DNA of 64,000 nucleotides from the sequence record LC768500.1, one strand, 5' to 3'. This document shows positions 1-64,000 of this stretch, one piece after another; positions within the stretch are counted from its first letter, which is position 1; each line of letters starts with the position of its first letter. The notes beneath the pieces are model-generated. The model saw only the letters and a list, made by a program, of their open reading frames with translations. It did no database searches and was not told the origin of the DNA. Source of the stretch: Klebsiella phage phiKp_32. Position numbers and translations under genes: made by a program.

Positions 1-6
1 TTTTTT

Positions 7-72
7 CAAGCAGAAGACGGCATACGAGATAGGCTCCGGTGACTGGAGTTCAGACGTGTGCTCTTCCGATCT
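7..72. other. Illumina P7 / indexed adapter (technical artefact at contig end)
   Basis: Exact CAAGCAGAAGACGGCATACGAGAT, then 8-nt index AGGCTCCG, then GTGACTGGAGTTCAGACGTGTGCTCTTCCGATCT. Confidence 0.9.
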
Positions 73-116
73 GGCGCGCGCCAGCGTGCGTGTGTGTGCG
101 TATGTGCGCGCACGCG
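73..116. repeat. GC-rich low-complexity tract next to adapter, probably read-end artefact
   Basis: ggcgcgcgccagcgtgcgtgtgtgtgcgtatgtgcgcgcacgcg, unlike the AT-rich phage sequence that follows. Confidence 0.5.
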
Positions 117-525
117 TAATAGAGAAGGGGTTATAAAAAACACAAGATTAAACCTGAGTAATTACCCAGAAAAAATCATACGGAGTAAAAATTATTAACC
201 AGAACGATTCTGAAAAGATTTAACATCCAACCTATGAATTCGTATCAGTCGGATGAAAAAACGTTTTAGAAATCGATACAGGAATTTTTAGAGGGTGTTC
301 TGATCGAGTTCTCAGGAAGGATTATTCACTGAATAAAAATATTTTAATCAAGATAATTAATTTTTACCGCAAGTTAGATTTATCGAGACAAGAAGATTTA
401 ACCGCAAAGTAATATCTTACGGAGAGCATAATCTTCTGAGCAGGACAGAGATCTCGAATTGTCAGATGGCAAATACCCCATCCGTTCGAAAGTTAACCCG
501 AAACATCCCTAAGAGGTGATATCCT

Positions 526-1260
526 ATGCAACCAGCTAACCCATGGAAAAACAACAAGCACGTTAAATCACAAGACTCAGCAAGTGTTGATCGTTACGAA
601 TCCCTGTTACAAGAATTACCTGATGCGTTGAACGCAACCCCTCGAGATCCCGGATATCTTATAGCGACTAAAAAGATTTTATTAGTCCTGGAAATGTCTG
701 AAGGAACCCGACTGACCGTTCGCAACGTGATGGAAAATCCAGACATGATTCGTAAGGTCCACGAGTTGCTGGTGGAGTTAGGCTGGAAGCAAGCGATTAG
801 CCGAGGGACTCAGGTTTTCGTCACTCACCAGGATTTAATTAAACCGAGTATCTACCGCTTAATCGACCTCGACGCTAATGGGATCGGTTACGCTAACGAA
901 CTGCTGAATAATATTTTATTAGAGCGTCGGTTCAGTGCTCGGGTAGACAATAACGATATTCGAATCCTCCCAGGAGACCGTAGCGCAAGTAACCCCTTTA
1001 GCCTGCTGTCGTCTAACGTCGTCAGTGGTTGGCGTAAAGCCATACGGGATTACGACAAAAGCGTGACGGGTAATCTTATTGGACACATGACGGTTGTCGG
1101 CGAAGACAATACGAATATCCCGCTTGATTTAAAACTGGTTTTCGCTCTGCTGGATTACATCGGGTGGCCAGAAATGTATTTTACTGGCGAACAGATTTTA
1201 TTGAGTAACCCCATTGGGGATTATCAAACCCTTGAGGTGAATTTCATCGACCCTGAGTAA
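526..1260 (+). CDS. hypothetical protein (244 aa)
   Basis: Long ORF with ATG and an upstream purine-rich stretch (taagaggtgatatcct) as possible SD. Confidence 0.55.
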   Translation: MQPANPWKNNKHVKSQDSASVDRYESLLQELPDALNATPRDPGYLIATKKILLVLEMSEGTRLTVRNVMENPDMIRKVHELLVELGWKQAISRGTQVFVTHQDLIKPSIYRLIDLDANGIGYANELLNNILLERRFSARVDNNDIRILPGDRSASNPFSLLSSNVVSGWRKAIRDYDKSVTGNLIGHMTVVGEDNTNIPLDLKLVFALLDYIGWPEMYFTGEQILLSNPIGDYQTLEVNFIDPE

Positions 1261-1510
1261 TTCCTAACGACAGAGTGATGTTATTAGTAAAGATCTTTGG
1301 ACTCCCTGTTGATTAACTAGCGACCCAACCTCATCTCTTTGAACCTCCTTACCACGAGCGAGATAGCCAAAGTAGCTAGAGATTTTCAGGGGGTTCAATC
1401 CCCATTATTCGTTAATCTTATTAGACCCATTGTCCTTAGCCATGTAGCGACGGCCATTCTCCTGTGACAGACAAGTTTTTGTTCAATGGGATAGATTAAC
1501 GTTTTTCTTC

Positions 1511-1592
1511 ACGTCGTATTATCTGATGAGTCTTCGACGCTAAACAAGACGAAACCTAATGAATCTATTTTATTAGGTCATAATTCAACCTA
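1511..1592 (+). ncRNA. type I hammerhead self-cleaving ribozyme (predicted cleavage after C1579)
   Basis: CUGAUGA at 1523-1529; stem II GUCUU/AAGAC at 1530-1550; GAAA at 1551-1554; stem III A-U plus CCUAAU/AUUAGG at 1554-1578; cleavage triplet GUC at 1577-1579; stem I UAUUAU/AUAAU. Confidence 0.6.
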
Positions 1593-2249
1593 AGCGTTGA
1601 ACGGGCAGTTAGGGGCAATGGTCCCCGAGGTCTTCAGCTTCTTCGCCTGCCCGCACTAAAAAGTTCTTTCATGATTAGGAGTGCCGCACTCTACGAGCGG
1701 ACAATAAGCAACCGAAAGTGGGAGAGAAAGAAGCGTGTCTGGTCGCTTGCCGGAAAGTTGGTTCAGGCGGGTTTCTTCCCAACCCAAACGACGCTGCCCA
1801 AGATAGGGCTGCAAGTCGTATTAGCGAATTATACCGGTATGCGGGGTTTCCGCGATAAACCGGGTTAGCTACGGGTAAGAAACCGGCCGGAGTAATCAGC
1901 CTTTCGTATTCGGGTAACGTGAGTTATTGTAGAGATATCTCTGAGGGTTAGGCCAACCCCCGACGTTCTCCGAGTCCGAAGGGAAGCTTGCTCAGCTTCG
2001 TAGGAACTCCAAAATCTCAGACGGTCACACCTCGCAATCTTACGGCAGTATGATTGCCTATTCGTCCTTTGTCGCTCACCAAGGGGCGAGTAGGAAACCT
2101 CTGCCACGGCGTTTCGTTTGCCTTTTACCATTGCTTTTGTTATAACCTCTCTGTTTGAGTTGAGTGTTAACTTCCCCAAGAGTGTAACCTGTTATCTCTC
2201 TCTTCGTGAGGAGTCGGAGATAATGGGGTAAATTCTTAGGAGGTTCGTT

Positions 2250-2438
2250 ATGTACACATACCAGTATACCGTGCGATACCGAATACCTAATTCTGTGTTT
2301 ACGACTTACAGCGGAGAAATTACTTCCGACTGTTTGCTCACTAACGCTAATCGCATCTTTGACGTTTTGCGCACTGAGGTTCATAAAGCTACTAACGTTA
2401 ACTCGTTTAGCATTACGAACTTTAAGCTGAAAGAATAA
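2250..2438 (+). CDS. small hypothetical protein (62 aa)
   Basis: Strong SD AGGAGG 6 nt upstream of ATG; the other ORFs in 1671-2384 overlap each other and look spurious. Confidence 0.45.
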   Translation: MYTYQYTVRYRIPNSVFTTYSGEITSDCLLTNANRIFDVLRTEVHKATNVNSFSITNFKLKE

Positions 2439-2607
2439 GTCGAGCTACGCGCTCAACCTACCTTAGGGCCGGAAGTAGTTACGACTTAGGGGGAAAGAAG
2501 AGTCGTGCCTTTAAGTACCCCAACCCAATTCGTGTGGTGATCTCTCACATCATCTCATGAATATCGCCACATCATCATTAAAGTTCTACCATGAATTTTT
2601 ATTCCTT

Positions 2608-2656
2608 CCAGTAGGGTTCGGCCCTACTGGACTTTTTTCGCGTTTTTTAAATCGGC
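2608..2656 (+). terminator. rho-independent terminator
   Basis: ccagtaggg-ttcg-gccctactgg hairpin followed by two T-runs. Confidence 0.5.
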
Positions 2657-2769
2657 AGTTGTTTAATTATGTCAGAACTAGATTTTTTCAGTTCTAAATT
2701 ATGGTAATGTAAAGCAAAAGATAATGCTTTCCATTCCAACTATCATAATTTCTTTTAGGAGCTAGATCA

Positions 2770-3732
2770 ATGAGTACATTACGTGTTTACGCGTGCGGCG
2801 GTACTGGTATTAATATCGCGTCTAAATGGATTGCCACCGGTGCGAATACGCTTATTCGTAAAGCCCAGTTCATTGGACTGGACAGCAGTGAAAACAACAA
2901 ACCGCATAACGACGCCTTTAAGGTCGAACGTCCTGAAGGAACTCGTGGCGGCGGTAAGGAACGTAAGCTGATCGGTAAAATTGCCGCCGGGTTTATTGAC
3001 AGTATTTTGACCAAACATAAACCGGGCGATTTCAACCTGATCATCATGAACGCGGCAGGCGCTACCGGGAGTACGTTCGGCCCGACTCTGATCAACCGTC
3101 TCCTCTCTCAAGGTGTTCCGGTTATCGCCCTGGTCGTAGGCGACCTGACCTCTGAACTGGAAAACTACAACACGGTTAAAACGTTTGAAAGCCTGGACAA
3201 CCAGCGCATCAATCTGAACGTGCCGGTTATCATCGACTACGTGGACAACGCCAAATATCCCAGCCGCGGATTGGCCGACAAATACGCCATCGGCCGTCTT
3301 GATATCCTGAGCCTGTTCTTAACCGACGAACATGAAGAAAGCGATTTCCAAGACATCCGGAACCTGTTCTATTACAACCAGGTTACCAAGGCGGCGCCTA
3401 CTCTTGCTCGTATCGACTTCTTGACCGATACTCAGTTAGACAACGTTACTCCAGGGCTGGTTGCTGAATTTGGTTTGTATCGTAAAGCGGACGATATCGG
3501 CAGTCATATTAAAAATCTGGCATACCGTTCGACCGGCGTTATTCAGGAAGGTAGCACTAACTTCCCGGCTGGAATAGAACATCTCCACATGGTCTTTGAT
3601 CATGATGCGACGATCAAAGATATCCTGGTTCTGGTTCAGGATCTTAAAGATATTGAGATCCAAAATAACGAACGTTTTAAATCCGCTCAGCAGGTTGGAA
3701 ACGGCGGCGATGATTCTGGAATGTCCTACTAA
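2770..3732 (+). CDS. phuZ: PhuZ-like phage tubulin/FtsZ-family GTPase (320 aa)
   Basis: N-terminal VYACGGTGINIASKW glycine loop (tubulin T1-like). NAAGATGSTFGPTL resembles the T4 loop. Size and codon-optimised use match jumbo-phage PhuZ. Confidence 0.55.
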   Translation: MSTLRVYACGGTGINIASKWIATGANTLIRKAQFIGLDSSENNKPHNDAFKVERPEGTRGGGKERKLIGKIAAGFIDSILTKHKPGDFNLIIMNAAGATGSTFGPTLINRLLSQGVPVIALVVGDLTSELENYNTVKTFESLDNQRINLNVPVIIDYVDNAKYPSRGLADKYAIGRLDILSLFLTDEHEESDFQDIRNLFYYNQVTKAAPTLARIDFLTDTQLDNVTPGLVAEFGLYRKADDIGSHIKNLAYRSTGVIQEGSTNFPAGIEHLHMVFDHDATIKDILVLVQDLKDIEIQNNERFKSAQQVGNGGDDSGMSY

Positions 3733-3741
3733 GTAAAACAA

Positions 3742-3791
3742 TACTGCTACAGCCCTTCTATGGGGCTGTAGCAGTAGTTCTTTATTTTTTG
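3742..3791 (+). terminator. rho-independent terminator after phuZ
   Basis: Perfect 14-bp stem tactgctacagccc/gggctgtagcagta followed by a T-run. Confidence 0.6.
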
Positions 3792-3846
3792 CATCTATCT
3801 ATAGGTCTAATTAAAAAGTCGCTTATAAACCTTTACAGGAAGCTTT

Positions 3847-4152
3847 ATGATAAAAACAACCAGAGTGGTTAAAACGTTGAGTTTTCGCGAATATCATTCT
3901 GTGATACTTAATGTCGATAGTAACGTTGCTACAGCAGAAAGGTTGCTCCTCAAGGAGGCTTTAATCGAACACGGTTATCAGATCGACGACGGGTTACCTG
4001 AGAGCTATCCTCTTTATCCAGAATCACTAAGGGAATTCAGAGATATGTTGAAGACCAGTATCGAACACATGACTTTGGGAATTCCCACAAACGCCAAGGT
4101 CGAATACATCAGTCCTACACTTGGACTCTTCAATATCATTTTTACTTACTAA
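3847..4152 (+). CDS. hypothetical protein (101 aa)
   Basis: ORF with upstream acaggaag SD-like sequence. Confidence 0.5.
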   Translation: MIKTTRVVKTLSFREYHSVILNVDSNVATAERLLLKEALIEHGYQIDDGLPESYPLYPESLREFRDMLKTSIEHMTLGIPTNAKVEYISPTLGLFNIIFTY

Positions 4153-4168
4153 CAGCAGGTGAGCTAAT

Positions 4169-4738
4169 ATGTACTCAGTGGGATCAGAATGGCTTAAGGA
4201 CCAAATTTTAACATTTGGTTATTCGGTAGGAGAAACTTCTGACGGGGACCCTAAACAGTTAACAAGTTTTATCCGGCCTATTGTAGATGGCGTGGTCGAG
4301 GCATTGAATGCTGACGACCCTGACGACATCTGGGATATCATCAGACGTTTTGAACAAGCAATGGCCGGTAATCACGCCATCGAGCATATCTTCAGTTACC
4401 TTACTACTAACGTAAGAAAGATGGCTAAACAATCTGGTTACGACCCCAGGGTGAAGTTTAGAGTCAGAGAAGTCAGAGTCGGGCACCGGATAAATTTTGT
4501 TTTTGAAATGGACCTCGACGCAACAATAGCCGCGGTTAATTCCCTCAATCAAGAAATGCTGGAAGAAGATCTCGATGAAATTGTTTCCGATCACCCAGGA
4601 GTTGACGTACTTCAAAAACTTGAAAACGTTAGGAAAAGGGAACTACAAGAAAAACTTAATTCCTTTACACGAAATGTACTCGGAGTTCGTGTCGTACCAG
4701 CGGGAGCTAGCAGACGTTACCTTAATAAAGGAGTCTGA
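4169..4738 (+). CDS. hypothetical protein (189 aa)
   Basis: ORF with upstream ggtgag SD. Confidence 0.5.
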   Translation: MYSVGSEWLKDQILTFGYSVGETSDGDPKQLTSFIRPIVDGVVEALNADDPDDIWDIIRRFEQAMAGNHAIEHIFSYLTTNVRKMAKQSGYDPRVKFRVREVRVGHRINFVFEMDLDATIAAVNSLNQEMLEEDLDEIVSDHPGVDVLQKLENVRKRELQEKLNSFTRNVLGVRVVPAGASRRYLNKGV

Positions 4739-5111
4739 TCTAGAAATCGTTTTTGGTGGATTGATACAGTACGTTATGGATGAGTTCCCCTTGTCTACTC
4801 AGTGTATAACTTTTGATCAAACCTCTTTCGATAAAAGGATAGCGAGAAAACATTATTCCTCGGAAGTACTTGAGGAAATATTGGACGCAATGAAATGTGT
4901 AATAGCTAAACATATTTATGCGCTCACTCCTAACACTTTAATTAGAAAGCCAGTGTTCTATCATCTGATTAATACTCGCGTATTGGTGATCCATATAAGT
5001 GATTACGATCTAAGAGAGCCTGACAATGCATCGTATCCTCGTTCCAGTAAAACCCATCGCGGACGCAATGACGACCTTCCAACTCCCCGAGATTGGCGCG
5101 ATGACACATAA
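4575..5111 (+). CDS. hypothetical protein; start uncertain (possibly ATG near 4776)
   Basis: ORF overlaps the 3' end of the previous gene in another frame. Confidence 0.35.
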   Translation: MKLFPITQELTYFKNLKTLGKGNYKKNLIPLHEMYSEFVSYQRELADVTLIKESDLEIVFGGLIQYVMDEFPLSTQCITFDQTSFDKRIARKHYSSEVLEEILDAMKCVIAKHIYALTPNTLIRKPVFYHLINTRVLVIHISDYDLREPDNASYPRSSKTHRGRNDDLPTPRDWRDDT

Positions 5112-5394
5112 CCAGTTATTAGAAATGATTGTGAAATTGAGCTTAGAAGCTCGTTTTAAATCTTACGGACTTTCTGGTGCGATTGATATCATCAAGGATT
5201 TAATCTACGCGTTTAAACCAAAGGATTCAGTCCCGGACATCCTATTGGGTTTTTATCTCCTCCCGGGAATGGTCGCATTAACGGAAGAAATGACTGCGAT
5301 TGAGAAAGCCAGGGATGTTTTCGGATGGGACCTTTATTGTCCTAACATGAAGTCACAACATATTGTCGTCTATGCGGGAGAACCACGTGCCTAA
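5026..5394 (+). CDS. hypothetical protein (start uncertain)
   Basis: ORF overlaps its upstream neighbour; compact phage-style packing. Confidence 0.35.
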   Translation: MHRILVPVKPIADAMTTFQLPEIGAMTHNQLLEMIVKLSLEARFKSYGLSGAIDIIKDLIYAFKPKDSVPDILLGFYLLPGMVALTEEMTAIEKARDVFGWDLYCPNMKSQHIVVYAGEPRA

Positions 5395-5719
5395 GATAAC
5401 TATCCAACTTTCAATACCGCCGGGAACCGATGTGGAAGGATTTGTTTCTGCATATGGCAGTCTCTTAAGAGCACATCGGGTTAAATGTAACATCCCTAGT
5501 CAGGATGTTCAACTTAACCATCCGTTAGAAGAAGCCCGGGAGCAGATTCTGGGAGACTTCCAACGTACCAATTCCCAGCTTCAGTCGATCAGTGCTAAGT
5601 ACGCCGATGTCTCTGTGTCCAACGTTCTTTCAGATGGGCGCGGGCTGACTATCATCTTAGCATGCGACAAACCTAATAGTGAGTTCATCAATGCGGATTT
5701 CTCACACCAGTCTCAATGA
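5363..5719 (+). CDS. hypothetical protein (possible GTG start at 5387 with gggaga SD)
   Basis: ORF with an alternative in-frame start. Confidence 0.4.
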   Translation: MSSMRENHVPKITIQLSIPPGTDVEGFVSAYGSLLRAHRVKCNIPSQDVQLNHPLEEAREQILGDFQRTNSQLQSISAKYADVSVSNVLSDGRGLTIILACDKPNSEFINADFSHQSQ

Positions 5720-6008
5720 AGAAGCTTTCCTGGATGCGATTAAACAGATATATCTGAAAGACGATCCCCTACCTTCTGATCAGACAATTTACGAAGTCGT
5801 TTCCGATTGGGTGGATGATCTATTTCAAAATGGTCATGTGGAAGAATATATAGTCGATCTCTTTCTAGACGGTCTTCCCCCTACCGAACTGTTGAGGGGT
5901 GTAACCGTTCACCCTATCTTTAGAAAACGCGTACCGTACGCGGTCAATCCCATTGATGGTATGGTAGAAACCGTAGGGTTCCCTTTAATCATTTTGGAGT
6001 ACAGTTGA
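5691..6008 (+). CDS. hypothetical protein
   Basis: ATG at 5691 within ORF 5679-6008. Confidence 0.4.
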   Translation: MRISHTSLNEEAFLDAIKQIYLKDDPLPSDQTIYEVVSDWVDDLFQNGHVEEYIVDLFLDGLPPTELLRGVTVHPIFRKRVPYAVNPIDGMVETVGFPLIILEYS

Positions 6009-6009
6009 A

Positions 6010-6423
6010 ATGAGCATCAGTGTGAAGAACGGGGATATTGTTAGTTTTTCCCTAGTCCAAGCAAATATCATCAATAACGATTACACCAACGTAACCGTTT
6101 TAGGCCAAGGAATGTTCGACGTTGCTCGGGGAATTGACCCGGAGCTTCGCAATAAACATTACAACCTTTATCCGTATTTCAAGGATAAAGTTAACAATGT
6201 GGACGATCCTAACTACGCCGATGGCTATCTGATCTTGAAGCTATCCAATGGTGAGCTCAGCGCTATTGGTGTTCCCTGGATCAACGAAGATACCTTTGAG
6301 GTTATCAGCGGAGAAACCCGTGTTTACACATTCCCTACCTGGAAAAGTAAATATGAGTCAAGTCTGCATGAACTCTTGGCTAACCTCGGCGCCGAATATT
6401 CTTATACCAGCACTAAAAAATAA
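6010..6423 (+). CDS. hypothetical protein (137 aa)
   Basis: GGAG SD upstream of ATG. Confidence 0.55.
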   Translation: MSISVKNGDIVSFSLVQANIINNDYTNVTVLGQGMFDVARGIDPELRNKHYNLYPYFKDKVNNVDDPNYADGYLILKLSNGELSAIGVPWINEDTFEVISGETRVYTFPTWKSKYESSLHELLANLGAEYSYTSTKK

Positions 6424-6426
6424 ACT

Positions 6427-6480
6427 GTTACCCTCATCCCATTAGGGATGAGGGTAACATCTTTTATTATTATTTTTTTA
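6427..6480 (+). terminator. rho-independent terminator
   Basis: Perfect 14-bp stem gttaccctcatccc/gggatgagggtaac followed by a long T-run. Confidence 0.6.
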
Positions 6481-6524
6481 TTGTCATTCCTTTTTATTAG
6501 ACGAAAACAATTTTAAATTTTAAA

Positions 6525-8627
6525 GTGAAACGGAGCTTAAAGATGACTGAGACTTTTTTAAGTCCGTTTGTTGATGACGATTACAGTGCCGATAGGAATA
6601 TCGTTAAACACTATCATGAACAAATGGCTTTGTATCTTGGTAAAAAGCGCAATGAAGATCCTAAAGCTATTTACGAGGTACTTTCCAAACACATCCAGCC
6701 CAATCAAAACGGTTATAAAGATCGTCGTATGCAGGTTTTAGTAAAAAACAAGTACGGCGATAGAGAAGTTAAAGTCATGACAGCGTCTAATTTCTTTAAT
6801 GAAGTTAGACGTCAGAACTGCCATCTTAGTCCCAGTATGGTTGCTTACAAGAACACTGAAGAAGAGCAATCTGTTAATGCAATCGGGACAGAAAAATTTC
6901 TTAGTCTTCGGTCCCACTATAAAGGGTTAAAACAAAAGGCCAGTGACGAAGGTGATGAATGGGGTAAGAAGGCTTTCCACGAAATTCAAAACGCCTTGAA
7001 AATATTCAACAACGCCCAATCAGGCGCAATGTCATCCCGTGGGACCCCTCTTGTTAATAAGTCAGGTCATACTGCTCTGACTAGTGCTTGCCGTGCTTTG
7101 ACCAGTACCGCTAACATGTGTAATGAAAAGTTATTGGTCGGTAACCGATTCTTTAACTCGTACGAGCGAACGATGGAGAACTTACTGTCGTTGCTCTCAG
7201 TTACTGACATTAAGCGAATGGACGAAGTCATCAAGAAACTGAAGATGAACTACGCGACCATAGACCAGGTTATGGAAATGGTCAAACGTTGTTCTCGTCG
7301 GTATTGGAGAGACGTTAAACAACTCGGCTACATTAAAGAGTTTTTGGAGCAACTTCGTCCGGTTGAATTAACGGCTTTGCTTTGCAATATGGATATCGAG
7401 GGATTGAGGGTTACGAATAAAGAAATCCTTTATAAATTCTTTGATGACTTCTCTCATATACCGGAAGTTCCAGAAGGCGCTAAAGCTGAAGATTATACTC
7501 CACCTGATAACGGAGACCGATACATACTTTGTGTTTCTAAACTCTTAGCGAAACCAAGCAAAGTTCAGTTAAACTTTTTAAACCAGTATCATCTGGAAAT
7601 GGAACATAAATGGAAAGACTTTATTGAAGTCTTCTTTAAATGCTCCATTCCTCCATCGGGCATTTATGAAATCAGGGATATGATCCGAGAGGTAGTTCAA
7701 ACCTCAGATACCGATTCCTCGATTTACACCGTAGATAAAGTCGTAGAGGATTACACCGACGAAAAAGGACAATCGTTGAGATTGAATGGGGTTCTTACTT
7801 ACTTCATTCGAATGATAGCGGTTCATCAGCACGCTCAGTTAAGTGAAAACATGAACGTTGCTAAACGTTACCGTAATCGTCTGACGATGAAGAACGAGTA
7901 CTTGTTTGGAGGATATGTTACAACATTAATGTCAAAACACTATTTTGCCACACAGCTGATGGTAGAAGGGGTATTGAATAAAAATGTTGAAATGGAAATT
8001 AAGGGTGTACACTTAAGGAGTTCTAAAGTAGCTCATGAGATAAAGGATTTTGCACACAAACTCATGAGGGAGATATTGGATTGTATTTATGACAAACGTC
8101 AAATGGATGCAGCCGATATTCTCTTTAGAGCAGCAGAGTTAGAAAGGGCCATCATTAAGGATATCAACGAAGGCCAATGGGGTTGGTTAACACGCAACAC
8201 CATAAAAAGTGATGACGTGTACACATTGCCGGATCAATCTGTGTATCAATACCACTTACTCTGGGAAGAAGTGTTCTCTCCTAAATATGGACATGCACCA
8301 CCACCGCCCTATTCTGCTATGAAAGTTAACCTTTATTTAGGTAATAAAGGTAAGGTCGAAGAGTTTTGTAAGGATCTGGAAGACAGAGAACTTGCAAATC
8401 GTTTATTAGATTTCTTCGTTAAGAAAGAGAAAAAAGAAATCAGTACGTTCTTTGTTCCTGCTGACGTATTACCAAGATTAGGTAAATTGCCCGATGAAGT
8501 TATTAAAGCCGCCGACATACGACAGATCATTAAACAGAACTTGAAATCTGTTTACGCTGTTTTGGAAGCCTGCGGATTGTATATTGTAAACGACAAAATA
8601 ACACGATTAATCAGTGACGAGCATTAA
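6525..8627 (+). CDS. large hypothetical protein (700 aa)
   Basis: Long uninterrupted ORF; no motif recognised. Confidence 0.6.
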   Translation: MKRSLKMTETFLSPFVDDDYSADRNIVKHYHEQMALYLGKKRNEDPKAIYEVLSKHIQPNQNGYKDRRMQVLVKNKYGDREVKVMTASNFFNEVRRQNCHLSPSMVAYKNTEEEQSVNAIGTEKFLSLRSHYKGLKQKASDEGDEWGKKAFHEIQNALKIFNNAQSGAMSSRGTPLVNKSGHTALTSACRALTSTANMCNEKLLVGNRFFNSYERTMENLLSLLSVTDIKRMDEVIKKLKMNYATIDQVMEMVKRCSRRYWRDVKQLGYIKEFLEQLRPVELTALLCNMDIEGLRVTNKEILYKFFDDFSHIPEVPEGAKAEDYTPPDNGDRYILCVSKLLAKPSKVQLNFLNQYHLEMEHKWKDFIEVFFKCSIPPSGIYEIRDMIREVVQTSDTDSSIYTVDKVVEDYTDEKGQSLRLNGVLTYFIRMIAVHQHAQLSENMNVAKRYRNRLTMKNEYLFGGYVTTLMSKHYFATQLMVEGVLNKNVEMEIKGVHLRSSKVAHEIKDFAHKLMREILDCIYDKRQMDAADILFRAAELERAIIKDINEGQWGWLTRNTIKSDDVYTLPDQSVYQYHLLWEEVFSPKYGHAPPPPYSAMKVNLYLGNKGKVEEFCKDLEDRELANRLLDFFVKKEKKEISTFFVPADVLPRLGKLPDEVIKAADIRQIIKQNLKSVYAVLEACGLYIVNDKITRLISDEH

Positions 8628-8630
8628 ACT

Positions 8631-8663
8631 CTACTCCTACTCCCGATAAGGGAGTAGGAGTAG
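8631..8663. terminator. bidirectional terminator hairpin between convergent genes (TACTCCTAC family)
   Basis: ctactcctactccc-gataa-gggagtaggagtag, a perfect 14-bp stem. Confidence 0.5.
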
Positions 8664-8673
8664 ATAGTCTCGT

Positions 8674-9135
8674 TTACTCAGAAATCTGAATAAATCTAAA
8701 GATATTCAATATCTTTTTAACTATGAGGTAGTAGCTCGAATATGTTTCGATTATCTTATCTTCCGAATTAAGAAATTTCTTAAGAGATGCCAATGAGTCC
8801 TTCAGTTCTTTATCCGCCTCACCGGATTCAACTGTTTTAGAGACTTTATCATACTGTGATTTAACTTCAGGAAGACTTTTCAGTTTATTAATGGACACAA
8901 AAAACTCTTTCATGCCTTTATTGAGAGAATAGATCAACGAAGGAATTTCAGACATTGCTATGTAATCGTCGGTTCTTAAATGCAGTTTTAGCTCCCTCAA
9001 TGCCCCCAACATGGCGTGGACAGAATCACCAGAAGCTTTCATTCCAGGGATAATACGATCCCCCGAATCAAGATTTTGTAAAATAATCTTTAGGTCGTTT
9101 TCTAGGGCCTTTATTCTGGCGAAGTACCCGCTCAT
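8674..9135 (-). CDS. hypothetical protein (153 aa)
   Basis: ORF with ATGA stop/start overlap to the upstream gene. Confidence 0.55.
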   Translation of the reverse strand: MSGYFARIKALENDLKIILQNLDSGDRIIPGMKASGDSVHAMLGALRELKLHLRTDDYIAMSEIPSLIYSLNKGMKEFFVSINKLKSLPEVKSQYDKVSKTVESGEADKELKDSLASLKKFLNSEDKIIETYSSYYLIVKKILNIFRFIQISE

Positions 9136-9632
9136 TTTTTAGGGAAAGGAACGTCGTACTTTTTAAAAACTGTCAATCCTATTTCTCCTAAGCTTATTTT
9201 AGGTGAAATACTTTGGAGTCTCTCAACCTCTGCTAAAATAGCTGAACGATTAGGGAAGCCTTCATCTCGTTTAATCGCGTCTATCATTCTGGGATAGACC
9301 CTTTGAGCTATTTTTAGATCGGAACTACTTAAGAATCTTTCGATATCAGATTTTAATGAATTAGACTGTTTCTCTATTTCGGATTTTTTCTGTTCGGGTG
9401 ATTTAGAAGAAAACCATCCGAAGATCTTTTTAAATATCCCTTTAATATATTCCCAGGCTTTCTTTATTCCGTCCGAGACGGTATCTACAAATCCTTCGTT
9501 ACCCGAAACGAACATCCGGCTTGGTTCGTTAGCCCAGAGTACACCGCCTAAGTAACGTGAAGCATACGTTTCATTTCCGCTAACGCGGTCATACAACCCG
9601 TCGAAGACGAGTTCAATGTGATCGTTGTTCAT
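9132..9632 (-). CDS. hypothetical protein; its N-terminal ~72 aa are paralogous to 42341-43117
   Basis: MNNDHIELVFDGLYDRVSGNETYASRYL... is near-identical to the N-terminus of the 42341 protein; AGGAAA SD upstream. Confidence 0.6.
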   Translation of the reverse strand: MNNDHIELVFDGLYDRVSGNETYASRYLGGVLWANEPSRMFVSGNEGFVDTVSDGIKKAWEYIKGIFKKIFGWFSSKSPEQKKSEIEKQSNSLKSDIERFLSSSDLKIAQRVYPRMIDAIKRDEGFPNRSAILAEVERLQSISPKISLGEIGLTVFKKYDVPFPKK

Positions 9633-9641
9633 TTAATTTTC

Positions 9642-10754
9642 CTATTTAGAAAGTTTATTTTGTTTTAACATGGTGGTGACTTGTTCTAAGTATTGTACTT
9701 GTAACGGTCCAGGAACGAAATGCTTAATCATTCCTTTGATATCCTGTCTAGCCCAAACATCGATATGACCATTGACCGTCCCCATTGCGTTGAAGCTTTT
9801 ATTATTGAGTGCCAAACTAAGCGTTAATAACTTCATTATTGGGAATTGCCAAATGGCGTTTGTTTGACTATATCGATTGTATCTCTTCGCATCTACAATG
9901 AGAGGGTTGACATCCATCGTCATAAAGTCGCCTATTCTCTGTATGACGTGTTCCGGGGAATAGCTCGGTGTTAGCGTTAAGGTTTCGACCAAGAAGGTTA
10001 AGAATCCTTTGAGCAATTCACCCACTGGATTGATATTAAATTCTCCCTTGATTACGGTTAATTGGTCGTCGATATTCTCTCCGTTAACTACGACGTTATA
10101 GAGCGAATTGAATACGCTTAATTGATGTTGCAAACACCTTGCGTTGATTAGGGGAGTGCCGGCCAAATAACGATGAGGACCTAATCCAGTTTCCGATCCT
10201 TCGGCTAATCGTTCGTTAAGGTAACGCCAATATCCTATACCCAAAGCCGTGATATCCACCCCTATTACCGCAAACCCACCATAATTCATCGGATCGTTTT
10301 TGAGAGAAGTGGTGTTAGTGTATCGGATGTCCGTTTCAGTGCTAATCAATGGGATGATACTGCAAATGTCTCTTTCGTCTAAATCGAAATAATCGTTGAG
10401 GTTATCTTTAGCCGGGTAAGAAACCAACATTTCGGTCAGCCCATTCGCGTACATCACGTTTTGTTTTACGATACCTTTATTGTATATAGACGTGATTCCG
10501 ATAGCGGACGCCCAACTATCTACCTGCATCTCGATCATTGCTTTAAGGTAAGTAGGATCCCATTCTGGCTGAATGTTCATCAATGAAAGCAACTGAACTA
10601 AAGGATGTTGGTTCTGTAAAACGTAGGTGGTGTTGTCGTTCCGTGCTATCCACTGACGACGATTGAAATCCAAGATACGTATTATATTACTGAGCCTACC
10701 ATATTTATAGACGGCAGGACGATGATCAGTTGTTATTAATTTTAAAGGTTTCAT
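9642..10754 (-). CDS. hypothetical protein (370 aa)
   Basis: Long ORF with agga SD. Confidence 0.6.
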   Translation of the reverse strand: MKPLKLITTDHRPAVYKYGRLSNIIRILDFNRRQWIARNDNTTYVLQNQHPLVQLLSLMNIQPEWDPTYLKAMIEMQVDSWASAIGITSIYNKGIVKQNVMYANGLTEMLVSYPAKDNLNDYFDLDERDICSIIPLISTETDIRYTNTTSLKNDPMNYGGFAVIGVDITALGIGYWRYLNERLAEGSETGLGPHRYLAGTPLINARCLQHQLSVFNSLYNVVVNGENIDDQLTVIKGEFNINPVGELLKGFLTFLVETLTLTPSYSPEHVIQRIGDFMTMDVNPLIVDAKRYNRYSQTNAIWQFPIMKLLTLSLALNNKSFNAMGTVNGHIDVWARQDIKGMIKHFVPGPLQVQYLEQVTTMLKQNKLSK

Positions 10755-11013
10755 TGTAGTCCTGTTAGTAACTCAGTATTATGTTATTACACATATTAAT
10801 TATATGTAAACAAATACACCTCTCCGAAAGGAGGGGAGACCAATGCCGCGGAGTAGAAATCCGTTAAGCATAAAATCGATCAGTTTTTACTACCCCTAAA
10901 TAATTTCAGACCGATATTATTTAATCGGATAAACAACACAAATGTTTATCTGTTTTGATCAAACTTAATAACATCCCCCTTTATAAAAAGCTAATAGCTA
11001 TTAGGAGTTAAGA
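10755..11013. promoter_or_regulatory. divergent AT-rich promoter region; 14-bp perfect palindrome CTAATAGCTATTAG (10991-11004) abuts the SD of the downstream gene
   Basis: 259-nt intergenic region between divergent genes. Contains acatattaattatatgt near-palindrome, a cctctcc-gaaa-ggagggg hairpin and the perfect palindrome. Confidence 0.35.
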
Positions 11014-13026
11014 ATGTCCGACAATCAAAATGGCAACAACTGGGAACAAACCGTCCTGAACACCGCTGCTGGTAAAGGAGAGCCGATCGTCTCTGCTTCT
11101 GCCGAGAATTTCGGTTCTCAGCTGCTCGGTCTGCTCGGCCAGGCTTCTCTTCTGGGTTCTTCCAAGAACGTGCCGGAAGTAGAAGAAACCGCGGCTTTGA
11201 TCAAGAAACGCGTAACCGATCTGAAAAACGGTACGCCGGGCGAAACCCAGAAGAAGATCCTGCCGGAAGTGAACATCATCACCAAACCGATCATCTCTGC
11301 ACTGCCGGGCATCGTGCTCTCCCTGCACATGAACAACAACCCTGCGGTATACGTCATGCCGGTGCTGTTCTCTAACCGTCATCTGACCAATACCCTGGAA
11401 GAGATCCAGATCGACAACGGCGTTAACCAACAGCGCAAAATGTCCATGCCGTTTACCCCGGATTCCTACGCTCGTGCTGATCTGTTCGAACAGATCAAAA
11501 TGCACTACAAAGCGATGCTCCAGGATAAAGGTGTGAGCGAATGCGTGATCATCAACGTGATGGTTATCGACCTGGAACAGATCGTTGGTGACGATGTCCT
11601 GAATCAGGGCAAATCGCCGCTGCTGCGTGATGAAATCATGCGTAGCTGGGAACAGGGTCTGATGGTACAGATCGCAAAAATCGCAGCTAACCAGCCGAAA
11701 GCATCTCTGCCTTCTCCGTTCTCTGCGACCGGCGGCAAAGCGTATGGTCAGCACGGTAATGCGATTGCTCGCGTTGAACCGATCCGCGGTCAGTATGTTA
11801 ACGAAGGCCTGCTGTCTCCGGCTAACCTGACCATCCGCATGCAAACTGCTAACCATAACGGTTATCAGGGTAATGCTGAGCAGTCCCGCGAAATCGTCAA
11901 CACCTACGCGACCGTTAGCCTGATGGGTTCTCCGATCCAGCAGTTCAACCCGCAGCTGACCGGTAACATTCCGCAGCCGTACCTGCAGACCCCTAACGGT
12001 CGTCCTCAGGGTTACACCCCGCTGCAGCCGATCGTTATCATGAACCACGCTAAAGCTGGCGAGGTGCTGGGTGATGCAACTGGTCTGTCGACCTACTTCA
12101 TGGGCCTGTTCTCTCTGATGGCGACCAACAGCAACTACCTGTTTGCTGAAGCTCTGCGTTCTAAGAACGTAGGTTCTCGTGGCTCCCTGACTGATATGGA
12201 ACACCGCATCCGTCAGATGGAAAATGGATTACCTCCGCGCACTAAGGGTACTGAGATGACCGACGCTAAACTGTCGGATATCGATTTCACCACTAACTGG
12301 ATTCGCGCCAATATTGGACCTAAAGCAGTCTTTGCTGCTGACCTGATCCAGTTCGGCCCGGATGCGGCAATCTCCAACTTCCTGTTCAACCTCACCTCCG
12401 GTGCGAAAGACTACAGCAAATGCGTGAAAACCGTTATTGCTATCGTCGATTCCATCTCCGGTGATGCGAAAGCCATGTCTGCGGTTATCGCAGAAAACCA
12501 GGCCAACAACAATGGTAACGGCGGATGGATTCCGGGTAAACCGGTACTGCACGTTTCTAACGCGCTGATCCCTGTCGGTACTGCTGTACTGGATAACAAA
12601 CGCATTGCGCTCGGCGAAGTGGACGAGATGTTCCTGTCCAAGCACTACAAAGATCAGATCACCCCGATGAACCAGTACCTGGAAAACATGTACGGGTCTA
12701 ACCCGAACGTGCCGGAAAAACTGCGTCGCTATAACCTGCTCATCCAGCTGTCCACCATCTTCTCTGAAGGTGTAAACCTGTTCGGCTTCGCTCGTCGTTG
12801 CTACTGGGATCCGCTGTTCATGGATGCGTTCACTAAAGCGATGAACACCATCGGTTCTCTGCAGGTTACTGGCTCTATGGGTCAGTTCGCTGCTAACGTT
12901 CAGGTCTTCGCTCCTGGCCAGCAGTATATCTCTCAGGCAACTGCTGGTAACTCCGGTGGCGTCGTTCTGGGTAACGGTATGATGCTGGGTGCAGGTGGCG
13001 GTCTGGTGTTTGGCCCGTCCTACTAA
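11014..13026 (+). CDS. chmA: candidate chimallin (ChmA, phage-nucleus shell protein; 670 aa); alternative is another abundant structural protein
   Basis: Strongly host-optimised codon usage and size of about 73 kDa; sits downstream of phuZ. It directly precedes the nvRNAP beta' N-terminal gene, as phiKZ gp54 precedes gp55. No diagnostic motif is known to me. Confidence 0.45.
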   Translation: MSDNQNGNNWEQTVLNTAAGKGEPIVSASAENFGSQLLGLLGQASLLGSSKNVPEVEETAALIKKRVTDLKNGTPGETQKKILPEVNIITKPIISALPGIVLSLHMNNNPAVYVMPVLFSNRHLTNTLEEIQIDNGVNQQRKMSMPFTPDSYARADLFEQIKMHYKAMLQDKGVSECVIINVMVIDLEQIVGDDVLNQGKSPLLRDEIMRSWEQGLMVQIAKIAANQPKASLPSPFSATGGKAYGQHGNAIARVEPIRGQYVNEGLLSPANLTIRMQTANHNGYQGNAEQSREIVNTYATVSLMGSPIQQFNPQLTGNIPQPYLQTPNGRPQGYTPLQPIVIMNHAKAGEVLGDATGLSTYFMGLFSLMATNSNYLFAEALRSKNVGSRGSLTDMEHRIRQMENGLPPRTKGTEMTDAKLSDIDFTTNWIRANIGPKAVFAADLIQFGPDAAISNFLFNLTSGAKDYSKCVKTVIAIVDSISGDAKAMSAVIAENQANNNGNGGWIPGKPVLHVSNALIPVGTAVLDNKRIALGEVDEMFLSKHYKDQITPMNQYLENMYGSNPNVPEKLRRYNLLIQLSTIFSEGVNLFGFARRCYWDPLFMDAFTKAMNTIGSLQVTGSMGQFAANVQVFAPGQQYISQATAGNSGGVVLGNGMMLGAGGGLVFGPSY

Positions 13027-13050
13027 GAGTTCGGCTGTAAGCTCACTAAA

Positions 13051-13082
13051 GGAGGAGGCGGAAGCCTCCTCCCTTTTTTATG
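13051..13082 (+). terminator. rho-independent terminator
   Basis: ggaggaggc-ggaa-gcctcctcc hairpin followed by TTTTTT. Confidence 0.6.
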
Positions 13083-13097
13083 CATTTCATTTTTTGA

Positions 13098-16000
13098 GTG
13101 AACGGAGACGTTATGGATCAGTACGGTGATCGTATTATTGATGCATTAACAGCGCCTGAATTTTCATCATTGCAACCAGAGGCTCAGTTTAAAACTTATG
13201 CCGAACAATACGGTGGTGACCTTTCTGACGACAAACGTTTTTATGAACCCCTTTATCCCGACTTCACTGACTATAACCGTTTGCATGATACTGCTAAGGT
13301 CGATCCGGTTTACCTGAACGATTTCGATTTTTGTTTGGAAGAAGACCGAGAACGAATCGCATCTTTGATTCGTATGGACTTCAACACCGACACATTCGAA
13401 ACCGTCGCGAGATGTAGCTGTGGGCATCTGAAGGGCAACTATTTGTTGGGTCAGAAAAGATCATGTCCCATCTGCCAATCCCTTGTAGAGAAAGTCGTAG
13501 AGACTTCCTTAGATACTAAGGTATGGGTCAGGGTTCCAGAAGGCGTAGTTGGATTTATCAGTCCGGCTTATTACAAAACCTTCTTATCGAAGATCGCGAC
13601 TAATTCTCCAAAGATTGAGATCGTGACTTGGCTCATCGATCCGTCTTATCGTCGGGGAAGCCGAGCTCAGCATACTGAGTCTGGTCGTCGGATGTTGGCT
13701 GAACTCGATAAACTCGGAATAGTGCCCGGGCTTAACAGCTTTATATTGAACGCGGACAGATTCATGGAACACTTCCTTGTTGGTGAAGGAAGAGGTGCCG
13801 TGAGCATGAAGCCGGCTGATGGTAAAAAGCATTTGGATAAGTATTACGAATATCGTCATCTTATCTTCCCGCGGTACCTGTCCGTACCCAATAAACTCGC
13901 TACCATCATCGAGCAAGATGGTAAAGATAAGTACGTTTCTTCAACCCAATTGAAAACCTCGGCAATCTACCAATCTATTGCAGATACGAGAGATTCTACT
14001 GAGTTTTATAAATGTACGATTAAGGACCTTAAAGAGAACGCTGATATCGTCGGGAAGGCGATAGTTCGATTAGGTAAACAGAACTCTGATAACTATAAGA
14101 GTCAGCTGTTTGCTAAATCGAGCCTGATACGTAAACACGTAATCGCGGGATCATTATCTTTATCAGGTCGTGGTGTTATCACATCAACGACTGGATTACA
14201 TGATGCCGGTGTTGCTAAGATACCTTGGATCATGGCAGTGGCTATGCTGAAGAAACACATCCTGGGATATCTTTACCGTTTAGGGTACAGCCCCCTGAAA
14301 GCCGAAAGTGTAATCAGTACAGCAGCACACCAAGTCGTCCCGGTAATCGATCAATTCTTTACCAAGCACGAAAAGCAAAAAGACATTGTCTGCATTTTAG
14401 GAAGAAACCCATCAATTCAGTACCTGTCAGCAAAAGCCTTCTTCATGTCGATCAACCGAGATTTAGAAGACGAGTCGATAAACTTACCAATACTCTCAGT
14501 TAAAACCTTTAATGCTAAATCAAGAAGTGAGAGTTCCATACTTTTGTGAGAGAAAGCATGAGAACTATTGAGTTTGAAAGAACACCACGTGAAACAGTAC
14601 TTTTTGAAGAAGACGGTTGGGCTCATCACCCGACTATCAAAAACATCCTATTAAAGGAGAAAGGAAACACTTATCGTTTATTTACCGACGGTAAATGGAA
14701 CGAAGTTATTCCCGAACAAAAATCGAGATACATTTATGTATCCTTTGGCGGGATAGAAATACCCCTTCATCAATTAAAGCTGGAAACCTTTTTAGAAAGA
14801 CCAGCTTCTACCGAAGGACTTAAATTGTTAGGCAATCATATCGATGGTGATATCTTTAATAACGACATCGATAACCTTGAATGGGTGACCTACAGAGGAA
14901 ACATCATTCATGCCTATGAATCAGGATTAAGATCAGATAATAAGCCGTTGGTTTTGGTCGATTTACATTCAGGCGAGGAATTTCCGTTCTATAGCCTAAA
15001 TGAATGTGCTAGATATCTGAAACTTAACCCCTCTAAGATAACCCAGTTTTTGAGAAAGAAGAGAAGTTACCCATTCCAGTGGAAATACGATTTCAAACTA
15101 GATGGGTTGTCTCCTAATAATCTGACCTCTAAAGACGTTGGTAAGGCATCGCAAAATAAACCAAGACCTTTTATTATGCGAAACATAAATACCGGCGAAG
15201 AAAGAGAACTTGGGCTCTATCGTTCGATTAGAAGAATTTGGGGCGTGTCGGAAAGAACTCTCCAAAAAGTTTTAAGCGGTAAAATGAAGATAGATGATGT
15301 TTGGGAATTTGTGCCGATTACTGATCCCGACAGACTTATCCATCTTTCTAATACACTGCCAGACATAAAGGAGGCGTTTGATACAACTTCTAATAGAAAA
15401 AATATGGCGGCTAAAAAGTCTAAAGCGATTAAAGTAACGGGTCCTGATGAAACCACGTTCTATTCGTCTATTAAAGACTTTTCACAGAAAAACGGATTCA
15501 ACGCCGCAACCATACAAAAGTTTATTTATAAGAACCCGGGGAAACCCTGGAAGAATTATGTTATCACGTATGTTTAACTCTCACTTCTTTGGCCCAGTAG
15601 ACGCGAAAGCTCTGCTGCGTACTCTCTCTAATTGCTGGAAACTCCTAAAGCTCGTTCACCTCGTATAGAGGGGTCGAAAGACAGAAACAACGAACGAGAT
15701 ATCTCACGCTAACCAATAATGCTAAAAGATAAATAATGGGTTACCTAGCAGCGAACCCTACCTCGGTAGGAGACGTTCAACGACTAGAGCTGAAACGCTC
15801 GTAGGATCCTAGTGTGGATCCGAAATGGGAGAGGACCTAAGTTTGACAGTAGTCAAATATGGTTAAGATATAGTCTGTGCCCTCAGGAAATCTGAGGGAG
15901 GGTGTCTCAGCACACCTGCTCCATATGGAACGGAGTGGACAATCAGGATTTTGACGGTAAACGTATTGCCGCCTAGCTTAGTAATGAGTTAGTGAATAAG

Positions 16001-16458
16001 TGCGGAATGAAGCGTAGAAGCTGAAATGCCGATGCGAACCGAAGGTCTAAGAGTAACGTCTTGACCAGGGGCAGAGCGTAGGAGATGAAACCATTTATGG
16101 AATATAATTCTCCCAAGAGGCCGCACCACGATGAGTATTAATCTCATCCGCTCTTTTAGAGCGCCTATCGTGAACGAGGGTGAAAACGTACGCCACACAA
16201 TCCGAATAGAAAGGGTTGAGCTAAGAGATAAAAAACTCTTAGGCGAATAGATCTTTATTCGTAATGATGGATACCATGTACTGTTATGTATTGAGTGATT
16301 TAAAAGGTAAGGCCAAAGCGTATGGGTCGTTCGGTCATCAGTCCATGCTTGATGAAAACGAACCATTTACAATAAGTCGATTTGCTGATCAAACTTCAAC
16401 GAATTTGATGAACCTCAACAACATGATGAGAGGAACACCAATCAATGAATGCGGCTGA
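13098..16458 (+). CDS. multisubunit RNAP beta'-like N-terminal subunit (non-virion RNAP type), interrupted. Predicted exons 13098-14516, 15947-15958 (DFDG) and 16270-16458, about 539 aa
   Basis: Zn finger CSCGHx13CPIC; RGVITS and ILGRNPSIQ segments match beta' GRSVIT and LNRAPTLH. Exon 1 ends in NA, the micro-exon gives DFDG, and exon 3 DTMYCYVLSDL...NEPFTISRFADQ...LMNLNNMMR matches DQMAVHVPL...NGEPIIVPSQD...VLGLYYMTR. Confidence 0.5.
14517..15946 (+). mobile_element. group I intron carrying an HNH homing-endonuclease ORF
   Basis: Conserved core R-like gttcaacgactag (about 15775-15787) and S-like aagatatagtc (about 15865-15875) forming P7 GACUA/UAGUC. P9 hairpins follow; terminal G sits just before gattttgacggt; 5' exon ends in U. 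Confidence 0.55.
14558..15577 (+). CDS. HNH homing endonuclease with three NUMOD-like helix repeats (intron-encoded)
   Basis: LGNHIDGDIFNNDIDNLEWVT HNH motif; three repeats of the type LNECARYLKLNPSKITQFL. Confidence 0.7.
   Translation: MRTIEFERTPRETVLFEEDGWAHHPTIKNILLKEKGNTYRLFTDGKWNEVIPEQKSRYIYVSFGGIEIPLHQLKLETFLERPASTEGLKLLGNHIDGDIFNNDIDNLEWVTYRGNIIHAYESGLRSDNKPLVLVDLHSGEEFPFYSLNECARYLKLNPSKITQFLRKKRSYPFQWKYDFKLDGLSPNNLTSKDVGKASQNKPRPFIMRNINTGEERELGLYRSIRRIWGVSERTLQKVLSGKMKIDDVWEFVPITDPDRLIHLSNTLPDIKEAFDTTSNRKNMAAKKSKAIKVTGPDETTFYSSIKDFSQKNGFNAATIQKFIYKNPGKPWKNYVITYV
15959..16269 (+). mobile_element. putative second, ORF-less intervening sequence (small group I-like intron) separating the DFDG micro-exon from exon 3
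   Basis: Needed to join DFDG to D-TMYCY in frame. Plausible P1: exon CGGU pairs with intron GCCG (U-G wobble) after a 9-nt loop. Intron ends in G. Confidence 0.35.
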
Positions 16459-17080
16459 CGCGTTTAGCTTTAGTTGTGCCGGCGCTATTGACGAAGGTCG
16501 AATGCGTCAGTATGCCGGCTACGTTCAAATGAATTTTGATAACGTGAAAGGAATGGGAGGTTGGCTGGCGAAAGAAGCAGAAAAAACGTTAGACCGATTT
16601 TCTAACTTCATGAATTCCAGGGCGTGGGAGTTATCCAAAATCCTAACGGGGAATGGCGATGGTGAATACGTAGGACGATTTGACATCGGTTATTTAGGTT
16701 CCCTCAACGCTCAACAGCAAGCCCAGGGTTTCATGCGGGATTACATCATGGCTAACCCATTGGTTATGCAGATGTATCTGGATGGAGGATTGGAAGGCTA
16801 CGGTGGTGAGTTCTCCCCGTTCTGTAATGCCGTTGGTAAGAACAACGTTTTCTATCGTAACGCCACCCATGGTATAGTACAAACTGAAACTAAAGACGAC
16901 GTTCAGAAAACCTGGTTCAGTCACTTTGGTGATGTGCCCGGTACAGGAATGTCCTTTAGGGAACAAGCAGACATCATGAGAACTTGGAAAGCGACCAATC
17001 ACCTGATAGGTTCTCAGCTCTTTGATATGACCTCACCATCGAATAAAAAGATGAATGAGGATAACGAAGAGGAAACATAA
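16445..17080 (+). CDS. hypothetical protein, possibly the next beta'-like fragment (211 aa). Overlaps the previous stop by 14 nt in the +1 frame
   Basis: ATGAATGCGGCTGA start/stop overlap; weak similarity FSFSCAGAIDEG versus beta' FAYAARSGASVGIDD. Confidence 0.4.
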   Translation: MNAADAFSFSCAGAIDEGRMRQYAGYVQMNFDNVKGMGGWLAKEAEKTLDRFSNFMNSRAWELSKILTGNGDGEYVGRFDIGYLGSLNAQQQAQGFMRDYIMANPLVMQMYLDGGLEGYGGEFSPFCNAVGKNNVFYRNATHGIVQTETKDDVQKTWFSHFGDVPGTGMSFREQADIMRTWKATNHLIGSQLFDMTSPSNKKMNEDNEEET

Positions 17081-17083
17081 ACA

Positions 17084-17112
17084 TTTTTTGGGGGAGGAAA
17101 CTCCCCCATTTA
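17084..17112 (+). terminator. terminator-like hairpin
   Basis: ttttttGGGGGAG-gaaa-CTCCCCCattt. Confidence 0.35.
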
Positions 17113-17129
17113 ACATCGAGAGTAAACTT

Positions 17130-17492
17130 ATGAATAGCGAACAAACCAAACCCATGCATAGTGTTTTTATGCAAATCATCAGTTCCGAAGAAATCGGTAA
17201 TTTGAAGAATGCTGTTCGGAATACCGAATTCCTTTTAGCCGAGTTAGGCGAATCGGAAGACGGCAAACCACTGGATCCATCCAATCTGATCTTTATTGTA
17301 ACCGACATGTCTTTTGACGAACACGGAAACTTGATGGGAAGAGTAACTCCCACCGGCCCATACAAGGACAAGGGACGGGAATGGATTTCGACTAAAAAAT
17401 ATAAAACACCTATTTTTAAGTTTATTCCGAGAGTGGCCACGAATAACCGCAATTGGACCTTCATCAATAAACTCGACGTGGTGGTCAAATAA
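17130..17492 (+). CDS. hypothetical protein (start taken at internal ATG with gagag SD)
   Basis: ORF 17055-17492 overlaps the previous gene; ATG at 17130 has an SD. Confidence 0.45.
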   Translation: MNSEQTKPMHSVFMQIISSEEIGNLKNAVRNTEFLLAELGESEDGKPLDPSNLIFIVTDMSFDEHGNLMGRVTPTGPYKDKGREWISTKKYKTPIFKFIPRVATNNRNWTFINKLDVVVK

Positions 17493-17854
17493 TGGAAACC
17501 ACTCGGGATTATACGGCGAAGATCAAATGGCCTTTTGTTGTTGTGTTTAATCTCAATGATGGTCCGGAGGAAACTTCCTCCGTGATCATTAAAACCAGGA
17601 TCCCTTCTGGCGGATATAAGGAATTCCACATCTACTTAAAAGATTTAATCGACCGTGCTCGTTTAAACGTTCGAGGGTCAATCTCGGATAAAGATTTCTT
17701 AACCGATATTAGCGAGTATTTTATTTCGTCTGTTGCTTCTAAATCGGCGGATAAGAAAACCTTGGCTGAGGCCTGTCGGTCGGTTTTAGAAGGAAACGTG
17801 TTTAATCGTAAAATATTCGTTCCCTTTTACGGACTCGGGCCGAGAGAAGAATAA
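17492..17854 (+). CDS. hypothetical protein (120 aa)
   Basis: ORF with taATGg start overlapping the previous stop. Confidence 0.5.
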   Translation: METTRDYTAKIKWPFVVVFNLNDGPEETSSVIIKTRIPSGGYKEFHIYLKDLIDRARLNVRGSISDKDFLTDISEYFISSVASKSADKKTLAEACRSVLEGNVFNRKIFVPFYGLGPREE

Positions 17855-17931
17855 TTGACATGCAGATAATTATACATCGATATCATCAGGGTGTATAAAC
17901 AAATGAATATTTTATTTATAAGGAATCTATT

Positions 17932-18057
17932 ATGTCGATCATCGCCTCTATCGCTATCGTTGTTATTATCACCGCAGTAGTTTACACTCTCACCAAAGAT
18001 GCCGTGGAAGAAATCTTCCCGGCTCGTAAAGAAATGGCTGTTCGTAACAAACGTTAA
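17932..18057 (+). CDS. small hydrophobic (single-TM) peptide, 41 aa; absent from the ORF table (<60 aa)
   Basis: MSIIASIAIVVIITAVVYTLTKDAVEEIFPARKEMAVRNKR with optimal codons. AAGGA SD and TTGACA upstream; hairpin plus T-run terminator downstream. Confidence 0.45.
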   Translation: MSIIASIAIVVIITAVVYTLTKDAVEEIFPARKEMAVRNKR

Positions 18058-18067
18058 TTTATTGTTA

Positions 18068-18113
18068 CTCCCCTCCTTTCGGAGGGGAGCCTAACCATGA
18101 TTATTTTTTTTTC
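18068..18113 (+). terminator. terminator hairpin with distal T-run
   Basis: ctcccctcc-tttc-ggaggggag followed by ttattttttttt. Confidence 0.4.
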
Positions 18114-18521
18114 ATGAGGTTCATGATGACCGGATTTTGCGTTGCAACAATGTCGACGTTGGGCTTTATAGCCGATGACGTTAAACTCGCTATGGACAGA
18201 CATCTCACTTATTGGTTTGCATCCAGACGCGATCAAAATAAGTTAATAGGTGAAGTCGATTCCTTTGAATATCTTTTGATGACCTATCAAGGTAATCGGA
18301 GCGCTTTGGTCAGTAATGTCGAAAGCTCACTCAGGACTTACTTCCAGCAGATTTTCAGTACTGTAGAAGTTCAAGTGTCAGATTCCGATATGCCGGGTGA
18401 AACAGAAAACTTTACACTGGTCATGGCGCTTAGGGTGACACACGAAGGTGTCCCTTATGACCTTCAAAATGCCGTTATCGTATCCGGCGCTTCTTATACT
18501 CTTCTTCCGAGAGGTAACTAA
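18114..18521 (+). CDS. hypothetical protein (135 aa)
   Basis: ORF; start ambiguous among three nearby ATGs. Confidence 0.5.
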   Translation: MRFMMTGFCVATMSTLGFIADDVKLAMDRHLTYWFASRRDQNKLIGEVDSFEYLLMTYQGNRSALVSNVESSLRTYFQQIFSTVEVQVSDSDMPGETENFTLVMALRVTHEGVPYDLQNAVIVSGASYTLLPRGN

Positions 18522-18523
18522 CA

Positions 18524-19285
18524 ATGTCCGACAAAATGCCATCCGAACACTACGCGCTTAAATTCTTAGAGGGCGGTGTCCCTAAAGTTATCAATGGTAA
18601 ACGCTACCTGGAAATGAACGGCGAACTGGTGAACGTCGCCACTTCTATTTCAGAGGCGACCTTCGTCAGAGATTGGCTTCTCGGATTCTCGTTAGGTTAT
18701 GTCGGCGAGAAGTCTTATTTTGATTTTGCACGGTGGATGGAAATTAGTAACGAAGGACGTTCGGCTGTTATCGTCCATGATAACGAAGACGAAAATAAAC
18801 CTATCTTTGTTGTTCCTCCTCTGACCGATACGAAAATGACGGCTCAGGAAATGGAAGTTCTTCAGGTAGCCGCTGGCGTGATGAGCAATGCTTATGGCGC
18901 GCAATTCGGCGGATCGACCAGCAGAAGTACCGAAATACTTTTACAGGGTCTGTCCATTATCCAAAAAGGTCTGCAGTCTGGCGAATACACCATAACTGAT
19001 CTCGTCCCACCCTTCATCTATGAAAAATACTCGATCAATCCTCGAGTATTTAAAAAGATGATGCATTGTAAAAATACCTTTGGGTTGGATACCAATGATG
19101 AGAGCTGGAAAGTTCTAGAAGCTTGTTTCAGAGTTATTGACGAAGGCAAAGTGTTAAAACAACAGCAGTACGACTTCTTAATGGCGATCACGCAAAATAC
19201 AGCAATCGTCCCTGATCAATGTAAACCTGACAGTAAAAATAAACAGGAAGATCAATTTACAGAGATCAACCCATTTGAGTGTTAA
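18524..19285 (+). CDS. hypothetical protein (253 aa)
   Basis: gagagg SD upstream of ATG. Confidence 0.55.
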   Translation: MSDKMPSEHYALKFLEGGVPKVINGKRYLEMNGELVNVATSISEATFVRDWLLGFSLGYVGEKSYFDFARWMEISNEGRSAVIVHDNEDENKPIFVVPPLTDTKMTAQEMEVLQVAAGVMSNAYGAQFGGSTSRSTEILLQGLSIIQKGLQSGEYTITDLVPPFIYEKYSINPRVFKKMMHCKNTFGLDTNDESWKVLEACFRVIDEGKVLKQQQYDFLMAITQNTAIVPDQCKPDSKNKQEDQFTEINPFEC

Positions 19286-20418
19286 GCATGATTAATTCCC
19301 CCAAGAAAATTAGGATGTTGTGGTCAAGTGATCATCACACACTTCATGAAGGAACCCCCACAGTTCACATCTTAAGTAACCTGGGGGAATTCTTTTATAA
19401 GTACAACTCCCTGGCAGAAACAGACATCGTTGTTTTTGGCGGTGATTTTTTTCATAAGTTAGTCGATGCTTCTAACAGCTCGATGCGTTTATGTGAATAT
19501 TGGATTAATAAATTTTTAATCCGGTGTGCTGAAAATAACGTTGTGGTGAGGGTACTGGAAGGGACGAGTTCCCACGATTGGGAACAGCCGGAAATATTTC
19601 AGATACTGAGCCCGGATAACCTTGATTTAAAGTGGGTTAAAGAGCTAAGCATCGAACGTATTGAAAAACTGGACATGACCGTTCTTTACGTTCCGGATAA
19701 CATGGGAGGTAAGAAGCCCGAGGTTATTTGGGATGAGGTCATCGATCTTCTAACTAAGCATAACCTGGAGAAGGTAGATTTTATCTTTTTCCACGGATCG
19801 TTTAAATACCAATTAGACGAACGTTTCAGTAAACACAGTCACGATGAAAAATTGTGGTCGACGATTGTTAACTATTATATCTTTGCCGGACATATCCACA
19901 AACCCTCGGAATGTGGGCCGATCAGATGTTCAGGATCCTTCGATAGAACAGGTCATTCGGAGGAGCATCCTAAAGGCGGATATATTGTTGATTACTTCCC
20001 AGAAGATAAGAAGTGCACCGCCACCTTTTATGAGAATAAAAAGGCGCTGCCTTATATCACCCTGAGAATTACACCGGAAACAACAACAGAAGAACTAAAT
20101 GATAAGCTTGGGTTCCTAATGGATAAGCGATACCCCAAAGCCAGTCATTTTTGGATCAGAGGAGGGAATCCTCTCGTCGTTAATCCGATCATTCAGTTCT
20201 TCAAACAACAATATCCTCAGTATGACTTTAAGAAAGAAAACGTTGTTACTCATGAAGCAGTAATTGACGATGAGCTTTATACTGAAGATCTTTATTCTGG
20301 TATAACGTTAACGAAAGATAACATCATCCCTTCTCTAATGGGCTATTTGAATAAGAAGATTTTGTTAGTGGATGAAGAGTTAGATTCCCTAACAAAAACA
20401 ATGGAGGAGTTTATCTAA
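19279..20418 (+). CDS. calcineurin-like metallophosphoesterase, SbcD/Mre11-like nuclease
   Basis: Motifs SDHH (D-x-H), GGDFFH (GDxxD-like), GTSSHD (GNHD-like), FFHGS and AGHIHKP (GHxH). Confidence 0.6.
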   Translation: MLSMINSPKKIRMLWSSDHHTLHEGTPTVHILSNLGEFFYKYNSLAETDIVVFGGDFFHKLVDASNSSMRLCEYWINKFLIRCAENNVVVRVLEGTSSHDWEQPEIFQILSPDNLDLKWVKELSIERIEKLDMTVLYVPDNMGGKKPEVIWDEVIDLLTKHNLEKVDFIFFHGSFKYQLDERFSKHSHDEKLWSTIVNYYIFAGHIHKPSECGPIRCSGSFDRTGHSEEHPKGGYIVDYFPEDKKCTATFYENKKALPYITLRITPETTTEELNDKLGFLMDKRYPKASHFWIRGGNPLVVNPIIQFFKQQYPQYDFKKENVVTHEAVIDDELYTEDLYSGITLTKDNIIPSLMGYLNKKILLVDEELDSLTKTMEEFI

Positions 20419-21218
20419 TGAGGGCGTTAGGGGCGTTAAATATCTCGGTAGGGACGTCTTTAGCATTCGAAGGGGCGGCTAAAATACAGTTGCTCCAATC
20501 GGACTCCTTACTTATCAATCTACGGACGATAGCACGTAATGCCAGGGAGGCTTACGATAAAGATGATTCCGACGGAAAGGATGTCGATCTTCTTACAGCA
20601 GCGGCAAGCGATGATTTGATAGGTCTTATTAAAACCGTTCAGGGATGGATGGGGCAAAAAACGATCAATCTTATCGTTTATCTTCCTTCTTACAGATCGC
20701 TCCCTAAGATTTTTAAAAGGGCGAATCTCTGGGAACCGACAACGGATATCCAGAAAGAAAAAGATAGACTTGATACCGCCATACTGAACAATTTAAAAAA
20801 ACGGTTCGGGGCTAACATTAAAGAGACGGATGTCAACCTTCCTGAATTTATAGGGAATGGTTTGATTTTAACGCATCACCCCATCGATCTTGTTATGACA
20901 GGAAGCGGGACAAGGTTGCGTTTAATCGAATCCTATACTGGGACTTTGAAAGGACATTCTCAGTGGTACACGAAATTTTCCGGTGGGGAAAAATTGTTCA
21001 ATATTCCCCTAAACAAATTAACCATTCAGATATTCGGGGATGGTCCGGTTAATTTTAAATCGGAAAAAAGTCATAAACTTAAAGACCTAATAAAAGATAT
21101 CGCTATTAAAGGTAAATGGACTTCAGTGACCACCCTGGATGGTGTGAGATCAAGTATTAACGCTCACGCCAAAGGATTTGATCGAGATGGATTATTAATA
21201 CTTTTAAACGGCGGGTAG
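20418..21218 (+). CDS. hypothetical protein (266 aa)
   Basis: ggagga SD; start overlaps the stop of the upstream gene. Confidence 0.55.
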   Translation: MRALGALNISVGTSLAFEGAAKIQLLQSDSLLINLRTIARNAREAYDKDDSDGKDVDLLTAAASDDLIGLIKTVQGWMGQKTINLIVYLPSYRSLPKIFKRANLWEPTTDIQKEKDRLDTAILNNLKKRFGANIKETDVNLPEFIGNGLILTHHPIDLVMTGSGTRLRLIESYTGTLKGHSQWYTKFSGGEKLFNIPLNKLTIQIFGDGPVNFKSEKSHKLKDLIKDIAIKGKWTSVTTLDGVRSSINAHAKGFDRDGLLILLNGG

Positions 21219-21258
21219 CTTTATATTAGCACAAACCCAATTTCAAAGGATTTACGTC

Positions 21259-22008
21259 ATGAGTGATTTCAACAACGGTAACAACGGTAACTCCCGTCCC
21301 AAAACTCCACTGAACGATTATCGCTACCCACATCCTAAAACCAAAGAGCCTCTTCCTGGTGGTAAATACCCGGCGCAAATGTACTGGGAGCTGACTGCCG
21401 CCGGCAAGATCGTTTTCAAAGTGCAGGATGGTGTGTTCGGCGGTGGCGATAACGCGTACAAGAAAAAAGAAATTGAAATGATCGCGTTCGAACGCAATGC
21501 CATTTTCCAGCTTCTCAGAGAAGCGGCGACCGATCCTAATTTCACCAAATCCCAATACACGGTTCGTGATCGTCAATTCATTCGTGAAGGTGGTCAGTCT
21601 AAGATGTCTGACAACCCGATGACCATCGGTGTGTTCACAGTCATCCGCGATTCGAACGGTGTTGTTCAGCTCGGATTCAGCAAGTCTGATTTCAAAGCTC
21701 TGTTCGTTTTCGACAATGCCCGCGAATCCACTCTGGTCGATTTTGTCGATGGCGAATTCAAACCGGCTCACGGTCGCATGAGTCGTCTGTACGTTCTCGG
21801 GTATCTTTCGGCCGTGGAAGGTTGGCTTAACGCTGCTGAGTTCTCTCGCTATCAGCCACCTAAACCTAAAAATGGTGGTAATGGTAACGGTGGCGGCGGT
21901 GGCTGGAACAACAATAACGGCGGCAACCGTGGTAACGGCGGTGGTAACAGTTGGGGCGGCGGCGGTAATGCGCCGGTCGATGACTTCGCGGAAGACATTC
22001 CGTTCTAA
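21259..22008 (+). CDS. putative ssDNA-binding-type protein with G/N-rich linker and an SSB C-terminal-tip mimic (…DDFAEDIPF)
   Basis: The C-terminus PKPKNGGNGNGGGGGWNNNNGGNRGNGGGNSWGGGGNAPVDDFAEDIPF resembles the E. coli SSB linker and DDDIPF tip. Host-optimised codons. Confidence 0.5.
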   Translation: MSDFNNGNNGNSRPKTPLNDYRYPHPKTKEPLPGGKYPAQMYWELTAAGKIVFKVQDGVFGGGDNAYKKKEIEMIAFERNAIFQLLREAATDPNFTKSQYTVRDRQFIREGGQSKMSDNPMTIGVFTVIRDSNGVVQLGFSKSDFKALFVFDNARESTLVDFVDGEFKPAHGRMSRLYVLGYLSAVEGWLNAAEFSRYQPPKPKNGGNGNGGGGGWNNNNGGNRGNGGGNSWGGGGNAPVDDFAEDIPF

Positions 22009-22022
22009 ACACAAAGATACTC

Positions 22023-22060
22023 TCTCCTACTCCCTAGGGAGTAGGAGATTACTTTTCGTT
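22023..22060 (+). terminator. terminator hairpin (TCTCCTACTCCC family)
   Basis: tctcctactccc-ta-gggagtaggaga followed by a T-rich tail. Confidence 0.5.
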
Positions 22061-22126
22061 ATAATTTTTTAGCACTATATTATTTTACAGTAAACCCCGG
22101 CTAAAAAAATTATTGGGAGTAACAAC

Positions 22127-23713
22127 GTGGAATTTAAACTCAGTTTAAAACAGAGCGGGAAAAGTCCATTTGCTGGAGTTATTGCGCAATATGGCGAAAG
22201 TGTTATCGAGTTCAAAGGCAGTGGCAGATTAAATTGTGGTACGATTTACGATGATCTTTTCTTTTCTTTTAACGAATACGTCGGGCATTTAGAAGAAAAG
22301 AATAAAGCCCGTTTATGGGAACTGATGGTTGCGGGTAAGACCATTTTGGATCCTTCTTATTTCGACATTGATAACGTCGACGAAGAACTGATGTTGAACA
22401 ACCGGGATTATAATTTCCTCGTTAAGAAACTCAAGCCCATCGTCGCTGAAATCTTCGATGTGTTGAAAATGAAGAACTATGAGTACTTCATGGAACAGTC
22501 CGGGTATATCGATCCGCCTAAAGATCTTACCTCGATGTCTGGTCTTGGGGAGTATCCCGCTGAGACAACTATCACCGCCGAAGATTATCGTAATCTGGCA
22601 GCGTTGGTTTTAGGTTTACGCGGCCCACTGCCCATCATCACCGAGATGATTTATAAAGTCGAGAGTATCGCCGGTAAAGCATATAAGGAAGTCGTAGCTG
22701 GGGATCTGATAAACGATATCGAGTGGGTCAAGCAACACGTCGGCTGGAATCGTTTAAACGAGTATATCTCTTTTACTTATAGCGCGAAGGGAAGGGGTCC
22801 TAATGGACTGAGAATCGATATTGTCAGTGACGATCGGTTCACTACTCATGTCGTCTATAAGGCGTTGTTCGGGCGTTTATGTTTAAGTCACGTACCCAGC
22901 AAAGATCCACGAAAGAATTTGGTTAAATCGCTTTATTCCATCGTCAACCAATCCGACAAAGTCCCGAGTAGTGTAAGGGAGAAGAAAGGGGGAGGGAAAG
23001 ATGAGAGTAACGATAGAAGGAGTTCTTACGAGATCTATCAGTTACGAGAAGAAGTGAACGCAACCGATGAAGCGGCTGTGGCCGAGTTCTTTACGTTCGG
23101 TATGTTTGATGAAGATGACAATCCGATTTATAAAGATCGATTCGTACATCAGTGTAACGGTTTGAACATAGCTGATCCTAACAAAGCAGAAATTCTACAT
23201 GATCTTCTGCCGGATAACTGGGATTATGAACCGAGACAGCATATCGTTAAATTATGTCAGATGGCTTTCTCTGACGACATTCCCTTTAACATTTATTATG
23301 CGTTGGATTATCATCAATTGATGTCGGCCATTGTTTTGGCTCAGTTAAAGTTGCATCAAATGGGATATCCTCACCTCGCGGTATTGTTAACGTCGGTTGA
23401 GGATCCTGAAGGTGAGCGAATTAACGCAGACGTAATCTTCTCTTTAAACCAAACAGAACGTCAACGTATCGAATCGTTATGTGATGTAGTTAAAGGAGAC
23501 GGCGCCACATCAACTAATAACGAAGCAGTATCAGCGGCACTTGAGTTCTTTAAGGAACTCGGTAACAGTGCATGGCAGTCAACCATAGAGCTTGGTCTTA
23601 TCGATGACGATAAAGCTTTAGAAAGTGCACCACGTGGTTTTTTATACGAAGTCAATTTGGATATTCAGATTAAAGAAGAGTTCATTCGTCTTTATGAAGA
23701 AATCAACAGCTAA
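22127..23713 (+). CDS. hypothetical protein (528 aa, GTG start)
   Basis: gggag SD upstream of GTG; AT-rich ctatattattttac promoter-like motif upstream. Confidence 0.6.
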   Translation: MEFKLSLKQSGKSPFAGVIAQYGESVIEFKGSGRLNCGTIYDDLFFSFNEYVGHLEEKNKARLWELMVAGKTILDPSYFDIDNVDEELMLNNRDYNFLVKKLKPIVAEIFDVLKMKNYEYFMEQSGYIDPPKDLTSMSGLGEYPAETTITAEDYRNLAALVLGLRGPLPIITEMIYKVESIAGKAYKEVVAGDLINDIEWVKQHVGWNRLNEYISFTYSAKGRGPNGLRIDIVSDDRFTTHVVYKALFGRLCLSHVPSKDPRKNLVKSLYSIVNQSDKVPSSVREKKGGGKDESNDRRSSYEIYQLREEVNATDEAAVAEFFTFGMFDEDDNPIYKDRFVHQCNGLNIADPNKAEILHDLLPDNWDYEPRQHIVKLCQMAFSDDIPFNIYYALDYHQLMSAIVLAQLKLHQMGYPHLAVLLTSVEDPEGERINADVIFSLNQTERQRIESLCDVVKGDGATSTNNEAVSAALEFFKELGNSAWQSTIELGLIDDDKALESAPRGFLYEVNLDIQIKEEFIRLYEEINS

Positions 23714-23746
23714 CATCCCCCATTAATCTTTTTAGGAATAATCATC

Positions 23747-25219
23747 ATGTCTACTGAAGGCAAAATCTATCTGGTCCGTGCGCGTTTTGGTTTGGCGAAC
23801 ATCTATCAAAATCAGGTGAATAGAACACAGAGCATGAGTATCAACTCCCAAGATGTCGATCTGCTCAACGTTTCAAAAATTAATGGTCGGGTTAGCCAGA
23901 ACACATTGCACGAAATCGGCGTGCGGACAGGTGGAGTGTCCACTCAAGCCGACGGTTACGCGTTTATCGAAGATGGCTGGGATGCACCCCGTCGTGGTCT
24001 GGCGATGCTTGAATTCGAAATTGAATCAGCAATGAACGTCGAAGAAAAACTTCATATCCTCGGTTATTTAGCTGGCGGTAGTGCGTCTGTTGATGAAGGT
24101 GTTCCGGAAGACGTTATGTTTGTCCCGGTGCGTAATTGGGTGGTTAACAAAACCATGCAAATGTTACACACCGGCATGATGAAATCCACAAGTAATTTGA
24201 CAAGTGCGTCTCAGGTCCTTTTAAACAACCCGATGTCTTCAGGTGGCTCGTTCGCTATTCGTCCTCTGGATATTGTTGACGGCGCCTCAGGTATGGTCGC
24301 TGATGACGTCCAGGACCAATCGATGAATGGCGGGATGGAATCCCAGTATGTCGGAACCAGTAACTCCATCCTTCAGCATACTGGCGCTGCTTACTCTAAA
24401 GCCAAAAACCAATCTCCGGGGGAATATGCGAAACAATTGCTCAAGTCGAGTTTACGAGCCGGGTCCTCTATGGAGACTTCTCGTGATCCGTATGGATCCA
24501 TGGGTGATGCATGCATGGACCCTGGTCTGAGCGAGACGGCCCTGCATCGAGACCCGTTCTTTAAAACCATGCGTCATGCGTTAGGCATGGGTCAGATGCA
24601 AGGATTCCAAGGTTTCTCCGTGGGTCAGATCGCATACGTCTTTGAGAATCTTCCTGACGTTATGGACCTCAGTACGTGTGACGACAATCGTTTCCAGATA
24701 GAGGACCATCGACTGACGACGAATGAACTGGGGTCGTCTAACTATAACGAAATCATCGGCAATGAGTTGAGTAGCCTGGCGCAGTATATCCTCGTTGAAT
24801 CAGAGTTGGGTTATCTGGACATCGTAGCAACTAACAATGTCCAGAATTCCGTCGATAGCATCAATGGAATGCCGGTAGGTTTCATTGTGGGGGAATCCGG
24901 GCTATTGGTTGATGGACTGGAAGGTTCTTTGGAGGAACGTGTAGAGAAAGCAAAAGAGCTCTTCTTGAGCCATTTCTTCTTGAAGTACGCTACTCCGTAT
25001 CTGCACGACCGCACTTTGATCAGCTTCCGTATGACGATGCGTCTCTTCGGCGAAACCGTTATCGAGATCTTCACTAATGGTGATGAAAGCAACAAACGCC
25101 GTATCGCTTTCCCGACCTTCTCGACTAACCGAACCGACCTGACTCTGGCGTCTATGGAATCCGCGGTTAATACCGGGACGACTTTCTTCCGTAACCTGAA
25201 AGACTATTTTAACTTTTAA
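23747..25219 (+). CDS. hypothetical protein (490 aa)
   Basis: agga SD upstream of ATG. Confidence 0.6.
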   Translation: MSTEGKIYLVRARFGLANIYQNQVNRTQSMSINSQDVDLLNVSKINGRVSQNTLHEIGVRTGGVSTQADGYAFIEDGWDAPRRGLAMLEFEIESAMNVEEKLHILGYLAGGSASVDEGVPEDVMFVPVRNWVVNKTMQMLHTGMMKSTSNLTSASQVLLNNPMSSGGSFAIRPLDIVDGASGMVADDVQDQSMNGGMESQYVGTSNSILQHTGAAYSKAKNQSPGEYAKQLLKSSLRAGSSMETSRDPYGSMGDACMDPGLSETALHRDPFFKTMRHALGMGQMQGFQGFSVGQIAYVFENLPDVMDLSTCDDNRFQIEDHRLTTNELGSSNYNEIIGNELSSLAQYILVESELGYLDIVATNNVQNSVDSINGMPVGFIVGESGLLVDGLEGSLEERVEKAKELFLSHFFLKYATPYLHDRTLISFRMTMRLFGETVIEIFTNGDESNKRRIAFPTFSTNRTDLTLASMESAVNTGTTFFRNLKDYFNF

Positions 25220-25234
25220 TAGGAACGTTTAATA

Positions 25235-26623
25235 ATGAATAACCTGAACAAACTTTATCTGTCCATGCTGGAAGCTTGGGGTGCTAAAATGGAACCCGAT
25301 TACAGCCTGGTTATGGTTCTGGATGGAGAGAAGTACCCTATTAAGGTTGATGGAATGAATGTCTATCTTCCGGTAGACGCCGTTCTGGACGGTAACACCA
25401 TGGATAAAGTTTTCTTCCATCCGGCTTGCGAAAGTATTATCAGCCGTGAAACCGAGATCTTTAAAGTCATTCGTAAACTGACCGGGATGAAACTTCTTGA
25501 TACCTTTAAGAAGCTTCCCCTGGTTCTGTTCAATATTGCATCAAAACGTTCCAACAAAAACCTGCGCAGTGATCTGGTCGATATCATCGATCCGTTACGC
25601 GATGTCAAAGAAGCAACGCGTAAAGAAGTGATCAATCTGTTTGAACAAATGCGCGTCGATCTCGAAGAGAACGCAACTGTCGATAATCGTTTCATTCATT
25701 TCCAAACGACCCGTGGCGGCCGTAGTAAAGTAGGTGGGGAAAAGATTTGTTATAAAGCTAAACCCATTTTCCCTTTCTATTCGGAAATGTCTAAAAAGCT
25801 GAATCGCAGCGAAGGTCTTCCGGACAATCAATCCGTTGATGTTAACGGATGTCAGATTAGTGTGGGTGGGCTCCGAATCGCCGTGGGTATCTTTAAAGCG
25901 GTGTTCCCGGAAATCGATACACCGGACTTCTACGAGTTCGAATATCATCATCCGGATGCCGCTCGTCTCTGCGCGTTCTCTGGGGCGTATGTCAACGTGG
26001 CTGAATCCATCAACTCTCTGCAGAACTCGTTCCGTACTGAGTTCGATAAGGTTGGGGTGTATGGGTTGGAAGTGGGCTTCTTTGAGAAGATGGATAATAT
26101 CTCCGAATTCTACAAACAAGTTCCTGCCATGAACTATAACTCCCAGAATACGGTGGCGGATAGTTCATCAGGTAAATCACATTTGATCGACCAGGTGATC
26201 AACACTCAGTCGGTGATTAACCAGAATCAGCCGCAGCAGAACCCCCAACAACATATCGGTGGCGACAGCAACAACGGGTTCCGTTCTGTTGTAGAAGCCA
26301 GTATGCAGCCTGGTGAAGTTTATCAGGGTTGGTATTACGACCAGAACACATCGTTCTATATCCACACCACGATGTCTACTGCCGGTCAGGTAAGCTATCG
26401 GATAACTCGCGCCGGTAACTTACTCAGCCGAGAATATAACGGAGTGCCTCAGCAGCAAGGGATGTATCCGGGATACGGTCAGTATTATCAGCAGCAGTAT
26501 ATGCAACCTATCGCTTACGCTAACGTAGGTGCGCCTCAGCAACAATATGTGGTGGCGACTCCTCAGATGCAGCCGTCGGTTGTGAACACTGGTTATCAGC
26601 AGCCGTCCATTGTGACTTTCTAA
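25235..26623 (+). CDS. hypothetical protein with a C-terminal Q/Y/G/P-rich low-complexity (prion-like) domain
   Basis: The C-terminal ~135 aa are NQNQPQQNPQQ…QQQGMYPGYGQYYQQQYMQP…QQQYVVATPQMQP…GYQQPSIV. Confidence 0.6.
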   Translation: MNNLNKLYLSMLEAWGAKMEPDYSLVMVLDGEKYPIKVDGMNVYLPVDAVLDGNTMDKVFFHPACESIISRETEIFKVIRKLTGMKLLDTFKKLPLVLFNIASKRSNKNLRSDLVDIIDPLRDVKEATRKEVINLFEQMRVDLEENATVDNRFIHFQTTRGGRSKVGGEKICYKAKPIFPFYSEMSKKLNRSEGLPDNQSVDVNGCQISVGGLRIAVGIFKAVFPEIDTPDFYEFEYHHPDAARLCAFSGAYVNVAESINSLQNSFRTEFDKVGVYGLEVGFFEKMDNISEFYKQVPAMNYNSQNTVADSSSGKSHLIDQVINTQSVINQNQPQQNPQQHIGGDSNNGFRSVVEASMQPGEVYQGWYYDQNTSFYIHTTMSTAGQVSYRITRAGNLLSREYNGVPQQQGMYPGYGQYYQQQYMQPIAYANVGAPQQQYVVATPQMQPSVVNTGYQQPSIVTF

Positions 26624-26636
26624 CTTAACCTGTGTA

Positions 26637-26669
26637 GTGAATGGGGATTTCCCCATTCACTATTTTTTT
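26637..26669 (+). terminator. rho-independent terminator
   Basis: gtgaatgggg-attt-ccccattcac followed by TATTTTTTT. Confidence 0.6.
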
Positions 26670-26679
26670 GGGATAAAAT

Positions 26680-27030
26680 ATGCGATCTGTCGTTTTAACT
26701 AAAGATTATTTGCTTTACTGGGAAAAACAAAACCGCATTACGGTCAGAAATATTGTAAAACTCCTCAACGTTAAACCAGTTTACGGGGAGCTTTTATCTG
26801 ATCTTCATGCCAGAGTGGATTCAGAAAGACTCACCGTTGAATTTCGTAACGTCGTGGCGAAGTTTGAAAGATTTAAACTAACCCCCCAATTGAATATTGA
26901 AGCGGACGTTTCTTTCATGGGAAGCTTAAAAGAAAACACGCCTCCCTCCTCCGACGTGGTTTACCACGCCAGAGGATTTTTAATGGGAGACCGTTTAAAT
27001 GTTGTTGCTATTGACGTTTCGTTGAAATAA
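26680..27030 (+). CDS. hypothetical protein (116 aa)
   Basis: ORF downstream of the terminator. Confidence 0.5.
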   Translation: MRSVVLTKDYLLYWEKQNRITVRNIVKLLNVKPVYGELLSDLHARVDSERLTVEFRNVVAKFERFKLTPQLNIEADVSFMGSLKENTPPSSDVVYHARGFLMGDRLNVVAIDVSLK

Positions 27031-27064
27031 ATTAAAACTACACATTGTATCTTAAGCGACTATG

Positions 27065-27388
27065 CTAACTTAACCTCTGAGTGTTGGCTTTGGAAATTAA
27101 GTTATCGACGATTTGCTGGTCGACATAAAGAAACGTGGTCATTCCACTAACATCTTGACTCGGATCCGTGATTTTATTTAAAAAACAAGTTATCCATCTC
27201 ATTTCAATGGGTATATTGTGTGCTCTCAAAACACGACTAAAATCGTACTTGTGTGCATTAAGAAAACTTCTATCGGAGATAACCTGGGTCTTAGCCATGG
27301 AAGTTAAATAATCAATGTTGCTGCGTAATAAGACCTTGGTATCCTCGGAGAAGTAAACGTCATCAACGGTGACAAAATTACTGAACAT
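27065..27388 (-). CDS. hypothetical protein (107 aa); lone minus-strand gene inside a plus-strand block
   Basis: AAAGGAG SD upstream on the minus strand. Confidence 0.5.
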   Translation of the reverse strand: MFSNFVTVDDVYFSEDTKVLLRSNIDYLTSMAKTQVISDRSFLNAHKYDFSRVLRAHNIPIEMRWITCFLNKITDPSQDVSGMTTFLYVDQQIVDNLISKANTQRLS

Positions 27389-27463
27389 AAGCTAACTCCT
27401 TTAAGACCTATATCATCGCGATGTACCACAACTTTAGGAATAACAACGATAGAGGCACATTTC

Positions 27464-30400
27464 ATGGCAGAAAAATTTGTCTATAAGAAACCCATAAACC
27501 AGCTTAAACCAGAGTTGATGTCTATCAATATTAACTTGAACTCATTTCCCTGGTCGGTTTCATCGTCACGTCAATATATGTTGGGTGGTAACGTAGCTAA
27601 AGCAGTTTCCATACAAGGGGCGTCGACAAGACGCAATCCTACCGGCTTCGAACCAGAATATGCTAAGTACGCTCGTAAAGTCGTAGCCCCGTCAAACATG
27701 ACTGTAGAGAGAACATTTTATCAGCGATCTCTACAACCCGGTAGCAATCTTGCAGATGATTGGGCGGAGATCCACGTTATCTTCTTTAATGAAGAACACC
27801 AGCTTTATGATCTCTTAACTATTCCACGATTTAATACGCAGAATACTTACGTTGGGTTTGAGTACAAACTTAACAAGGATAACCTTCGTAAACTCAGTAC
27901 AGAATCACCGACCTTTAAGAAAGGCGATGTGTTTGCGTATTCTCCAAATATCAGCGATACTGGAGAGTGGATGTTTGGTACTGAGGCGATGGTTTGTGGG
28001 ATGACCGCACCTTATACCGAAGAAGACGGCATTGCTATTACTGAGAGCTTTGCTCGTAAGCTGACCAGCATCTTCCAGCATTCTCGTAAGTTCTCCTGGA
28101 ACGAAGCAGAGTACGTCCCCCTGAATCTTTATGGAACATTAGATTCCCCACGACCGTTCCCTGAGAACGGAGAAAGTATTCGTAGTGACGGCATCGTCAT
28201 GGGATTCCGTAGACGTGACACTTCGAGCGCTCTGGTGGGCTTAACCAAAAAAGCACTCATGCGTCCTGATCAAACTTATGATATTCTTTTCTACGCACCT
28301 AAAGATTGTGTTGTTAAAAATATCTCCGTCAAGTCAGATCGTTATAAGAACGTTTCCAATAACAAACGTCAGGAGAAGATTACTCAGCCTCACACTCAGT
28401 TGCTGGAACGTTATGAACAGCGCTCTAACCAAATGGCGTTTGAGGTCCAGGAGTGGTATTACCGGATGGATGCGAAGTTTAAAGATTCCGATCTTCCTTT
28501 CACCCATGCGCTCCAAGAGTTCATCTCTAAACAGTTAGGCGACGTCACTAAAAACTTCGCTACCGGCAAGTATAACCAGGTCAAGCGAACTCACCGCAAT
28601 AAGGCGCTTTTGGATTGGAACGTCGAGATTACTTTAAAGGAAAGAGTCACTGCGCGTAAACGTTTTAAAATTACCGACACTCAAGGTGCTTCGCCCCACA
28701 AGTATCCGTTATCTTAAAATGATGTTGGGGTTGTAAAGACTTTTTGAAGGAGGTCTTTATGACGGTGAAATTGATAGGAAATCCCGATATAGAAGTAGAC
28801 TTACTCGAAAAGTCTTTATTTATAAAGGGAGAAGAAATTATTGAAGGGAACGCCTTCCGAGTAGATTTATTCGGTGGAAGTTTCCAAGTGACACGGGAAT
28901 GGCTAATCTCGTTCGCTCGTTATAACTTGGATATCCCAAAAGAGCATGTCGATAAAATAACCTTTATTCGATTTGCTAAAACATGGTCTCCGTTTCGTAA
29001 AACCAATAAGCGATACGAAATACCCGTCTTTGACGAACCTATGGTTTCTGAAGACGGATACGCGATCATACCAACCGATTTTGAATATGAAATTAGTCGG
29101 GAAGGAGTTATTAGAAATCGTAAGACCAAACGAATCGCTCCATTGTACGAGAAAGACTACCTTTTTTGTTCGCTAAAGGGAGAGGAAAGGTTACATCGTA
29201 CTGTGGCTCTTGTTTGGTGCTATAACGAGAACTTCGAAACACGACCGATTGTTAATCATAAAGATGGAAATAAGCTTAATCCTCACGCAGATAACTTGGA
29301 ATGGTCATCGTTTTCTTTAAACGCAATTCATGCGTTTAAAGAAGGGCTTAGGGATGATAATAAGCCTTGTGTGATGAGGAACATCTTTACCGGAGAGGTT
29401 ACTGAGTTTTATTCGGTAAGTGCCGTTGCTTATGAATTCGGACTAGGATTTGAGTCAGCCTTCGCGTACCTTAAACGTAAAATGCGGCAATCCCCTTTCA
29501 TGAAAGAATATGAGTTTGTGTTGAAAGGAGATCCTTGGGAAATTCCGTTGGGCGGTATAAAGGGAGTAAGAGGGCGGTATCTCTTCACTATAGAAAAACC
29601 AAATGGTGAAGTGGTATACCGGACCAATATCCCTAAAATCATATCCGAATTCAAGTTATGGAATCTCCCGAGTTGGTCGAAGGATTGCGTTGTAGAAAGG
29701 ATGAAGGAAGAACATCCCGATTGGTCGATTTCTGTTATTGATTACTTTAGGGCGGGCGAGTATCAGGTCAAAAACCTACAAACCGGAGAAGTGATCGATT
29801 TCGTAAAACCCGCCGAAGTATCCGGGTTGATAGGCGTCCCTCGTCAAACCATTAATAAGTGGTTAACCGAAAAACAATTTAACGTCAATCACAACGGTTG
29901 GGTATTCAGGGAGAAATCATCTTCTGAATGGGATGAGGTTTTCCCGAAACCCAATTCTAAGAAAGCGGTATTGGTGACCGACATCAATACAGGTAAAGTG
30001 TCTGAGTTTGAATCCGTAATAGCCGCGGCTTCTCACTTTGGTATTAACAAACGTTCAGTGGGTAGAAGGATACTATCCGGAAGTCTTTTCGAGAGCAAGA
30101 AGTTTAGTTACAAGCCCCAACATCCTTCATAAGACATTTGATATTTGTGAGACAGGGCCGGCTAGGCACGAAAGTCCTAGACCGTTATCTCTTTGAATTG
30201 CTGGAAAAACCACAAAAGTCTGATGCCTGCTTAGCAGGAGGGGATAACCCGGAAATAAGTTCAGACCTGACCTATGCTAACCAATAACGCTAAGGGTCGT
30301 TAAAAAGGGTGGATCAGCAGCGAACCCTACTTCGGTAGGAGGCGTTCAACGACTAAGGCCTAACCAGCCTGTACTGGAGACATGATGTTTCTGGGAAGTG

Positions 30401-31400
30401 GAGAGAGACCTAAGTTCGGCTCTAGCCGAATATGGTTAAGATATAGTCTGTTCCCTAATAACACTAGGGCGGGTGTCTTCGCACACCGGGTTCCACGATG
30501 GAACTGGACAAAAAGAAAGGTGTAATCGTTCACATTATACCCGATGCTAACGCACCGCGATACGCCGATGGACGTCGATCAGAAGTCATTATTAACAATA
30601 CTCCTGCTTTTAGACGCCAGATCTTTTCGGCGTTAATAGAAGCTGGGGTTAACTTAATAGGCTTGGAGATCGAAAACAGGATCAGAGTTCTCGTTGCTCA
30701 AAATGGAGGGTATAAGAAAGCTTATCAGGAGCTCATTAAGTTTTATCGTTCTACCGCTCCGGAGTTCGCTGATATCGTTGATACCGCTCTCCCCACGGAA
30801 GAAGAACAATTCGATCACGTTGACTTTGTGTTGAGTGATAAGATCTCTGTTCAGCGTCGAAGCGACACTCAGCTGTATGGCGCGGATATTCTGAGATTGA
30901 TGCGGGAAACCTATCCGGATATCAAACCTCAAAAGGCAATTTACGTTAACGAGCTCGGTCAGGAAATCACCACCATGTTCCCTGTCAGTATCAGCAGCAT
31001 GTATTACATCCTGCTTGATAAGTTCGGTAACGATATGAGTTGCCAGTCATTCCCTAAGCGTAACGTGTACGGTCTGCCGTCTAAGTTGAATCATGGCGAT
31101 CGTTATAGGGATTGGCACCGCGCTCAACCAGGTCGTAATATGGGTGAGGCAGAATCACGTCAGAAAAATACTCAAATGGGGGGAGAGGAAGTTGTAAGGC
31201 AGTTGGCGGCAGCTAACTCCCCTTACGTTTGTATCATGATGACGAAACGTATTATTCGGGCTGATAATCCGTTCCGAATTAAAACCATTATTAAACCTGA
31301 AGAGTATGCGATGAGCCGATCTTTGGGAATGACGATGAATTTACTCAACGACGCGGGTTATACTTTACGTAAGGAAAAAGACAGTGATCTTACTTCGTGA
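27464..31400 (+). CDS. multisubunit RNAP beta-like C-terminal subunit, interrupted by a group I intron. Predicted exons 27464-28690 and 30516-31400, about 703 aa
   Basis: MTAPYTEEDGIAITE matches beta MPWNGYNFEDSILVSE. The junction TQGA|KGVIVHIIPDANAPRYADGRRSEVIINNTPAFRRQ matches [20 protein letters not shown]…VLNPLGVPSRMNIGQ. MYYILLDK…DMSCQSF and LGMTMNLL match the beta C-terminus. Confidence 0.55.
28691..30515 (+). mobile_element. group I intron with HNH homing-endonuclease ORF; paralogous to the 14517-15946 intron
   Basis: Core at 30270-30515 is about 75% identical to 15700-15946: aaccaataaYgctaa, cagcgaaccctacYtcggtagga, gttcaacgactaRg, gacctaagtt, aatatggttaagatatagtctgt. The 3' end uggacaaaaaG parallels uggacaaucaG. 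Confidence 0.55.
28744..30132 (+). CDS. HNH homing endonuclease with NUMOD-like repeats (intron-encoded)
   Basis: VNHKDGNKLNPHADNLEWSS HNH motif; three repeats NIFTGEVTEF…, NLQTGEVIDF…, DINTGKVSEF…. Confidence 0.7.
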   Translation: MKEVFMTVKLIGNPDIEVDLLEKSLFIKGEEIIEGNAFRVDLFGGSFQVTREWLISFARYNLDIPKEHVDKITFIRFAKTWSPFRKTNKRYEIPVFDEPMVSEDGYAIIPTDFEYEISREGVIRNRKTKRIAPLYEKDYLFCSLKGEERLHRTVALVWCYNENFETRPIVNHKDGNKLNPHADNLEWSSFSLNAIHAFKEGLRDDNKPCVMRNIFTGEVTEFYSVSAVAYEFGLGFESAFAYLKRKMRQSPFMKEYEFVLKGDPWEIPLGGIKGVRGRYLFTIEKPNGEVVYRTNIPKIISEFKLWNLPSWSKDCVVERMKEEHPDWSISVIDYFRAGEYQVKNLQTGEVIDFVKPAEVSGLIGVPRQTINKWLTEKQFNVNHNGWVFREKSSSEWDEVFPKPNSKKAVLVTDINTGKVSEFESVIAAASHFGINKRSVGRRILSGSLFESKKFSYKPQHPS

Positions 31401-33363
31401 TTATGCGAATCTGACCGAACGAGAGCTCCTGACCAAATGGTGGAAGAATCGTGTTAAAGTTGTGGTTAAGGATGACCACGGTGAAACACTAGAAACCGAT
31501 TCTTACGTGTTGATGGTGAATTGGTATGGATTATCGATTCACCGAGCCTATAACAAAATCCCTTATTCCATACAAGAGATATTCCAAGCCAAAGTCTGGA
31601 ATGATAAAACAATACAGCGACCTATTAACTGGTTCCTCCAAAATCAGTTGATGCCGTTAATTGACGATCCGGTTGAAACCGATCGGATTAAGCAAATGAT
31701 TTACGAGTGGCAGATTAAACTTAATAACTTCCTGCACTTCTTTGGTCAAGGAGCGGAGATATCGGCGCTGGGGTACGATATACTCGACGTCATGGATCAT
31801 CCTTTGATGAGGAGTATCAAAGAACGCATCCATTCTCTCGAAATAACCATCGATGAAGGGGAGGCGGAATTTAAATCGCTTATCCTTGAGCATGAAGATT
31901 TCGATAGCAACACCTTTGCTTTACTCGCTAGGACCGGATCGGTTTCGGTCAATCAGGGCTTCCAAACCGTTATTATCAGGGGATCGGTATTTGACCTAAA
32001 CAACCAGATACTCCCCAATCCTGTAGAAGCATCATTTGCAGATGGTTTGGTTAATTTGGCGGATGCTTTGGGTGAGAGTAAAGCGGCGGGTAAGAGTCTC
32101 ATCAGTAACGGCCGCGCATTGGAAGATTCAGAGTGGTTCCATAGGAAATTGCATATTGTGACTTCCGTGGTGACAGATCTGCATCATCAGACTGATTGCG
32201 GGACAACCTTCACAGTACCGATTAAAATTCTTTCCAGGGATATGCTTTCTGCTATGAAGGGCAAGTATATCGTGGAAGAAGGCAAGTTGGTCTTATTAAC
32301 CGATCAAACCATTAAACGTTACCATAAAGGCGATGTTCTTAATATGAGGTCGGTTAAAGGATGCCTCACTCACACTCCTGGATCTCCCTGTGGGGTGTGT
32401 TACGGCAAGATGAAGGCCTCGATACCGTATAACGTCATCATGATGAAATCTGCGAATCCTGGCATGTATTCCGCCACGGCAATTGCAGAACGTATTGGCC
32501 AGGCTCTTCTTTCGACCAAACACTTCATGAGACACACTCAAACTATTCCGTTCTTTGTTAAGCCAACAGATGCGGATGTGATCTCCTCTGATACGAATTA
32601 CATTTTCTTGAATAAAGAAATGTGTCGTAAAGGAACTAAGGTCATATTGGATGGGTTGATCGGAAGCGAGCTTTCTGACTTCCGAAATCTGGAATCTCTG
32701 GATGAGATCAATTTCGATCAATTGCGGACATTCCCTTCTGTTGCGTTTGAATATGAAACGGAAGACCCGATGACCGAAGGTATTGCGATCACACAACGTA
32801 ATATCACCACGTCTGTATCCTCTCGTAGTGCAAGGATGTCAAGAGAGTTTATCGAGTACGCCATCTCTAAAGGGTGGGAGAAAGATAAAAAGTTGATTAC
32901 GGTCGATCTGTCTGATTATCGTAGTGAGGATCCGTTGTTCTTCCTCCCTTATGTACATGAGGACCTGGATCAGTATCGTCGTCAAATCGAAGGATTTGTC
33001 TCTTTCTCCAATCGTAACAACGCTTGGAAGCAAAGGGAGATAACTCCTGAGATCTTCGGGGAAGTATTAGGCGAAATGTGGAGCTTAGTAAACCGTAAGT
33101 TTGCCGGGATCAACATTATTCACTCCGAAATTATCCTTTACTCCCTGTTAACGAGGGATCCGTTTAACGGATTGTATAGGATACCTAGAGGTGACGAGCC
33201 CCAGTATTTCTCCGCTTTCACGCATTGCATTAACAATCGAGGAATAGGGACCCTGGCGATTTACCAGAAGCAAAATCAGATACTCGAATCCCCTGAGACG
33301 TATGATATTAAAGAACGTCAAGGAGGCGCCTTTGAGTGTTATCTGGCTCCAGCCGTCCTATAG
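31384..33363 (+). CDS. multisubunit RNAP beta'-like C-terminal subunit (659 aa)
   Basis: ARTGSVSVNQGFQTVIIRG…DGLVNLADAL…VTSVVTDLHHQTDCGT matches ADSGARGS…EGLNVLQYF…[17 protein letters not shown]…CGVCYG…ATAIAERIGQALLSTKHFMRH matches RSVVSC…CAHCYG…AAQSIGEPGTQLTMRTFH. GTG start with AAGGA SD. Confidence 0.6.
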   Translation: MILLRDYANLTERELLTKWWKNRVKVVVKDDHGETLETDSYVLMVNWYGLSIHRAYNKIPYSIQEIFQAKVWNDKTIQRPINWFLQNQLMPLIDDPVETDRIKQMIYEWQIKLNNFLHFFGQGAEISALGYDILDVMDHPLMRSIKERIHSLEITIDEGEAEFKSLILEHEDFDSNTFALLARTGSVSVNQGFQTVIIRGSVFDLNNQILPNPVEASFADGLVNLADALGESKAAGKSLISNGRALEDSEWFHRKLHIVTSVVTDLHHQTDCGTTFTVPIKILSRDMLSAMKGKYIVEEGKLVLLTDQTIKRYHKGDVLNMRSVKGCLTHTPGSPCGVCYGKMKASIPYNVIMMKSANPGMYSATAIAERIGQALLSTKHFMRHTQTIPFFVKPTDADVISSDTNYIFLNKEMCRKGTKVILDGLIGSELSDFRNLESLDEINFDQLRTFPSVAFEYETEDPMTEGIAITQRNITTSVSSRSARMSREFIEYAISKGWEKDKKLITVDLSDYRSEDPLFFLPYVHEDLDQYRRQIEGFVSFSNRNNAWKQREITPEIFGEVLGEMWSLVNRKFAGINIIHSEIILYSLLTRDPFNGLYRIPRGDEPQYFSAFTHCINNRGIGTLAIYQKQNQILESPETYDIKERQGGAFECYLAPAVL

Positions 33364-33379
33364 ACAATAGGAGTTAACC

Positions 33380-34918
33380 GTGCGTAAGACGGTGGTCATT
33401 AACAAAGCGCACAATTACCTCAGAATAACGGATTATTCTGAGGAGTTTGTGAACAGAGTGATAATGCCGTTCTGTCGACGGTATCTTTATAAGTACGCCA
33501 AAAAACCTATCCCCGGAACAAGAAAAACTCAGAGTTACGTGAGTCATGTGTTCGCTCGTATGAATAATGACAAAACGGAATTCCGTATATCCGCGGGTCT
33601 TCTAAAAGAATTCCTGAGTTTTATGGAATATTGCGGGTACGCCCCCAACAGGGCGGAAATCCGAGATGTCCCTGAAATTATTCCGGCCAAGGTTGACTTT
33701 AAATGGAAGCCGCCTTTTGGTGAACTGAGGGAACACCAGGTGGATTGGTGTGAGTATCAGTTAGCGCCGGGTGGGTTAAAGGTCAATTCGGCTTTAATGG
33801 GTCAGGGTAAGAGTATTATGGCCACGCACACCATGCTTAATATGGGGGTGAGGACGCTGATAACTGCTCTTCCTAGATACATTCCGGTCTGGAGCAAATG
33901 TCTTTTCGAATACCTTGATCTGAAAATAGAAGATGTGATTTATGTCGAATCAGGTCAGATAGAGGAGATTGCTGAAAATATTCAGAATGGGATTATTAAC
34001 CCTAAAATCATTATCCTTCCGTTGACTAGGATCGACACGCACTACAAACGGATGAGGGAGGATGATGCTGTTCCTGACTTAGATGAACTCTATGCTAAGA
34101 TGGGAATCGGGCTGAGGATCATGGATGAAGGACATGAATCTGTTTATCAGGTTTATATGTCCATGCTCTACGGCAATTTCTCGAAGACCCTGGCACTGTC
34201 AGCAACCCTGAAAGCAGACGATGCTTTACAGAACCGTATCTATTCGTACATCTATCCTCAAAGCATTCGGTTAAAAGATGGCGTGGCGAAGAAATACATC
34301 GATGTTTACGCCTACCATCACTGGATTGACATTAGGAAGTTCAGAATTAACCCCAGAGGATTTGGGGGGTATAACCACGTGAAGTTCGAACAAGGGATTA
34401 TGAAGTCCCCTTACCTGCTCGGTAGGTATTACGAACTCTGTAAACAGGCGTTTGAAGAGTTTTATGTCAAAGACTTGTTACCCGAGCAAAAAGCCCTCTG
34501 GTTCTTTGCTACAGTAGAAATGTGTGTCAACATGTTGGAGTTCTTTAAAAGGGACTACCCGGAAATGGATTTCGGGAAATACACCAACGAGGAATCGTCT
34601 AAGGCAGATACCAAGGATAATTACCTCAAGCACCAAGTCTTGATTACCACTCCTCAGAGTTGCAGCACCGGTAAAGATATTGAGAAACTCTACGTGGCGT
34701 TTAGTCCCTATGCGGTTTCTTCTAAACAGCGTAACGCTCAGTCATTAGGGCGTTTAAGGGAAATAACAAAATGGTGGCCTGACCTTTCTCCTAAGTACGT
34801 TTACTTCGTTTGTCAGAACGTCGACAAGCAAGTTGACTACCACCGTAAACGAATGGAAGAGTTTGCGGATAAAGCGAAGAGCATCACCAATATCAATAGC
34901 GGGCATTCTATTCCTTAG
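33380..34918 (+). CDS. SF2 (DExH-type) helicase
   Basis: Walker A MGQGKS and motif II MDEGHE; GTG start with AGGAG SD. Confidence 0.6.
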   Translation: MRKTVVINKAHNYLRITDYSEEFVNRVIMPFCRRYLYKYAKKPIPGTRKTQSYVSHVFARMNNDKTEFRISAGLLKEFLSFMEYCGYAPNRAEIRDVPEIIPAKVDFKWKPPFGELREHQVDWCEYQLAPGGLKVNSALMGQGKSIMATHTMLNMGVRTLITALPRYIPVWSKCLFEYLDLKIEDVIYVESGQIEEIAENIQNGIINPKIIILPLTRIDTHYKRMREDDAVPDLDELYAKMGIGLRIMDEGHESVYQVYMSMLYGNFSKTLALSATLKADDALQNRIYSYIYPQSIRLKDGVAKKYIDVYAYHHWIDIRKFRINPRGFGGYNHVKFEQGIMKSPYLLGRYYELCKQAFEEFYVKDLLPEQKALWFFATVEMCVNMLEFFKRDYPEMDFGKYTNEESSKADTKDNYLKHQVLITTPQSCSTGKDIEKLYVAFSPYAVSSKQRNAQSLGRLREITKWWPDLSPKYVYFVCQNVDKQVDYHRKRMEEFADKAKSITNINSGHSIP

Positions 34919-35010
34919 AATTTTTCAGTACTAAATTATTATTAGGTCAAGAGCTGGGGGTTTCCTCAGCTCCCACCTATTACGCGTTTACAAATTTAGG
35001 AGGAACGACT

Positions 35011-35460
35011 ATGCGTTCCGTCATGATCATAAGAGCAGGAAAGGAGATCGAACCCTTTGCATTGGAAGCCTTGATCGCGGGCATTTTGGACTACTCAGCA
35101 CATCAGAAACTCGAAGATGCGTACGAGATTATGGATTCTTTGTTATCCAATATTGTTACGGATAGTTTGGATGAACTTAATGACAAAATGCTCGAACCCA
35201 CCACTCGACCTCTTTCCTTATACGAGAAGGAAAAATACCAGCATTATTTGAACGAAAAGAAGAACGAACGTTATATTCGTTTCTTCCAATTACGTCAGCG
35301 TACTCTGAGCGCTTTCTCGACGTTTCTTGAAAACTTTAACGACCCCATCCTATCTATGTCTAAAGGTAATAATCTTTTACCCAAGTTGGAAGCCGAACGA
35401 AATAATATTTTGTTCGTCTCATTAGAGCAGAAGAAGAATGGAACCAAAACAAAACAATAG
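35011..35460 (+). CDS. hypothetical protein (149 aa)
   Basis: Strong aggagga SD. Confidence 0.55.
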   Translation: MRSVMIIRAGKEIEPFALEALIAGILDYSAHQKLEDAYEIMDSLLSNIVTDSLDELNDKMLEPTTRPLSLYEKEKYQHYLNEKKNERYIRFFQLRQRTLSAFSTFLENFNDPILSMSKGNNLLPKLEAERNNILFVSLEQKKNGTKTKQ

Positions 35461-35836
35461 CCTGATTTCGGTATTGCGATCTCGCTCCAATTATTCTGAG
35501 GAAGGAGGCTTGGTAGCTGGAGAATATCTGGCGGATTATTTTGAAAACGCCATTATTCAAGAGCATATGGATTTGGGTTATTTAAGAAACATGTGTTATG
35601 AACAGGCGTTAATGGGCAGTCGGTCATTAACAAAACCTGGGTGGATGCATCCAGCCCTCTCTTACGACGCAAGTGACGTCTGCGACGATTTATTTACAGA
35701 AGCGATGGAAATACTCGCTGAAGTTAATAATGACGTCACAGAGGCTCTGAATTGCATTAATTCCATTTCCTTTAAACGTACTTCCCGGCTCCTCTTTAGT
35801 ACCGGAAGTGTAATTATGATAAAAACCCAATGGTAA
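35438..35836 (+). CDS. hypothetical protein (132 aa)
   Basis: ORF overlapping the previous gene's 3' end. Confidence 0.45.
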   Translation: MEPKQNNSLISVLRSRSNYSEEGGLVAGEYLADYFENAIIQEHMDLGYLRNMCYEQALMGSRSLTKPGWMHPALSYDASDVCDDLFTEAMEILAEVNNDVTEALNCINSISFKRTSRLLFSTGSVIMIKTQW

Positions 35837-36201
35837 ACAGAATAAGAAGTTTGGTTAGGGTCAGTGTCCCAGCAGACATCCCCTGGGCTTCTGATTCGAG
35901 GTTGTACCACGCCAGCGCACTTTTCTTTGAACGCTGGATTTACTATGGTGATTTCTCTCCTGAAGCTTACGACGAACTCTTTATCGATGTCGAATCTTTA
36001 TTTGAGAAACCACCGAAATTAGATGTCAATGAGATGTTTGATGAATGTTTACTCTTAGTGGAAAATATTCGTAATGACGAACTTAACAGTGAAGTGAAAC
36101 ATCTTATTGAGAGCAGTCGTTTTAAGGTATCGGTTGAGGGCACGAAGCTCATCAATTGGGATCATCAACGCTTTTTAATCTTAGTGGAAACTTTAACATG
36201 A
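35830..36201 (+). CDS. hypothetical protein (123 aa)
   Basis: ORF with weak SD. Confidence 0.4.
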   Translation: MVNRIRSLVRVSVPADIPWASDSRLYHASALFFERWIYYGDFSPEAYDELFIDVESLFEKPPKLDVNEMFDECLLLVENIRNDELNSEVKHLIESSRFKVSVEGTKLINWDHQRFLILVETLT

Positions 36202-36647
36202 GTAGAAAATCTATTGTATTACGTCTTCCGGCTTCAACTGTTGCCGACCTCAAGGAGTTTGACGAAGAAGCGCAACTTCTTATTCTCACAGCCTGCCTCT
36301 CACTCGCCAAACGACCCACTCAGGAACTCGTTAAGGAAGACGAAGACACCGATCCTCGCTCCATCATCTCCAAAGAGGTCGATGATATTCTCGACACCAT
36401 CGACGATAACTTCGAAGAGGTTGACGACGACGAGGATGATGAATCGGCAGAAGCCCGTAAGGATGAACAACGTACGGTGATTCATCAGCAAATGGCTGAC
36501 TTCATCGAAGAGTTTGTTGGGTTGCTGACCGACCCTCAAAGTGAAAACTGCGGCGTATTGGCGGCCATCGCGCTGGAAGAACTCGACACCCCTATCAGCT
36601 GGGCTGCTGATGACAAAACCGGCCTGACCACCATTGTATACGGCTGA
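36198..36647 (+). CDS. highly acidic small protein (D/E-rich; DNA-mimic-like composition)
   Basis: …KEDEDTDPRS…EVDDILDTIDDNFEEVDDDEDDESAEARKDEQ…; the table ORF starts at TTG 36156 and the ATG is at 36198. Confidence 0.5.
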   Translation: MSRKSIVLRLPASTVADLKEFDEEAQLLILTACLSLAKRPTQELVKEDEDTDPRSIISKEVDDILDTIDDNFEEVDDDEDDESAEARKDEQRTVIHQQMADFIEEFVGLLTDPQSENCGVLAAIALEELDTPISWAADDKTGLTTIVYG

Positions 36648-36650
36648 CAG

Positions 36651-36701
36651 TAATCCTCCTACCCCAATGGGGTAGGAGGATTAGCTTATTTATTTTTTTT
36701 T
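36651..36701. terminator. bidirectional rho-independent terminator (CCTCCTACCCC family)
   Basis: Perfect 15-bp stem taatcctcctacccc-aat-ggggtaggaggatta followed by a long T-run; abuts the stop of minus gene 36702. Confidence 0.6.
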
Positions 36702-37994
36702 CTAGAAAAGTGAATCGTAAAGATTGAGCACCGTTGTTTCTACTTTAGAAACGTGGGCGTTTTTCATCTTAGTTAACATAAACCGAGTTGGTATGTTAAC
36801 GACCTCACTACTTAAACGGTTGGCCGATTTACCCAAAGAAACCCCACAACAAACCTTGCAATGGTTATCTTCTTTTGTCTGACACAGATAAGGAACACGC
36901 ATCTTAACCGTACTACCTATCATTTCGGTCTCAGTGCCCTCCAGAACGGTCGGTTTCCCATTCTTAAGGTAATAACCGCCCTTCCAGTTCTTGAGACTGT
37001 AAGGGTCGATATAGACGTCTTCCGTATAGGCCGTCCCACAATCATCTTCGGCCACGATAATTCGTGAGGTTAAGCGCATCAGTTCTTTAACCCCTGCACC
37101 ACCTTCACCTGTCGCTTTACCACGGTCATAAGACGCGGAAACTGCGGTATTGATGTAGTGGGTGATTTGATCGTAATTCCAAATCTCATTAAGAGGTTGT
37201 TTTATCAGAATAAACTCACCCGTGTTAAAGTCCCTTTCCAGACCAAAGACCAGGAACATTTTCTTACGGGCGTTATCGATAAATTTCTTATCGATGAAGA
37301 AGTCAGAAGAAGCGCCGTTCAATTGCTCTTCCATGTCGAGGTCTACGATCTGTTTGATGATGTTCGCTGCGACAATGGGGTCGTTTAACTCATGGGCGTG
37401 TTCTTTAAACAATCTCTCCCTTAATGCGATGACCGCTTTACTTACGGTAACCGCCTGAATACTCCCGGCTTTAGTAAAGATATCATTTAAGCCCATCAGA
37501 TAGTTGGCTTGTTTAGTAAGCTTAAGACATTCGGTCACGCTTGCTTTACCAGCTGGTATCTCTTCACCCGGCTGAGGGTCGTCTACCATTAATTCGGCGA
37601 TGACGTCTTCCACTAATCTACCGGTTATGAGTTTATTGTGATACGGAGTCCGGTTTTGGAATACTTCCCAGAAAAGACATCTGTTAAGCAACAAGATCCC
37701 CATTGTGGTGGTAATGCTCCCCTCAATACTCGGATGCCATTTATTATCTATCACCAACTTTTCGTGTTTATAGAAAAGAGGGTACGCGAGATCCCCTTCT
37801 ATTTCTATCGTGTCCCCATCGTCGTTATAACACCAAAGTCCGTTGGGACTGCGATGAAGGAACCAGGGAGTTTTACCTAACAGAGTCTCGTTTTTTTCAT
37901 TATCAGTAAGAACGGAGAAGGTGCTCAGTATCCAGAGTTTCTTTTGATACATACGCCTTTCAAAACACTGGAAGAGGTAATCGATCTTATTCAT
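36702..37994 (-). CDS. second RNAP beta'-like C-terminal fragment (430 aa), ending at the bridge-helix / trigger-loop start
   Basis: [21 protein letters not shown] matches [36 protein letters not shown] matches SCDTDFGVCAHCYG. The C-terminal [10 protein letters not shown] approximates QLTMRTFH. Confidence 0.55.
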   Translation of the reverse strand: [430 protein letters not shown]

Positions 37995-38871
37995 TGGTTA
38001 ACCCCAGTTTTTTCACTAATCCGTCAGCGTAGTACAGGCTTTCCACATCAGAGAAATCTTCTCCTAAGCGAGCAGAGAGTTTATCGAGGAAACTCTCGTT
38101 GGTAATCCCGCTGCACAGCATCAAACAAATGATCTCTTTAATGTATTTTTTAGGCTCGTTTTCTTTCATCTCGTTGAGGCGGTCAAGATAATATTTATAA
38201 ATGACCAACCACCCGATTCCTAATTTGCCTGCGCTAACTACGTGTTCCCACGCCAACGTTCCGCGTAAGAATTCTTTATTGCCCCTGACTCGGTCGCTGA
38301 CGTATTGAGGGACTTCAACGTCAGCATCAGGGTTAATCAACGACGTCCTTAAAACTTCTAACAGATGTTCAGAGACGTCAGAGATAATCATTTCGTACAG
38401 GCTGGTGTTCTCCAGATCAAGGAGCTTTTCGATCACCACTATAAAACGATCTTTTGTTTCTAAGTCGGTCGCTTCCAAAATAACACTCAGGGACAGAAGG
38501 TCCTCGTAACCATCAAGAATATAGGCGACGTCGATAATATTAGTAAGCAAGGGAAGATGATCTATGGTGATCTGATCTTTATCAATCTCAACGCCAAGTT
38601 CTGTGATGATTTGAATACTATTAGCGATGAGGATATCCCTTATAGCGTTAGTCTGTTCAATGACAGTCATTCCTTCATCAATGAGTATTTCCAGGATTTG
38701 ACTTTGTACGGTTGTTTCTTCCTGACTAATCGCAATTAAATTATACGCTTTATCGAATGTATTGAAATTAAATTCGGTAATAGATTTAGCAAAGGCCAAC
38801 CAGGTTTCTCCTAACTCAGATGTCAGGATACTGGCTTCAGTGAGGTCTATTGCTCGTTTTTCAAAAATCAT
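37987..38871 (-). CDS. hypothetical protein (294 aa)
   Basis: ORF with ATGnnnnTGA-type overlap to the downstream gene. Confidence 0.55.
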   Translation of the reverse strand: MIFEKRAIDLTEASILTSELGETWLAFAKSITEFNFNTFDKAYNLIAISQEETTVQSQILEILIDEGMTVIEQTNAIRDILIANSIQIITELGVEIDKDQITIDHLPLLTNIIDVAYILDGYEDLLSLSVILEATDLETKDRFIVVIEKLLDLENTSLYEMIISDVSEHLLEVLRTSLINPDADVEVPQYVSDRVRGNKEFLRGTLAWEHVVSAGKLGIGWLVIYKYYLDRLNEMKENEPKKYIKEIICLMLCSGITNESFLDKLSARLGEDFSDVESLYYADGLVKKLGLTNE

Positions 38872-38914
38872 GGTTTAACCCCTGCTAAAGGTCGTGGGTA
38901 ATAGGAGACATAAA

Positions 38915-39622
38915 ATGCGTAGTAGCCAGCAGAAAGCCAAGGCTAGTCAAAAGAAAGCGATCAAAAATACTCACCGCAAGAAAAACTGCAGCGGAAAGAA
39001 GATCGTTTTAACTAAGAAACAGAAAGAAAGAAAAATGATTGAAACAGTCACTGCTATGGCGAAAGCCGGGGATGTCTCCAGCGTTCAATTACTGGCTGCC
39101 GCCAGCGCCAAAGATAAGAGCGTTAAATCGGGAGAGCTTAAGACCAAGCAGCTTATCGAGTTGGTGGATGAAAATATTCAACAACTCATTATTTCCCACG
39201 CCCTTGTGGAAGGTGTTGCTGAATGTTTACACGAAGGGCTTATCGAAGATCCTGATAACGCCATCTCTGATAAAGTCAAAGAATGCGACGAATTGACTGT
39301 GCGTTGGATGGAAGACGCTAATGCTGTTATTGCGCTCAGCCACACCGAACTCATTCCGGAAGATTACGTCGATATGGCCATTAGCTTTATGGCCAGCACT
39401 ATCGGTATCATGTCCGATAGCTACCCTCGACTCATCGAATTAACCGAAGACATGAAATCGGTCATTAATAAGAAAATGGCTGAGATCATCGATGCGGTGA
39501 AAGCCGACTATCCGGAATCTACTGAATTCGAACAGGTCTCCAAAATTCACCAGAAACGGATGATGGAAATCATGCCGCTTTACGGGACCCCAGCGCCTGT
39601 AGAAGAAACTGAAACCGTTTAA
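38915..39622 (+). CDS. hypothetical protein with basic N-terminus (start at ATG with AGGAGA SD)
   Basis: MRSSQQKAKASQKKAIKNTHRKKN…; partly optimised codons. Confidence 0.5.
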   Translation: MRSSQQKAKASQKKAIKNTHRKKNCSGKKIVLTKKQKERKMIETVTAMAKAGDVSSVQLLAAASAKDKSVKSGELKTKQLIELVDENIQQLIISHALVEGVAECLHEGLIEDPDNAISDKVKECDELTVRWMEDANAVIALSHTELIPEDYVDMAISFMASTIGIMSDSYPRLIELTEDMKSVINKKMAEIIDAVKADYPESTEFEQVSKIHQKRMMEIMPLYGTPAPVEETETV

Positions 39623-39639
39623 TCATAGGACCGATATTT

Positions 39640-41256
39640 ATGTCTGAAGAAAACAACATTCCGGCCCAAGGGACGGCGCACGACAAGAACAACCACACGA
39701 TGAGTCAGTTCCAGGAACCCAAAGATCTCAAGTTGGGGGTGTTCGATCCAAAAGAAGATAATAATTTCATTAAGGTCTTCTTAGGCGTTGACTCAGAAGA
39801 GTACAAGAAACTCTCCGGCCTTATCTCAAGGTGGTTGGAGTACAACTTTACTCTGAACGAACCCAACGCCAAACCGGCCCAGATCAACGCGGTTAAAGAC
39901 AAATACTTCGGGTATCTCAAGGAACAGTACCCGAACAAAACAGAAGAAGAGGTTAACGAGCTGGCGCAGTCGTACTACAGCTTCGCAACCAACTTCACTG
40001 AAAATCTGTACCGCCGGAATGAAACCGTTAATGGGGCGAAAACGACTAACGTCTCTTTAAAAGCCCAGGGTATCGTCGAGGGAGACATCGTTGGCCGTGC
40101 GCCAGGGTTGGGTAAAAAGCTCCCTATGCGCGATATGATGCGCCGCCATTTCCGTCGCACCACTAACGAAGCAGAAAACTTCGACGTTCTCCTGCGTAAC
40201 TCATTTATTCAGTTACGTATTTCTCGCCCAACCATTCTGGAACTGGGGCGTCTGCTGGAAGACATTCAGCTCGAAGTGAAAAACTACGTTCGTCAGGTTA
40301 ACGGTAACTCATTGACTCTCGCTCGTGTTTCTATTGCGCGGGTTATTTGGAAATTCGTTTCTGATCGTATCGTATCCTGCTCCGTCAAAGATACCGACGA
40401 TTATTACGATCTCGCTAACAACATCCTTTGGAGTGACTTCGGCGCGCTCTGTATCTCGTTACTTTCCGCTTCGTCTTCTAAGGGTGTGAATCTTCAACTC
40501 GAGTGTCTCGCAAACAACTGCGACTGGGAAGAGTATCAAGTCGTAGATCCTTCTCTCTTGCTTCGTCCTATTCCTGAGAATCTTTCAGAAGAGCAGTCTA
40601 TCGCTCTGGGTAATATCGTTAACGGGGTTCAGCGTTATTCCCGTGAAGAGATTACTAAGCTTCAGAATAAGACCAAGTACGATTTCGATACCAAATTGAT
40701 GTTCGACGAAGGCCGGCAGTATTTCGAAATCGCTCCTCCAACGCTGTCTGTTGCGTTTGAAACCTTCGACATGTTCGTCGATAAAGTCATCCCTTCGATT
40801 CAGCAATTGCGCGCTAACACCATCAACGATCAGGAGTATGCCGTTGCTCTGGCTAACCTTATCCAGAGTATCGCCGGTAGCGAATACGCCCATTGGGTTA
40901 AATCCTACGTGATTAACCCGGAGAGCGGCACAGACGGCGCGCCTACTAAGTATGATCGTTTAGGCGAAGGTGGGTCTCGTGAGTTTAATGAAGGTCTCTT
41001 TGATATCCTCGATAGCGATGTTGAACTTTCCCAAGAACTCATCAAAAAGATCAACCGTATCGGTCCATCGATGACACTCACCATCATCGGGGTGCCGAAC
41101 TATCATTGCCCTCGTTGCGCGAAATCAAGTTCTGAAAGCGGTATCACTTATAAAGGTATCACCCCTATTGACCCGCTTATGGCTTTTTTTACCCTAACCC
41201 AGTTGATGTTTATGGATCGGGTGGTGAATCTAAGCGGTCTCGACGCAACCCCTTAG
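39640..41256 (+). CDS. hypothetical abundant protein (538 aa) with C-terminal CxxC…CxxC zinc ribbon
   Basis: Host-optimised codon usage; …NYHCPRCAKSS… and an upstream CxxC motif. Confidence 0.6.
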   Translation: MSEENNIPAQGTAHDKNNHTMSQFQEPKDLKLGVFDPKEDNNFIKVFLGVDSEEYKKLSGLISRWLEYNFTLNEPNAKPAQINAVKDKYFGYLKEQYPNKTEEEVNELAQSYYSFATNFTENLYRRNETVNGAKTTNVSLKAQGIVEGDIVGRAPGLGKKLPMRDMMRRHFRRTTNEAENFDVLLRNSFIQLRISRPTILELGRLLEDIQLEVKNYVRQVNGNSLTLARVSIARVIWKFVSDRIVSCSVKDTDDYYDLANNILWSDFGALCISLLSASSSKGVNLQLECLANNCDWEEYQVVDPSLLLRPIPENLSEEQSIALGNIVNGVQRYSREEITKLQNKTKYDFDTKLMFDEGRQYFEIAPPTLSVAFETFDMFVDKVIPSIQQLRANTINDQEYAVALANLIQSIAGSEYAHWVKSYVINPESGTDGAPTKYDRLGEGGSREFNEGLFDILDSDVELSQELIKKINRIGPSMTLTIIGVPNYHCPRCAKSSSESGITYKGITPIDPLMAFFTLTQLMFMDRVVNLSGLDATP

Positions 41257-41303
41257 AGCTAACTACCTTTACTAACTCGCCTGATTATCTGCAGGCGAGT
41301 AAA

Positions 41304-41693
41304 ATGTTCTTAGGGAAGTCTATTAAAACGATCACCCGCACAGAACTCAACGTCATCGATAGCAAATTAAATCGTATCGGCATGGGGTATGTGGGGCTGA
41401 GTAAAATGACTCCCTTCGATCCTATCAGTTGGGTAGAGGAAGAGCATGAGTATACTCACCCGTTCAGTCTTCAACGTCGCTTTTACGACTACGGTTATTT
41501 CCGCCTAAAAGAAATCTTTACGTTAAACGAATACTTAAACATGGAAGCTTACCTTTTGGATAAGGCGATGAAGTACATTCGTTTAGGGGCCGATTCCAGA
41601 TTAAAAGATGAAATCAGGCTCAATAAAGATAAAGCTGAGCCGGAAGCCAGTGAGGTCGAAAAAGTCATGAAAAACCTATTAGGTAAAGGATAG
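41304..41693 (+). CDS. hypothetical protein (129 aa)
   Basis: ORF with a hairpin in the leader. Confidence 0.5.
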   Translation: MFLGKSIKTITRTELNVIDSKLNRIGMGYVGLSKMTPFDPISWVEEEHEYTHPFSLQRRFYDYGYFRLKEIFTLNEYLNMEAYLLDKAMKYIRLGADSRLKDEIRLNKDKAEPEASEVEKVMKNLLGKG

Positions 41694-41698
41694 CGATT

Positions 41699-42280
41699 AT
41701 GTCTTATTCCAAACCTTCAAGTACTTCTATCACGCCAACCAATAAGGTGATCGAAGAAACCGAAGAAGCCGTTCAGCAACAAATCACCTTAGAAAAAGAA
41801 AATGTTCCTACCGTCGTCCTTGCCAGTGAGATGGTGGGTTCTAAAAGTAACGCAGTGACTGACGTTTTCGTAGAGGCCCTGACGCGCTATAAAAACGTAT
41901 TAGCCGGTAACCTTGTTCTTAACAAATCCCAGCTCAAAGAAGAGCAGGCTGCGTTTATGAACACAGTGAGTAACACGATGAATCTTGAGTTTAAAGATTA
42001 CGTGTTAACCACCGATGCGTTGGTTCTTTTAATGCGTGATAACAAAGAAGCCTTCAACGAAAAGCGTCTGTACGAACTGTTTTATTATGTTCAAGGCGAC
42101 TATTCTAAGAAGGCGGCTGAACGTTACATGCGTTACATGTCGGCTCTGTACACCCTGTCTCAAAACCTCCGTAATCGTTCTCGAATCGGTAAGATGGTGG
42201 ATATTGTTAGCCTATCTTCTGGCTATACAACTAAAGCCGCTACAAATATTCAGAATTACTTTAACCGTAATTACGGGTAA
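41699..42280 (+). CDS. hypothetical protein (193 aa)
   Basis: aaagga SD upstream. Confidence 0.55.
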   Translation: MSYSKPSSTSITPTNKVIEETEEAVQQQITLEKENVPTVVLASEMVGSKSNAVTDVFVEALTRYKNVLAGNLVLNKSQLKEEQAAFMNTVSNTMNLEFKDYVLTTDALVLLMRDNKEAFNEKRLYELFYYVQGDYSKKAAERYMRYMSALYTLSQNLRNRSRIGKMVDIVSLSSGYTTKAATNIQNYFNRNYG

Positions 42281-42340
42281 CGCATTATCCTCCAGTCCAA
42301 TCGGGCTGGAGGATAATATGGATTAATTAAAGGACATCGT

Positions 42341-43117
42341 ATGAATACTGAACACATTGAACTCGTCTTCGACGGGTTGTATGACCGCGTTAGCGGAAAT
42401 GAAACGTACGCTTCGCGTTATTTGGACGGCGTGATCTGGGCCAATGAACCCAGTAATATGTTTGTTTCTGGTAACGAAGGGTTTCTCGACAACGTCTCTG
42501 ACGCTATTAAGAAGGCTTGGGAATATATCAAGAAATTCCTTGCTTCCATTAAGGAAAAACTTTCTTCCTTTTTTAAGAGTAAACGAATCGAAGAATCCGC
42601 TAAGAAAGTTGACGAAGCTTTGAAAAGCAACGACTTCGAAACATCTCCGGAAGTCAAAGAAAAAATCGACAAAACATCTAAGAAAATAAAACAGATTATC
42701 AGCGTTTTAAATTCTGTATCTGAAGATGTTGATACGATGAAAAGTTACGTCAAGACGGATGATTTACTTTCTAAACTTATTCATCCTTATGTTGACGTGC
42801 TGGTTTCAGAGAAAGATCGTTTAGCTAAATCTCTTGAGATTATCGACGAAAAACTTAAAGATAAAGTAACGAAAGAACTGTTGATGAAATGTCGCAGCGC
42901 ACTTGATGGAATGAAGGGGTTCTCTTCCAAATACGTCATCGCTACTAATGCTTTAGATTTCATCATTTCAAATGTCGAGAAAGCTCCTGAAGCGAATAAA
43001 GAACTCACGGCAGCAAGAATCAAGGCTATTAAATGGACTCTTAGAGGATTGGATATTCTAGGAGAACAGATTGTTGTTGCTGCCAAGTTGATAGAACAAA
43101 TTCCAAAAATAAAATAA
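42341..43117 (+). CDS. hypothetical protein; N-terminal module paralogous to 9132-9632
   Basis: MNTEHIELVFDGLYDRVSGNETYASRYLDGVIWANEPSNMFVSGNEGF…; aaagga SD. Confidence 0.6.
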   Translation: MNTEHIELVFDGLYDRVSGNETYASRYLDGVIWANEPSNMFVSGNEGFLDNVSDAIKKAWEYIKKFLASIKEKLSSFFKSKRIEESAKKVDEALKSNDFETSPEVKEKIDKTSKKIKQIISVLNSVSEDVDTMKSYVKTDDLLSKLIHPYVDVLVSEKDRLAKSLEIIDEKLKDKVTKELLMKCRSALDGMKGFSSKYVIATNALDFIISNVEKAPEANKELTAARIKAIKWTLRGLDILGEQIVVAAKLIEQIPKIK

Positions 43118-43125
43118 CCCACGAC

Positions 43126-43163
43126 ATTACTACTCCTACCGCTAAGGCGGTAGGAGTAGTAAT
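43126..43163. terminator. bidirectional terminator hairpin (TACTCCTACC family) between convergent genes
   Basis: Perfect 17-bp stem attactactcctaccgc-taag-gcggtaggagtagtaat. Confidence 0.5.
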
Positions 43164-44884
43164 TATGCTGCAAGTTTTTCGTATACTTGTTCTATTTCAG
43201 TAATGGTTGGGAATCTATGAAGTGTAGTGCAGAGACTCAACGCATTTGCTTTAGGGCTGCTGGCGTAGTTGACTCCGACTTCCCTGAATTGGAATCTGTT
43301 CAATCCTTCAATTTTACACGCTTCCATACGTGTTGTTTTATTTGATACGTTCAGCGCCACTGTAGCTGTAGGATACGCCCCTCTAACGTCGATATCATCA
43401 GTCAAACCACGACCACGACTTCTGATACCCGGCATGCCGATAAAGAGCGCTTTACCCATGTCCTCATTCTTTTCAGTCTCCAACAACGCAATCCAATCTT
43501 TAAGATCTGGTTTAAGATCATCAAGTTCATCTTTGCTTGTCGTTCCGCGAGTACCCCAAACGTAACCGTTATCTTTAGCAACAAAAGACAGTTCATCGGA
43601 AATACATTTCGGCTGACTAGGGTAGTTAAAGAATTCAGACGATTTCAAAAGCATAGGTAGCGAGAGACTTAAGTCGTCCGTCTTTTCGTTAAGTTCTTCT
43701 ATCGTGATGTTATCTTTGATGTTGTATATGCAATATTCAAAGATATGATTCTTTTGCATGTAACGGTGCCAGTCGGGAGAACCTGCTGGTAAGTGACTAC
43801 CCGATTCGGTATAGAGTTTACCTTCTATCCCATTATCTTGAGCAGTGAATTCCAATCCGTAAGAATCCTTCTTACCCTGAGGAGCGCGTTTAATCGCATA
43901 GAAGGATGCGGCGTCCAACCATTGCCACGATGACATAGCCTGAACAGTAGGGAAGCTTTCTTGCCACTCCAAAGGCTGTTTATCGCCATTCTCCTTGACC
44001 TTATGAGTTCTCCCTTTATTAAACCAATAATTTTGGAATTCTTCAGGAACATTTGGGTCGCTATAAACCGCAGCCGGATCAATGTTGTAAGCGAGTAACG
44101 CTTCCTCGTTCTTCTCCATATCGAACTTGGCGTTCCAAGACGCTATCCAATCTGGATGCCAGTCATGCCAACGTGCGACGTTACTTTCCACTACTTGAGC
44201 TTGGTTGTCGAAGAGCTCCCAAATCACAGTCGCGTTACGTCGTTTTAAAACATCTCCTAATAATCGCTCAGCTTCAGATTCTAAAGTCTCGATAATCTTC
44301 TTATCAGACATTCCATTAAAAATCCAACGAACTGCTGAGAAGTAAATCTTTTCTTTAAACGTGGTCGACGCCATAATGATAGAGTCATCATTATTGTTGA
44401 TCATGTTTGTTTCTACGTCATATGCCGCCGTAGTGTAAGATTCAGTTTCTTGGTATTTCGCCTGTGTTCTAAAATAGTAGTTCTTTATGAGCACCGGAGT
44501 GGTTTGCTCACAACCGTAGACATATGGAGAGTTCTTCATAGTCAGCAGGTCGGCTTTTTTATCAGGTACCCCGTAGAGGATTCGGCTGATATTCATCGCC
44601 ATACGAGCACGTGTGCTTTTAAAACTATCGCATAATCGTTTGTCGATGTAGTCTTTCTTATCTTTAAACTTACGGAATTTTTCTTTCGTGATATAAAAGT
44701 CGACAACGAGATCAGGAATACCTATCAGCGAGTCAGATCGAGATCCGTCTTCATGGACATTGGTTATTTTAACCAGGTTATAGTCTTTTAATTTGTCGTA
44801 CCGCGATGTGCTGTAAGCAACTTTTTTACATACTTTTCCAATGATAGGAGAATCATTTTTTTCTCCTGATCCTAGTGTAATCAT
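43163..44884 (-). CDS. family-B-like DNA polymerase / 3'-5' exonuclease (573 aa), tentative
   Basis: Exo I AAYDVETN, Exo II WNAKFDME, Exo III-like YCIYNIKD. Possible motif A DDLSLSLPMLL and motif C-like LTDDIDV. Confidence 0.45.
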   Translation of the reverse strand: MITLGSGEKNDSPIIGKVCKKVAYSTSRYDKLKDYNLVKITNVHEDGSRSDSLIGIPDLVVDFYITKEKFRKFKDKKDYIDKRLCDSFKSTRARMAMNISRILYGVPDKKADLLTMKNSPYVYGCEQTTPVLIKNYYFRTQAKYQETESYTTAAYDVETNMINNNDDSIIMASTTFKEKIYFSAVRWIFNGMSDKKIIETLESEAERLLGDVLKRRNATVIWELFDNQAQVVESNVARWHDWHPDWIASWNAKFDMEKNEEALLAYNIDPAAVYSDPNVPEEFQNYWFNKGRTHKVKENGDKQPLEWQESFPTVQAMSSWQWLDAASFYAIKRAPQGKKDSYGLEFTAQDNGIEGKLYTESGSHLPAGSPDWHRYMQKNHIFEYCIYNIKDNITIEELNEKTDDLSLSLPMLLKSSEFFNYPSQPKCISDELSFVAKDNGYVWGTRGTTSKDELDDLKPDLKDWIALLETEKNEDMGKALFIGMPGIRSRGRGLTDDIDVRGAYPTATVALNVSNKTTRMEACKIEGLNRFQFREVGVNYASSPKANALSLCTTLHRFPTITEIEQVYEKLAA

Positions 44885-44962
44885 GGGCTCACCACATTTT
44901 ATGAATGTTGAAGTTCTCTAAACAATTACGCTTATAGTTATTTTTAACAGAGGCTCTATTAA

Positions 44963-46288
44963 ATGATTGACATCAGTTTTCTTCGTCCCGCTAAGGTGGG
45001 TGGGATGGAGTTTATGGATTTCCAATACACCAATTTCTTCGACGAACTCAGCAGGGCCTTTGATGACGTAATTGTCGAGGGTGAATTAAAGGAAATTCCT
45101 GATGAGGTTCTTGGGCTTGTGCGCAAGTATACCGGATTTAGCAATATCGAGATCCACTTGGTCGATGCGGGCAATCTCGCTATTGAAGTCGGATATTTAA
45201 ATCCAAATAACGTGTTCAATATTCAGGATATTGAAAAATATCTTCCTCGGTCTGAGTCTACTTTGTACCGTTGGTTTACCGGAAATAAACAAACGTTCTT
45301 TAAAGGTACAATAGATTATCAAACAGGATCTGTTGGCGGGACTTACGCCGAACTACCTTTCCGCTTATTTGTTAACTCTCGCCTTAACTCGTTTTTATCT
45401 AAATCCTTCCTGGACAAGCATAATGTCAGTTACGGTCAGGCATTAGCCGCGGTATTCATTCATGAGTTAGGTCACGCGTTTGGTGCGGTCATGATGATAC
45501 ACCAATCCGTTTACGACGCCATCACCGTGAGAACAGCGGTAGATTTCTTTACTCGGGCTAAAACCCCTAAAGATCGTGTTACCGTAATAAAGGATGCTTA
45601 CCGTTTACTCGACCCGGATACTAAATCCGATCAGAAAATCGAAAGCGAAATCGCGAACAGCGAAGACAGTAACGAATTTGTTGTTTTTCTGACCAAGGTG
45701 GCGTCGCAGCGTAATCTCAAACGCAGTTTAAGCTTGGGCGTTACTAAGATGAACTCCGAGGTTGTTGCCGACGCTTATTCGGTTAGAATGGGGTGTGGGC
45801 GATCTCTTGCTGTGGGGATAGGTTCAATGACTAGGTCCCTTCATATGAGTCAGGTCGTGTTTACTTTAATGCTATCTCTTATGAGTGCGTTAAACGGCGC
45901 GACGACCTCTCTTATTTTCGGCGGGATAGCGGGTGCCGTAGTCCTGGCAGTCTTCTCCTTGCTTTTCTACATGGGGAACAATACGCCAGGCGGCTATAAC
46001 TCAGAATACCGCAGAATGACCGACATTCTTACCCAGATGATCGGTAAGCTGAAAGACAATAAATTTATCTCGGCGCAAGATAAACAAAGGTACTTGGGTC
46101 AGATTATCAAAACCCAGAAACTCATCGATGATAACAAACCTTTTATTGAAGGTTCGGCTTTCCAATCGATGTGGATGTGGTTGAACAATGGATCTGATGC
46201 TAAGTTAATCAATATCGAGCATTACACTTCGCTTATTGCTAACAGCAAAACGAATGTATTGTCAGAACAATTTAATTCCCTTTCCTAG
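44963..46288 (+). CDS. putative zinc metallopeptidase (HExxH) with C-terminal transmembrane segments
   Basis: AAVFIHELGHAFGAV motif; hydrophobic stretches …LMLSLMSALNGATTSLIFGGIAGAVVLAVFSLLFYMG. Confidence 0.5.
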   Translation: MIDISFLRPAKVGGMEFMDFQYTNFFDELSRAFDDVIVEGELKEIPDEVLGLVRKYTGFSNIEIHLVDAGNLAIEVGYLNPNNVFNIQDIEKYLPRSESTLYRWFTGNKQTFFKGTIDYQTGSVGGTYAELPFRLFVNSRLNSFLSKSFLDKHNVSYGQALAAVFIHELGHAFGAVMMIHQSVYDAITVRTAVDFFTRAKTPKDRVTVIKDAYRLLDPDTKSDQKIESEIANSEDSNEFVVFLTKVASQRNLKRSLSLGVTKMNSEVVADAYSVRMGCGRSLAVGIGSMTRSLHMSQVVFTLMLSLMSALNGATTSLIFGGIAGAVVLAVFSLLFYMGNNTPGGYNSEYRRMTDILTQMIGKLKDNKFISAQDKQRYLGQIIKTQKLIDDNKPFIEGSAFQSMWMWLNNGSDAKLINIEHYTSLIANSKTNVLSEQFNSLS

Positions 46289-46297
46289 AGGTATGAC

Positions 46298-46696
46298 ATG
46301 TCACATTTAGCCCACACCATCACCCTGAAGAGCAAACTCTTAGAGTTGGGGGTTACCGACCCTGCGGATCAAAAACGTATTGTTGAGAACGCTTATGTTC
46401 GTGCGCTGGTAAAATACCTGTTTACCTACAAATATGTTTTCTCCGGATACACCGAAGAAGTCGAATCCAATATTTACCGCCGTCTGGCCAAGTGGAATGA
46501 GATCTCGCCTATTAACGGCCCTTTCATTGTCGAGAAACTCAAAGCGATCGTTCGCAATCTGAAAAACGAAGCGCTGGCTGGCGGTCAGTTCACCCCAATT
46601 AAAAATGCGAACGAAACTTTCGATGAACTGAGTTCGGAAGAGTTTATCAAATTGATGGACTGGTTGTTCGGAGAGATGGTGACCGGTAATGACTGA
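46298..46696 (+). CDS. hypothetical protein (132 aa)
   Basis: agaggta SD upstream. Confidence 0.5.
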   Translation: MSHLAHTITLKSKLLELGVTDPADQKRIVENAYVRALVKYLFTYKYVFSGYTEEVESNIYRRLAKWNEISPINGPFIVEKLKAIVRNLKNEALAGGQFTPIKNANETFDELSSEEFIKLMDWLFGEMVTGND

Positions 46697-48194
46697 TAAA
46701 AAAGATCCTGTTGTTACCACCTATCCTTTAATTGGAGAAGGTGGTAAAGTGGTCCCGGGAGACCAAGAAGAACAATTGATCGATCTCGACGCCGCCTACA
46801 AGAAGACAGGTGAAACGAAAACCAATGAGCTTGTAGAAGGCCTGGAGCGTTACATCAACCAAAAAATTCTCGGTAAACGGGAAATGGAATTAGCTGGAGT
46901 TAAAGGAGGGGAGAATTTCGATCCCCTCCCATCCAGACGTAATGCCGTGTTGGGAGGAGAATCTTTCCTCACCGCTGTAAAAGACGGTTTTTTGAAGATC
47001 ATTGATTTCATTATCAAGTTTATCAAAGGCGCCGTTAACTGGGTTATCGAACGCATTAAAGTCTTACTGGGCTTTAGTAAGACAAAGGCCGAGATTAAAG
47101 CCTGCGAAGACGCCAGATCTGATATGGAGAAAGAGGTCAAATCCACCCTGTCTGGATTCGGAATCAACCCTTCTTTCTACAGCCTGGATCAGCTGGTTGA
47201 ATCAGCGCCTCGTGGTATCGATCGGGTCGAAATGATTAAATACCTTTCAGCCAAATCTAAAAACGAAACCGAGATGGCGAAAGCACTCACTGGCGTTATT
47301 CCTGACCTGACAACACTGACCCGTAAGTTAAGAGATTCTTCCGATAGCTTGACTAAACGGTACAAGCGATTCAAAGTTGTTCTGGAAGACACCCGTAAGA
47401 AATTGGCCGCTAATAGAGTTGGAGATGCTGACGCTTACGAGCTGTCTAAAGCCATCAAAGACGTCATGGTCATTTCCGAAGACTATGGAGATGTGGTCGC
47501 TTCTTTGTCTGCGGTTGTATCTAAACTGTATGGGGTTAATCTCGATGACTCTAAAATCCTTAAAGAGGGATTTGGGGTTTTACGAGAAAATATTGCCCGA
47601 AATCGTGCGGTTGCAACCAGTAAGCTCAATCCGGAAAAACTGACTGGTCTTTACGCGGAAATCGGAACGTTAAATAACCGGATTATTTCTGAATCGGGTA
47701 ATACGTTCGATTTATCTCACGTCGACACTAAAGTTCTAAAAGAAGTGGTCTCTTTGGATGACGCCAGTTTCATCAATAATTTATCTGATGTGGTCGGTAA
47801 TCGTCAACTCATTGCAGACTATCAGGCTATGGCTGTTTCCGTCAGGGACTTTACTGCGATTCTGGAATCGTCTTCTGCTATTTGTGCTGATATCTCCCGT
47901 GAAATCGCTAATTTCACTAAGTGGAAAAACAACGTAGATATGTATCTCGCCGTAGCGGTTACGGAAGATCTTAAACTGATCGCTTCTACACTGATCGCTT
48001 CTGCGGGAGCCGGGGAATATGATCTCGACAAGTTAGGTAAGAGCAAACCTGTTGTTCTACCTGAACCCGGCCTGGTCAAGAAGACCGGTTTGATCACCCA
48101 GGAAATTCTCGACGCCGATCTCCATGGTGTTACTACCGCTGTTAACAATTTTGCGAAAACTGCGGGACTCAACGTGAGGGTTAAACCACGATGA
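46689..48194 (+). CDS. hypothetical protein (501 aa)
   Basis: Long ORF; start overlaps the stop of the previous gene. Confidence 0.55.
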   Translation: MTDKKDPVVTTYPLIGEGGKVVPGDQEEQLIDLDAAYKKTGETKTNELVEGLERYINQKILGKREMELAGVKGGENFDPLPSRRNAVLGGESFLTAVKDGFLKIIDFIIKFIKGAVNWVIERIKVLLGFSKTKAEIKACEDARSDMEKEVKSTLSGFGINPSFYSLDQLVESAPRGIDRVEMIKYLSAKSKNETEMAKALTGVIPDLTTLTRKLRDSSDSLTKRYKRFKVVLEDTRKKLAANRVGDADAYELSKAIKDVMVISEDYGDVVASLSAVVSKLYGVNLDDSKILKEGFGVLRENIARNRAVATSKLNPEKLTGLYAEIGTLNNRIISESGNTFDLSHVDTKVLKEVVSLDDASFINNLSDVVGNRQLIADYQAMAVSVRDFTAILESSSAICADISREIANFTKWKNNVDMYLAVAVTEDLKLIASTLIASAGAGEYDLDKLGKSKPVVLPEPGLVKKTGLITQEILDADLHGVTTAVNNFAKTAGLNVRVKPR

Positions 48195-48871
48195 ACGAAA
48201 CCCTAGAAAAATTGCTGAGTAACGCGCTGACTCACGATAGTGATTGGGAAGGCGACGCTCAACAATTTAAAGAAGGCATAAAGGAGATTCATCAGCTCCT
48301 GGAACGTCGACTGGATGCCAAGCTTCTGATGGAAGCTCTCGCTTTCTTCGACGCGTGTGAAGAAACCATCATCGACGTAAGAGCCAGGATGGTGACTGGT
48401 CCTTCTAAAGTCAATAACGATTTATTCTATAATTTCTGTAAATTTAAATATACACAGAAAATCATGGGAATCTCGGTATTGGCGGATGGCGTTTTAGTCG
48501 CTAAGGATTTCGATACTGCTATTGGTGCGGTGGTTGATGATTTGTTTAAATCATTTAATCAATCTACTGATAACGATCGTTTCCATAAAGCGATTTGTCT
48601 TCGTCGTGATGTGAAACGACTTAAGATCGCGTTGGAAGATCCTTATACCTTTAACCTGGGTGTGGATTGGACAGCCATTGAACCGAAAGAAGATTACATC
48701 GAAGACTCTACCGATCTTGATTTCTTGAAAGCATCGAGAGAACGTCTTGCTGTTAACGAAACGTCTTACGAGTTCTGGGCGATCGAAAATCGTATCCGTC
48801 AAATTACGTCGGAGAACTACATCCGTCGTTCGTTCTTAGAGCGTCTTGGTCTTTACTACAAAAAAGATTAA
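48191..48871 (+). CDS. hypothetical protein (226 aa)
   Basis: ATGA overlap with the upstream gene; gaggg SD. Confidence 0.55.
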   Translation: MNETLEKLLSNALTHDSDWEGDAQQFKEGIKEIHQLLERRLDAKLLMEALAFFDACEETIIDVRARMVTGPSKVNNDLFYNFCKFKYTQKIMGISVLADGVLVAKDFDTAIGAVVDDLFKSFNQSTDNDRFHKAICLRRDVKRLKIALEDPYTFNLGVDWTAIEPKEDYIEDSTDLDFLKASRERLAVNETSYEFWAIENRIRQITSENYIRRSFLERLGLYYKKD

Positions 48872-48877
48872 TGTTAA

Positions 48878-48910
48878 ATACTCCTCCTACCCTAGGGTAG
48901 GAGGAGTATA
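48878..48910. terminator. bidirectional terminator hairpin (CTCCTCCTACCC family)
   Basis: Perfect 15-bp stem atactcctcctaccc-tag-gggtaggaggagtat. Confidence 0.5.
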
Positions 48911-48912
48911 GT

Positions 48913-51828
48913 TTAGGATTTATGCAATTTAAAGTTTAAAGTAATATCTTCAGCAATTGTCAACAACGTGTTATTGTTGTTGTTCAACACTTTACGAATA
49001 CTGAACCCAGTTGTAGCGTCTTTGTTACTAATGACATCGATGCTAGTAGACCCTGCAAACGATTCCAGTTTTATATCAACCACATCGTCACCAGAAATAT
49101 CTTTAAGTGCGGAGATAAGACTGGAGTTAGAAATGGTTGAGTTGGCCAGCATGTTGTTGATAGTCTCAGGATATGTGTTAGCGAGACTGGTCTGCAGCGC
49201 GTCCGACTCATACCCATTTTTGGTTAAGTAAACCGTAATGGAGAAACTGAGATCGCTCCTAATCGTCGTTTCGATATCAGCGTTGATGATGACATCGATA
49301 TTCCCGATCTTAGCTTTAGGAAGAAACTTGACTTTGGTTTCGTCCAGGCTTCGATTGTTAATCGCTGTCATATCTTGCTTGATATTATCAGTCAGATAGG
49401 TTTTGGTCGACTCATCGAAATCTTTATCGTACGTATCGGTCGTGAAGAAGTAAGAGCCGTCAAACCCTAAGAAGTCGAAGCTGTACTGCAGCTTCCTAGG
49501 TTCAACTTCTACGTTGTTACCGTCGGCGTCTTTAACAAAATCGCCGATGAGATATTTGTACGTCGGATTACCTTGAGCATCCAGAATAGGGTCGCCTTTC
49601 TTATGCAAGAAGATCGGAAGACCATCATTGCCTAAAACCAGTTTCCCTTCGTCATCACGCTGAGGATAATCTTTATCATAAGTATCCGGAACGTTGTAAG
49701 TGTACTTCTGATAACGCGCGTCGCCAGTGATCGGTCGGATACGAGTGTACATGTAATCGAGGCTCTGCCCCAGAGTAATGTTCCACTGCGTTTCGATAAT
49801 CGCTTGCATATCAGCAGAGAAAAGACTAGAGGCGATTTTGTTGTCGCTATCTGATCTGTTCGTTGCATCATCAGTAGTTTTAAGTAGAAGGAAACTGAAT
49901 GCGTTAGTCAGACTACTTGGGATATTATTTGCGTCCGCGTCGTACTGAGTCAGGTTGTTAAGATAAAGCAAATCGTTGTTATCGATGTCAAAGTTGCTCG
50001 ATAATACAAACTGCCAAATCCTTTCACCGGAACTGTTGACCCCTACCAATTCACCCTTAACAGATGCGAGCGCTGCTGCGTTAGCTGGGGTGAAACAGAG
50101 TTGTGCTCCGACCTCACTATCCTCCAAAGCCTTGTACTCTTTACCAGACTTACAAACAAGAGTAAAGACGTAGCCCGTTTTCGTTACGGAGACGTTAATA
50201 CTTGATACACCGAGCTCTATCCCCAGGTTGGTGTTCTCGTATAAGAATCTCTGGTAGTTGCCGGTAGGAGAATCCATCCGGTACATTCTTAACGACGCTT
50301 GATTGTCGGTAAGATCCATGACGTAATGGAACGGAGTGTAAACCAACGCATTCCCATTGACATAGTTGGAAATAGCCTCAAACCCGGAATTCTGGATAGC
50401 GGTTAATTCCGTTAAGGGAACTATCCTGGTCGTCGTTTTCGAAATATCGAATACCGTCCTGCTCGGTATAGTGATCCGTTCGCCATTGTCAAACACCATT
50501 CCTGTCGCTACCAGATCTTCGGCACTTTGCAGAATCGATCCGATGTAGGTGTTCATGCTAGAAACCATCCCGTCTTTATTAGACTGAGCGGGAAGATCTC
50601 TGGACGCCTTGTACAGACGATTGGTGATGTAATCGATAGACAGCACTTCGTCGTAACCACGATCCTCAATATTGTAAGAATATTGATTAGGGGTGATCGG
50701 CAAACTGTCTCGGCGATTACCGTAGATGGCCGCCCGACGAACACTTTCAAAACTACGAGGATTCGCCCCACCCGTTACGGCGTTCACGGTAATCCAGGCT
50801 TGGTTATTCGCTTCCAACAACGGCGAGGAGTATACGCCCAATTGGTTGTTGTCGTAATTATAGTCGAGATATTCCGGTGTGTGATCCGCAACACTAATCG
50901 TTTTAAGATCCTGTTCGTAATAACCGACTGTCGTATAAACGTACAACGCGATCTTACCTACGCCCAACCCACTCGTTATGTAAGCAACCGGAACTTCATA
51001 GGTAAACGAACCGTTATCATTATCCAGGGAGATGACCAAAGTCGGTACAGTCGTATCGAAGTTGGCTTTGTTGTAGCTAATAGCCATCTCGGCAGTACTG
51101 CCGTCTGAATAAGTGATAAAGGCACGGATGGCGTAAAGATAGTTACTGAAATAAAAGGTGTCTTTAGCCAAGCCGGAGGCTGCCGTTGTCGCGATATTGA
51201 ACTTAGGTGTGTTGTTCAATTGACGAACAGGAACGAGGATGCGGAGGAACTTAACGTTGCTGATAACAACGTAGTCGGTATCCAGTACGTTCTCTGAAAT
51301 TGGATTGAGCGGATTGTTGACAGTTGAATCATAAACAACGCTATGGCCGCCATGTTCCATTAAACGAATTTCGAAACCGTTTTCAATACTGAAGTAAGTG
51401 GAGTTAACCAGAATTCGAGTATCTTTAGGAACCAGTAGTTTCCGATATTTGTTTACTACCGCGCCATCTTCTTCCTGGTATTCGACAGCCAGACGTTTTA
51501 TCTCACTCACTGGAATAAGATAAGCCATCGTTGTACTGCTAGGAACACCGAGCAAACCGTACCATTCTTCGTCAGATAGATTACGGCTGAGATCAGACAT
51601 GTTCCTCGCCTGGTTTTTATACATCTGAGCGGCTGCGTCACTATGTCGGCTCAGCAGTGTATACGCCTCACCCACGATCATATCCATAGCCGTGATAAAT
51701 GGATGTGTGGGGCTGTTAAAGGCGATGTTTTTACCTGACCATGCTTCTTCGATCATGGAGAGTACGTTAGGAATAACTCGAGTGGGGTTATTCGATATTT
51801 TTTCTAAGTCGGAGTAGGAATAACTCAT
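48913..51828 (-). CDS. large hypothetical protein (971 aa), possibly virion structural
   Basis: Long ORF; no motif recognised. Confidence 0.6.
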   Translation of the reverse strand: MSYSYSDLEKISNNPTRVIPNVLSMIEEAWSGKNIAFNSPTHPFITAMDMIVGEAYTLLSRHSDAAAQMYKNQARNMSDLSRNLSDEEWYGLLGVPSSTTMAYLIPVSEIKRLAVEYQEEDGAVVNKYRKLLVPKDTRILVNSTYFSIENGFEIRLMEHGGHSVVYDSTVNNPLNPISENVLDTDYVVISNVKFLRILVPVRQLNNTPKFNIATTAASGLAKDTFYFSNYLYAIRAFITYSDGSTAEMAISYNKANFDTTVPTLVISLDNDNGSFTYEVPVAYITSGLGVGKIALYVYTTVGYYEQDLKTISVADHTPEYLDYNYDNNQLGVYSSPLLEANNQAWITVNAVTGGANPRSFESVRRAAIYGNRRDSLPITPNQYSYNIEDRGYDEVLSIDYITNRLYKASRDLPAQSNKDGMVSSMNTYIGSILQSAEDLVATGMVFDNGERITIPSRTVFDISKTTTRIVPLTELTAIQNSGFEAISNYVNGNALVYTPFHYVMDLTDNQASLRMYRMDSPTGNYQRFLYENTNLGIELGVSSINVSVTKTGYVFTLVCKSGKEYKALEDSEVGAQLCFTPANAAALASVKGELVGVNSSGERIWQFVLSSNFDIDNNDLLYLNNLTQYDADANNIPSSLTNAFSFLLLKTTDDATNRSDSDNKIASSLFSADMQAIIETQWNITLGQSLDYMYTRIRPITGDARYQKYTYNVPDTYDKDYPQRDDEGKLVLGNDGLPIFLHKKGDPILDAQGNPTYKYLIGDFVKDADGNNVEVEPRKLQYSFDFLGFDGSYFFTTDTYDKDFDESTKTYLTDNIKQDMTAINNRSLDETKVKFLPKAKIGNIDVIINADIETTIRSDLSFSITVYLTKNGYESDALQTSLANTYPETINNMLANSTISNSSLISALKDISGDDVVDIKLESFAGSTSIDVISNKDATTGFSIRKVLNNNNNTLLTIAEDITLNFKLHKS

Positions 51829-52859
51829 TTAGCAGTCCACCATTCTAATTCCATGGTACTTAGGTTTATCCAAGGATAAACGTTGTATTGTTTTTCTAAG
51901 AATTCACTGGGTTGTATTTGACGATAGTAAGAGGAACGCTGATCATCGCCCATGTTAGGATTAAAGAATACGGTAGCGCCATTAAATCCGTCCACTACCT
52001 CAAACGTGTCAAACCTCGCCCCAACACTACTGAACTGAATTGTCAGTTCATCTTGTCCTTGACCGCGTCTGACAGTACTCTCGTTATCAATCGCCGACAT
52101 AGCACCCATGGGGTAAGTCACGGGGATGGATTGAACTGTCATGTACATGCTCTCTATATTTCGTAAGTTTTTGTTCATAATGAAATGATAGATGCGACAG
52201 TCGAAATCCCAGTAGTTACCAGCCAGCGCCTCAAGAGAAGGCTCCATCTCATTATCACCTAATCTCACTTCGGGAATATAACTTTCCCAAGTTTGGAAGA
52301 TGTAGGGAATGATACCCGGCTTTGGGTTATAGAACGTCGTGTTGATCGTCAGCGGCCCGTTCTCATCCAAAATCCCAACCGGGGCCTGATGAACCTCGTT
52401 ACGAATTCCCGGATTGCTTTTCCTGACTTCTAAATCTAAATCGGGGAACCCGTTACTGGCTTTACACAAGTTAGTCAGCGGCGCTATCCAGGCCAATTTA
52501 TTGTCGAGATCTGGATGCGGATAAAGGTTAGCTGAGCGATAATCCAATAACCCCCTGACATAAGCAGGAAGGCTATCAGTTTGTGCTTTATAGAAAGGGG
52601 CGAATCGAGGAGATTTTACAACGTTATCGTCTTCGAGATTTAAAACAGGGCGGGTGACGAAAAATAATCCTATGACGTTGTCTGCAATAGGCGTCATCTG
52701 TACGCCTGGTCCCAGAATACGGATTCCCTTTAAAGTATTTGCGAGGGGTGATGTATAGGAGGAACCTCCATTTGCTGTAAACACATCATCAAAGATGCTC
52801 AACCTGTCCGTTAGGGCTTCTCCAGTGAAGTTCTCGGAACTATTGAATTTGATATCCAT
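51825..52859 (-). CDS. hypothetical protein (344 aa)
   Basis: ATGA overlap with the downstream gene. Confidence 0.55.
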   Translation of the reverse strand: MDIKFNSSENFTGEALTDRLSIFDDVFTANGGSSYTSPLANTLKGIRILGPGVQMTPIADNVIGLFFVTRPVLNLEDDNVVKSPRFAPFYKAQTDSLPAYVRGLLDYRSANLYPHPDLDNKLAWIAPLTNLCKASNGFPDLDLEVRKSNPGIRNEVHQAPVGILDENGPLTINTTFYNPKPGIIPYIFQTWESYIPEVRLGDNEMEPSLEALAGNYWDFDCRIYHFIMNKNLRNIESMYMTVQSIPVTYPMGAMSAIDNESTVRRGQGQDELTIQFSSVGARFDTFEVVDGFNGATVFFNPNMGDDQRSSYYRQIQPSEFLEKQYNVYPWINLSTMELEWWTAK

Positions 52860-52887
52860 TATTTATTTCCAAAAAAGAGGAACGACT

Positions 52888-54003
52888 ATGATCACCGCTG
52901 TGCTGTCCTGGGCATCCGCTATTATTAGCTTAGCTAAGATGCTTAATCCTGACAACAAAAACTACGATGAGAGCAAAAAGGTCATTGATAAATTGGGTAG
53001 TGTGGCCGGAATCGTCAGCACGAGTTCCGCAGCTAAGTCAGCGCAACGCGCCATTATCAACCCGATGGTTGTGGTGGAGCGGCCGCTCCTCCACCAAGAA
53101 TATATGAATGAACTTTTAACGATCATACAATTACGCGACATCATGAACGTCCTGACCCACCTGAGTTTGCAGGGTGAAGTTGGCGGCGTTAAGATCGCTA
53201 AACTGATCGAAGGCATTAACCCGTCCCGTTCTGGTTTCCTTTCGCTGATGGGCGCCGAGTCTTTTGGTGGAACCAACATTCTTCCACCAGTGGCTGGGAC
53301 AGAAGCCGATCTGGTTACCGTTAAAGATAAAGACGGTGTGATGATCGACACTAAACTTCAAAATACCCTCAACGAATATTCCCCGCTCGCTCTGGGTAAA
53401 GTCGTTGGCGCCGAAGTTATCATCGATGGTAAACGCAACACGTTTCCACTGGTATTCCGCCAGGTACCGGTTCCTGCGGATACCAAACAGCTTGAGAACG
53501 TATTCCAGGTAGCCAAGCCTGAAGACGGCCTGCGCATGCGTATCATGATGCTCAAAACAGGCGAAATCACACCTGCCGAGTTCCTTACCGGTAGCGATCT
53601 GGTTAAGAAAGAATTCGCCGTTCGTAAGAACGATTTGACCGGGTACTACGAAGAAGCGCAAAAACGTGCGACTCGTAATCGTGCTGAGGCTATTCGCACT
53701 GGCGAAGCTTCCATGAACACAATGGCGAACGTCTTCGTTATGTCTTCCGATACCGCTCGTCAGATCGAACTCGAGATCGGCTTACGTTTTGCCAACGCCT
53801 CTTCTCGTGACCGCATTTTCAGCAAAACCGTTGCTAACACCATTGTGGTGGTCAACGAAGGCCGCGGTATATTTACGTTCTACACTCATGGCCAGGATAT
53901 GCCGGAAGTGTACACGCGTTCAGAAATCAAAGTGAAGGCTGCTAAAGATACCTCTTCTAACAGTCTGCAAGATTTGCTTAAACTCTTTAACGGTGGTGTA
54001 TAA
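52888..54003 (+). CDS. hypothetical protein; start placed at ATG with AAGAGGAA SD; C-terminal half codon-optimised
   Basis: The table ORF 52795 would overlap the divergent minus gene. ATG 52888 is preceded by aaaaaagaggaacgact. Confidence 0.5.
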   Translation: MITAVLSWASAIISLAKMLNPDNKNYDESKKVIDKLGSVAGIVSTSSAAKSAQRAIINPMVVVERPLLHQEYMNELLTIIQLRDIMNVLTHLSLQGEVGGVKIAKLIEGINPSRSGFLSLMGAESFGGTNILPPVAGTEADLVTVKDKDGVMIDTKLQNTLNEYSPLALGKVVGAEVIIDGKRNTFPLVFRQVPVPADTKQLENVFQVAKPEDGLRMRIMMLKTGEITPAEFLTGSDLVKKEFAVRKNDLTGYYEEAQKRATRNRAEAIRTGEASMNTMANVFVMSSDTARQIELEIGLRFANASSRDRIFSKTVANTIVVVNEGRGIFTFYTHGQDMPEVYTRSEIKVKAAKDTSSNSLQDLLKLFNGGV

Positions 54004-54878
54004 TGGATCTGGTGAAATACGCTAAAGGCGTAAAGTCGCTTAAAAAGAAAGACGTCTACGATACAATCGCGTTACAGAAAGGCATGGTAAGCACGATCAA
54101 AAACATGCTCGCCCTCAACGCCAGTAACGACGTCGGATACGACCAGTACGCTCAGCGCTGGGCACTGACCAAAGGGATCCTCAAAGACGTTGGTCGTCGG
54201 GTAACTAATCCGACCATGACCGACATTTTTGTCGATTCGATTAAAGGGATCGAATTCATCCTGTCTCGTCTGGAACAACAGGCTAAAGGTATCGACGACA
54301 CCATTGACGGAGCAACCCTGACTATCAAAGAAACCAATATCCTGATCATCCTGGATAACATTGGTTATTGGACGGGTTACACTCTGGACCTGGTGGAAGT
54401 CCTTTCTTCTTTTGCGCTGGAAGGCAAAGAAGATGAGCGCGGTATTAATAAAGCCGACCTGACTTTCCTTAATAAGACTTGGTCTTATTATTCCGATCTC
54501 TCGGTTCAGTTCATGGCTGAGCCCGACCAGATCGTTCGTCGTTTAGAGAAACTCTCTGACGTGCCGGCGGATCAGGATAGTGTGGATATTGTTCAGAACG
54601 CCAAAGGTCGTGACGCTGTTAACGCGATGAGAGGGTTCGGGATTCATACCGTTCTGCCGGCCTACTGGATTCTCGATATTAAGAAAAATATCGATCTCGG
54701 TCGTATCAAAGCTAATCAGAAGCGCATCGAAATTCACTCGATGAAACTTGAGCAGCTGATGAACAAACGTAATGGTAGCAACGATCCTCACTTGGATCGC
54801 CAGATTGAAATCTACCAAAACGACATCATCAAGGCTAAGGCTAAAATCGAAGATATCGTTGAAAGCTATCAGGTGTAA
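54003..54878 (+). CDS. hypothetical protein (291 aa)
   Basis: taATGg start overlapping the stop of the previous gene. Confidence 0.55.
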   Translation: MDLVKYAKGVKSLKKKDVYDTIALQKGMVSTIKNMLALNASNDVGYDQYAQRWALTKGILKDVGRRVTNPTMTDIFVDSIKGIEFILSRLEQQAKGIDDTIDGATLTIKETNILIILDNIGYWTGYTLDLVEVLSSFALEGKEDERGINKADLTFLNKTWSYYSDLSVQFMAEPDQIVRRLEKLSDVPADQDSVDIVQNAKGRDAVNAMRGFGIHTVLPAYWILDIKKNIDLGRIKANQKRIEIHSMKLEQLMNKRNGSNDPHLDRQIEIYQNDIIKAKAKIEDIVESYQV

Positions 54879-54889
54879 GGGAGTTCATT

Positions 54890-55405
54890 ATGCCGAATTA
54901 CCGTTCGAGCAAATACGGTATGGTGAGCGCGGATCTTTTGGATCCCTCCCTTACCGCTGTTAACGATCTATTAAAACTCTATCTCAGAAATGCGGGCCAA
55001 GATTTCGAATTCGGCATTGCGCCTAAGAACATTCAGGAAGTGTTCCGGAACGTCAACACTCTGATGGCTAACGATTTCCGTGCTTGGCTGGCGGCTAACT
55101 ACAACGATGGCGTCGGGCTGCGATCAGATATGGTCCGTCGGGTGCTGGGTTTTCTTTCTGGTGAGCTGACGGGTCAGCTGGTCGTAGAAGGTATCCGGAT
55201 GGACCAGATCAAGGTCAGACATCTGAAACGCATCGGTGGGGAGGCTAAACCTTATCTCCCCACCCCTACCAAAAGAAATGAAAAATGGCATGATGCTCTG
55301 AACAATGTCTTACCTAACGATTTCTACAGTTTGGTAGAGGGTATCGGCTTACAGGCATTAGTTTGTTTAATGCTGACGTTAAGTGGGGAAACAGGCGATG
55401 TCTGA
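54890..55405 (+). CDS. hypothetical protein (171 aa)
   Basis: aagggag SD upstream. Confidence 0.5.
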   Translation: MPNYRSSKYGMVSADLLDPSLTAVNDLLKLYLRNAGQDFEFGIAPKNIQEVFRNVNTLMANDFRAWLAANYNDGVGLRSDMVRRVLGFLSGELTGQLVVEGIRMDQIKVRHLKRIGGEAKPYLPTPTKRNEKWHDALNNVLPNDFYSLVEGIGLQALVCLMLTLSGETGDV

Positions 55406-56693
55406 TGTCGATAAGATTTCAAAAGAACTTTCGGAGATTTCCATTACTCACTCTTCCGAGTTAATCGAAGCCGCCGAAGAATCCAACCAGATGGCTGAAT
55501 TTGCTGATCGACTCTCCGAGTCGGCTGACAGGGCTTTGGTTATAAAAGAAATGCTTCAGAACGTTAACCCCACCGCGGTAACCGTTTCTTTTGGTTCAGC
55601 CATTGATAAACAGTTAAACCGTATTGGGGTGATGGACGTCATTAATAAGACGTCAGCTGACGTTTTAGGTGCGGAAGCATTGGGAAGAACCCTGATGCCT
55701 TCGGCCTATCTCCAAAGCCGTATAGCCGGCTGTGAGTCTTTTATTGGCGATGCCTTATCCAAGGCTAAGAAAATGCTGATAGCGGCGTCTGAGAGCATTA
55801 GGGACCGCTATATCCTCATTAAGGAATCTAATCGTTCTTTGGCGAGAAGAATTCTCTTAGTAGAAGAGAAGTTGAGTAAAGCCCCAGGTCCTTTAGTTCA
55901 CGGTCAGTTTAAAATTAAACTTGATCGTAATCCTCGGCTTTTCCTGGTTGATGGCGTGGTTAAAGAGCAGTGGGGAGCACAACTTGAGCGAGTGGATAAA
56001 TCCATTTCTGCGCTCATGTCGAACTACTACAAAAATAACCGCAGTTCTATCAACGAACTTCTTTCTTATTTCGGCGGGTTCTCCCATCTCGAAGAAGACC
56101 GTGCTATCGAACGTCTTTTGTCTATGCCGAGTATGATCAGCCATTACACCTTTAAGGAATGCTTATATCCCAACCGGGAACTTTCTAAGGACGGTGTGAA
56201 GGTAATGCAGTCGGTGGAACTTATGGGCGGCCGTCGTTTCCTTAACGCGGTGTATGAGAAGAAACCAAAGCAGCTTGAGTCTCTGGAAGAACTCTCCCGG
56301 TACTTCACCCAGATCCTTGAAAACGAATACGTTAAGTTCGTTGCCACCGAAAAAGTTGAATTGAATAAAGATATTGAGATCTCCAGTCTCTCTACTTTAG
56401 AAATCAAGGTTATTCTTAAACTCTGTTCAGGTATCCTTGATAAAACAGAAAGCCTGTTCAGCGAAGGCGATCAGTATTCGGTGGAAGGAAAGGATTATTT
56501 GGAAATGATTAATGTCATTTCTGATAACAACTGGGATGACAAACTCAAGTCTACCGTCGTCAGGTATTTCGAACAGCTCGCTTTGAAATATAATAAAGAG
56601 ATGCTGAACAACCGTGTGGCGGTGGTGGAATATCTGACCCTGCTTATCAATGGACTGTTAAACATCGCTGAACGCAGCATAGACGGCGAATAG
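55398..56693 (+). CDS. hypothetical protein (ATG start inside table ORF 55383)
   Basis: ggggaaacagg SD-like sequence then ATG. Confidence 0.5.
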   Translation: MSDVDKISKELSEISITHSSELIEAAEESNQMAEFADRLSESADRALVIKEMLQNVNPTAVTVSFGSAIDKQLNRIGVMDVINKTSADVLGAEALGRTLMPSAYLQSRIAGCESFIGDALSKAKKMLIAASESIRDRYILIKESNRSLARRILLVEEKLSKAPGPLVHGQFKIKLDRNPRLFLVDGVVKEQWGAQLERVDKSISALMSNYYKNNRSSINELLSYFGGFSHLEEDRAIERLLSMPSMISHYTFKECLYPNRELSKDGVKVMQSVELMGGRRFLNAVYEKKPKQLESLEELSRYFTQILENEYVKFVATEKVELNKDIEISSLSTLEIKVILKLCSGILDKTESLFSEGDQYSVEGKDYLEMINVISDNNWDDKLKSTVVRYFEQLALKYNKEMLNNRVAVVEYLTLLINGLLNIAERSIDGE

Positions 56694-56701
56694 GAGGTAT
56701 C

Positions 56702-57676
56702 ATGTCGCTAGAGCGCATTATGCTTTCTAAAAAGGCACAGGGCCAACATCAGGATTTGATGGATGCGTTGAATCAGTTTAACGTCGTTACGGGAAACGAA
56801 ACCTTATTTGACGACGTTAAGCTTATCGGTACAAACGTTTTATCCCGGACCGCTGTGTTGGCTGGAAAAGGTATAACTGAGTTGAATAATCTCTTTACCG
56901 TTGGTACTCGTAAGGCCATGGTGAAGTTTGGGACTAATCGTCAGGCTATCTCTGTTTTATCCAGGGATGTCCCTAAACGAGAGCTCAAAGAAGAGGTTGT
57001 TCTTCCAGCGTCCTTTGTCAACAACGTGACCTCAGAGGGTGACCTGGGTACGGTTATCGATGATACTCGGACCCTCAGTCAAACACTGGATCTGTTGGTT
57101 CGTCATCTCAATGATATCGACGCATACCTGAAACAGCAACTGGGTTACGTAAAGGACATTGGGAACGTTCGTACTAATGATCAGGGCGTGGCTTTGATTC
57201 AGAAATACGACAAACTATCCTATCCGGCATTACAACTACCTATTCACGCTAATTTTATAGCCTCTTCGCACCCCTTGCCCGGAGGGAAGATTTTAACTTA
57301 CGATGATAAACGTCATGTTTATTCTATGTCTGGTAAAAAGCCCCACGGCGAAGCCCAACCTTATCCTGCTCAATTAGATACGGTTGGATGGTTACGAGCG
57401 GTTAATGGCGTCAACGATCATTTACAGCGCTTAATCAAGTATATGTACGAGTACAATACTTTTGTTAAGAACTGGGCTAGTGCGGTGAAATCAGCGTACC
57501 CTCATCTCGAAAGAGAAGATAACCTGAGTGAGTCCGTTTCTAAGCAGCTCGAAAGAATGCTTGATGGTAACGTCAACATTATGCAATTGTATAGCGGATT
57601 ACTCCCTCGTCTTATTGGATACACGGATAAGTATATCCAGGATGTGTTAGGGTCCGTCAACAAACTTCTTAATTAA
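56702..57676 (+). CDS. hypothetical protein (324 aa)
   Basis: taggaggt SD upstream. Confidence 0.55.
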   Translation: MSLERIMLSKKAQGQHQDLMDALNQFNVVTGNETLFDDVKLIGTNVLSRTAVLAGKGITELNNLFTVGTRKAMVKFGTNRQAISVLSRDVPKRELKEEVVLPASFVNNVTSEGDLGTVIDDTRTLSQTLDLLVRHLNDIDAYLKQQLGYVKDIGNVRTNDQGVALIQKYDKLSYPALQLPIHANFIASSHPLPGGKILTYDDKRHVYSMSGKKPHGEAQPYPAQLDTVGWLRAVNGVNDHLQRLIKYMYEYNTFVKNWASAVKSAYPHLEREDNLSESVSKQLERMLDGNVNIMQLYSGLLPRLIGYTDKYIQDVLGSVNKLLN

Positions 57677-57713
57677 TAAGTTTTACATCAAATCTCTCTA
57701 GAGGATTTAAATA

Positions 57714-58979
57714 ATGAGTAAATTGTTTCTGGATCTGCTGGCTCGTCAGGGCAACGAAAACCTGGAAATCGAACTGGGTAATGGCGATACCGCTGTAATC
57801 GTTCCTGAGTCGGCCGAAGAAATCGCTGAAATGGCTGCTGAAAACGTTGTTGCCGAAACTTCCGAAGCGCTGGAAGAACACGCCGGCGACGTTGAAGACC
57901 TGTGCGACAAAGTTGAAGAACTGGAAGAGCAGGTTGAAGAACTGCAAGAAGTCGTTGAAGGCGCCGAAGCCCTCCTGCAACCGGGTACCCAGTGGAACCC
58001 TGCTGCGTTCGCTCTGCTGTATGCTCGCGGTGAAAAACTGAACGCCAAAATGAGCGATGCTGTCGTTCCGGTTATGGGCGCGGAATCTCTGGCTGACGCG
58101 ACTACTGCCGAACTGTCTGCTCGTGAAGGCCTGGAAGCTATGGGCGCAACCGTGAAAAAATGGGGTTCTCAGGCGATCGCGTTCATCAAGAAAATCTGGG
58201 ATAGCCTGATCTCCTTCATCAAAGGCCTGTTCTCCAAAGCCACCGCGGTTAAGAACAAAGCGAAAGCGGTTGCCGCTCGCCTGGAAAAAACCAAAAAACT
58301 GAAAGAAACCATCAAGCTGGGCAAATGGAACGCGTTTGTCGGTGTTGGCGAAGGTCAGCCTAAATCTGCAACCGGTCTGTCCACTCTGATCGGCGCTGCC
58401 GGTAAAGTGGTAGCGGGTTCTGAAGCTCTGCTGTCTTCTCCGGGTAACGCCGCTGCGCTGGCAGGTCCGGTTAAAGAACTGAGCTCCGCTGCAGCTGGCC
58501 TGGACTCTGTTTTCGGCCCGGCTAAGAAAGCTGGCGGCGACAAAGCCGTTGCTGCTCACCAGTGGCGTGGTCTGACCATCGCGGTCGGTTATTACGCTGG
58601 TAAAGTCGAAACCTTCGAAGATGTTGCGAAAGCCGCTAAAGCCATCCGCATCTCCTGGAAAGTTTCCGGCGGTAAAACCTCTGGCGAACACAAAGTCACC
58701 GACGGCAAAGACGCGCTGAAAAAATACATCAGCGACGCCAACGCTCTGGTTGACTCCATCGCTTCTTCCAAAGTTGAAGCGCAGTATGGCGCGGCTAAAC
58801 GCGATCGCATCATCGGCCTGCTGAAAGCAGCTGATACCAAAGACGGCGAAGACGTGGGTAAAGCAGTTAACGCAGTGAAAGCTGCTCAGACCGCTCTGTC
58901 CTCTGTAACGACTTCCGCGACCCGTCTGGGCCTGGCTATCGCTAACGGCGAACTCGACTACGTACGTGCTTGCCTGTAA
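57714..58979 (+). CDS. abundant Ala/Lys/Glu-rich protein (421 aa) with acidic coiled-coil N-terminus; strongly codon-optimised
   Basis: Uniform CTG/CGT/GGT/GAA/AAA optimal-codon usage; EELEEQVEELQEVVEG coiled-coil segment. Confidence 0.6.
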   Translation: MSKLFLDLLARQGNENLEIELGNGDTAVIVPESAEEIAEMAAENVVAETSEALEEHAGDVEDLCDKVEELEEQVEELQEVVEGAEALLQPGTQWNPAAFALLYARGEKLNAKMSDAVVPVMGAESLADATTAELSAREGLEAMGATVKKWGSQAIAFIKKIWDSLISFIKGLFSKATAVKNKAKAVAARLEKTKKLKETIKLGKWNAFVGVGEGQPKSATGLSTLIGAAGKVVAGSEALLSSPGNAAALAGPVKELSSAAAGLDSVFGPAKKAGGDKAVAAHQWRGLTIAVGYYAGKVETFEDVAKAAKAIRISWKVSGGKTSGEHKVTDGKDALKKYISDANALVDSIASSKVEAQYGAAKRDRIIGLLKAADTKDGEDVGKAVNAVKAAQTALSSVTTSATRLGLAIANGELDYVRACL

Positions 58980-59007
58980 TCCCTCGGGATGGTTGTTTAA
59001 ATCAAGA

Positions 59008-59040
59008 GAGGGGAGTCCTTAGGGGCTCCCCTCCCTATTT
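59008..59040 (+). terminator. rho-independent terminator
   Basis: gaggggagtcc-ttag-gggctcccctc followed by cctatttt. Confidence 0.5.
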
Positions 59041-59057
59041 TGCATTTGAGAGGATTT

Positions 59058-60131
59058 ATGTCTACCCCTTACACTCAAAAAGGCATGTCCATGTCTCTCG
59101 CAGAAGAATACGAGGGAGATAAAAAGAAATTAGATCGTTACATTGAAGGTACTCCTGATAACGTAGGGCGGTATAAAAAAGTAGCGTCAGTTATTGGTAA
59201 AGAGCCCGGCCATCTTACTGTCGATAAAGATACGGGAGACAATACCGCCGGCACAGAAGAATTTGATATCGACGAAGCCGTTCTTAATTTCCCAGAAGAT
59301 GAGAATGTTGCTGGGATGGAAGACTTCGTAGAGTTTGCCAAGAAGGCAATAGTTCGATTAATGCGAATGATCAAGAATGCAGCTATCTTCATCTACGAGC
59401 TCGTCTTTAACAAGATTAGCCGCATTAAACACATTGCTCGTAAAGCAGAATATCAATTAAGAACACAGAGCCTAATACCCACTACCGTGCCTTACCCCAA
59501 AGGGACGCGTAAGATATTCATAGGACCGGCTTTACAGCTCAATGCTAACTGGACCCTTAAAAGCATTCAACAGGTCCAACTGTTTTACACCAGACTGATG
59601 AAAGCGCACGGTAATTTATTGGATGCGGCTAAATCGGGTAATTGGAGAAACAACCCTAATTTCATTTTTGAAACAGCGGCGACGTTCGCCAATGAAATTT
59701 GCCAGAATCATCACAGTGATTATTCTGAAACCCAAGTTCTCCCAGGCGGGAAAATCTACAGAGTGAATTATTCCAAAGGCAGTGGAAAAAATCGTCCTGG
59801 CGTTTCCCTTAGCCAGAAACTCTCCGTTCAACTTAATGATAAATCCTTTAAGCCGGATAGAGCGATTGCTGACGACCTCATGACGGCCCTGCAAGGATTC
59901 GCAGATAAGATCGGTAACGATCATCGCAGTCAAACCAGCACTTCCAGAAAAATGGAAGCGGCGATAAGAGACCTGGAACGTTATTATATCGATCCTGAGG
60001 CAAAACGCCATGCGGCGGCTTACTTCACTTGGTTGATTGATTTCCAACGTACGGTTCTGAGCACCGGTCTTCAGTATGTTTTCGGAACCCTGTTCGGTTA
60101 TGCTGAATTCATTTCGGCTAATGTTAAGTAG
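59058..60131 (+). CDS. hypothetical protein (ATG with gagagga SD; the table ORF starts at upstream TTG 59040)
   Basis: MSTPYTQKGMS… preceded by gagaggattt. Confidence 0.5.
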   Translation: MSTPYTQKGMSMSLAEEYEGDKKKLDRYIEGTPDNVGRYKKVASVIGKEPGHLTVDKDTGDNTAGTEEFDIDEAVLNFPEDENVAGMEDFVEFAKKAIVRLMRMIKNAAIFIYELVFNKISRIKHIARKAEYQLRTQSLIPTTVPYPKGTRKIFIGPALQLNANWTLKSIQQVQLFYTRLMKAHGNLLDAAKSGNWRNNPNFIFETAATFANEICQNHHSDYSETQVLPGGKIYRVNYSKGSGKNRPGVSLSQKLSVQLNDKSFKPDRAIADDLMTALQGFADKIGNDHRSQTSTSRKMEAAIRDLERYYIDPEAKRHAAAYFTWLIDFQRTVLSTGLQYVFGTLFGYAEFISANVK

Positions 60132-60139
60132 AGGTAGTT

Positions 60140-60550
60140 ATGTCAGCTGGTGTTATTAGCAAGAACATGTGGGTGAGTCTACTCTCTAAAGCCCTCAACG
60201 CCGATGCAAGTGTATTAGAATCTCAGACGTTTGTTTTTTCGCCGAGTAGCTCTGACGACCTAGTTAGAATTAGCGACGTTAGAGGTCCCGATTCCCCCGT
60301 TGTAATGAAGAAGTTTGATTTCGGCAAACTCACCTACGGGAGAAAGTTCGACGTTCGGCACATTCTTCAGGATTCTGAAAACAAAACAGCCGATGAGATT
60401 TTTGACTATTGGAAGAAATTGGTGCGACTCGATGACCTTGATCGCGGCGAGGTTGATTTGGTTAAAGACGAGTCGATCCTTTATATCTATTTCAAATCTT
60501 CATCTATCTGTTTCAAAGGAAGCGTTGAGGTGACGTATGCGGATCGGTAA
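60140..60550 (+). CDS. hypothetical protein (136 aa)
   Basis: agaggta SD upstream. Confidence 0.5.
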   Translation: MSAGVISKNMWVSLLSKALNADASVLESQTFVFSPSSSDDLVRISDVRGPDSPVVMKKFDFGKLTYGRKFDVRHILQDSENKTADEIFDYWKKLVRLDDLDRGEVDLVKDESILYIYFKSSSICFKGSVEVTYADR

Positions 60551-61877
60551 TTATTTATTTCAAAACATACGTACCGCTTTGACCCTATTAGGTATTGTGT
60601 TTCAGATTCAAACGAGGAAACCTACTCAAGAAGAGTCAGATATTCTCGTTAACGGATTCAGGGAACTTGACGTTTCGCCTGCAGTTTATCAAGAAAACGC
60701 ATTACTGGCCTTACAGCTAGTGATTAAACGTTATATAGAGGATCTGGAAGCGTCCTTCTATGAACTTAGTCAATTGCACGGATTAGTCCCAAAATCTCTT
60801 CATAACGTGTTAGGGGAGCTTATAGAGGGAATTAGGAAAACAAACAGCGACGACCTTGTGGAATATTTCGATGAGGGGTTGTTAAAAGAACAATCCATTC
60901 GTAGTTTGTTTACACCTATCCCTGAAGACGAACTGGTCGAATCGGAACATTACGAGACGCTCAAAAGCATTTATAACGAAACCGTTACCAATCTCCTCAA
61001 CGAATTGGAAGAGGACATTGATCCTTCGATTCTTCCGGTAATAGAAGATGGAGTACGCGATCTTAATTTGATCGAATTTATTTTACAGTATTTCGAATTG
61101 TCTAATTACGACAATGTCTCGGAGGAAGAGATGAAATATAGTCAGGTTAAAGCCAAGCTTGATGAAATTGAAACTGCGGTCATTAGCGGGGCGGAAGAAT
61201 TCAAAACGCTCATTAATGATTCTCCAGTATCGGGAATGGAAGCGGGGTTCGTCGATACCGTTAAAGCCGGGATTGCCAAAGTCGTTGACACCATCAAAAC
61301 CGCACTGAAAACCCTTCTCGATTTCTTTGCTGGACGTAAGAAAGATGCTGCTAGTCAGATCGCAGATATCAAAGAGAAGTTCAATAAACAAATCGAAGAT
61401 CTAAAGGCCGCTGGTAACGATAAGCTTGAGATCGATCAAGAGAATATCAAGAAAACCATTGATATGTTGGAGAAGGCTGATCTTAGCGAAGTCGCCAATC
61501 ATTTCAAAGGGGTGAACGATGCAACAGGTGCTATCTCAGCGTACACCGCGGCATTGTCTGATCTGGAAAAACTCTGCAAGCCGGATGACGCCGATAAACA
61601 ATTGGGGGATACGCAAAGTAAACTCAATGAACTTTCCGGGACTCAGGTCAACGTGAACAACGACGCGCCAGCAGAAGAGAAGTCAACCCTGAAAGAGGTC
61701 GTTGGTGAGCGCACCAAAGCTCTACAAGAGAAGTTCGCAGAAGCCAAAGAGAGTGTGAAGAATTTTATCAAACCTCTGTCCGCTATGGAGCGTCTCAATA
61801 GTACTCTGGGTAAAGTCATCAAAAAGAAATCAGAGAAGGAAGAAAAAGTCTCTGGTAACGAAGCCTGGATGGAGTAA
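60537..61877 (+). CDS. hypothetical acidic/coiled-coil protein (446 aa)
   Basis: gaggtga SD upstream; E/D/K-rich. Confidence 0.55.
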   Translation: MRIGNYLFQNIRTALTLLGIVFQIQTRKPTQEESDILVNGFRELDVSPAVYQENALLALQLVIKRYIEDLEASFYELSQLHGLVPKSLHNVLGELIEGIRKTNSDDLVEYFDEGLLKEQSIRSLFTPIPEDELVESEHYETLKSIYNETVTNLLNELEEDIDPSILPVIEDGVRDLNLIEFILQYFELSNYDNVSEEEMKYSQVKAKLDEIETAVISGAEEFKTLINDSPVSGMEAGFVDTVKAGIAKVVDTIKTALKTLLDFFAGRKKDAASQIADIKEKFNKQIEDLKAAGNDKLEIDQENIKKTIDMLEKADLSEVANHFKGVNDATGAISAYTAALSDLEKLCKPDDADKQLGDTQSKLNELSGTQVNVNNDAPAEEKSTLKEVVGERTKALQEKFAEAKESVKNFIKPLSAMERLNSTLGKVIKKKSEKEEKVSGNEAWME

Positions 61878-61883
61878 AGAGAA

Positions 61884-62672
61884 ATGATTAATTCTGCTTT
61901 CACTCCCGGATTTTTAGCAGTGTTGGGTTCGCAATACACTCTTACTGATATCCAATCTGTAGACGACACCACGAGTGAACTCAAAGCAACTTTAGGGGAA
62001 ACTCCAAAAACCTTTAGATTCCCAAAAATGGATATTGGGGATATGTTTGTCGGCGCTCCCCTTATCAGCTTTGGCACTCCCGGTGAGCTCATTAACGACG
62101 TGATCGCCAGAGCCATGAACCATCATGAAGCTGGATTAGTTAGCGGCGTGGATTTCGATTTAGGTGAAGAGCAATTAGATTTCCAAGAAGGTACAAGCGT
62201 TTACCTTAATGTTAAGATACTCTCTTCATCTTTGATGTACAAAGGGAGCTTCGGACTAACCATTTATCGTGCTGACCTGTCGCCGCTCACCCAACCCATT
62301 GAACGTGATCTGACATCAACGATTCCTGATTACTCTTCACTGGACTGGATGGTGTATCTCAGTACTCGGATTTTTAATGTCGAGTACGATATTGAAATCG
62401 GCGATGTCATTCCTGAGTCTTGGAAAACCCCACTGTGGCCATTGCTTTACACCATGGATCAGGCTTTCAATATCGACGATGTGTTGGACGCGATTACGGG
62501 TTCCGAAGTGCTGGAAAAATACACGGATGAAATTTCCAACCTGTCGGTGATCAAGTTAGAGAGCGGAGAACTCACCCTTCGGTACACCTTTGACAAGACC
62601 CAGACCGTAACCTACATTACCGATTTTGAACTCCCCGGCGACCCAGCTATCACTGACGCGTTACTCCCTTAA
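61884..62672 (+). CDS. hypothetical protein (262 aa)
   Basis: ggagtaaagag SD upstream. Confidence 0.55.
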   Translation: MINSAFTPGFLAVLGSQYTLTDIQSVDDTTSELKATLGETPKTFRFPKMDIGDMFVGAPLISFGTPGELINDVIARAMNHHEAGLVSGVDFDLGEEQLDFQEGTSVYLNVKILSSSLMYKGSFGLTIYRADLSPLTQPIERDLTSTIPDYSSLDWMVYLSTRIFNVEYDIEIGDVIPESWKTPLWPLLYTMDQAFNIDDVLDAITGSEVLEKYTDEISNLSVIKLESGELTLRYTFDKTQTVTYITDFELPGDPAITDALLP

Positions 62673-62678
62673 CAACGA

Positions 62679-62725
62679 GAATCTGGCCCCAGAAAGGCCA
62701 GATTCTATGACCTTATATTTTTAAT
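62679..62725 (+). terminator. terminator-like hairpin
   Basis: gaatctggcc-ccagaaa-ggccagattc followed by a T-rich tract. Confidence 0.4.
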
Positions 62726-62742
62726 AGAAGAGGACGTTATTG

Positions 62743-64000
62743 TGCTCAGAACGTTTGTAAAGGCAGGGGAAACGTACCGTAACGCTCTTTATCCTGCAAT
62801 CATCGAATCCCTTCGTCGGGTTTTAGAATTCTACTCGCTGACAGGGATTGACAAAGTGTATTTCAACGGCGATGCAGAAGTCTCTAAGCAACTTTTTTCT
62901 GACATCGATAGTGGAGTAAGGGCGGACAGACAAACCGATTTCAAATTAATCAATAAACTTTATATCGTCACCGAAGAGCAACCTTCCGTCTTTAACAATG
63001 GTTACGGTAATGCCCAGAGAACGATTACCAACAGACCGGTGTGGAAGACGGACGACGATAAAGTTATGATCATCCCTACCTACGATGGAAGAGAGATCAC
63101 GGTTGATGTTAACGCCCACTTCAGGACAAGGCAAGAAGCCCGTAATTTCCGTAACAGTTTAGAGCAGGCTAGAAATCGTCAGGCTAACGACCTTAATTTC
63201 AACGCCCACGTCCATTACCCGCTGAACCTGGAAATTATCTACTTCCTTACCACCATTCACAAACGGTTAGTGAACGCAGGCCAGGTTACCGATGAGTTTG
63301 CCCCATGGTTCTTTAAGAATGCGTGCATGCCATTCACCACGATAACTAACCCGGCCGGGAATAACACTCAGGTCGTTTTACAACAAAGACGTGATGAGAT
63401 TGGGATATTCTTTGAAGAACCCACTATTGCGTTGACCCGTAAATCCAACGAATATCTGGGCCGGTACGAAGTTTCTTTCCGTTATAAGTTCTACTGGAAC
63501 GAACAGACCGATTGGGACTTGCGTTACCCTCTAATGATCTATCAACAGCCGTTAGATCAAATGTACATGCCTAAACCTCAGTTGGGTTACCGGAATGGGT
63601 TTAACCCCCATGCTTTTGTAGAGTTGGGTATGATTAACTTGTTGCTGAAAAGCAGGACAAAACATTCACCTTACTATCAGCGAATTCCGGAATACGACAT
63701 GTGGGTTCCACCAGGACAACGTTGGTTAGACACGCAGTTAACAATCGCGATTACGGTTCGAGACGAGGCGAACGTCCCTCTTATTAATATCGTTAATGAT
63801 ATTCCTAATTGGACCTGGGATGACGACTTCTTGGAACACATGTTAAAGTATCGCGAAAACCTCTTCACCCGCCATGAAGACATTTTCCATATTCAGGTTT
63901 ATTCTGATGACATTTTAGTGCTTCCAGAACAACTCAGTATGGATGAGGAAGGGAACATACTTCTTAATCGTAAACCGACGATGGGTAATGTATATCGGGT
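62743..64000 (+). CDS. hypothetical protein, 3'-partial (runs off window); GTG start; not in ORF table
   Basis: gaagagga SD then GTG; no stop in this frame to position 64000. Confidence 0.45.

Follow-up and report, generated by a model that had tools for sequence, protein, structure and literature searches.

The locus ahead of the PhuZ gene and the question it raises

The 64,000-nucleotide stretch of Klebsiella phage phiKp_32 analysed here (LC768500.1; 'the window') contains, between a gene for a hypothetical protein and the gene for the tubulin PhuZ, a segment that reads as a hammerhead ribozyme, and the questions this raises are whether the segment is a genuine ribozyme maintained by selection and, if so, what its self-cleavage would accomplish. 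The explanation that best accounts for all observations jointly, to which we assign a probability of roughly 0.7, is that a pseudoknot-braced type I hammerhead cuts itself at C1579/A1580 and thereby matures the 5' end of an RNA encoded downstream. As regards the motif itself, comparison of sequences indicates that positions 1512-1584 of the plus strand are very probably a real, selected and functional type I hammerhead.

Over positions 1200-2800 of the window, identity amounts to 99.8% with Klebsiella phage YC1 and to 99.3% with Klebsiella phage Miami, a member of the genus Miamivirus (both genomes are about 253 kb); for Klebsiella phage KPN8 and for Raoultella phage VB_ZK_P1 it is about 93%. 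The sole convincing open reading frame (ORF) between the upstream gene, for a protein of 244 aa, and PhuZ encodes 62 aa (Table 1); none is found in 1261-2249. The small ORF is annotated in Miami, KPN8 and VB_ZK_P1, and homologues of 62-63 aa precede PhuZ in two more distant contigs, L127 and L128 (63 aa in the latter). A reading of the DNA from its sequence only (hereafter the sequence-only reading) had described the region as an ORF-poor leader with a terminator at its downstream end. The region is indeed poor in ORFs and a strong terminator is present at 2607-2641, none being found between 1260 and 2607, but the term 'leader' is too narrow for a segment in which a conserved structured RNA lies.

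All genes of the region are on the plus strand. GenBank annotates only doubtful minus-strand ORFs at the ribozyme site, the ribozyme itself being unannotated; the Miami minus-strand ORFs gp268 and gp269 are absent from the VB_ZK_P1 annotation and overlap a stretch whose substitutions fit a plus-strand RNA structure. A tRNA or tmRNA reading of GGGGGTTCAATCCCC at 1389-1403 was rejected, as ARAGORN detects no tRNA or tmRNA gene in the window and Rfam gives no tRNA or tmRNA match at E<=10 in 1240-2790; this hairpin is better read as a terminator-like stem.

Table 1. Coordinates of the ribozyme elements, the downstream RNA and the flanking genes in the window.
Feature	Position	Strand	Remark
244-aa hypothetical gene	526-1260	+	upstream of ribozyme
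Pseudoknot 5' strand CGUCG	1512-1516	+	perfect complement of 1535-1539; 1 nt away from stem I
Stem I 5' strand AUUAU	1518-1522	+	pairs with 1580-1584
Catalytic core strand C3-A9, CUGAUGA	1523-1529	+	read from sequence; invariant in all relatives
Stem II GUCUU/AAGAC	1530-1534 / 1546-1550	+	read from sequence
Loop II, 11 nt, CGACGCTAAAC	1535-1545	+	CGACG (1535-1539) is the pseudoknot 3' strand, followed by CUAAAC
Core G12 A13 A14 and A15.1, GAAA	1551-1554	+	read from sequence; invariant
Stem III, 10 bp (1554-1563 with 1569-1578), loop UCUAU (1564-1568)	1554-1578	+	ends in U16.1 (1578)
Predicted cleavage site, C17 (1579) / A1.1 (1580), GUC triplet	1579-1580	+	position from hammerhead consensus
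Stem I 3' strand AUAAU	1580-1584	+	sole ribozyme part on predicted 3' product
Conserved structured RNA	1580-2120 (end approximate)	+	no Rfam family
Hairpin H1, UUCAAC/GUUGAA	1584-1601	+	directly after stem I; shares its last base
Helix P0	1739-1742 / 1750-1753	+	abuts AAGUUG
Motif AAGUUG	1755-1760	+	+231 from core
Long helix Pa	about 1766-1780 / 1871-1888	+	
Motif CAGCC	1897-1901	+	helix Pb follows at once
Helix Pb	1902-1914 / about 1968-1981	+	
GGGAAG and hairpin Pc	1983-1988 / 1994-1999	+	
Small conserved ORF, 62 aa	2250-2438	+	Shine-Dalgarno AGGAGG at 2238; downstream of structured RNA
Intrinsic terminator, 11-bp stem and U tract	2607-2641	+	first strong terminator past ribozyme; kept by relatives
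PhuZ tubulin gene	2770-3732	+	downstream of ribozyme and 62-aa ORF

Architecture of the hammerhead

The invariant hammerhead core is complete, comprising CUGAUGA (1523-1529), GAA (1551-1553), the A1554-U1578 pair and C1579 as H17, and is accompanied by the G10.1-C11.1 (1530/1550) and C15.2-G16.2 (1555/1577) pairs. The elements are arranged in the order of a type I hammerhead with an open stem I (stem I 5' strand, CUGAUGA, stem II, GAAA, stem III, UH, stem I 3' strand), and this order is identical in all of the sibling sequences described below. The coordinates that the sequence-only reading had given for the core, stem II, the AUUAU/AUAAU pairing of stem I and U1578-C1579 are all correct, and its assignment of the motif to type I, with a predicted cut after C1579 and a 5'-OH on the RNA downstream, is supported by conservation and covariation. 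Its stem III, drawn with 7 bp and an 11-nt loop, can be extended to 10 bp with a loop of 5 nt. The additional stem I pairs that it proposed find no support, U1517.U1585 and C1515.A1587 being mismatched; the 5' flank (1512-1516) is instead complementary to 1535-1539, within loop II. Nor is G1530 suited to the mutant control for which it had been put forward, as this residue is position 10.1 and not a catalytic base (G8 is G1528 and G12 is G1551).

Stem I consists of five A-U or U-A pairs only. In the minimum free energy fold, the two pseudoknot strands (1512-1516 and 1535-1539) are paired with one another, and the nested hammerhead fold amounts to -10.2 kcal/mol versus -17.6 kcal/mol for the nested minimum, which uses the pseudoknot helix instead. 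Because the nested hammerhead fold is the less stable of the two, activity would require that the pseudoknot form jointly with both of these stems, I and II. The pairing of the stem I 5' flank with loop II is best explained as a tertiary brace, which would hold the weak stem I against stem II. Immediately downstream, hairpin H1 may help to sequester the stem I strand released by cleavage; hairpins of other sequence occupy the same position in L128, L151 and L184.

Detection of the motif and the limits of the Rfam models

A type I descriptor (CUGANGA, GAAA, A15.1-U16.1, H17 and at least 4 bp per stem) matches the 64-kb window exactly once, both strands counted, whereas 300 dinucleotide-preserving shuffles of it give no match at all. 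At gathering thresholds, Rfam reports two group I introns as its only matches in the window, and the gathering score is reached by none of the hammerhead families (RF00163, RF00008, RF02276 and RF03152; clan CL00010). The best score, obtained in the wrong, permuted register, is that of Hammerhead_3 (RF00008; 24.2 bits versus a cut-off of 48.5), and the RAGATH-1-hammerhead (RF03152) reaches 21 bits versus a cut-off of 56.3. The Rfam check that the sequence-only reading had suggested thus turned out negative, and it is underpowered: among the six sibling lineages checked, L134 alone passes Hammerhead_1 (37 bits versus 34), and for the other five (L151, L177, L184, L191 and L239) Rfam reports no hammerhead at E<=0.5. 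Because these five siblings go unreported despite clear covariation, the low score of the window reflects a limit of the models. No Rfam match to HDV-like or theta, twister, pistol, hatchet or other self-cleaving classes was found in 1240-2790, where the weak hits are to hammerhead models only.

A covariance model (R2) constructed exclusively from L128, L129, L134, L136 and L138, and hence without Miami-like sequences, scores the window at 56.8 bits (E=8.9e-16) as its sole match in the 64 kb to which this copy number refers; the scores of the other subfamily members range from 40.7 to 81.2 bits.

Conservation at the syntenic locus

The block comprising positions 1487-1680 is nearly invariant in four Miami-like genomes that are themselves about 93% identical over the 1.6-kb region, and L137 provides a fifth Miami-like copy of the motif. 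The lone stem change in the Miami-like genomes, A1518G in Miami and VB_ZK_P1, converts an A-U into a G.U pair and keeps the pairing. The adjacent 244-aa protein is just 83% identical among the Miami-like phages. Taken together, the substitution pattern points to purifying selection on the ribozyme block.

A more distant view of the same locus is provided by L128, a Logan contig found by a protein search with PhuZ, whose own PhuZ is 49% identical and whose hammerhead lies at the syntenic place, upstream of the homologous 63-aa ORF and PhuZ. Its stem I (GUCAU/AUGAC versus AUUAU/AUAAU in the window) differs by two compensatory pairs, and its stem III is shorter than that of the window with pairing retained. 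It was the complementarity of the L128 5' flank to loop II that exposed the pseudoknot (CGUCU/AGACG), the counterpart of which in the window is CGUCG/CGACG. A further contig, L127 (PhuZ 74% identical), begins inside the conserved RNA with a near-identical segment and is too short upstream to reach the ribozyme. A protein search of IMG/VR for the PhuZ locus returned no relative.

A pseudoknotted type I subfamily

IMG/VR, JGI metagenomes and GTDB genomes were scanned with the core and the loop tail TAAAC, and IMG/VR additionally with the core and the downstream AAGTTG motif. Each of the two IMG/VR scans of the latter kind returned about 65 loci, which is roughly the number expected at random by a back-of-the-envelope estimate, and 5 loci are true members of the subfamily. 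The sequence-only reading had held that a motif lacking from related phages would be suspect as a chance match; the motif is conserved in five Miami-like phages, in the syntenic L128 and in about ten independent lineages (L129/L131/L132, L130/L135, L133, L134, L136/L139, L138, L151, L177/L186, L184, L191 and L239). The members have in common stems I and II of 4-5 bp each, a stem III of variable length (from 5 bp up to over 12 bp, some of it through insertions), a GUC or GUA cleavage triplet, and a loop II of 11-15 nt that opens with 4-6 bases complementary to the stem I 5' flank; L136 is an exception, its partner strand being found on the 3' side of stem I. The pseudoknot strand in loop II is followed by YUAAAY throughout the subfamily, TAAAC having belonged to one of the search patterns.

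As MAFFT misaligned the 3' halves of the divergent ribozymes, model-based alignments (A6 and A8) and a manual parse were used; L133 and L135 were parsed by hand. In alignment A8 (12 sequences fitted to the stems of the model), 92.9% of the cells at paired positions are paired, compared with 63.8% in shuffles (0/500) and 30-47% when the partners are slid, and 19 of the 23 pairs change on both sides (15 of 18 for stems I-III alone). Stem I is 93.3% paired, with changes on both sides in all 5 pairs, and stem III is 98.9% paired, with such changes in 6 of 8 pairs. For stem II, the corresponding figures are 98.3% and 4 of 5, to be read in the light of retrieval patterns that fixed three stem II pairs as well as the core and TAAAC or AAGTTG. 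The pseudoknot, which was part of neither search pattern nor of the covariance model, covaries at all five pairs (1512-1516/1535-1539), and 40 of 40 cells are paired in a manual parse of 8 sequences; on A8 the value is 78.3%, with three register-shifted members counted as broken.

A conserved structured RNA downstream of the cleavage site

The sequence that follows the predicted cleavage site is at least 98% identical among the Miami-like phages, and the few substitutions preserve its pairing. One change is fully compensatory (1838/1859, U-A to C-G), each of seven C/U changes is opposite a G, and G/A changes are confined to unpaired or compensated sites. The fold has a z-score of -2.77. With helices parsed manually, L128, L129, L138, L151, L177, L184, L191 and Erwinia phage RisingSun show motifs and helices in the order seen in the window. 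A helix adjoins AAGUUG, a second one encloses an insert that varies, and (G)CAGCCU, a helix of 9-14 bp, RUGGR and a hairpin follow; in the RNAs that carry the ribozyme, a further hairpin comes directly behind stem I. The 9-14-bp helix after CAGCCU is significant against shuffles (p<=0.018) in 6 of 8 lineages. In the window and in L128, L129 and L138, the distance of AAGUUG from the core is +185 to +231; L151, L177 and L184 carry it as well, but there the motif was in the search pattern. The AAGTTG...CAGCCT pair occurs exactly once on the plus strand of the window and not on the minus strand.

No Rfam family matches the downstream RNA, even at E<=10, and no BLAST similarity extends beyond the Miami-like phages and L128. 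Likenesses to RNase P P4 (GGAAAGUCC), SRP RNA (GGAAGCAGCC), tracrRNA, the 16S 3' end and group I introns were each considered and rejected, as Rfam lends them no support at E<=10 and the proposed pairings failed.

In all lineages, the ribozyme is followed by non-coding sequence, the setting of which varies. The L151 ribozyme begins 5 nt past the 3' end of a tRNA-Arg, and a 232-nt RNA then reaches exactly to a tRNA-Asn; the RNA that separates the ribozyme from a tRNA-Thr measures 351 nt in L177 and 314 nt in L138; and in L184 an unrelated ORF follows the ribozyme and RNA module. A permuted tmRNA lies nearby in L138. Erwinia phage RisingSun has the same RNA upstream of PhuZ (AAGUUGU at L006:5643, GCAGCCUGUUGG at 5690 and AAUGGAGUG at about 5741), and no hammerhead was found near PhuZ in Aphrodite1, PDCC-1 or RisingSun by the descriptor, Rfam or model R1. 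In OBP, Kc263, AH04 and D3, only about 130 nt lie upstream of PhuZ, which leaves no room for the RNA. The presence of the RNA in RisingSun without a detectable hammerhead indicates that conservation primarily concerns the RNA, to which the ribozyme is a 5'-terminal accessory.

Proposed route of 5'-end maturation

Hammerhead cleavage leaves a 2',3'-cyclic phosphate on the 5' product and a 5'-OH on the 3' product. Upon transcription of the plus strand, the ribozyme would fold, presumably while the transcript is still being made, and cut between C1579 and A1580. Since nearly the whole of a type I ribozyme lies upstream of its cut, the ribozyme would stay on the 5' fragment, which is predicted to end in the cyclic phosphate and to be discarded. 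The downstream RNA would be released with a defined 5'-OH end and just five bases of ribozyme sequence, and would extend from 1580 to about 2120, possibly running on through the 62-aa ORF to the terminator. The ribozyme would in this way set the 5' end of the RNA independently of host nucleases. Because the downstream region is a conserved structured RNA at a fixed position relative to the motif, the ribozyme is best seen, with somewhat better than even odds in our estimate, as the device that matures the 5' end of this RNA.

A broader formulation, which we offer tentatively and at slightly less than even odds, is that the hammerhead is the 5'-processing module of an undescribed family of stable, structured phage RNAs of about 230 to 550 nt with a function of their own, perhaps related to translation or tRNA. 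Members of such a family would occur in smaller phages, within their tRNA arrays, and in jumbo phages of two genera, immediately ahead of PhuZ: the Miami-like phages, with the hammerhead, and RisingSun, in which none was detected.

Alternative explanations

A genuine hammerhead could also act on messages, by separating the transcript of the 244-aa gene (526-1260) from the region of the 62-aa ORF and PhuZ; 1580-2249 would then be a long 5' untranslated region, and the new 5'-OH end would alter the stability or translation of the small-ORF message. The common orientation of the local genes, the lack of a strong terminator between 1260 and 2607, and the position of the 62-aa ORF, which in the window, L127 and L128 comes after the structured stretch, are all compatible with such processing, and it has been proposed that phage hammerheads divide polycistronic messages into mRNAs the length of a gene (Perreault et al., 2011; PMC3088659). 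We nevertheless consider it unlikely: elsewhere the module precedes tRNAs (L151, L177 and L138) or an unrelated ORF (L184) and is thus not tied to any protein gene, and the RNA is better conserved than the flanking proteins, with substitutions that preserve structure. Decidedly less probable still is a regulated switch, in which one strand, either that of the pseudoknot or the 3' strand of stem I, would be exchanged between the active fold and competing helices such as H1 (1584-1601), so that cleavage would be tuned during infection by the speed of transcription or by a factor. Stem I is weak, and its 3' strand shares one base with H1 and is able, in L177, to base-pair with a second copy of the 5' strand that lies downstream, but these overlaps are small and are equally accounted for by sequestration after cleavage, and neither a ligand-binding domain nor a conserved alternative helix has been demonstrated.

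Two further readings dispute the ribozyme as described here. That the motif has no present function, whether as the inactive remnant of a viroid-like or mobile element or as a fortuitous match to the consensus, could be argued from its failure at every Rfam gathering score and its single copy in the window. The descriptor, however, has no match in the 300 shuffles, the motif is near-invariant inside a diverging region, compensatory changes in about ten lineages affect the pseudoknot as well as stems I and III, and no second ribozyme or flanking repeats point to a circular-RNA element, so that we regard this reading as highly improbable. Virtually no weight is given to a type III hammerhead in the Rfam register (1508-1560), cutting after the GUC at 1513-1515. 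Although the best Rfam alignment (Hammerhead_3) takes this form with E=0.0078 in a 501-nt search, three of its seven stem III pairs are non-canonical, its stem I is reduced to 2 bp closed by a 3-nt loop, and its GUC falls inside the covarying pseudoknot strand, whereas in the type I register all three helices are complete and covary.

Comparison with known ribozymes and phage RNAs

Pseudoknot-braced hammerheads of all three types are common in phages and prophages, where the pseudoknot is needed for speed (Perreault et al., 2011; PMC3088659). Like these, the hammerhead of the window has a canonical core and short stems I and II, is located on the sense strand of a phage intergenic region, and has a pseudoknot within the 4-6-bp range that keeps stems I and II parallel. 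The pseudoknot itself is formed differently, between loop II and a single-stranded 5' extension of the open stem I rather than, as in the published type II consensus, between loop I and the 3' tail of stem II. Further differences are the conserved YUAAAY tail of loop II and the coupling of the ribozyme to a specific downstream RNA. Compared with the Rfam models Hammerhead_1 (RF00163), Hammerhead_3 (RF00008) and RAGATH-1-hammerhead (RF03152), the catalytic core and three-way junction are the same, but the 11-15-nt loop II and long stem III of the subfamily do not fit. A single scan of IMG/VR returned at least 120 loci with hammerheads in type I order. Among these phage hammerheads, those with the loop UGAAAAUU have the same order of elements, a stem I of 5-6 bp, the stem II GUCUU/AAGAC and a GUC site; in contrast to the window, their loop II has 8 nt, they lack a consistent pseudoknot with the 5' flank, and several often occur per contig (L027 and L061), the window having a single copy with a pseudoknot loop. 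In view of these loci and of the published hammerheads (Perreault et al., 2011), the class and its occurrence in phages are already known, and the locus is a new example. The sequence-only reading had remarked that self-cleaving ribozymes are not among the features usually annotated in nucleus-forming jumbo phages; any surprise is limited to this group of phages, hammerheads being common in phages generally. A literature search found no report linking hammerheads with jumbo phages or describing the downstream RNA.

The theta ribozymes, minimal HDV-like ribozymes that adjoin phage tRNAs and for which a role in defining the 3' ends of tRNAs of gut phages has been proposed (Kienbeck et al., 2024; PMC10879173), are likewise small self-cleaving ribozymes in phage RNA-gene arrays that define an RNA end without a host nuclease. 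The siblings found 5 nt after a tRNA or upstream of tRNAs resemble this setting, the window itself being without tRNA genes. Theta ribozymes belong to another class and cut at their own 5' end, generating the 3' end of a tRNA, whereas the hammerhead described here is predicted to cut at its own 3' end and would generate the 5' end of an RNA that is not a tRNA. By analogy, the suggested role in 5'-end maturation may parallel that of the theta ribozymes.

A comparison can also be made with GOLLD and ROOL, large phage-associated RNAs reportedly described by Weinberg in 2009. The downstream RNA is, like them, large, ornate, phage-borne and often located beside tRNAs, and we know of no occurrence of the AAGUUG, GCAGCCU and RUGGR motifs in the GOLLD and ROOL families. 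It differs from these large phage-associated RNAs (Weinberg et al., 2017; PMC5737381) in that neither RF01998 nor RF03087, nor any further family of Rfam, matches it at a threshold as permissive as E<=10.

Significance for jumbo phages and phage RNAs

If the proposed explanation is correct, counts of phage hammerheads based on Rfam would be underestimates, since the subfamily lies far below the Rfam hammerhead cut-offs and five of its members go unreported. A self-cleaving ribozyme would also be added to the known RNA elements of a PhuZ-encoding jumbo-phage lineage, and this ribozyme would point to a candidate new phage RNA common to tRNA arrays and jumbo phages. The 5'-OH end predicted at A1580 would make this RNA easy to seek in infected cells.

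Conserved RNA downstream of the hammerhead

The type I hammerhead is followed on its 3' side by a conserved structured RNA, marked by the motifs AAGUUG, (G)CAGCCU and RUGGR together with covarying helices, to which no Rfam family corresponds. The RNA recurs in a distant relative (L128, whose PhuZ tubulin is 49% identical to that of the window), and it is also present within the tRNA arrays of smaller phages. In Erwinia phage RisingSun (L006), where the conserved RNA precedes PhuZ, no hammerhead was detected; about 115 nt upstream of the AAGUUG motif lies the sequence CUGAUGUG...GAAAAG (L006:5524-5575), which does not fit a canonical hammerhead core and could be either a decayed hammerhead or a chance resemblance.

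Features of the window and of related loci
Feature	Location	Strand	Remarks
13-nt block ACCUCCUUACCAC	window 1341-1353	+	
13-nt block ACCUCCUUACCAC	L128:468-480		
Conserved structured RNA	window 1580-2120	+	3' of hammerhead
Conserved structured RNA	L128:600-945		
Conserved structured RNA	L006:5560-5800		RisingSun, upstream of PhuZ
Conserved structured RNA	L151:449-218	-	
'Hypothetical protein' ORF	window 1609-1788	-	equivalent of Miami gp268
'Hypothetical protein' ORF	window 1866-2180	-	equivalent of Miami gp269
62-aa ORF	window 2250-2438	+	strong Shine-Dalgarno sequence
Subfamily variant	L136:7614-7689	-	L139 sequence identical
Permuted (two-piece) tmRNA and tRNAs	L138:1362-1670		tmRNA 96.9 bits; flanking hammerhead-RNA module
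Group I intron	window 15572-15898	+	Rfam 58.6 bits (gathering score 50)
Group I intron	window 30118-30469	+	Rfam 51.3 bits (gathering score 50)

The 13-nt block precedes the hammerhead in both the window and L128 and is identical between the two; in L128 a second CCUCCUUA occurs at position 518. The block resembles the 3' end of 16S rRNA (anti-Shine-Dalgarno) and, read on the minus strand, has the look of a strong ribosome-binding site, with no conserved ORF to go with it.

The equivalents of gp268 and gp269, annotated in Klebsiella phages Miami and KPN8 and left without annotation in Raoultella phage VB_ZK_P1, lie across the conserved RNA of the plus strand; both are probably spurious calls. 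The 62-aa ORF is retained upstream of PhuZ in the Miami-like phages, L128 and L127 (a contig with 74% PhuZ identity), which share the pattern ...IRY...TYS...NA..IFD...FSI..F. The window also contains two group I introns.

A pseudoknotted subfamily, and hammerheads near tRNAs or tRNA-like sequences

The ribozymes of L151, L177, L184, L191 and L239 are supported by covariation, and Rfam 15 reports no hammerhead for any of them, even at E<=0.5; in effect, the database does not cover this pseudoknotted type I subfamily. In the L136 variant, loop II (AGGAUA) pairs with UAUCCU 3' of stem I rather than with the 5' flank, and the L136/L139 pseudoknot is the mirror image of the subfamily's usual arrangement.

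The hammerhead-RNA module of L138, a contig of a Dongiaceae MAG, may lie in a prophage integrated beside ssrA. In a 347-kb IMG/VR contig (L076:6483-6700), a pair of type I hammerheads is separated by about 150 nt, and a GGTTCGAATCC T-arm lies downstream of the first. Because the 3' strand of stem I in this first hammerhead resembles the 5' acceptor strand of a tRNA-like sequence to which this T-arm would belong, the ribozyme would, in place of RNase P, generate the mature 5' end of the putative tRNA.

Follow-up and report, generated by a model that had tools for sequence, protein, structure and literature searches.

A stretch of 64,000 nucleotides of Klebsiella phage phiKp_32 (sequence record LC768500.1), analysed as a whole and called the window here, carries two distant genes on opposite strands that begin with almost the same DNA and then go separate ways, which raises the question of what keeps the two 5′ ends alike and what the N-terminal module that they encode might do. 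phiKp_32 is a nucleus-forming jumbo phage related to Miami, with a contig of 251,460 bp, and the nearest relatives found for it in the databases are the Klebsiella phages Miami, YC1 and KPN8, Raoultella phage VB_ZK_P1 and Stenotrophomonas phage BUCTxx100; a literature search found no paper naming phiKp_32. The two genes and their shared parts are as follows.

9132..9632 (-): gene A (winA, BEH89636.1, 166 aa), an ORF that matches the phiKp_32 protein exactly
42341..43117 (+): gene B (winB, BEH89670.1, 258 aa), an ORF with an exact phiKp_32 match, encoding the module and a helical body
9442..9632 (-): shared module, copy A, a 191-nt repeat arm encoding aa 1-64
42341..42531 (+): shared module, copy B, the other 191-nt repeat arm
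9565..9620 (-): 56-nt exact tract, copy A, gene nt 13-68
42353..42408 (+): 56-nt exact tract, copy B, gene nt 13-68

A repeat search of the window recovered one long inverted repeat, pairing 9442-9632 with 42341-42531 over 191 nt at 83% identity, with the arms spaced 32.7 kb apart; this repeat and the two ORFs bear out the original prediction of two distant, oppositely oriented genes with a common N-terminal module. The first ~75 nt had been described as nearly identical, synonymous sites included, which holds exactly for gene nt 13-68 (56/56 positions identical) but not for nt 1-12, where winA and winB differ by 4 mismatches. A 38-nt core of the exact tract occurs twice in the window, against 0 occurrences expected from shuffles. 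Between the proteins, identity is 87% over aa 1-63 and 16% beyond, so the divergence after the module that had been called complete is real as a fall in identity, but a remote similarity persists: the BLASTP alignment of winA and winB still covers residues 1-97, and the family HMM introduced below aligns winB up to position 283.

The codons tell the two parts of the module apart. Over codons 5-22, winA and winB use the same codon in 18/18 cases, against 7.0 predicted by codon usage (P ~1e-8, or 7.6e-7 by the empirical rate in the rest of the module), whereas in codons 24-64 identical codons make up 16/35 of those for the same amino acid, against 15.6 expected, which means that synonymous sites are saturated there. 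DNA identity is thus higher than the proteins would predict in codons 5-22 and no higher in codons 24-64. The likeness of winA and winB thus separates into a short tract that was homogenised recently and a module that is old and constrained at the protein level.

In addition, 17 genes of the A and B types, drawn from at least 11 genomes or contigs, were compared. Synonymous divergence within and between the two types was distributed along the module as follows.

Codons 5-23: A-A 0.08, B-B 0.25, A-B 0.17
Codons 24-46: A-A 0.23, B-B 0.39, A-B 0.41
Codons 47-64: A-A 0.19, B-B 0.42, A-B 0.53

Paralogue identity no longer structures the variation in codons 5-23. From nt 145 on, substitutions sort cleanly by paralogue type, but upstream they do not, and sites incompatible with a split of A from B amount to 20/33 in nt 1-141 and 3/36 in nt 142-216 (Fisher P 6e-6). 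Since the conflicting sites are almost all confined to the putative propeptide-coding part of the genes, short-tract gene conversion is indicated. The tract haplotypes cross the paralogue boundary as well, with A and B genes found in each of the groups T27/A31/G57 and C27/G31, while the haplotype that winA and winB share is private, occurring in none of the other sequences compared. ZK_A and ZK_B are identical in the tract too, and zero tract differences were observed in 2/4 same-genome pairs against 2/68 A-B pairs from different genomes, the four same-genome pairs, which are all that the set contains, differing at 0, 0, 8 and 6 positions. Moreover, winB is 95% identical overall to its closest orthologue, LgB, with 6/56 differences in the tract and ~4% elsewhere.

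The best reading is that nt 13-68 were homogenised by short-tract conversion or recombination, a recent event in phiKp_32. Gene conversion, one of the mechanisms put forward in the original prediction, best explains the exact 56 nt, given the contrast of 18/18 with 16/35 codons and the discordant genealogy. Such exchange is probably recurrent and confined to the propeptide-coding part, taking place among paralogues and probably also between co-infecting phages. A direction from B to A is weakly favoured because the nearest A-type relatives carry the other haplotype; against it, the A-type genes A116 and A004 fall into the C27/G31 group. The same prediction had opposed recent events to ancient paralogy, and in this it does not stand: the paralogy is old, as the saturation of codons 24-64 and a family of 114 clusters indicate. 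The sequences argue for paralogues of old standing that selection maintains at the protein level, with a recently homogenised patch on top.

However, all 17 copies resemble one another unusually closely over nt 13-68, with synonymous divergence in codons 5-23 being 2-3 times lower in every comparison class, and selection on the nucleotides themselves might keep the 56 nt alike with no transfer between the paralogues. The tract is predicted to form two hairpins, pairing nt 20-27 with 31-38 (8 bp) and nt 45-48 with 53-56 (4 bp), with an MFE of -17.8 kcal/mol and a z of -2.2.

9595-9613 (gene nt 20-38) and 9577-9588 (gene nt 45-56) (-): predicted hairpins, copy A
42360-42378 and 42385-42396 (+): predicted hairpins, copy B

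Across the 17 copies, 98.4% of the cells pair and three are broken. Compensatory changes were observed at three pairs, namely 27/31 (U-A in 8 sequences, C-G in 7), 21/37 (A-U to G-C in LgB) and 48/53 (C-G to U-A in B119), a number reached in 2/500 shuffles of these 17 closely related sequences, and three further single changes keep the pairing through wobble. Both stems are intact in the divergent homologue A004, while the EL and RisingSun homologues show no comparable fold and Rfam returned no family match at the tract. Protein-constrained pattern scans yielded one extra copy, from metagenome contigs, and none from genome or viral contigs, so the covariation test stayed at 17 sequences.

The pair of hairpins, as RNA or DNA, may add a constraint at the nucleotide level. 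A clade-specific structural constraint on the tract is plausible and would explain the low synonymous divergence of codons 5-23. It fails to explain, however, why winA and winB are identical at all unpaired third-codon positions of the tract, 10/11 of which are polymorphic across the clade, or why mosaicism extends over nt 87-141, outside the hairpins. Selection acting alone also fits poorly with haplotype groups that cross paralogue type, with an A-B divergence below that of B-B, with the 8 differences that the Logan genome tolerates between its two copies, and with the missing fold in EL and RisingSun, and we consider it an unlikely account of the exact tract. Similarly long odds apply to the idea that the tract is a selected structured element that serves as a portable adaptor, either in mRNA regulation or as a recombination landing pad for cargo genes; were it true, a capsid-targeting leader could receive new cargo genes behind it, and these could be carried from locus to locus and from phage to phage. 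Short-tract conversion between old paralogues is retained as the account of the tract in what follows, with selection on the hairpins as a possible cause of part of the similarity.

As to the identity of the module, a word-indexed protein search with its 74 aa returned nothing, whereas a full HMMER scan with a module profile against 1.84 billion representatives succeeded, giving 114 clusters at 50% identity, most of whose representatives are 280-370 aa in length with the module near the N-terminus. Only G19, G44 and E46 are invariant in the alignment of 111 members, with H5, D15, E21 and Y27 conserved in ≥90%. The family corresponds to PHROG 21850, which is matched by Miami gp279 over its full length (E 2e-40), by winA (E 2e-25) and by the N-terminal part of winB (E 3e-20); PHROG 5750, annotated "internal head protein", gives the module proteins a weaker, sub-threshold match. 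Scores against PF12699, the family of phiKZ-type internal head proteins, are 22.3 bits for winB (E 9e-5), 15.3 for Miami gp279 and 13.7 for winA, where the gathering threshold is 27, and just 5/111 family members match it at E≤1e-3.

The family HMM has no significant match among phiKZ gp89-97. It does score RisingSun gp68 at 38 bits and gp69 at 45 bits, gp68 being a full-length PF12699 member (172.5 bits), and hhalign aligns the family with gp68 across the module over 74 columns (94.6% probability, E 6.5e-8). RisingSun gp5, gp71, gp72 and gp73 carry the full module and were found by mass spectrometry of the lysate (PMC6034870), and the EL counterpart of gp5 has been reported in EL virions (PMC6034870). 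In the EL annotation, gp165 is only hypothetical, and an IMG/VR search for relatives of gene B returned phage EL only. The window itself also encodes canonical members of PF12699 and proteins that lie between them and the module family.

55383..56693 (+): canonical phiKZ-type internal head protein (PF12699, 178.9 bits)
57714..58979 (+): second canonical internal head protein (PF12699, 165.3 bits), with "G-L-E + helix" at aa 131-171
60537..61877 (+): intermediate paralogue with the second half of the module only (VSGME-AGFVDTVKAGIAKVVDTIK)
46689..48194 (+): intermediate paralogue, a virion structural protein (PHROG 14541), with the motif VLGGE-SFLTAVKDGF

The paralogue at 60537..61877 is recognised by the module HMM (E 1e-8) and by the family HMM (E 2e-12). 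Three such intermediates in the window have only the half of the module made of "G-x-E + amphipathic helix", and "G-x-E + helix" was found in four more genes of its head cluster. Profile comparisons place genes A and B, which carry no annotation and score below threshold, in a remote branch of the phiKZ-like internal head (inner-body or ejection) proteins.

The AF2 model of winB (pLDDT 78.5, pTM 0.74) starts with two short helices, 3-17 and 23-34, and is all-helical past residue 48, with helices at 48-79, 82-94, 103-124, 127-171, 178-214 and 220-256. Its best match in a BFVD fold search, which mostly returned the family itself, is Miami gp279; outside the family, known virion proteins give weak fold matches (E 0.03-0.14, TM 0.3-0.4), and a PDB sequence search gave coiled-coil noise only. 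Two G-x-E motifs form the core of the module and fit the prohead-protease site S/A/G-x-E, the first lying in the loop between helices 3-17 and 23-34 of the model and the second inside residues 37-50, which are disordered with a pLDDT below 50.

9570..9578 (-): first G-x-E (G19-N-E21), copy A, recognised by conservation
42395-42403 (+): first G-x-E (G19-N-E21), copy B, recognised by conservation
9495..9503 (-): second G-x-E (G44-N-E46), copy A, predicted maturation cleavage site
42470..42478 (+): second G-x-E (G44-N-E46), copy B, predicted maturation cleavage site

A MAFFT alignment of 15 sequences was made from A, B, Miami gp279, EL gp165, six RisingSun proteins, SPN3US gp53 and gp54, and phiKZ gp93-95. 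The column of E46 reads S/A/G-x-E in 15/15 of them (GNE, GSE, GTE, GME, GCE, AQE, ARE, SLE, SQE and STE), and in this remote alignment it coincides with AQE-125 of SPN3US gp53 and SLE-156 of phiKZ gp93. SPN3US gp53 is processed by the prohead protease gp245 at AQE-95 and at AQE-125, the latter cut having been shown by mass spectrometry, and the N-terminal 15 residues of gp53 and gp54 are identical despite an overall identity of 34%, the authors having compared this N-terminus with the capsid-targeting sequences of T4 (PMC5694885). The phiKZ protein gp175 releases N-terminal regions from gp93 and gp162 that stay bound to the inner capsid surface, while the helix-rich parts of the two proteins are assigned to the inner body (PMC11297242).

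Taken together, the module most likely combines a propeptide for capsid targeting with a cleavage site and the opening helix of the mature protein, and winA and winB would be packaged into the head and cleaved at E46. [quoted passage not shown] Residues 47 to ~72 would then form the first amphipathic helix of the mature protein, and the helical cargo beyond the module diverges and is swapped, split or lost. On this proposal, the protein sequence of the module would stay nearly constant because it must fit a conserved assembly machinery. The joint reading, in which old internal-head paralogues share a propeptide module and short-tract conversion acts on top of it, is the one that we regard as probable.

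The module might instead be another kind of address label, one that brings proteins into the phage nucleus, attaches them to it or sends them to some other compartment. The window at 11014-13026 encodes the homologue of the annotated nuclear shell protein (chimallin) of Miami, two genes away from gene A, and both genes A and B lie outside the head-gene cluster, whose canonical members are found at 55.4-59.0 kb. However, the module shares homology with the N-terminal region of an internal head protein that is abundant and bona fide, the residues of the module that never vary are precisely those of the protease motif, and in RisingSun the module genes gp71-73 are located in the head cluster, adjoining gp66 and gp68, so that we hold a different address to be distinctly improbable. 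The reading as an internal-head propeptide is kept below.

The surroundings of the two genes bear on their origin and on the turnover of their cargo. At locus 1, gene A is flanked by a divergent family-B DNA polymerase (6525-8627, PF20286) and a 370-aa gene that is annotated as a virion structural protein in Miami.

8674..9135 (-): gene A2 (BEH89635.1, 153 aa), an ORF with an exact phiKp_32 match, encoding the C-terminal half of the family member that begins in gene A
9132..9140 (-): A/A2 junction, CCT AAA AAA TGA, with an overlapping ATG
8667..9418 (-): cargo cassette of locus 1, bounded by local blastn and replaced relative to relatives

winA consists of the module and the N-terminal half of a body like that of an internal head protein, and a frame change separates it from A2. 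The family HMM covers positions 13-154 in winA and 190-328 in A2 (E 4e-9), and aligns a fused A+A2 as a single domain over positions 13-327 with 179 bits. A seventh A in the A6 run, or a -1 slip there, would join A and A2 into one protein of 319 aa; the A6 run is unchanged in the Logan run DRR406566. A tblastn search with A2 against 50,697 phage records found no homologue. The relatives Miami, YC1, BUCTxx100 and VB_ZK_P1, the Logan metagenome genome and SKEH01000004.1 have one gene of 329-332 aa at this locus, whereas in KPN8 the gene with the module is missing, and no module is detectable anywhere in the KPN8 genome. Similarity to relatives at locus 1 covers 8000-8666 and resumes from 9412/9419, and the 752 nt of 8667-9418 in between, comprising gene A beyond residue ~72 together with ORF A2, are without counterpart in Miami, VB_ZK_P1 and the Logan relative even though both flanks are 92-96% identical. 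Modular recombination, also envisaged in the original prediction, is borne out here.

At locus 2, gene B lies in a cassette of its own and is followed by a 573-aa gene annotated as "ribonuclease" in Miami.

42283..43127 (+): B cassette, made of a hairpin (42287-42316), a leader and gene B

This cassette was found in the window, in VB_ZK_P1, in the Logan genome and in several metagenome contigs, and is missing in Miami, YC1, BUCTxx100 and KPN8, where the gp011 homologue is followed by the shared terminator hairpin and then directly by the convergent 573-aa gene. Even where the cassette is present its cargo varies, winB being just 49% identical to gp57 of VB_ZK_P1. A scan for sigma-70 promoters and terminators was uninformative for this phage type. 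Overall, 0 to 2 copies of the module are present per phage, and it is the cargo that changes from one phage to the next, whereas the module persists. KPN8 lacks both gene A and gene B, so the two are dispensable.

A recent duplication had also been suggested; in the form of one copied gene that then diverged very fast everywhere except at the 5′ end, it might draw on the exact 56 nt within a 191-nt repeat of 83% identity. It is nevertheless highly improbable and was rejected on account of the saturated synonymous sites outside nt 13-68 and of the orthologues that each gene has at its own locus in other genomes: gene A has them in at least 6 genomes, and those of gene B, which show B-specific substitutions from nt 145 onward, occur in VB_ZK_P1, the Logan genome and four metagenome contigs. 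A false second copy produced by a chimeric or mis-joined assembly can be dismissed, since each copy lies in an intact ORF and the flanks of the two differ, the same two genes recur at the same two loci in VB_ZK_P1 and Logan ERR12379737, and a contig of Logan assembly DRR406566, possibly built from this phage's own reads, matches 921/921 nt and simply ends inside the 56-nt repeat.

The design of phiKZ-like internal head proteins, with their cleavable and conserved N-termini, is known, and its extension to an unannotated sub-family is new, so that winA and winB extend the current understanding and do not overturn it. If the proposed reading is true, residues 1-46 (or 1-72) would be a compact leader that loads proteins into the head of a Klebsiella jumbo phage, and such a leader could be useful for engineering. 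Among the relatives the cargo has been swapped, split, inserted at a second locus or is absent, and this turnover behind a fixed leader makes the cassettes candidates for ejected host-takeover or anti-defence proteins. The comparison also documents concerted evolution restricted to what would be the propeptide-coding part of a paralogue family, and conversion of this kind could explain the identical N-termini of other internal head paralogues of giant phages, such as SPN3US gp53 and gp54.

Compared with known systems, winA and winB resemble the PF12699 proteins (phiKZ gp93, gp94, gp95, gp162 and gp163, SPN3US gp53 and gp54, RisingSun gp66 and gp68) in having S/A/G-x-E followed by an amphipathic helix and a helix-rich body. 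PF12699 proteins occur as several paralogues per phage, in numbers that differ from one phage to another (PMC5694885), as is the case here, and the identical N-termini and diverged bodies of SPN3US gp53 and gp54 follow the same pattern as those of winA and winB, which are encoded in the same window as canonical members of that family. However, winA and winB score below the PF12699 gathering threshold, are shorter (166+153 aa and 258 aa against ~420-550 aa) and lie outside the head cluster in variable, dispensable cassettes, and residues 1-40 (HIELVFDGLYDR.SGNETYASRYL) are specific to their sub-family and not shared by PF12699 at large. PHROG 21850 (Miami gp279, EL gp165, RisingSun gp5) is the module family itself, annotated as of unknown function, and the bodies of winA/A2 and winB differ from its 330-350-aa type, with winA being split.

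In T4-like phages the IP loci are hypervariable. IPI, IPII, IPIII and Alt of T4 would be alike to winA and winB in the function proposed here, a conserved N-terminal peptide sending varied cargo to the prohead. The T4 targeting peptide is removed by the prohead protease after Glu (PMC5694885). Unlike the module, that peptide is 10-20 residues long, and gp21 cleaves it at another motif; no sequence relationship between the two is apparent, none of the searches run gave any similarity of the module to the IP/Alt targeting sequence, and winA and winB are not counted as members of the T4 family. The closest parallel for the tract is short-tract conversion between dispersed paralogues. Features of such conversion found at these two loci are an exact tract bounded by diverged sequence, a discordant genealogy and a private haplotype; the tract here differs in being very short (56-62 nt), its two copies are inverted and 32.7 kb apart, and a possible structural constraint confounds the signal.

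Gene A (9132-9632, minus strand, 166 aa) and the adjoining ORF at 8674-9135 on the same strand (A2, 153 aa) are two halves of one member of the family, whose N-terminal module is common to genes A and B. The two halves meet at the following site.

9132-9140, minus strand: A/A2 break, CCT AAA AAA TGA, the stop being overlapped by an ATG

A seventh A in the run at this break (A7 in place of A6) would yield a fused protein of 319 aa, and the same fusion would also result from slippage of a P-site Lys-tRNA by -1 at the stop, over the A6 run. A sequencing error at the break is unlikely because the sequence in Logan run DRR406566 is the same as that of the window. The A/A2 arrangement may be a genuine division of the gene, a case of translational coupling or the outcome of frameshifting.

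Within the module, both gene copies contain two small predicted hairpins in the coding region, and gene B (42341-43117, plus strand, 258 aa) is also preceded by a hairpin that forms part of its inserted cassette.

9577-9613, minus strand: two small predicted hairpins, gene A copy
42360-42396, plus strand: two small predicted hairpins, gene B copy
42287-42316, plus strand: hairpin 5' of gene B, in the inserted B cassette

Across 17 related genes, the pairing of the intragenic hairpins is kept in 98.4% of cells, with three compensatory double changes, and these hairpins were not found in the distant homologues. In the hairpin 5' of gene B, the base of the stem (ATCCTCC...GGAGGAT) is kept between the window, VB_ZK_P1 and the Logan relative, whereas the upper stem and loop are wholly unlike in the latter two, with complementarity retained. 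Miami has a single hairpin between the convergent genes, the one that lies downstream at 43128-43162 in the window. B117, a B-type gene with 71% nucleotide identity to gene B on a Logan contig (L015, ERR12726581), is preceded by a 148-aa gene (1-447) with no relationship to the gp011 homologue that precedes B in other cases, indicating that at least one further genomic context harbors the B cassette.

The direct repeats at 15747-15883 and 30316-30456 (86-95% identity) were explained by the common 3' core of two group I introns, both exceeding the gathering threshold of Rfam RF00028. The start of each intron coincides with the end of an ORF harboring a homing-endonuclease-type domain.

14546-15577: ORF upstream of the first intron, weak HNH_3 match
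15572-15898, plus strand: group I intron, 58.6 bits
28744-30132: ORF upstream of the second intron, NUMOD1 domain
30118-30469, plus strand: group I intron, 51.3 bits

Canonical internal head proteins of PF12699 were located in the head-gene cluster.

46689-62672: head-gene cluster
55383-56693: canonical PF12699 internal head protein
57714-58979: canonical PF12699 internal head protein

In at least three more genes of this cluster (46689-48194, 59040-60131 and 60537-61877), the 'G-x-E + amphipathic helix' motif is all that is shared, so that the internal-head-protein paralogues of phiKp_32 form a graded series.

Against the PDB, the family profile (positions 59-319) gave a weak match to 11fg chain Cj (E 3.5e-4), a 934-aa protein of solved structure named 'PVC protein gp65', with a score close to that of coiled-coil noise in the same list; this chain might belong to the head or the portal vertex of a phage. 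The family member of phage EL, gp165, directly follows gp166 (L008, the EL sequence, 3098-5920; 940 aa), which is annotated as 'DarB-like antirestriction'. This adjacency would be consistent with ejected, defence-related head proteins as the products of these loci.

Follow-up and report, generated by a model that had tools for sequence, protein, structure and literature searches.

The window, a stretch of 64,000 nucleotides of Klebsiella phage phiKp_32 (sequence record LC768500.1), comes from a giant, nucleus-forming, Miamivirus-like jumbo phage of Klebsiella. On its plus strand, where all features described here lie, one gene is divided into three pieces. Exon 1 (13113–14516; codons 1–468, ending in ...KTFNA) was defined from the list of open reading frames and from homology to orthologues, and translation could also start at GTG 13098. 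Its terminus, ...TTTAATGCT at 14516, has U as the last base (GCU), the base needed at a group I 5′ splice site. Read without splicing, the frame continues past 14516 as KSRSESSILL and stops at 14549 without DFDGD. The second piece is a 12-nt micro-exon, GAUUUUGACGGU, at 15947–15958 (GATTTTGACGGT in the DNA, immediately 3′ of G15946), which encodes D-F-D-G of NADFDGD and is collinear with GACTTCGACGGC of intronless alleles. Exon 3 (16270–16458), also in the list of open reading frames, starts with GAT ACC ATG after G16269 and supplies 62 codons and a stop (D-TMYCYVLSDL...NECG); its protein sequence is identical to that of relatives. The NADFDGD motif is present in the window solely once the three exons are joined. 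Between them lie intron A (14517–15946, 1430 nt), inserted at NA|DFDGD, and intron B (15959–16269, 311 nt), inserted at DFDG|D.

By homology, we identify the split gene as coding for the non-virion RNA polymerase's N-terminal β′ subunit, the counterpart of gp55 in phiKZ. An uninterrupted orthologue matches PDB 7ogp_A (PHIKZ055; E 4e-36) with NADFDGD aligned, bacterial β′ (E about 1e-5) and Pfam RNA_pol_Rpb1_2 (34.8 bits, cut-off 25.3). Both marks of a gp55-type β′ N-terminal subunit, homology to gp55 and the NADFDGD Mg2+ loop, are therefore present. Phages of this kind have two polymerases, the second being a virion enzyme. An earlier note on this DNA would have taken another DFDGD gene in the same genome as a sign of a pseudogene; with two polymerases encoded, that test was rejected as uninformative.

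In the related phages KPN8, BUCTxx100 and YC1 the gene is unbroken (...AATGCT, the 12-mer, GATACG...), and the region is collinear at both junctions and shorter by exactly 1741 nt, the sum of 1430 and 311. Joining 14516 to 15947 and 15958 to 16270, the predicted splicing, gives a 534-aa protein that matches the uninterrupted proteins of these three phages at 100% identity, with no amino acid change among 42–45 nucleotide changes. It is also identical to the spliced product of phage Miami, and all 23–45 nucleotide differences from the four relatives are synonymous. The junction-spanning peptide TFNADFDGDTMYCYVLSDLK would be a marker of the predicted subunit. About 0.003 DFDG-coding 12-mers are expected per 1750 nt (32 of 4^12 sequences, by arithmetic); this rarity, the length difference from the intronless alleles and the identity of the 534-aa product together exclude a chance match. 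The micro-exon and both junctions had been proposed in the earlier note; they are supported by intronless and singly occupied alleles and by covariation among relatives of intron B.

The same observations bear on whether the gene is functional. It is extremely improbable that the locus is a decaying pseudogene, inactivated by mobile elements, in a phage that uses another β′-like subunit. Such decay would account for the premature stop at 14549, and it would fit both the second, virion polymerase that these phages encode and the public records, where the pieces of the gene in VB_ZK_P1 and Miami are annotated as separate, unrelated hypothetical proteins. However, the three exons carry only synonymous changes relative to their relatives, the ribozyme cores and splice-site pairings are intact in both introns, VB_ZK_P1, L138 and L140 are arranged in the same way, and in phiKZ the homologue belongs to the non-virion polymerase whose structure has been solved. 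A gene kept functional by splicing is the reading that we follow below.

Intron A belongs to subgroup IA of the group I introns (P7.1/P7.2 present) and ends in G15946. Its ribozyme core (P2–P9, 15572–15898) matches Rfam RF00028 over the full length of the model at 58.6 bits (gathering score 50; E 2.7e-12) and is classed as group I by its covariance model. The 5′ strand of P1 (GCU|AAA, 14514–14519) would pair with UUUGGC at 15588–15593; the splice-site pair U14516·G15591 was read by eye in the sequence and not from covariation. Intron A thereby combines a 5′-exon U opposite a guide G with a terminal G. Rfam puts P1 at the same place in VB_ZK_P1, which has a 365-nt, ORF-less intron at site A (RF00028, 63.8 bits). 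A perfectly complementary 12-bp stem, GAAGUGAGAGUU (14524–14535) with AACUCUCACUUC (15576–15587), closes the loop that contains an endonuclease gene. Pseudomonas phage EL carries a homologous intron with an endonuclease at the identical NA|DFDGD site, with a stem of other sequence at the equivalent position. The intron is precisely missing at AATGCT|GAY, with the reading frame restored, in KPN8, BUCTxx100, YC1 and Miami. Only 2–3 bp of P10 can form, using the first 2–3 nt of the micro-exon.

Located upstream of the ribozyme core, the P1-loop gene encodes a predicted I-HmuI-like HNH homing endonuclease of 339 aa, most likely from an ATG at 14558 to 15577; a GTG at 14546 is a possible other start. 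The earlier note had already placed an HNH gene in intron A, and only its boundaries were adjusted. The translation matches PHROG 59 'HNH endonuclease' (E 4e-30) and shows the motif NHID...NLEW...IHA, while Pfam HNH_3 (22.4 bits, cut-off 24.8) and I-HmuI_NUMOD-like (21.1, cut-off 27) both score just below cut-off. It is 37% identical to EL gp025, encoded at the same site in phage EL, and an identical protein is found in 9 metagenomic contigs. I-HmuI and I-BasI are HNH endonucleases with nicking activity, encoded in introns of the DNA polymerase genes of Bacillus phages. The protein of intron A is likewise encoded within a phage group I intron and appears to resemble them in its putative HNH motif at the N-terminus and the NUMOD-like DNA-binding modules that would follow it; it differs in its target gene and its sub-threshold Pfam scores, and its nicking or cutting activity is a prediction.

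Intron B is compact and, as had been noted earlier, has no ORF. Its internal guide sequence (15963–15971) contains strands of both P1 and P10. In P1, GCCG (15968–15971) pairs with exon CGGU (15955–15958), including the wobble U15958·G15968, and the last 4–6 nt of the micro-exon serve as the exon strand. In P10, GUAUU (15963–15967) pairs over 5 bp with GAUAC of exon 3 (16270–16274), and this pairing covaries with the exons (GUGUU/GACAC in Miami, GGUU/GACC in CF8). The U·G wobble, P10 with the 3′ exon and the terminal G16269 are thus all found; the P1 pairing and the terminal G had been anticipated in the earlier note and are upheld here. The P2 hairpin (15974–15991; 7 bp, GUAA loop) shows compensatory changes in L138 (UAACCUA/UGGGUUA versus UAGCUUA/UGAGUUA) and in Aeromonas copies. 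P3 (16000–16005 with 16121–16126) is followed by the P4–P6 domain (16013–16069), consisting of P4 (16013–16/16033–36), a weak P5 (16020–21/16028–29; only about 2 bp in the window copy), P6 (16039–40/16068–69) and P6a (16044–51/16057–66). P7 (GCGUA, 16076–16080, with UACGC, 16189–16193) crosses P3, forming the group I pseudoknot, and the P7.1 hairpin (16081–16113) lies between P7 and P3′, a subgroup IA feature. P8 (16127–16182) consists of the strands 16127–29/16180–82 and an inserted pair of hairpins, which were predicted by folding and are absent from most related introns; a similar insertion occurs in L128. The peripheral 3′ stems (16198–16261), placed by alignment and folding, are P9 (16198–203/16213–218), P9.1 (16221–27/16236–42) and an extra hairpin (16244–16261). 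The minimum free energy has a z-score of −2.87; P1, P2, P3, P6a, P7.1, P9 and P9.1 all appear in the centroid fold.

An Rfam scan had been suggested as a test of both introns. It detects intron A above threshold, while RF00028 gives no match to intron B (15880–16330, E≤10), where only noise is returned (snoR26, PutA thermometer, DsrA fragment). Since Rfam is blind to intron B, comparative analysis was needed to demonstrate it. A narrow collection pattern, GGGGCAGAGCRTAG...GAGGCCGCAC, retrieved nothing from viral contigs; a looser one, GAACCGAAGG...CAGGGGCAGAGC, retrieved the intron B family from >120 viral contigs. The retrieval pattern covers P6 and part of J6/7-P7, so that invariance there arises by construction and P6 is uninformative. 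We aligned 61 sequences using MAFFT with explicit structure, with slid partners and shuffles as controls. Across the family, 89.5% of cells pair (28–43% in slid controls), 634 cells are changed on both sides (189 in shuffles), and 40 of the 51 pairs show such changes. P3 is paired in 99.2% of cells, with all 6 pairs changed on both sides; P7 is paired in 100%, with one covarying pair (AU in 52 sequences, GC in 9); P7.1 is paired in 100% and all 5 of its pairs covary. The three variable pairs of P4 covary (GC/AU/UA), and P8 is 97.5% paired, with one G-G pair in the window copy. The helix order P3-P4-P5-P6-P7-P7.1-P3′-P8-P7′, with a covarying P3/P7 pseudoknot, is the group I core topology. Conservation extends to the junction segments J3/4, J6/7 and J8/7, and the NGGU...GCCN′ arrangement occurs in 21 of the 61 members, where 0.9 are expected; P1, like P10, covaries with the exons. 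One member, L038 (1452–1692), matches RF00028 over its full length with 23.6 bits (E 0.028). These comparisons place intron B in a family of compact group I introns that is widespread in phages and escapes detection by Rfam.

The family extends to other phages. In the Aeromonas phages ZPAH34, CF8 and AhC3_1, homologues of intron B interrupt another β′-like gene at DFDG|D, without intron A. Two group I introns have been reported in Streptococcus thermophilus phage 2972 (PMC3364186), and a BLAST match near 2.3 kb is a candidate for one of them. The intron in the terminase large-subunit gene of Lactobacillus phage JCL1032 lies in a CDS that is annotated as a join. These introns share conserved core segments and helices with intron B and are likewise compact members of subgroup IA; intron B differs in residing in the polymerase gene of a Gram-negative jumbo phage and in its extra P8 and 3′-terminal hairpins. 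The extra insertions in P8 and after P9.1, together with the weak P5 and the absence of both an ORF and an Rfam match, could suggest a relic that is not autocatalytic and is removed with the help of a phage or host protein or the intron A ribozyme. We consider such dependence unlikely, as all core helices are present and covary across the family, the three junction segments are conserved, and the P1 wobble, the terminal G and the 5-bp P10 are all in place. Moreover, the Aeromonas copies occur without intron A, and the family includes the annotated join of JCL1032 and the match in phage 2972. Self-splicing of intron B is thus the favoured reading.

The relatives differ in which sites are occupied. 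Both are empty in KPN8, BUCTxx100 and YC1. Intron B is precisely missing in these three and in L136 and L141, where GGT or GGC is followed directly by GAY, and intron A stands alone in the last two. Both introns are present in the window, L138 and L140, and VB_ZK_P1 combines its ORF-less intron A with intron B. In Miami, site B alone is occupied, by a different intron, and L137 has intron A together with a Miami-type endonuclease intron at site B. The 12 nt of the micro-exon are therefore joined to exon 3 in L136 and L141, and to exon 1 in Miami. What is directly observed is how the DNA is arranged, to which RNA structure family each intron belongs, and that each intron occurs or is missing independently of the other. 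Because the occupancy of the two sites varies in this way among relatives and metagenomic contigs, introns A and B appear to have invaded the gene independently. Relative to BUCTxx100, 14 of the 42 differences fall within +2 to +53 of site A, forming a dense synonymous tract, and GGC is changed to GGT only in alleles with site B occupied, which creates the U·G wobble pair. Both may be signs of homing.

Taken together, the locus very probably contains two independently acquired group I introns, 12 bp apart within the NADFDGD codons of a gp55-type gene, whose self-splicing restores the subunit. Each ribozyme would recognise its splice sites by means of a separate guide sequence, that of intron A pairing with exon GCU, and that of intron B with exon CGGU in P1 and exon 3 GAUAC in P10. 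The 12-nt exon, which would double as the 3′ exon for intron A and the 5′ exon for intron B, would be just long enough for both roles. Two self-splicing reactions would then produce an mRNA for the 534-aa subunit with its active site intact. We infer splicing in vivo, as well as its order, from the sequence comparisons, in which the absence of any amino acid change points to an essential gene under complete purifying selection.

The short exon could instead be lost. One report (PMC10136302) documents the skipping of short exons between tandem group I introns, of 23 nt in Staphylococcus phage Twort and 34 nt in Coxiella, and here the micro-exon and exon 3, both candidate 3′ exons, start with GAU. 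They would be indistinguishable to the short P10 of intron A, so that this P10 alone is unable to prevent skipping, and removal of exactly 12 nt would keep the frame. A single composite intron spanning 14517–16269, or a twintron, with the DFDG codons removed by skipping or by one ribozyme, is nevertheless very unlikely. It would deprive an essential enzyme of its Mg2+-binding aspartates, yet the 12 nt are preserved as DFDG codons with synonymous change only, and sites A and B are occupied singly elsewhere (L136 and L141; Miami). The two ribozymes also differ in family and in guide sequence, a condition under which skipping is suppressed according to the same report (PMC10136302). The twintron was rejected, as a coding exon separates introns A and B and each site is occupied alone in other genomes. 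We therefore retain two separate introns that flank a coding exon.

Homing elements on conserved active-site codons had been expected to be very unusual. This holds for the double occupancy and the 12-nt exon, while insertion at such codons is typical of these elements, as in PhiPA3 and 201phi2-1. The PhiPA3 gp210 intron interrupts gp211/209, a gene of the virion RNA polymerase (Birkholz et al. 2024, PMC11620839), and introns are also present in 201phi2-1 gp273/274 (PMC2919709) and PhiPA3 gp65-66 (PMC11077065). In these cases, as here, an HNH-bearing group I intron lies at catalytic aspartate codons of a multisubunit polymerase in a nucleus-forming jumbo phage; theirs are single introns in β-like subunits, whereas the window has two families 12 nt apart in the NADFDGD codons of the non-virion β′. 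Introns in jumbo phage polymerases are thus already known, and what appears to be new is the pair of group I ribozymes flanking a 12-nt exon. The phage literature searched yielded neither a phage group I micro-exon nor a 12-nt exon common to two group I ribozymes, and a search for introns at DFDGD in phiKZ-like phages returned just a general polymerase review.

The closest parallels, as summarised in PMC10136302, are Twort orf142, in which an internal exon of 23 nt lies among three group I introns, and the 23S rRNA of Coxiella burnetii, where two group I introns enclose an exon of 34 nt. Both have tandem group I introns around a very short exon that has to provide one ribozyme with 3′ exon contacts and the next with P1. 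In Twort, by that account, the two introns are near-identical and the exon is skipped; the introns here are of different families, and the exon is about half as long and encodes active-site residues. Mini-exons of mitochondria, which lie between introns of group I or group II and can be as short as 3 nt or 1 nt, are described in PMC8971849 (from Cummings 1990 and Osigus 2017). These are similarly invisible to ORF-based annotation and recovered through intron structure and protein homology, but are organellar and often dependent on maturases or host factors.

The locus has several implications. ORF-based annotation misses the catalytic motif of an essential subunit, and finding the 12-nt exon requires both intron structure and homology. 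For the databases, an intron family in >120 viral contigs escapes the group I model of Rfam. Two unrelated ribozymes would share one 12-nt exon, with about 3 nt for P10 and 4–6 nt for P1, which would set a natural lower bound for exon length in tandem group I splicing and make the locus a place to study how faithfully splice sites are chosen and when exons are skipped. In nucleus-forming jumbo phages, the codons of DFDGD form a hotspot for introns, with three insertion points within five codons; the occupancy states, all found naturally, offer a ready system for studying competition between intron endonucleases. Intron endonucleases reportedly act as weapons between co-infecting nucleus-forming phages, according to work on PhiPA3 and PhiKZ, a finding that the DFDGD locus extends. 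We tentatively suggest, as a possibility that we rate well short of even, that these 15 nt are a battleground of competing homing elements for which double occupancy is itself functional. The ORF-less intron B, within co-conversion distance of the intron A endonuclease, could be mobilised by it as a cis form of 'collaborative homing'. An intron at site B could break the downstream half of the target of the A endonuclease, and vice versa, resulting in mutual immunisation. A minor, in-frame skipped mRNA lacking DFDG could also give a dead but assembly-competent β′ fragment that modulates the non-virion polymerase. If the battleground idea is true, the allele series (no intron, A, B-type, A with B, and A with a second endonuclease intron) would record conflict inside the phage nucleus.

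The open reading frame that starts at 13098 or 13113 (examined within 12900–17500) ends with ...ILSVKTFNA at 14516 and then reads KSRSESSILL and a stop in the same frame. The micro-exon GATTTTGACGGT (15947–15958, encoding DFDG) is immediately preceded by G15946, and exon 3 starts with GAT ACC ATG TAC... at 16270, right after G16269, the terminal G that the earlier note had assigned to intron B. Five phages are 96–99% identical over this region: Klebsiella phages Miami, KPN8 and YC1, Stenotrophomonas phage BUCTxx100 and Raoultella phage VB_ZK_P1. KPN8, BUCTxx100 and YC1 carry the uninterrupted reading ...TTTAATGCT GACTTCGACGGC GATACGATG..., and they have 1760 nt in the matching region where the window has 3501 nt. 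The surplus of 1741 nt is exactly the sum of intron A (14517–15946, 1430 nt) and intron B (15959–16269, 311 nt). These collinear, intronless relatives bear out both the 12-nt exon and the junctions 14516|15947 and 15958|16270 that had been proposed from the sequence. Predicted splicing at these junctions yields a 534-aa protein with no differences from those of KPN8, BUCTxx100, YC1 and spliced Miami, despite 23–45 differences between the coding sequences, which, as judged from these comparisons, indicates complete purifying selection across all three exons. A tryptic peptide of the predicted spliced subunit is TFNADFDGDTMYCYVLSDLK.

The intact KPN8 orthologue hits phiKZ gp55, a subunit of the non-virion RNA polymerase whose structure has been solved (7ogp_A, E 4e-36), as well as bacterial β' around NADFDGD, and scores over the cut-off for Pfam RNA_pol_Rpb1_2. 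The 670-aa protein encoded upstream is annotated as chimallin, which forms the nuclear shell (the gene carries Pfam PF25677), identifying the phage as a nucleus-forming jumbo phage. In the public records of VB_ZK_P1 (L002, 414–2694) and Miami (L003, 414–3433), the exon pieces are annotated as separate 'hypothetical proteins'. The DFDG micro-exon of VB_ZK_P1 is in the reading frame of no annotated feature and, thus, its predicted proteome lacks the catalytic motif.

An Rfam scan, which the earlier note had suggested as a check, detected intron A at the gathering threshold (Intron_gpI, 15572–15898, 58.6 bits, E 2.7e-12) and gave no match to intron B (15959–16269) even at E <= 10. The RF00028 alignment places two hairpins, P7.1 and P7.2, between P7 and P3' of intron A, the subgroup-IA arrangement in the established group I nomenclature. 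UUUGGC at 15588–15593 would pair with exon GCU and intron AAA at the splice site, and a perfect 12-bp stem (14524–14535 with 15576–15587) closes a loop containing a 339-aa ORF (14558–15577). This ORF matches PHROG 59 'HNH endonuclease' (E 4e-30), in agreement with the HNH gene recognized earlier, and falls slightly under the Pfam cut-offs for HNH_3 and an I-HmuI NUMOD-like domain; the activity and target of the predicted endonuclease are presumptive. The copy of intron A in VB_ZK_P1 is an ORF-less 365 nt at the identical site (63.8 bits). No endonuclease at >=60% identity was found in a phage collection of 50,697 records, where the closest relative is gp025 of Pseudomonas phage EL (37% identity), whose gene also lies inside an intron, again at NA|DFDGD, in the chimallin-adjacent polymerase gene of EL. 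Since the identical protein is encoded on 9 metagenome-assembled contigs, the endonuclease-bearing form of intron A is in circulation, yet absent from that collection.

BLAST located relatives of intron B in Aeromonas phages ZPAH34, CF8 and AhC3_1, where they follow ...GGDFDG (GGT|AAA) in a β'-like gene adjoining the virion polymerase β gene; the codon position is identical to site B and the polymerase gene is a different one. A pattern of two conserved segments, GAACCGAAGG...CAGGGGCAGAGC, matched at least 120 IMG/VR contigs; of ten loci scanned with Rfam, a single one was recognized, by a full-length but weak match (23.6 bits, E 0.028). We tested a structure of our own on 61 family members with <90% identity. 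Standard pairs occupy 89.5% of cells, compared to 28–43% with the partners slid, and both sides changed in 634 cells versus 189 in shuffles. P7 and P7.1 are paired in 100% of cases (one P7 pair is AU in 52 members and GC in 9), P3 in 99.2% and P8 in 97.5%. The strand order (P3, P4-P6, P7, P7.1, P3', P8, P7') is that of the group I pseudoknot. P6 and part of J6/7-P7 were included in the search pattern, which makes their invariance uninformative. Thermodynamic folding alone recovered P1, P2, P3, P6a, P7.1, P9 and P9.1 of intron B in the centroid structure (z-score −2.87).

The retrieved loci (L009–L128, e.g. L026 6829–7101) are compact group I introns of about 250 nt from phages and prophages, with very conserved junction segments and, in many members, a GGU codon directly before the insertion; RF00028 is essentially blind to them. 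A large P8 insertion (16131–16176 in the window, alignment columns ~218–270), ending in ...CCTA(T/A)CGT..AACGAGGGTG, is common to intron B and an unrelated member, L128; the 59 other members are without it. BLAST with a typical member also gave matches in S. thermophilus phage 2972 and in Lactobacillus phage JCL1032, where the gene hit is that of the large terminase subunit, with a CDS annotated as a join. Two group I introns have been reported for phage 2972 (PMC3364186) and are candidates for the matched element.

The P1 of intron B proposed earlier, GCCG with exon CGGU and a U15958.G15968 wobble, recurs in the family: NGGU lies 6–12 nt upstream of GCCN' in 21 of the 61 members versus 0.9 expected. 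P10 pairs exon 3 GAUAC with GUAUU (5 bp) and covaries with the exon (GUGUU/GACAC in Miami, GGUU/GACC in CF8). The micro-exon ends with the codon GGT in all alleles that have an intron at site B and with GGC in those that have none there. In vivo splicing of the two introns is inferred, as are its accuracy and the order of the two reactions. A minor in-frame product without DFDG is conceivable, because P10 of intron A is only 2–3 bp and both downstream exons, the micro-exon and exon 3, begin with GAU.

Introns A and B are independent elements. Neither is present in KPN8, BUCTxx100 or YC1; Miami lacks A and has at site B a different intron of 1415 nt (RF00028, 42.9 bits, E 1.5e-8) that encodes a 328-aa HNH protein of its own; VB_ZK_P1 has the ORF-less A together with B. 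Metagenomic contigs encoding the identical endonuclease add further states: A only (L136, L141), A and B as in the window (L138, L140), and A with the Miami-type endonuclease intron at site B (L137). In L137, two endonuclease-bearing introns thus flank the 12-nt exon, and P2 of intron B shows compensatory substitutions in L138. The Miami intron (L003, 1830–3244) has another ribozyme core, with the endonuclease gene downstream of it. As its first ~15 nt, AAACGTGTTGCCGTCC, nearly match the start of intron B, AAACGTATTGCCGCC (15959–15973), these otherwise unrelated introns seem to share, or to have exchanged, their P1 loop and guide sequence.

Other group I introns were observed in the window and among the contigs. 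A second Rfam Intron_gpI match at the gathering threshold (30118–30469) falls in a third intron (28688–~30515, 3' boundary approximate), which interrupts an RNA polymerase β-like gene (...KITDTQG | KGVIVHIIPD...) and carries its own 462-aa HNH endonuclease gene (ORF 28744–30132). At this locus, each of the five relatives has about 1825 nt less, so this intron is specific to the phage of the window. Contig L038 contains three tandem group I introns inside about 1.3 kb (452–673, 1011–1235 and 1452–1692), two classical (102–112 bits) and one of the compact family, and L108 contains two compact-family copies (1092–1366 and 1554–1824).

Group I introns that carry HNH endonucleases are already established in jumbo-phage polymerase genes (PMC11620839, PMC2919709, PMC11077065), including 201phi2-1 gp273/274 (PMC2919709) and PhiPA3 gp65-66 (PMC11077065). 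The HNH-bearing group I intron of PhiPA3 gp211/209, for which a competitive benefit was shown, likewise lies in a polymerase gene, after two conserved aspartates of the β-like subunit (PMC11620839), whereas the target here is the β' Mg2+ loop. Twort (23 nt) and Coxiella (34 nt) provide known examples of a short exon flanked by tandem group I introns, both with exon skipping (PMC10136302), compared to 12 nt here; mini-exons of only 3 nt or 1 nt occur in mitochondria (PMC8971849). In the literature searched, we found neither a phage exon as short as 12 nt between group I introns nor an intron splitting the β' Mg2+ loop in a phage.

The DFDGD codons are interrupted in other phages as well. Introns at NAD|FDGD, 3 nt beyond NA|D in the same gene, occur in Aeromonas phage AVP1 (L130, ~2834 and ~4280) and two IMG/VR contigs (L133/L134, ~5395), the AVP1 endonuclease being 31% identical to that of the window. 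A classical intron is located at DFDG|D in L135, and L132 has no intron. Together, NA|D, NAD|F and DFDG|D constitute three insertion points within five codons. The window and BUCTxx100 differ at 42 positions over 1760 nt; fourteen of these fall at +2 to +53 from site A, and all are synonymous. This cluster would fit either a tract co-converted from a diverged donor or selection for resistance to the nuclease. Intron B may hitch-hike on the endonuclease of intron A, and occupancy of one site may protect against the other element.

Follow-up and report, generated by a model that had tools for sequence, protein, structure and literature searches.

The DDDIPF-type tip of single-strand-binding proteins (SSBs) is the peptide that serves bacteria as SSB's universal docking site, and in E. 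coli SSB the linker ahead of this tip drives phase separation. In T7 gp2.5 and T4 gp32, the acidic C-terminus is the docking site for proteins of the phage replisome and also a competitor of DNA for the binding cleft of the same protein; the terminal Phe of gp2.5 is essential. The Whirly, PUR and MRP ssDNA- or ssRNA-binding proteins (Why1/Why2/PBF-2, Pur-alpha and T. brucei MRP1/MRP2), of which the plant Whirly proteins bind ssDNA in organelles, are likewise among the closest known systems to the family described here.

This family, Chimallin C (ChmC, Imp6), was described in nucleus-forming jumbo phages (Enustun et al., NAR 2024, PMC11077065; Kokontis et al., bioRxiv 10.1101/2024.03.27.586873), where its orthologs are abundant, early and essential homotetramers; in PhiPA3 and 201phi2-1 infections the ortholog is the second most abundant non-structural protein. 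PhiPA3 ChmC binds ssRNA at 58 nM and ssDNA with a Kd of 184 nM, that is, RNA three-fold tighter. Ortholog data show that both are bound cooperatively, with a Hill coefficient of ~2.4 for ssDNA, and conserved Lys/Arg residues (PhiPA3 K30/K48/K59 and R35/R44/R63) mediate nucleic-acid binding. The orthologs lie in or at the phage nucleus. By eCLIP, phage mRNAs are enriched on ChmC near start codons, and PhiPA3 ChmC decorates the nuclear shell rather than filling the nucleus. Removal of residues 204-251 from PhiPA3 ChmC abolishes condensates and shell localisation and leaves the tetramer and RNA binding intact, so the tail has a function of its own that can be separated from the binding of nucleic acid, as it can in SSB. 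That deletion took out the linker and the tip together. Goslar ChmC without its C-terminal region still gave shell-associated puncta. The gp67-FLAG construct retained Imp1 binding; if its tag is C-terminal, a free C-terminus would be unnecessary for this contact. A pulldown with GFP-ChmC, whose C-terminus is free, recovered ChmB, RNA polymerase subunits and ribosomal proteins, and the available portion of that report names no SSB-interactome protein among the interactors. The higher RNA affinity, the eCLIP signal on phage mRNAs, the shell localisation and the Imp1 binding favour an RNA-linked role for ChmC. In the literature searched, mostly outside subscription journals, the tail appears solely as an S/D/E-rich 'electronegative cluster', and no link of ChmC or chimalliviruses to SSB was found.

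Identity and surroundings of the gene

The window, the whole 64-kb stretch analysed here out of a ~255-kb phage genome, carries a gene whose 249-aa product ends in ...NGGNGNGGGGGWNNNNGGNRGNGGGNSWGGGGNAPVDDFAEDIPF (translation of 21259..22008). The gene, its flanking signals and its relevant neighbors are as follows:

21259..22008, + strand: CDS of 249 aa plus stop, ATG to TAA, ChmC/Imp6 ortholog (ORF call and translation)
21245..21250, + strand: Shine-Dalgarno-like AAAGGA, 8 nt 5' of the ATG (sequence; RBS annotated at the equivalent place in Klebsiella phage Miami)
22023..22060, + strand: intrinsic-terminator-like hairpin with a T-rich tail, 15 nt 3' of the stop (terminator scan and sequence)
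19279..20418, + strand: upstream SbcD-like nuclease subunit, equivalent of phiKZ gp65 (phrog_100, E 6e-41; same position as phiKZ gp65)
20418..21218, + strand: upstream ortholog of phiKZ gp66 (BLASTP 29% identity, E 1e-24; phrog_3229)
22127..23713, + strand: downstream ortholog of phiKZ gp68 (phrog_3209 in both; BLASTP E 2e-5)
23747..25219, + strand: downstream ortholog of phiKZ gp69, Imp1/PicA (phrog_3141 in both)
11014-13026: ChmA shell protein (phrog_4795, E 8e-100)

Klebsiella phage Miami gp293 is 96-97% identical to the window protein and annotated as 'hypothetical protein'. Characterised ChmC orthologs are only ~17-23% identical to it, and pairwise BLASTP against phiKZ gp67 was not significant (E 0.65), so orthology rested on profiles, PHROGs and gene order. 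Namely, phrog_3284 is shared by the window protein (E 7e-58), phiKZ gp67 (6e-80), PhiPA3 gp61 (6e-81) and Goslar gp176 (1e-35), and an hhalign comparison of the family profile with phiKZ gp67 gave a probability of 98.2% (E 4.9e-14, 186 columns). The window gene is the Miami-group ortholog of ChmC and not a novel protein, as the initial annotation had allowed.

The gene order, SbcD-like nuclease, gp66, ChmC, gp68 and Imp1, is identical to the phiKZ block, and the start of the gp66 ortholog overlaps the stop codon of the SbcD-like gene. In the literature, phiKZ gp68 is a non-virion RNA polymerase (nvRNAP) subunit, and Imp1/PicA is a nuclear import factor and direct binding partner of phiKZ gp67/Imp6. 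The product of 23747..25219 was not significantly similar to phiKZ gp69 by pairwise BLASTP (E 0.72). A distant metagenomic family member on a 210-kb contig has neighbors whose gene sizes, the only property compared, follow in the same succession. The window also holds a divergent PolB and nvRNAP subunits, and its ChmA gene identifies the phage as a nucleus-former, in agreement with the phage nucleus that had been presumed from the sequence.

The gene had also been called codon-optimised and its product abundant, a description that receives moderate support: its Nc is 45.9, ranking fourth in codon bias among the 41 window genes, it has its own Shine-Dalgarno-like site and terminator, and its orthologs are abundant in published infections. 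The window protein is therefore probably abundant. The hairpin of the terminator-like element (22023-22048) has an 11-bp stem with 6 GC pairs, and Miami has a terminator annotated at the matching position 3' of its ChmC gene. We discarded an antisense ORF of 262 aa (21226..22014) as an artefact of + strand codon composition, as conservation sits on the + strand.

Domain layout and fold

The protein divides into three parts:

21259..21870, + strand: residues 1-204, predicted Whirly/PUR-like single-stranded nucleic-acid-binding domain
21871..21975, + strand: residues 205-239, Gly/Asn-rich linker of 35 aa, predicted to be disordered (sequence; pLDDT below 50)
21976..22005, + strand: residues 240-249, VDDFAEDIPF, SSB-Ct-like acidic tip (sequence, family consensus and HMMER alignment)

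The Gly/Asn-rich linker and VDDFAEDIPF ending first read from the letters are real. AlphaFold2 confidence was above 90 (pLDDT) at residues ~20-200 and below 50 at 211-246, so the linker is predicted to be disordered. The N-terminal ~200 residues take the Whirly/PUR-like fold of ChmC/Imp6 and are followed, as in that family, by a disordered N/G-rich region (~40 aa) and an acidic segment. Structure matches in BFVD were the EL and Eowyn orthologs. The resemblance to the studied ChmC/Imp6 proteins (PhiPA3 gp61, phiKZ gp67, Goslar gp176 and 201phi2-1 gp123) covers the fold, the length of ~250 aa, the N/G-rich region with its acidic tail, the gene neighborhood, the phage type and profile homology over the whole globular domain. 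A short conserved segment, R13-K-T-x-x-N-D-Y-R, lies near the start. In an alignment at ~20% identity, whose register could be off by about one residue, the counterparts of PhiPA3 K48, K59 and R44 in the window protein are K54, K69 and K50, K30 falls one column off its nearly invariant K36, and R35 and R63 stand opposite Y42 and E73.

Sequence searches were consistent with an N-terminal domain unlike the OB fold, as had been judged by eye. A Pfam scan of the window protein with E up to 10 returned only a spurious FliM match (E 0.29), with no OB-fold core of bacterial SSB (PF00436); a family profile search of PDB sequences found no match for the globular domain and only non-significant matches for the tail; and the 54-residue tail alone had no PDB match by phmmer with low-complexity filtering active. 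Membership among OB-fold SSBs is ruled out on fold. The T7 gp2.5-like or T4 gp32-like class was rejected as well: the acidic tail and terminal Phe are present, but the fold is Whirly/PUR. The plant-type Whirly family of Pfam gave no profile match and its KGKAAL motif is missing, leaving similarity at the level of fold only.

Despite the different core, ChmC shares with bacterial SSB an oligomeric single-strand-binding core, a disordered, Gly-rich linker some dozens of residues long and an acidic I-P-F tip. The ChmC ortholog is tetrameric and binds ssDNA cooperatively, as bacterial SSB does, and phase-separates via its tail where E. coli SSB does so via its linker. The two differ in that the ChmC core is Whirly/PUR and not OB, the first 200 residues resembling SSB neither in sequence nor in structure, in that the SSB linker is Q/P-rich whereas that of ChmC is N-rich, and in that the ChmC ortholog prefers RNA. 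T7 gp2.5 also conserves a terminal aromatic residue; however, gp2.5 and gp32 are OB-fold proteins without an I-P-F motif or a long Gly/Asn linker, whereas ChmC has another fold and documented mRNA binding.

Conservation of the SSB-type tip

The window has 175 ORFs that reach 60 aa or more, and no other among them combines an aromatic last residue with at least three acidic residues in the last eight. The window tip, A-E-D-I-P-F in its last six residues, matches SSB-Ct exactly at four of six positions and conservatively at one, with the last four residues identical. The linker and acidic tip layout is kept in all 60 close homologs, and the terminal Phe is present in all but one of the 57 that were aligned, beside a hypervariable linker, which indicates a specific contact.

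We then anchored at the C-terminus 149 diverse family representatives, one per 50%-identity cluster; these were the best-scoring profile matches, tip columns included, so that tip-bearing members are perhaps slightly over-represented. Their last-seven-residue consensus was F-D-D-D-I/L-P-F: D at -6, -5 and -4 occurs in 87, 107 and 107 of the 149, position -3 is I or L in 103, position -2 is P in 107 and position -1 is F in 88, and the last residue is hydrophobic or aromatic in 93%. The exact DDDIPF end is found in 17/149, and members whose alignment ends short of the tip nonetheless display DD-[IL]-P-x. Information content in the representatives is 2-2.7 bits per tip position, peaking at 2.65 at the Pro, versus ~1 bit in the linker, and the poorly conserved linkers are 55% G+N and 6% acidic versus 39% acidic in the last 8 positions. 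The family thus combines a disordered Gly-rich linker with a D-D-D-I-P-F-type tip, and its FDDDIPF equals the end of E. coli SSB (...DFDDDIPF). In HMMER, the terminus of the family profile pairs residue for residue with ...PMDFDDDIPF of E. coli SSB (1eqq_A), a match that is itself non-significant. Judged from these alignments, the tip is a conserved, selected feature across the ChmC family and no chance occurrence, and the bacterial-SSB-like tail architecture proposed in the initial annotation held in the 60 close homologs, in the consensus of 149 and in the alignment to the E. coli SSB end.

The characterised orthologs end in GFDDEIPNF (PhiPA3), AFDEDMPSF (phiKZ), VAFDGLAF (Goslar) and ELASFDW (201phi2-1), which are degenerate versions of the SSB-Ct consensus. 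The window tip DDFAEDIPF and the family consensus DDDIPF are much nearer to bacterial SSB-Ct than these, and the degenerate tips of the three orthologs studied by experiment may explain why only an 'electronegative cluster' was described. Many members carry variant tips (IEF, IDF, IPNF, MPSF, LAF) in hosts whose own SSB ends in IPF, so a co-evolving phage partner fits better than strict host mimicry.

Common ancestry of the ChmC and E. coli SSB linkers was not supported when local alignment scores were set against those of 300 shuffles per sequence that kept its composition: with the tip excluded, the window linker scored z = -0.1, no likeness beyond composition, and the family median was 0.9, with 7% of members above z 3. 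One subclade among the latter carries GGGQRQQQSAP, resembling QSRPQQSAP of SSB.

Proposed role and alternative readings

The explanation that accounts best for the data overall, and that we consider reasonably likely, is a ChmC ortholog that binds single strands and carries a disordered linker with an SSB-type docking tip. We infer that ChmC may act as an SSB-like worker built on another fold. Its tetrameric core would coat the single-stranded nucleic acid of the phage nucleus, namely nascent mRNA and probably the ssDNA of replication and recombination too, and the flexible linker would supply multivalency and condensation. The tip would be a short linear docking motif whose terminal Phe side chain and free carboxylate enter a basic-rimmed hydrophobic pocket of the partner; when unbound, it would probably fold onto ChmC's own basic binding surface, as the tips of SSB, T4 gp32 and T7 gp2.5 do on theirs. 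Both roles, docking and auto-inhibition, are put forward by analogy with these proteins. Given the drift of the tip (IEF, IDF, IPNF, MPSF) beside host SSBs ending in IPF, the host SSB interactome would be a less likely source of the main partner than a co-evolving protein that the phage encodes or that associates with the nucleus.

An alternative role, which we regard as rather unlikely, makes ChmC the missing replicative or recombination SSB of nucleus-forming jumbo phages, with RNA binding secondary or a by-product: it would coat ssDNA at forks and recombination intermediates in the nucleus, and its tip would recruit the polymerase, UvsX and an SbcCD-like nuclease. In a group without a known SSB, ChmC presents every element of an SSB-like layout, from the tetramer that binds single strands through the disordered linker to the SSB tip, and the absence of ssDNA binding, which would have counted against the initial proposal of a phage SSB, is not what was found: the PhiPA3 ortholog binds ssDNA, cooperatively in the ortholog data. 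This reading would also suit the very high abundance of ChmC in infections, the halt of nucleus growth upon ChmC knockdown, the recovery of ChmC when UvsX, the nuclear recombinase, was the bait for proximity labelling, and the organellar ssDNA binding of plant Whirly proteins. The gene adjoins an SbcD-like nuclease with the DNA polymerase in the same block, although this is equally an nvRNAP block. The literature leaves room for such a protein: sensitive profile methods gave no SSB in phiKZ-like phages, which the authors (2016) called 'rather surprising', the classic OB-fold SSB marks the other jumbo-phage group and not the phiKZ group, and neither the core-genome paper nor either of two recent reviews mentions an SSB. 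Against it stand the three-fold tighter binding of RNA, the eCLIP enrichment of phage mRNAs near start codons, the position of PhiPA3 ChmC on the shell rather than throughout the nucleus, and the recovery of RNA polymerases and ribosomal proteins in the pulldown.

The tip could instead genuinely mimic the C-terminus of host SSB, either as a decoy for host enzymes such as ExoI, RecQ, PriA, RecO, Pol III chi, Topo III and others or as a means of capturing some of them for Imp1-mediated import. The family consensus equals bacterial SSB-Ct, with DDDIPF exact in some members and D-I-P-F retained in the window protein; ChmC/Imp6 binds Imp1 and has a part in importing some cargos, the imported proteins include at least one from the host (TopA), and the abundance of ChmC is sufficient for competition with host SSB. 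However, the Pro is replaced or displaced in many members from phages of IPF-type hosts, as in the Aeromonas and E. coli-type tips IEF and IDF and in IPNF of PhiPA3, and likewise in MPSF of phiKZ, LAF of Goslar and FDW of 201phi2-1; in E. coli ssb-113, a Pro-to-Ser change at the tip Pro disrupts partner binding. With no SSB-interactome protein among the GFP-ChmC interactors in the available part of that report, and with early degradation of the host chromosome lowering the value of a decoy, we find host mimicry improbable.

Least probable is a tip without a specific partner, a generic 'electronegative cluster' whose likeness to SSB-Ct is incidental and which keeps a basic RNA-binder soluble, suppresses non-specific binding and tunes condensation: this is the interpretation of the ChmC authors and agrees with the concentration of acidic residues in the last 8 positions and with the acidic Goslar and 201phi2-1 tips of little SSB-like order, but charge cannot account for I/L at -3, P at -2 with its 2.65 bits, or the predominantly hydrophobic or aromatic end.

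Reading the tip of ChmC as SSB-type makes the role of the protein testable, namely what it recruits, whether it is the SSB of the phage nucleus and in what way the export of RNA is tied to replication and to the import of proteins. We further offer, as a tentative possibility, that nucleus-forming jumbo phages have their functional SSB in ChmC, a non-OB, Whirly-fold tetramer that would have gained an SSB tail, with disordered linker and DDDIPF hub peptide, by convergence or capture and would organise replication and recombination proteins in or at the nucleus; its Imp1 contact might also license the import of host enzymes whose usual docking site is host SSB. If true, ChmC would fill the SSB gap noted in 2016 for phiKZ-like phages, and one abundant protein would join mRNA handling, DNA replication and nuclear import. 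What may be new here is the family-wide tip as the bacterial SSB docking peptide; ChmC itself was already known, having been characterised in 2023-2024. The result also bears on annotation: public records, PHROGs and BFVD still label the family 'hypothetical' or of 'unknown function'.

Identity and setting of the gene at 21259-22008

The initial annotation had described a Gly/Asn-rich linker and a tip resembling the C-terminal tip of bacterial SSB (SSB-Ct) at the end of the 249-residue product of this gene, and both are present. The translation ends in ...KPKNGGNGNGGGGGWNNNNGGNRGNGGGNSWGGGGNAPVDDFAEDIPF and is the sole example, among the 175 ORFs of 60 aa or longer in the window, of an aromatic last residue combined with at least three acidic residues among the last eight. 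A 262-codon antisense ORF overlapping the gene was rejected as a mechanical artefact: conservation is confined to the + strand.

Features of the gene and its setting
21259-22008, +: ORF of 249 codons, ATG to TAA (ORF and translation)
8 nt upstream of the ATG, +: Shine-Dalgarno-like AAGGA (read from sequence)
22023-22048, +: hairpin terminator with an 11-bp stem (terminator scan and sequence)
11014-13026: nuclear shell protein ChmA (phrog_4795, E 8e-100)
6525-8627: divergent family B DNA polymerase (PF20286)
23747-25219: gp69 (Imp1/PicA) ortholog, two genes downstream

ChmA, the divergent polymerase and several non-virion RNA polymerase (nvRNAP) subunits also encoded in the window identify the phage as a nucleus-forming chimallivirus. 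The region is 96-97% identical to the jumbo phages (~255 kb) Raoultella phage VB_ZK_P1 and Klebsiella phage Miami, whose records annotate the gene as 'hypothetical protein'. Its codon bias (Nc 45.9) ranks fourth among 41 window genes, and that of the ChmA gene ranks second. The most biased genes are 57714-58979 (Nc 32.1) and 11014-13026 (Nc 33.6, ChmA); the 421-aa product of the former may likewise be expressed at a very high level, e.g., as a structural protein.

A Pfam scan of the protein found nothing, and PHROGs places it in phrog_3284, labelled 'unknown function'. A word-indexed search returned 60 homologs, 223-268 aa long, on contigs of jumbo-phage size, and an exhaustive profile search gave 684 clusters (50% identity), almost all of them 225-275 aa long: exactly the picture reported for ChmC, namely PhiPA3 gp61, phiKZ gp67, Goslar gp176 and 201phi2-1 gp123 (Enustun et al., PMC11077065). 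The identity as ChmC is near certain. Three independent lines support orthology: phrog_3284 also holds phiKZ gp67, PhiPA3 gp61 and Goslar gp176; the family profile matches phiKZ gp67 over 186 columns (hhalign probability 98.2%, E 4.9e-14); and the gene order is that of phiKZ gp65-gp69 (SbcD-like, gp66-like, ChmC ortholog, gp68-like, gp69-like). Pairwise BLAST against phiKZ gp67 was not significant. In one distant metagenomic relative the neighbours match in size and order, as judged from size comparison alone. The protein shows the sequence homology, the predicted Whirly/PUR-like fold, the disordered N/G-rich region with an acidic end and the gene neighbourhood that define the ChmC/Imp6 family. 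Of the basic residues that bind nucleic acid in PhiPA3, K48, K59 and R44 stand opposite conserved K54, K69 and K50, K30 adjoins the nearly invariant K36, and R35 and R63 face Y42 and E73; at ~20% identity the register may be off by about one residue.

The SbcD-like nuclease gene and the gp66-like gene (19279-21218) share one base, position 20418, between the stop codon of the first and the start codon of the second, so their translation may be coupled. The gp66-like gene is conserved from phiKZ (29% identity), always between the nuclease gene and ChmC. Despite the 2023-2024 characterisation of ChmC/Imp6, family labels in GenBank/RefSeq, PHROGs v4 and BFVD still read 'hypothetical', 'unknown function' or 'uncharacterized' (including Miami gp293, phrog_3284 and BFVD entries), and the 'hydrolase' label of the Kosakonia phage Kc263 relative is probably wrong.

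An SSB-Ct-like tip across the ChmC family

Published work ranks ChmC second in abundance, behind ChmA, among the non-structural proteins of infected cells, and identified it by proximity labelling from both ChmA and the nuclear recombinase UvsX. A ChmC ortholog is a homotetramer that binds ssRNA (Kd 58 nM) and ssDNA (184 nM) cooperatively, loses both activities in Lys or Arg triple mutants and binds phage mRNAs (eCLIP). ChmC-RNA condensates need the C-terminal 48 residues, and PhiPA3 ChmC without them loses shell localisation while keeping tetramerisation and RNA binding. ChmC knockdown arrests Goslar infection, and phiKZ gp67, also named Imp6, directly binds the nuclear import factor Imp1/PicA (gp69). 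According to the ChmC authors, the tail consists of an N/G-rich stretch of ~40 residues and, after it, ~15 residues rich in S/D/E that they called an 'electronegative cluster'.

We aligned 149 diverse representatives by their C-terminal ends; being the top scorers against a profile with the tip columns included, they may slightly over-represent tip-bearing members. The consensus of the last seven positions is F-D-D-D-I/L-P-F.

Residues at the last seven positions in 149 representatives
-7: F, 36/149
-6: D, 87/149
-5: D, 107/149
-4: D, 107/149
-3: I, 62/149; L, 41/149
-2: P, 107/149
-1: F, 88/149; M, W, L or Y in another 47

An exact DDDIPF ending occurs in 17 of these sequences; this hexapeptide is conserved as the SSB-Ct and mediates the contacts of SSB with its partners (PMC5872125). 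Of the representatives, 70% end in [ILMVF]-P-hydrophobic and 93% in a hydrophobic or aromatic residue. Positions -6 to -1 carry 1.9-2.7 bits of information versus ~1 bit in the linker, where G+N make up 55% of the residues and acidic ones only 6%. Members whose alignment stops before the tip still have DD-[IL]-P-x. HMMER placed the end of the profile, residue by residue, on the ...PMDFDDDIPF termini of E. coli SSB (1eqq_A) and of another SSB (7f2n_A); the overall E-value was not significant, as is to be expected when a short motif follows low-complexity sequence. That the tip is a generic electronegative cluster is very improbable, given that its non-acidic I/L, P and F are conserved position by position.

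The AEDIPF ending here is a mild variant of DDDIPF. The tips of the experimentally studied orthologs (PhiPA3 GFDDEIPNF, phiKZ AFDEDMPSF, Goslar VAFDGLAF, 201phi2-1 ELASFDW) are more degenerate, which may explain why SSB goes unmentioned in the ChmC papers, recent reviews and the core-genome paper; a literature search linking chimalliviruses or ChmC with SSB returned nothing relevant. What is new is the family-wide SSB-Ct motif, absent from the literature searched; the ChmC family itself was already known.

Organisation, origin and possible roles of the tail

ChmC combines a Whirly-type core, tetrameric and RNA/ssDNA-binding in orthologs, with a disordered linker required for condensation and a strongly conserved SSB-Ct-like tip. 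We infer that a scaffold of another kind here carries an SSB-like organisation: the core would coat single-stranded nucleic acid, the linker would give reach and multivalency, and the tip would dock proteins that have an SSB-Ct-type pocket. In SSB, T4 gp32 and T7 gp2.5 the free tip competes with nucleic acid for the protein's own basic surface, and by analogy that of ChmC probably does the same. Many members carry tips such as IEF, IDF, IPNF or MPSF although their host SSB ends in IPF; this drift makes a co-evolving phage protein a more likely main partner than the invariant host interactome. Taken together, ChmC identity, SSB-like organisation with a docking tip and a main partner of this kind make a reasonably probable statement, in which the tip mechanism is the uncertain part.

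The initial annotation had proposed a novel phage SSB or a decoy, an interpretation that is supported in part. Its SSB-like tail logic and its core without an OB fold hold; novelty does not, as the protein belongs to ChmC/Imp6. Membership in the bacterial SSB, T7 gp2.5 and T4 gp32 families was rejected because the OB fold, when tested for, was not found; the protein shares tail logic with these families and resembles the Whirly family by fold only.

That ChmC is the missing SSB of nucleus-forming phages is possible but unlikely. In the literature no SSB is detectable in phiKZ-like phages by sensitive methods, 'rather surprising' to the authors, and the classic OB-fold SSB is a hallmark of the other group of jumbo phages; moreover, ChmC binds ssDNA cooperatively, is tetrameric, abundant and UvsX-proximal, and its gene lies beside that of the SbcD-like nuclease. 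However, ChmC prefers RNA, with mRNA enriched in eCLIP, localises to the shell and has RNA polymerase and ribosome as interactors. This interactome and the tip drift also count against a host-SSB decoy, or an adaptor for import, a quite improbable role despite the exact SSB-Ct consensus and the Imp1 link. The motif makes ChmC tail function and the whereabouts of the chimallivirus SSB directly testable questions.

Excluding the tip, the linker here matches the E. coli SSB linker no better than shuffled sequences do (z = -0.1; family median z 0.9). In one subclade (P0018, P0019, P0021, P0028, P0036), with tails ...GGGQRQQQSAPxMDF[DE]DIEF, the pre-tip residues are closer to the E. coli SSB segment ...QSRPQQSAPAAPSNEPPMDFDDDIPF than shuffled sequences are (GGGQRQQQSAP versus QSRPQQSAP, z ~3.3-3.6; not significant family-wide). 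This hints that at least some ChmC tails may share ancestry with SSB tails; the linker comparison would be compatible with either convergence or capture of an SSB tail.

Introns and insertions elsewhere in the window

Relative to Miami, an insertion of ~1.8 kb (28690-30515) interrupts an RNA polymerase beta-type subunit gene that is contiguous in Miami. The N-terminal part spans 27464-28717; similarity to Miami returns from 30516 onwards, and the remainder of the gene appears to lie within ORF 30498-31400.

Intron-associated features
28744-30132: HNH homing endonuclease ORF, within the ~1.8-kb insertion
30118-30469: group I intron match (Rfam RF00028, 51.3 bits), within the same insertion
14546-15577: second HNH/NUMOD endonuclease ORF, just after the gene for the nvRNAP beta subunit (13098-14549)
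15572-15898: second group I intron match (RF00028, 58.6 bits), immediately after the HNH/NUMOD ORF

The position of the HNH/NUMOD ORF after the nvRNAP beta gene is similar to that of the phiKZ HNH gene gp56 after gp55. Conversely, a 1266-nt insertion in Miami (NC_070950, 238489-239754), the annotated 'transposase' gp287, is absent from phiKp_32 at window 17886-17905, where the flanks are 97-99% identical.
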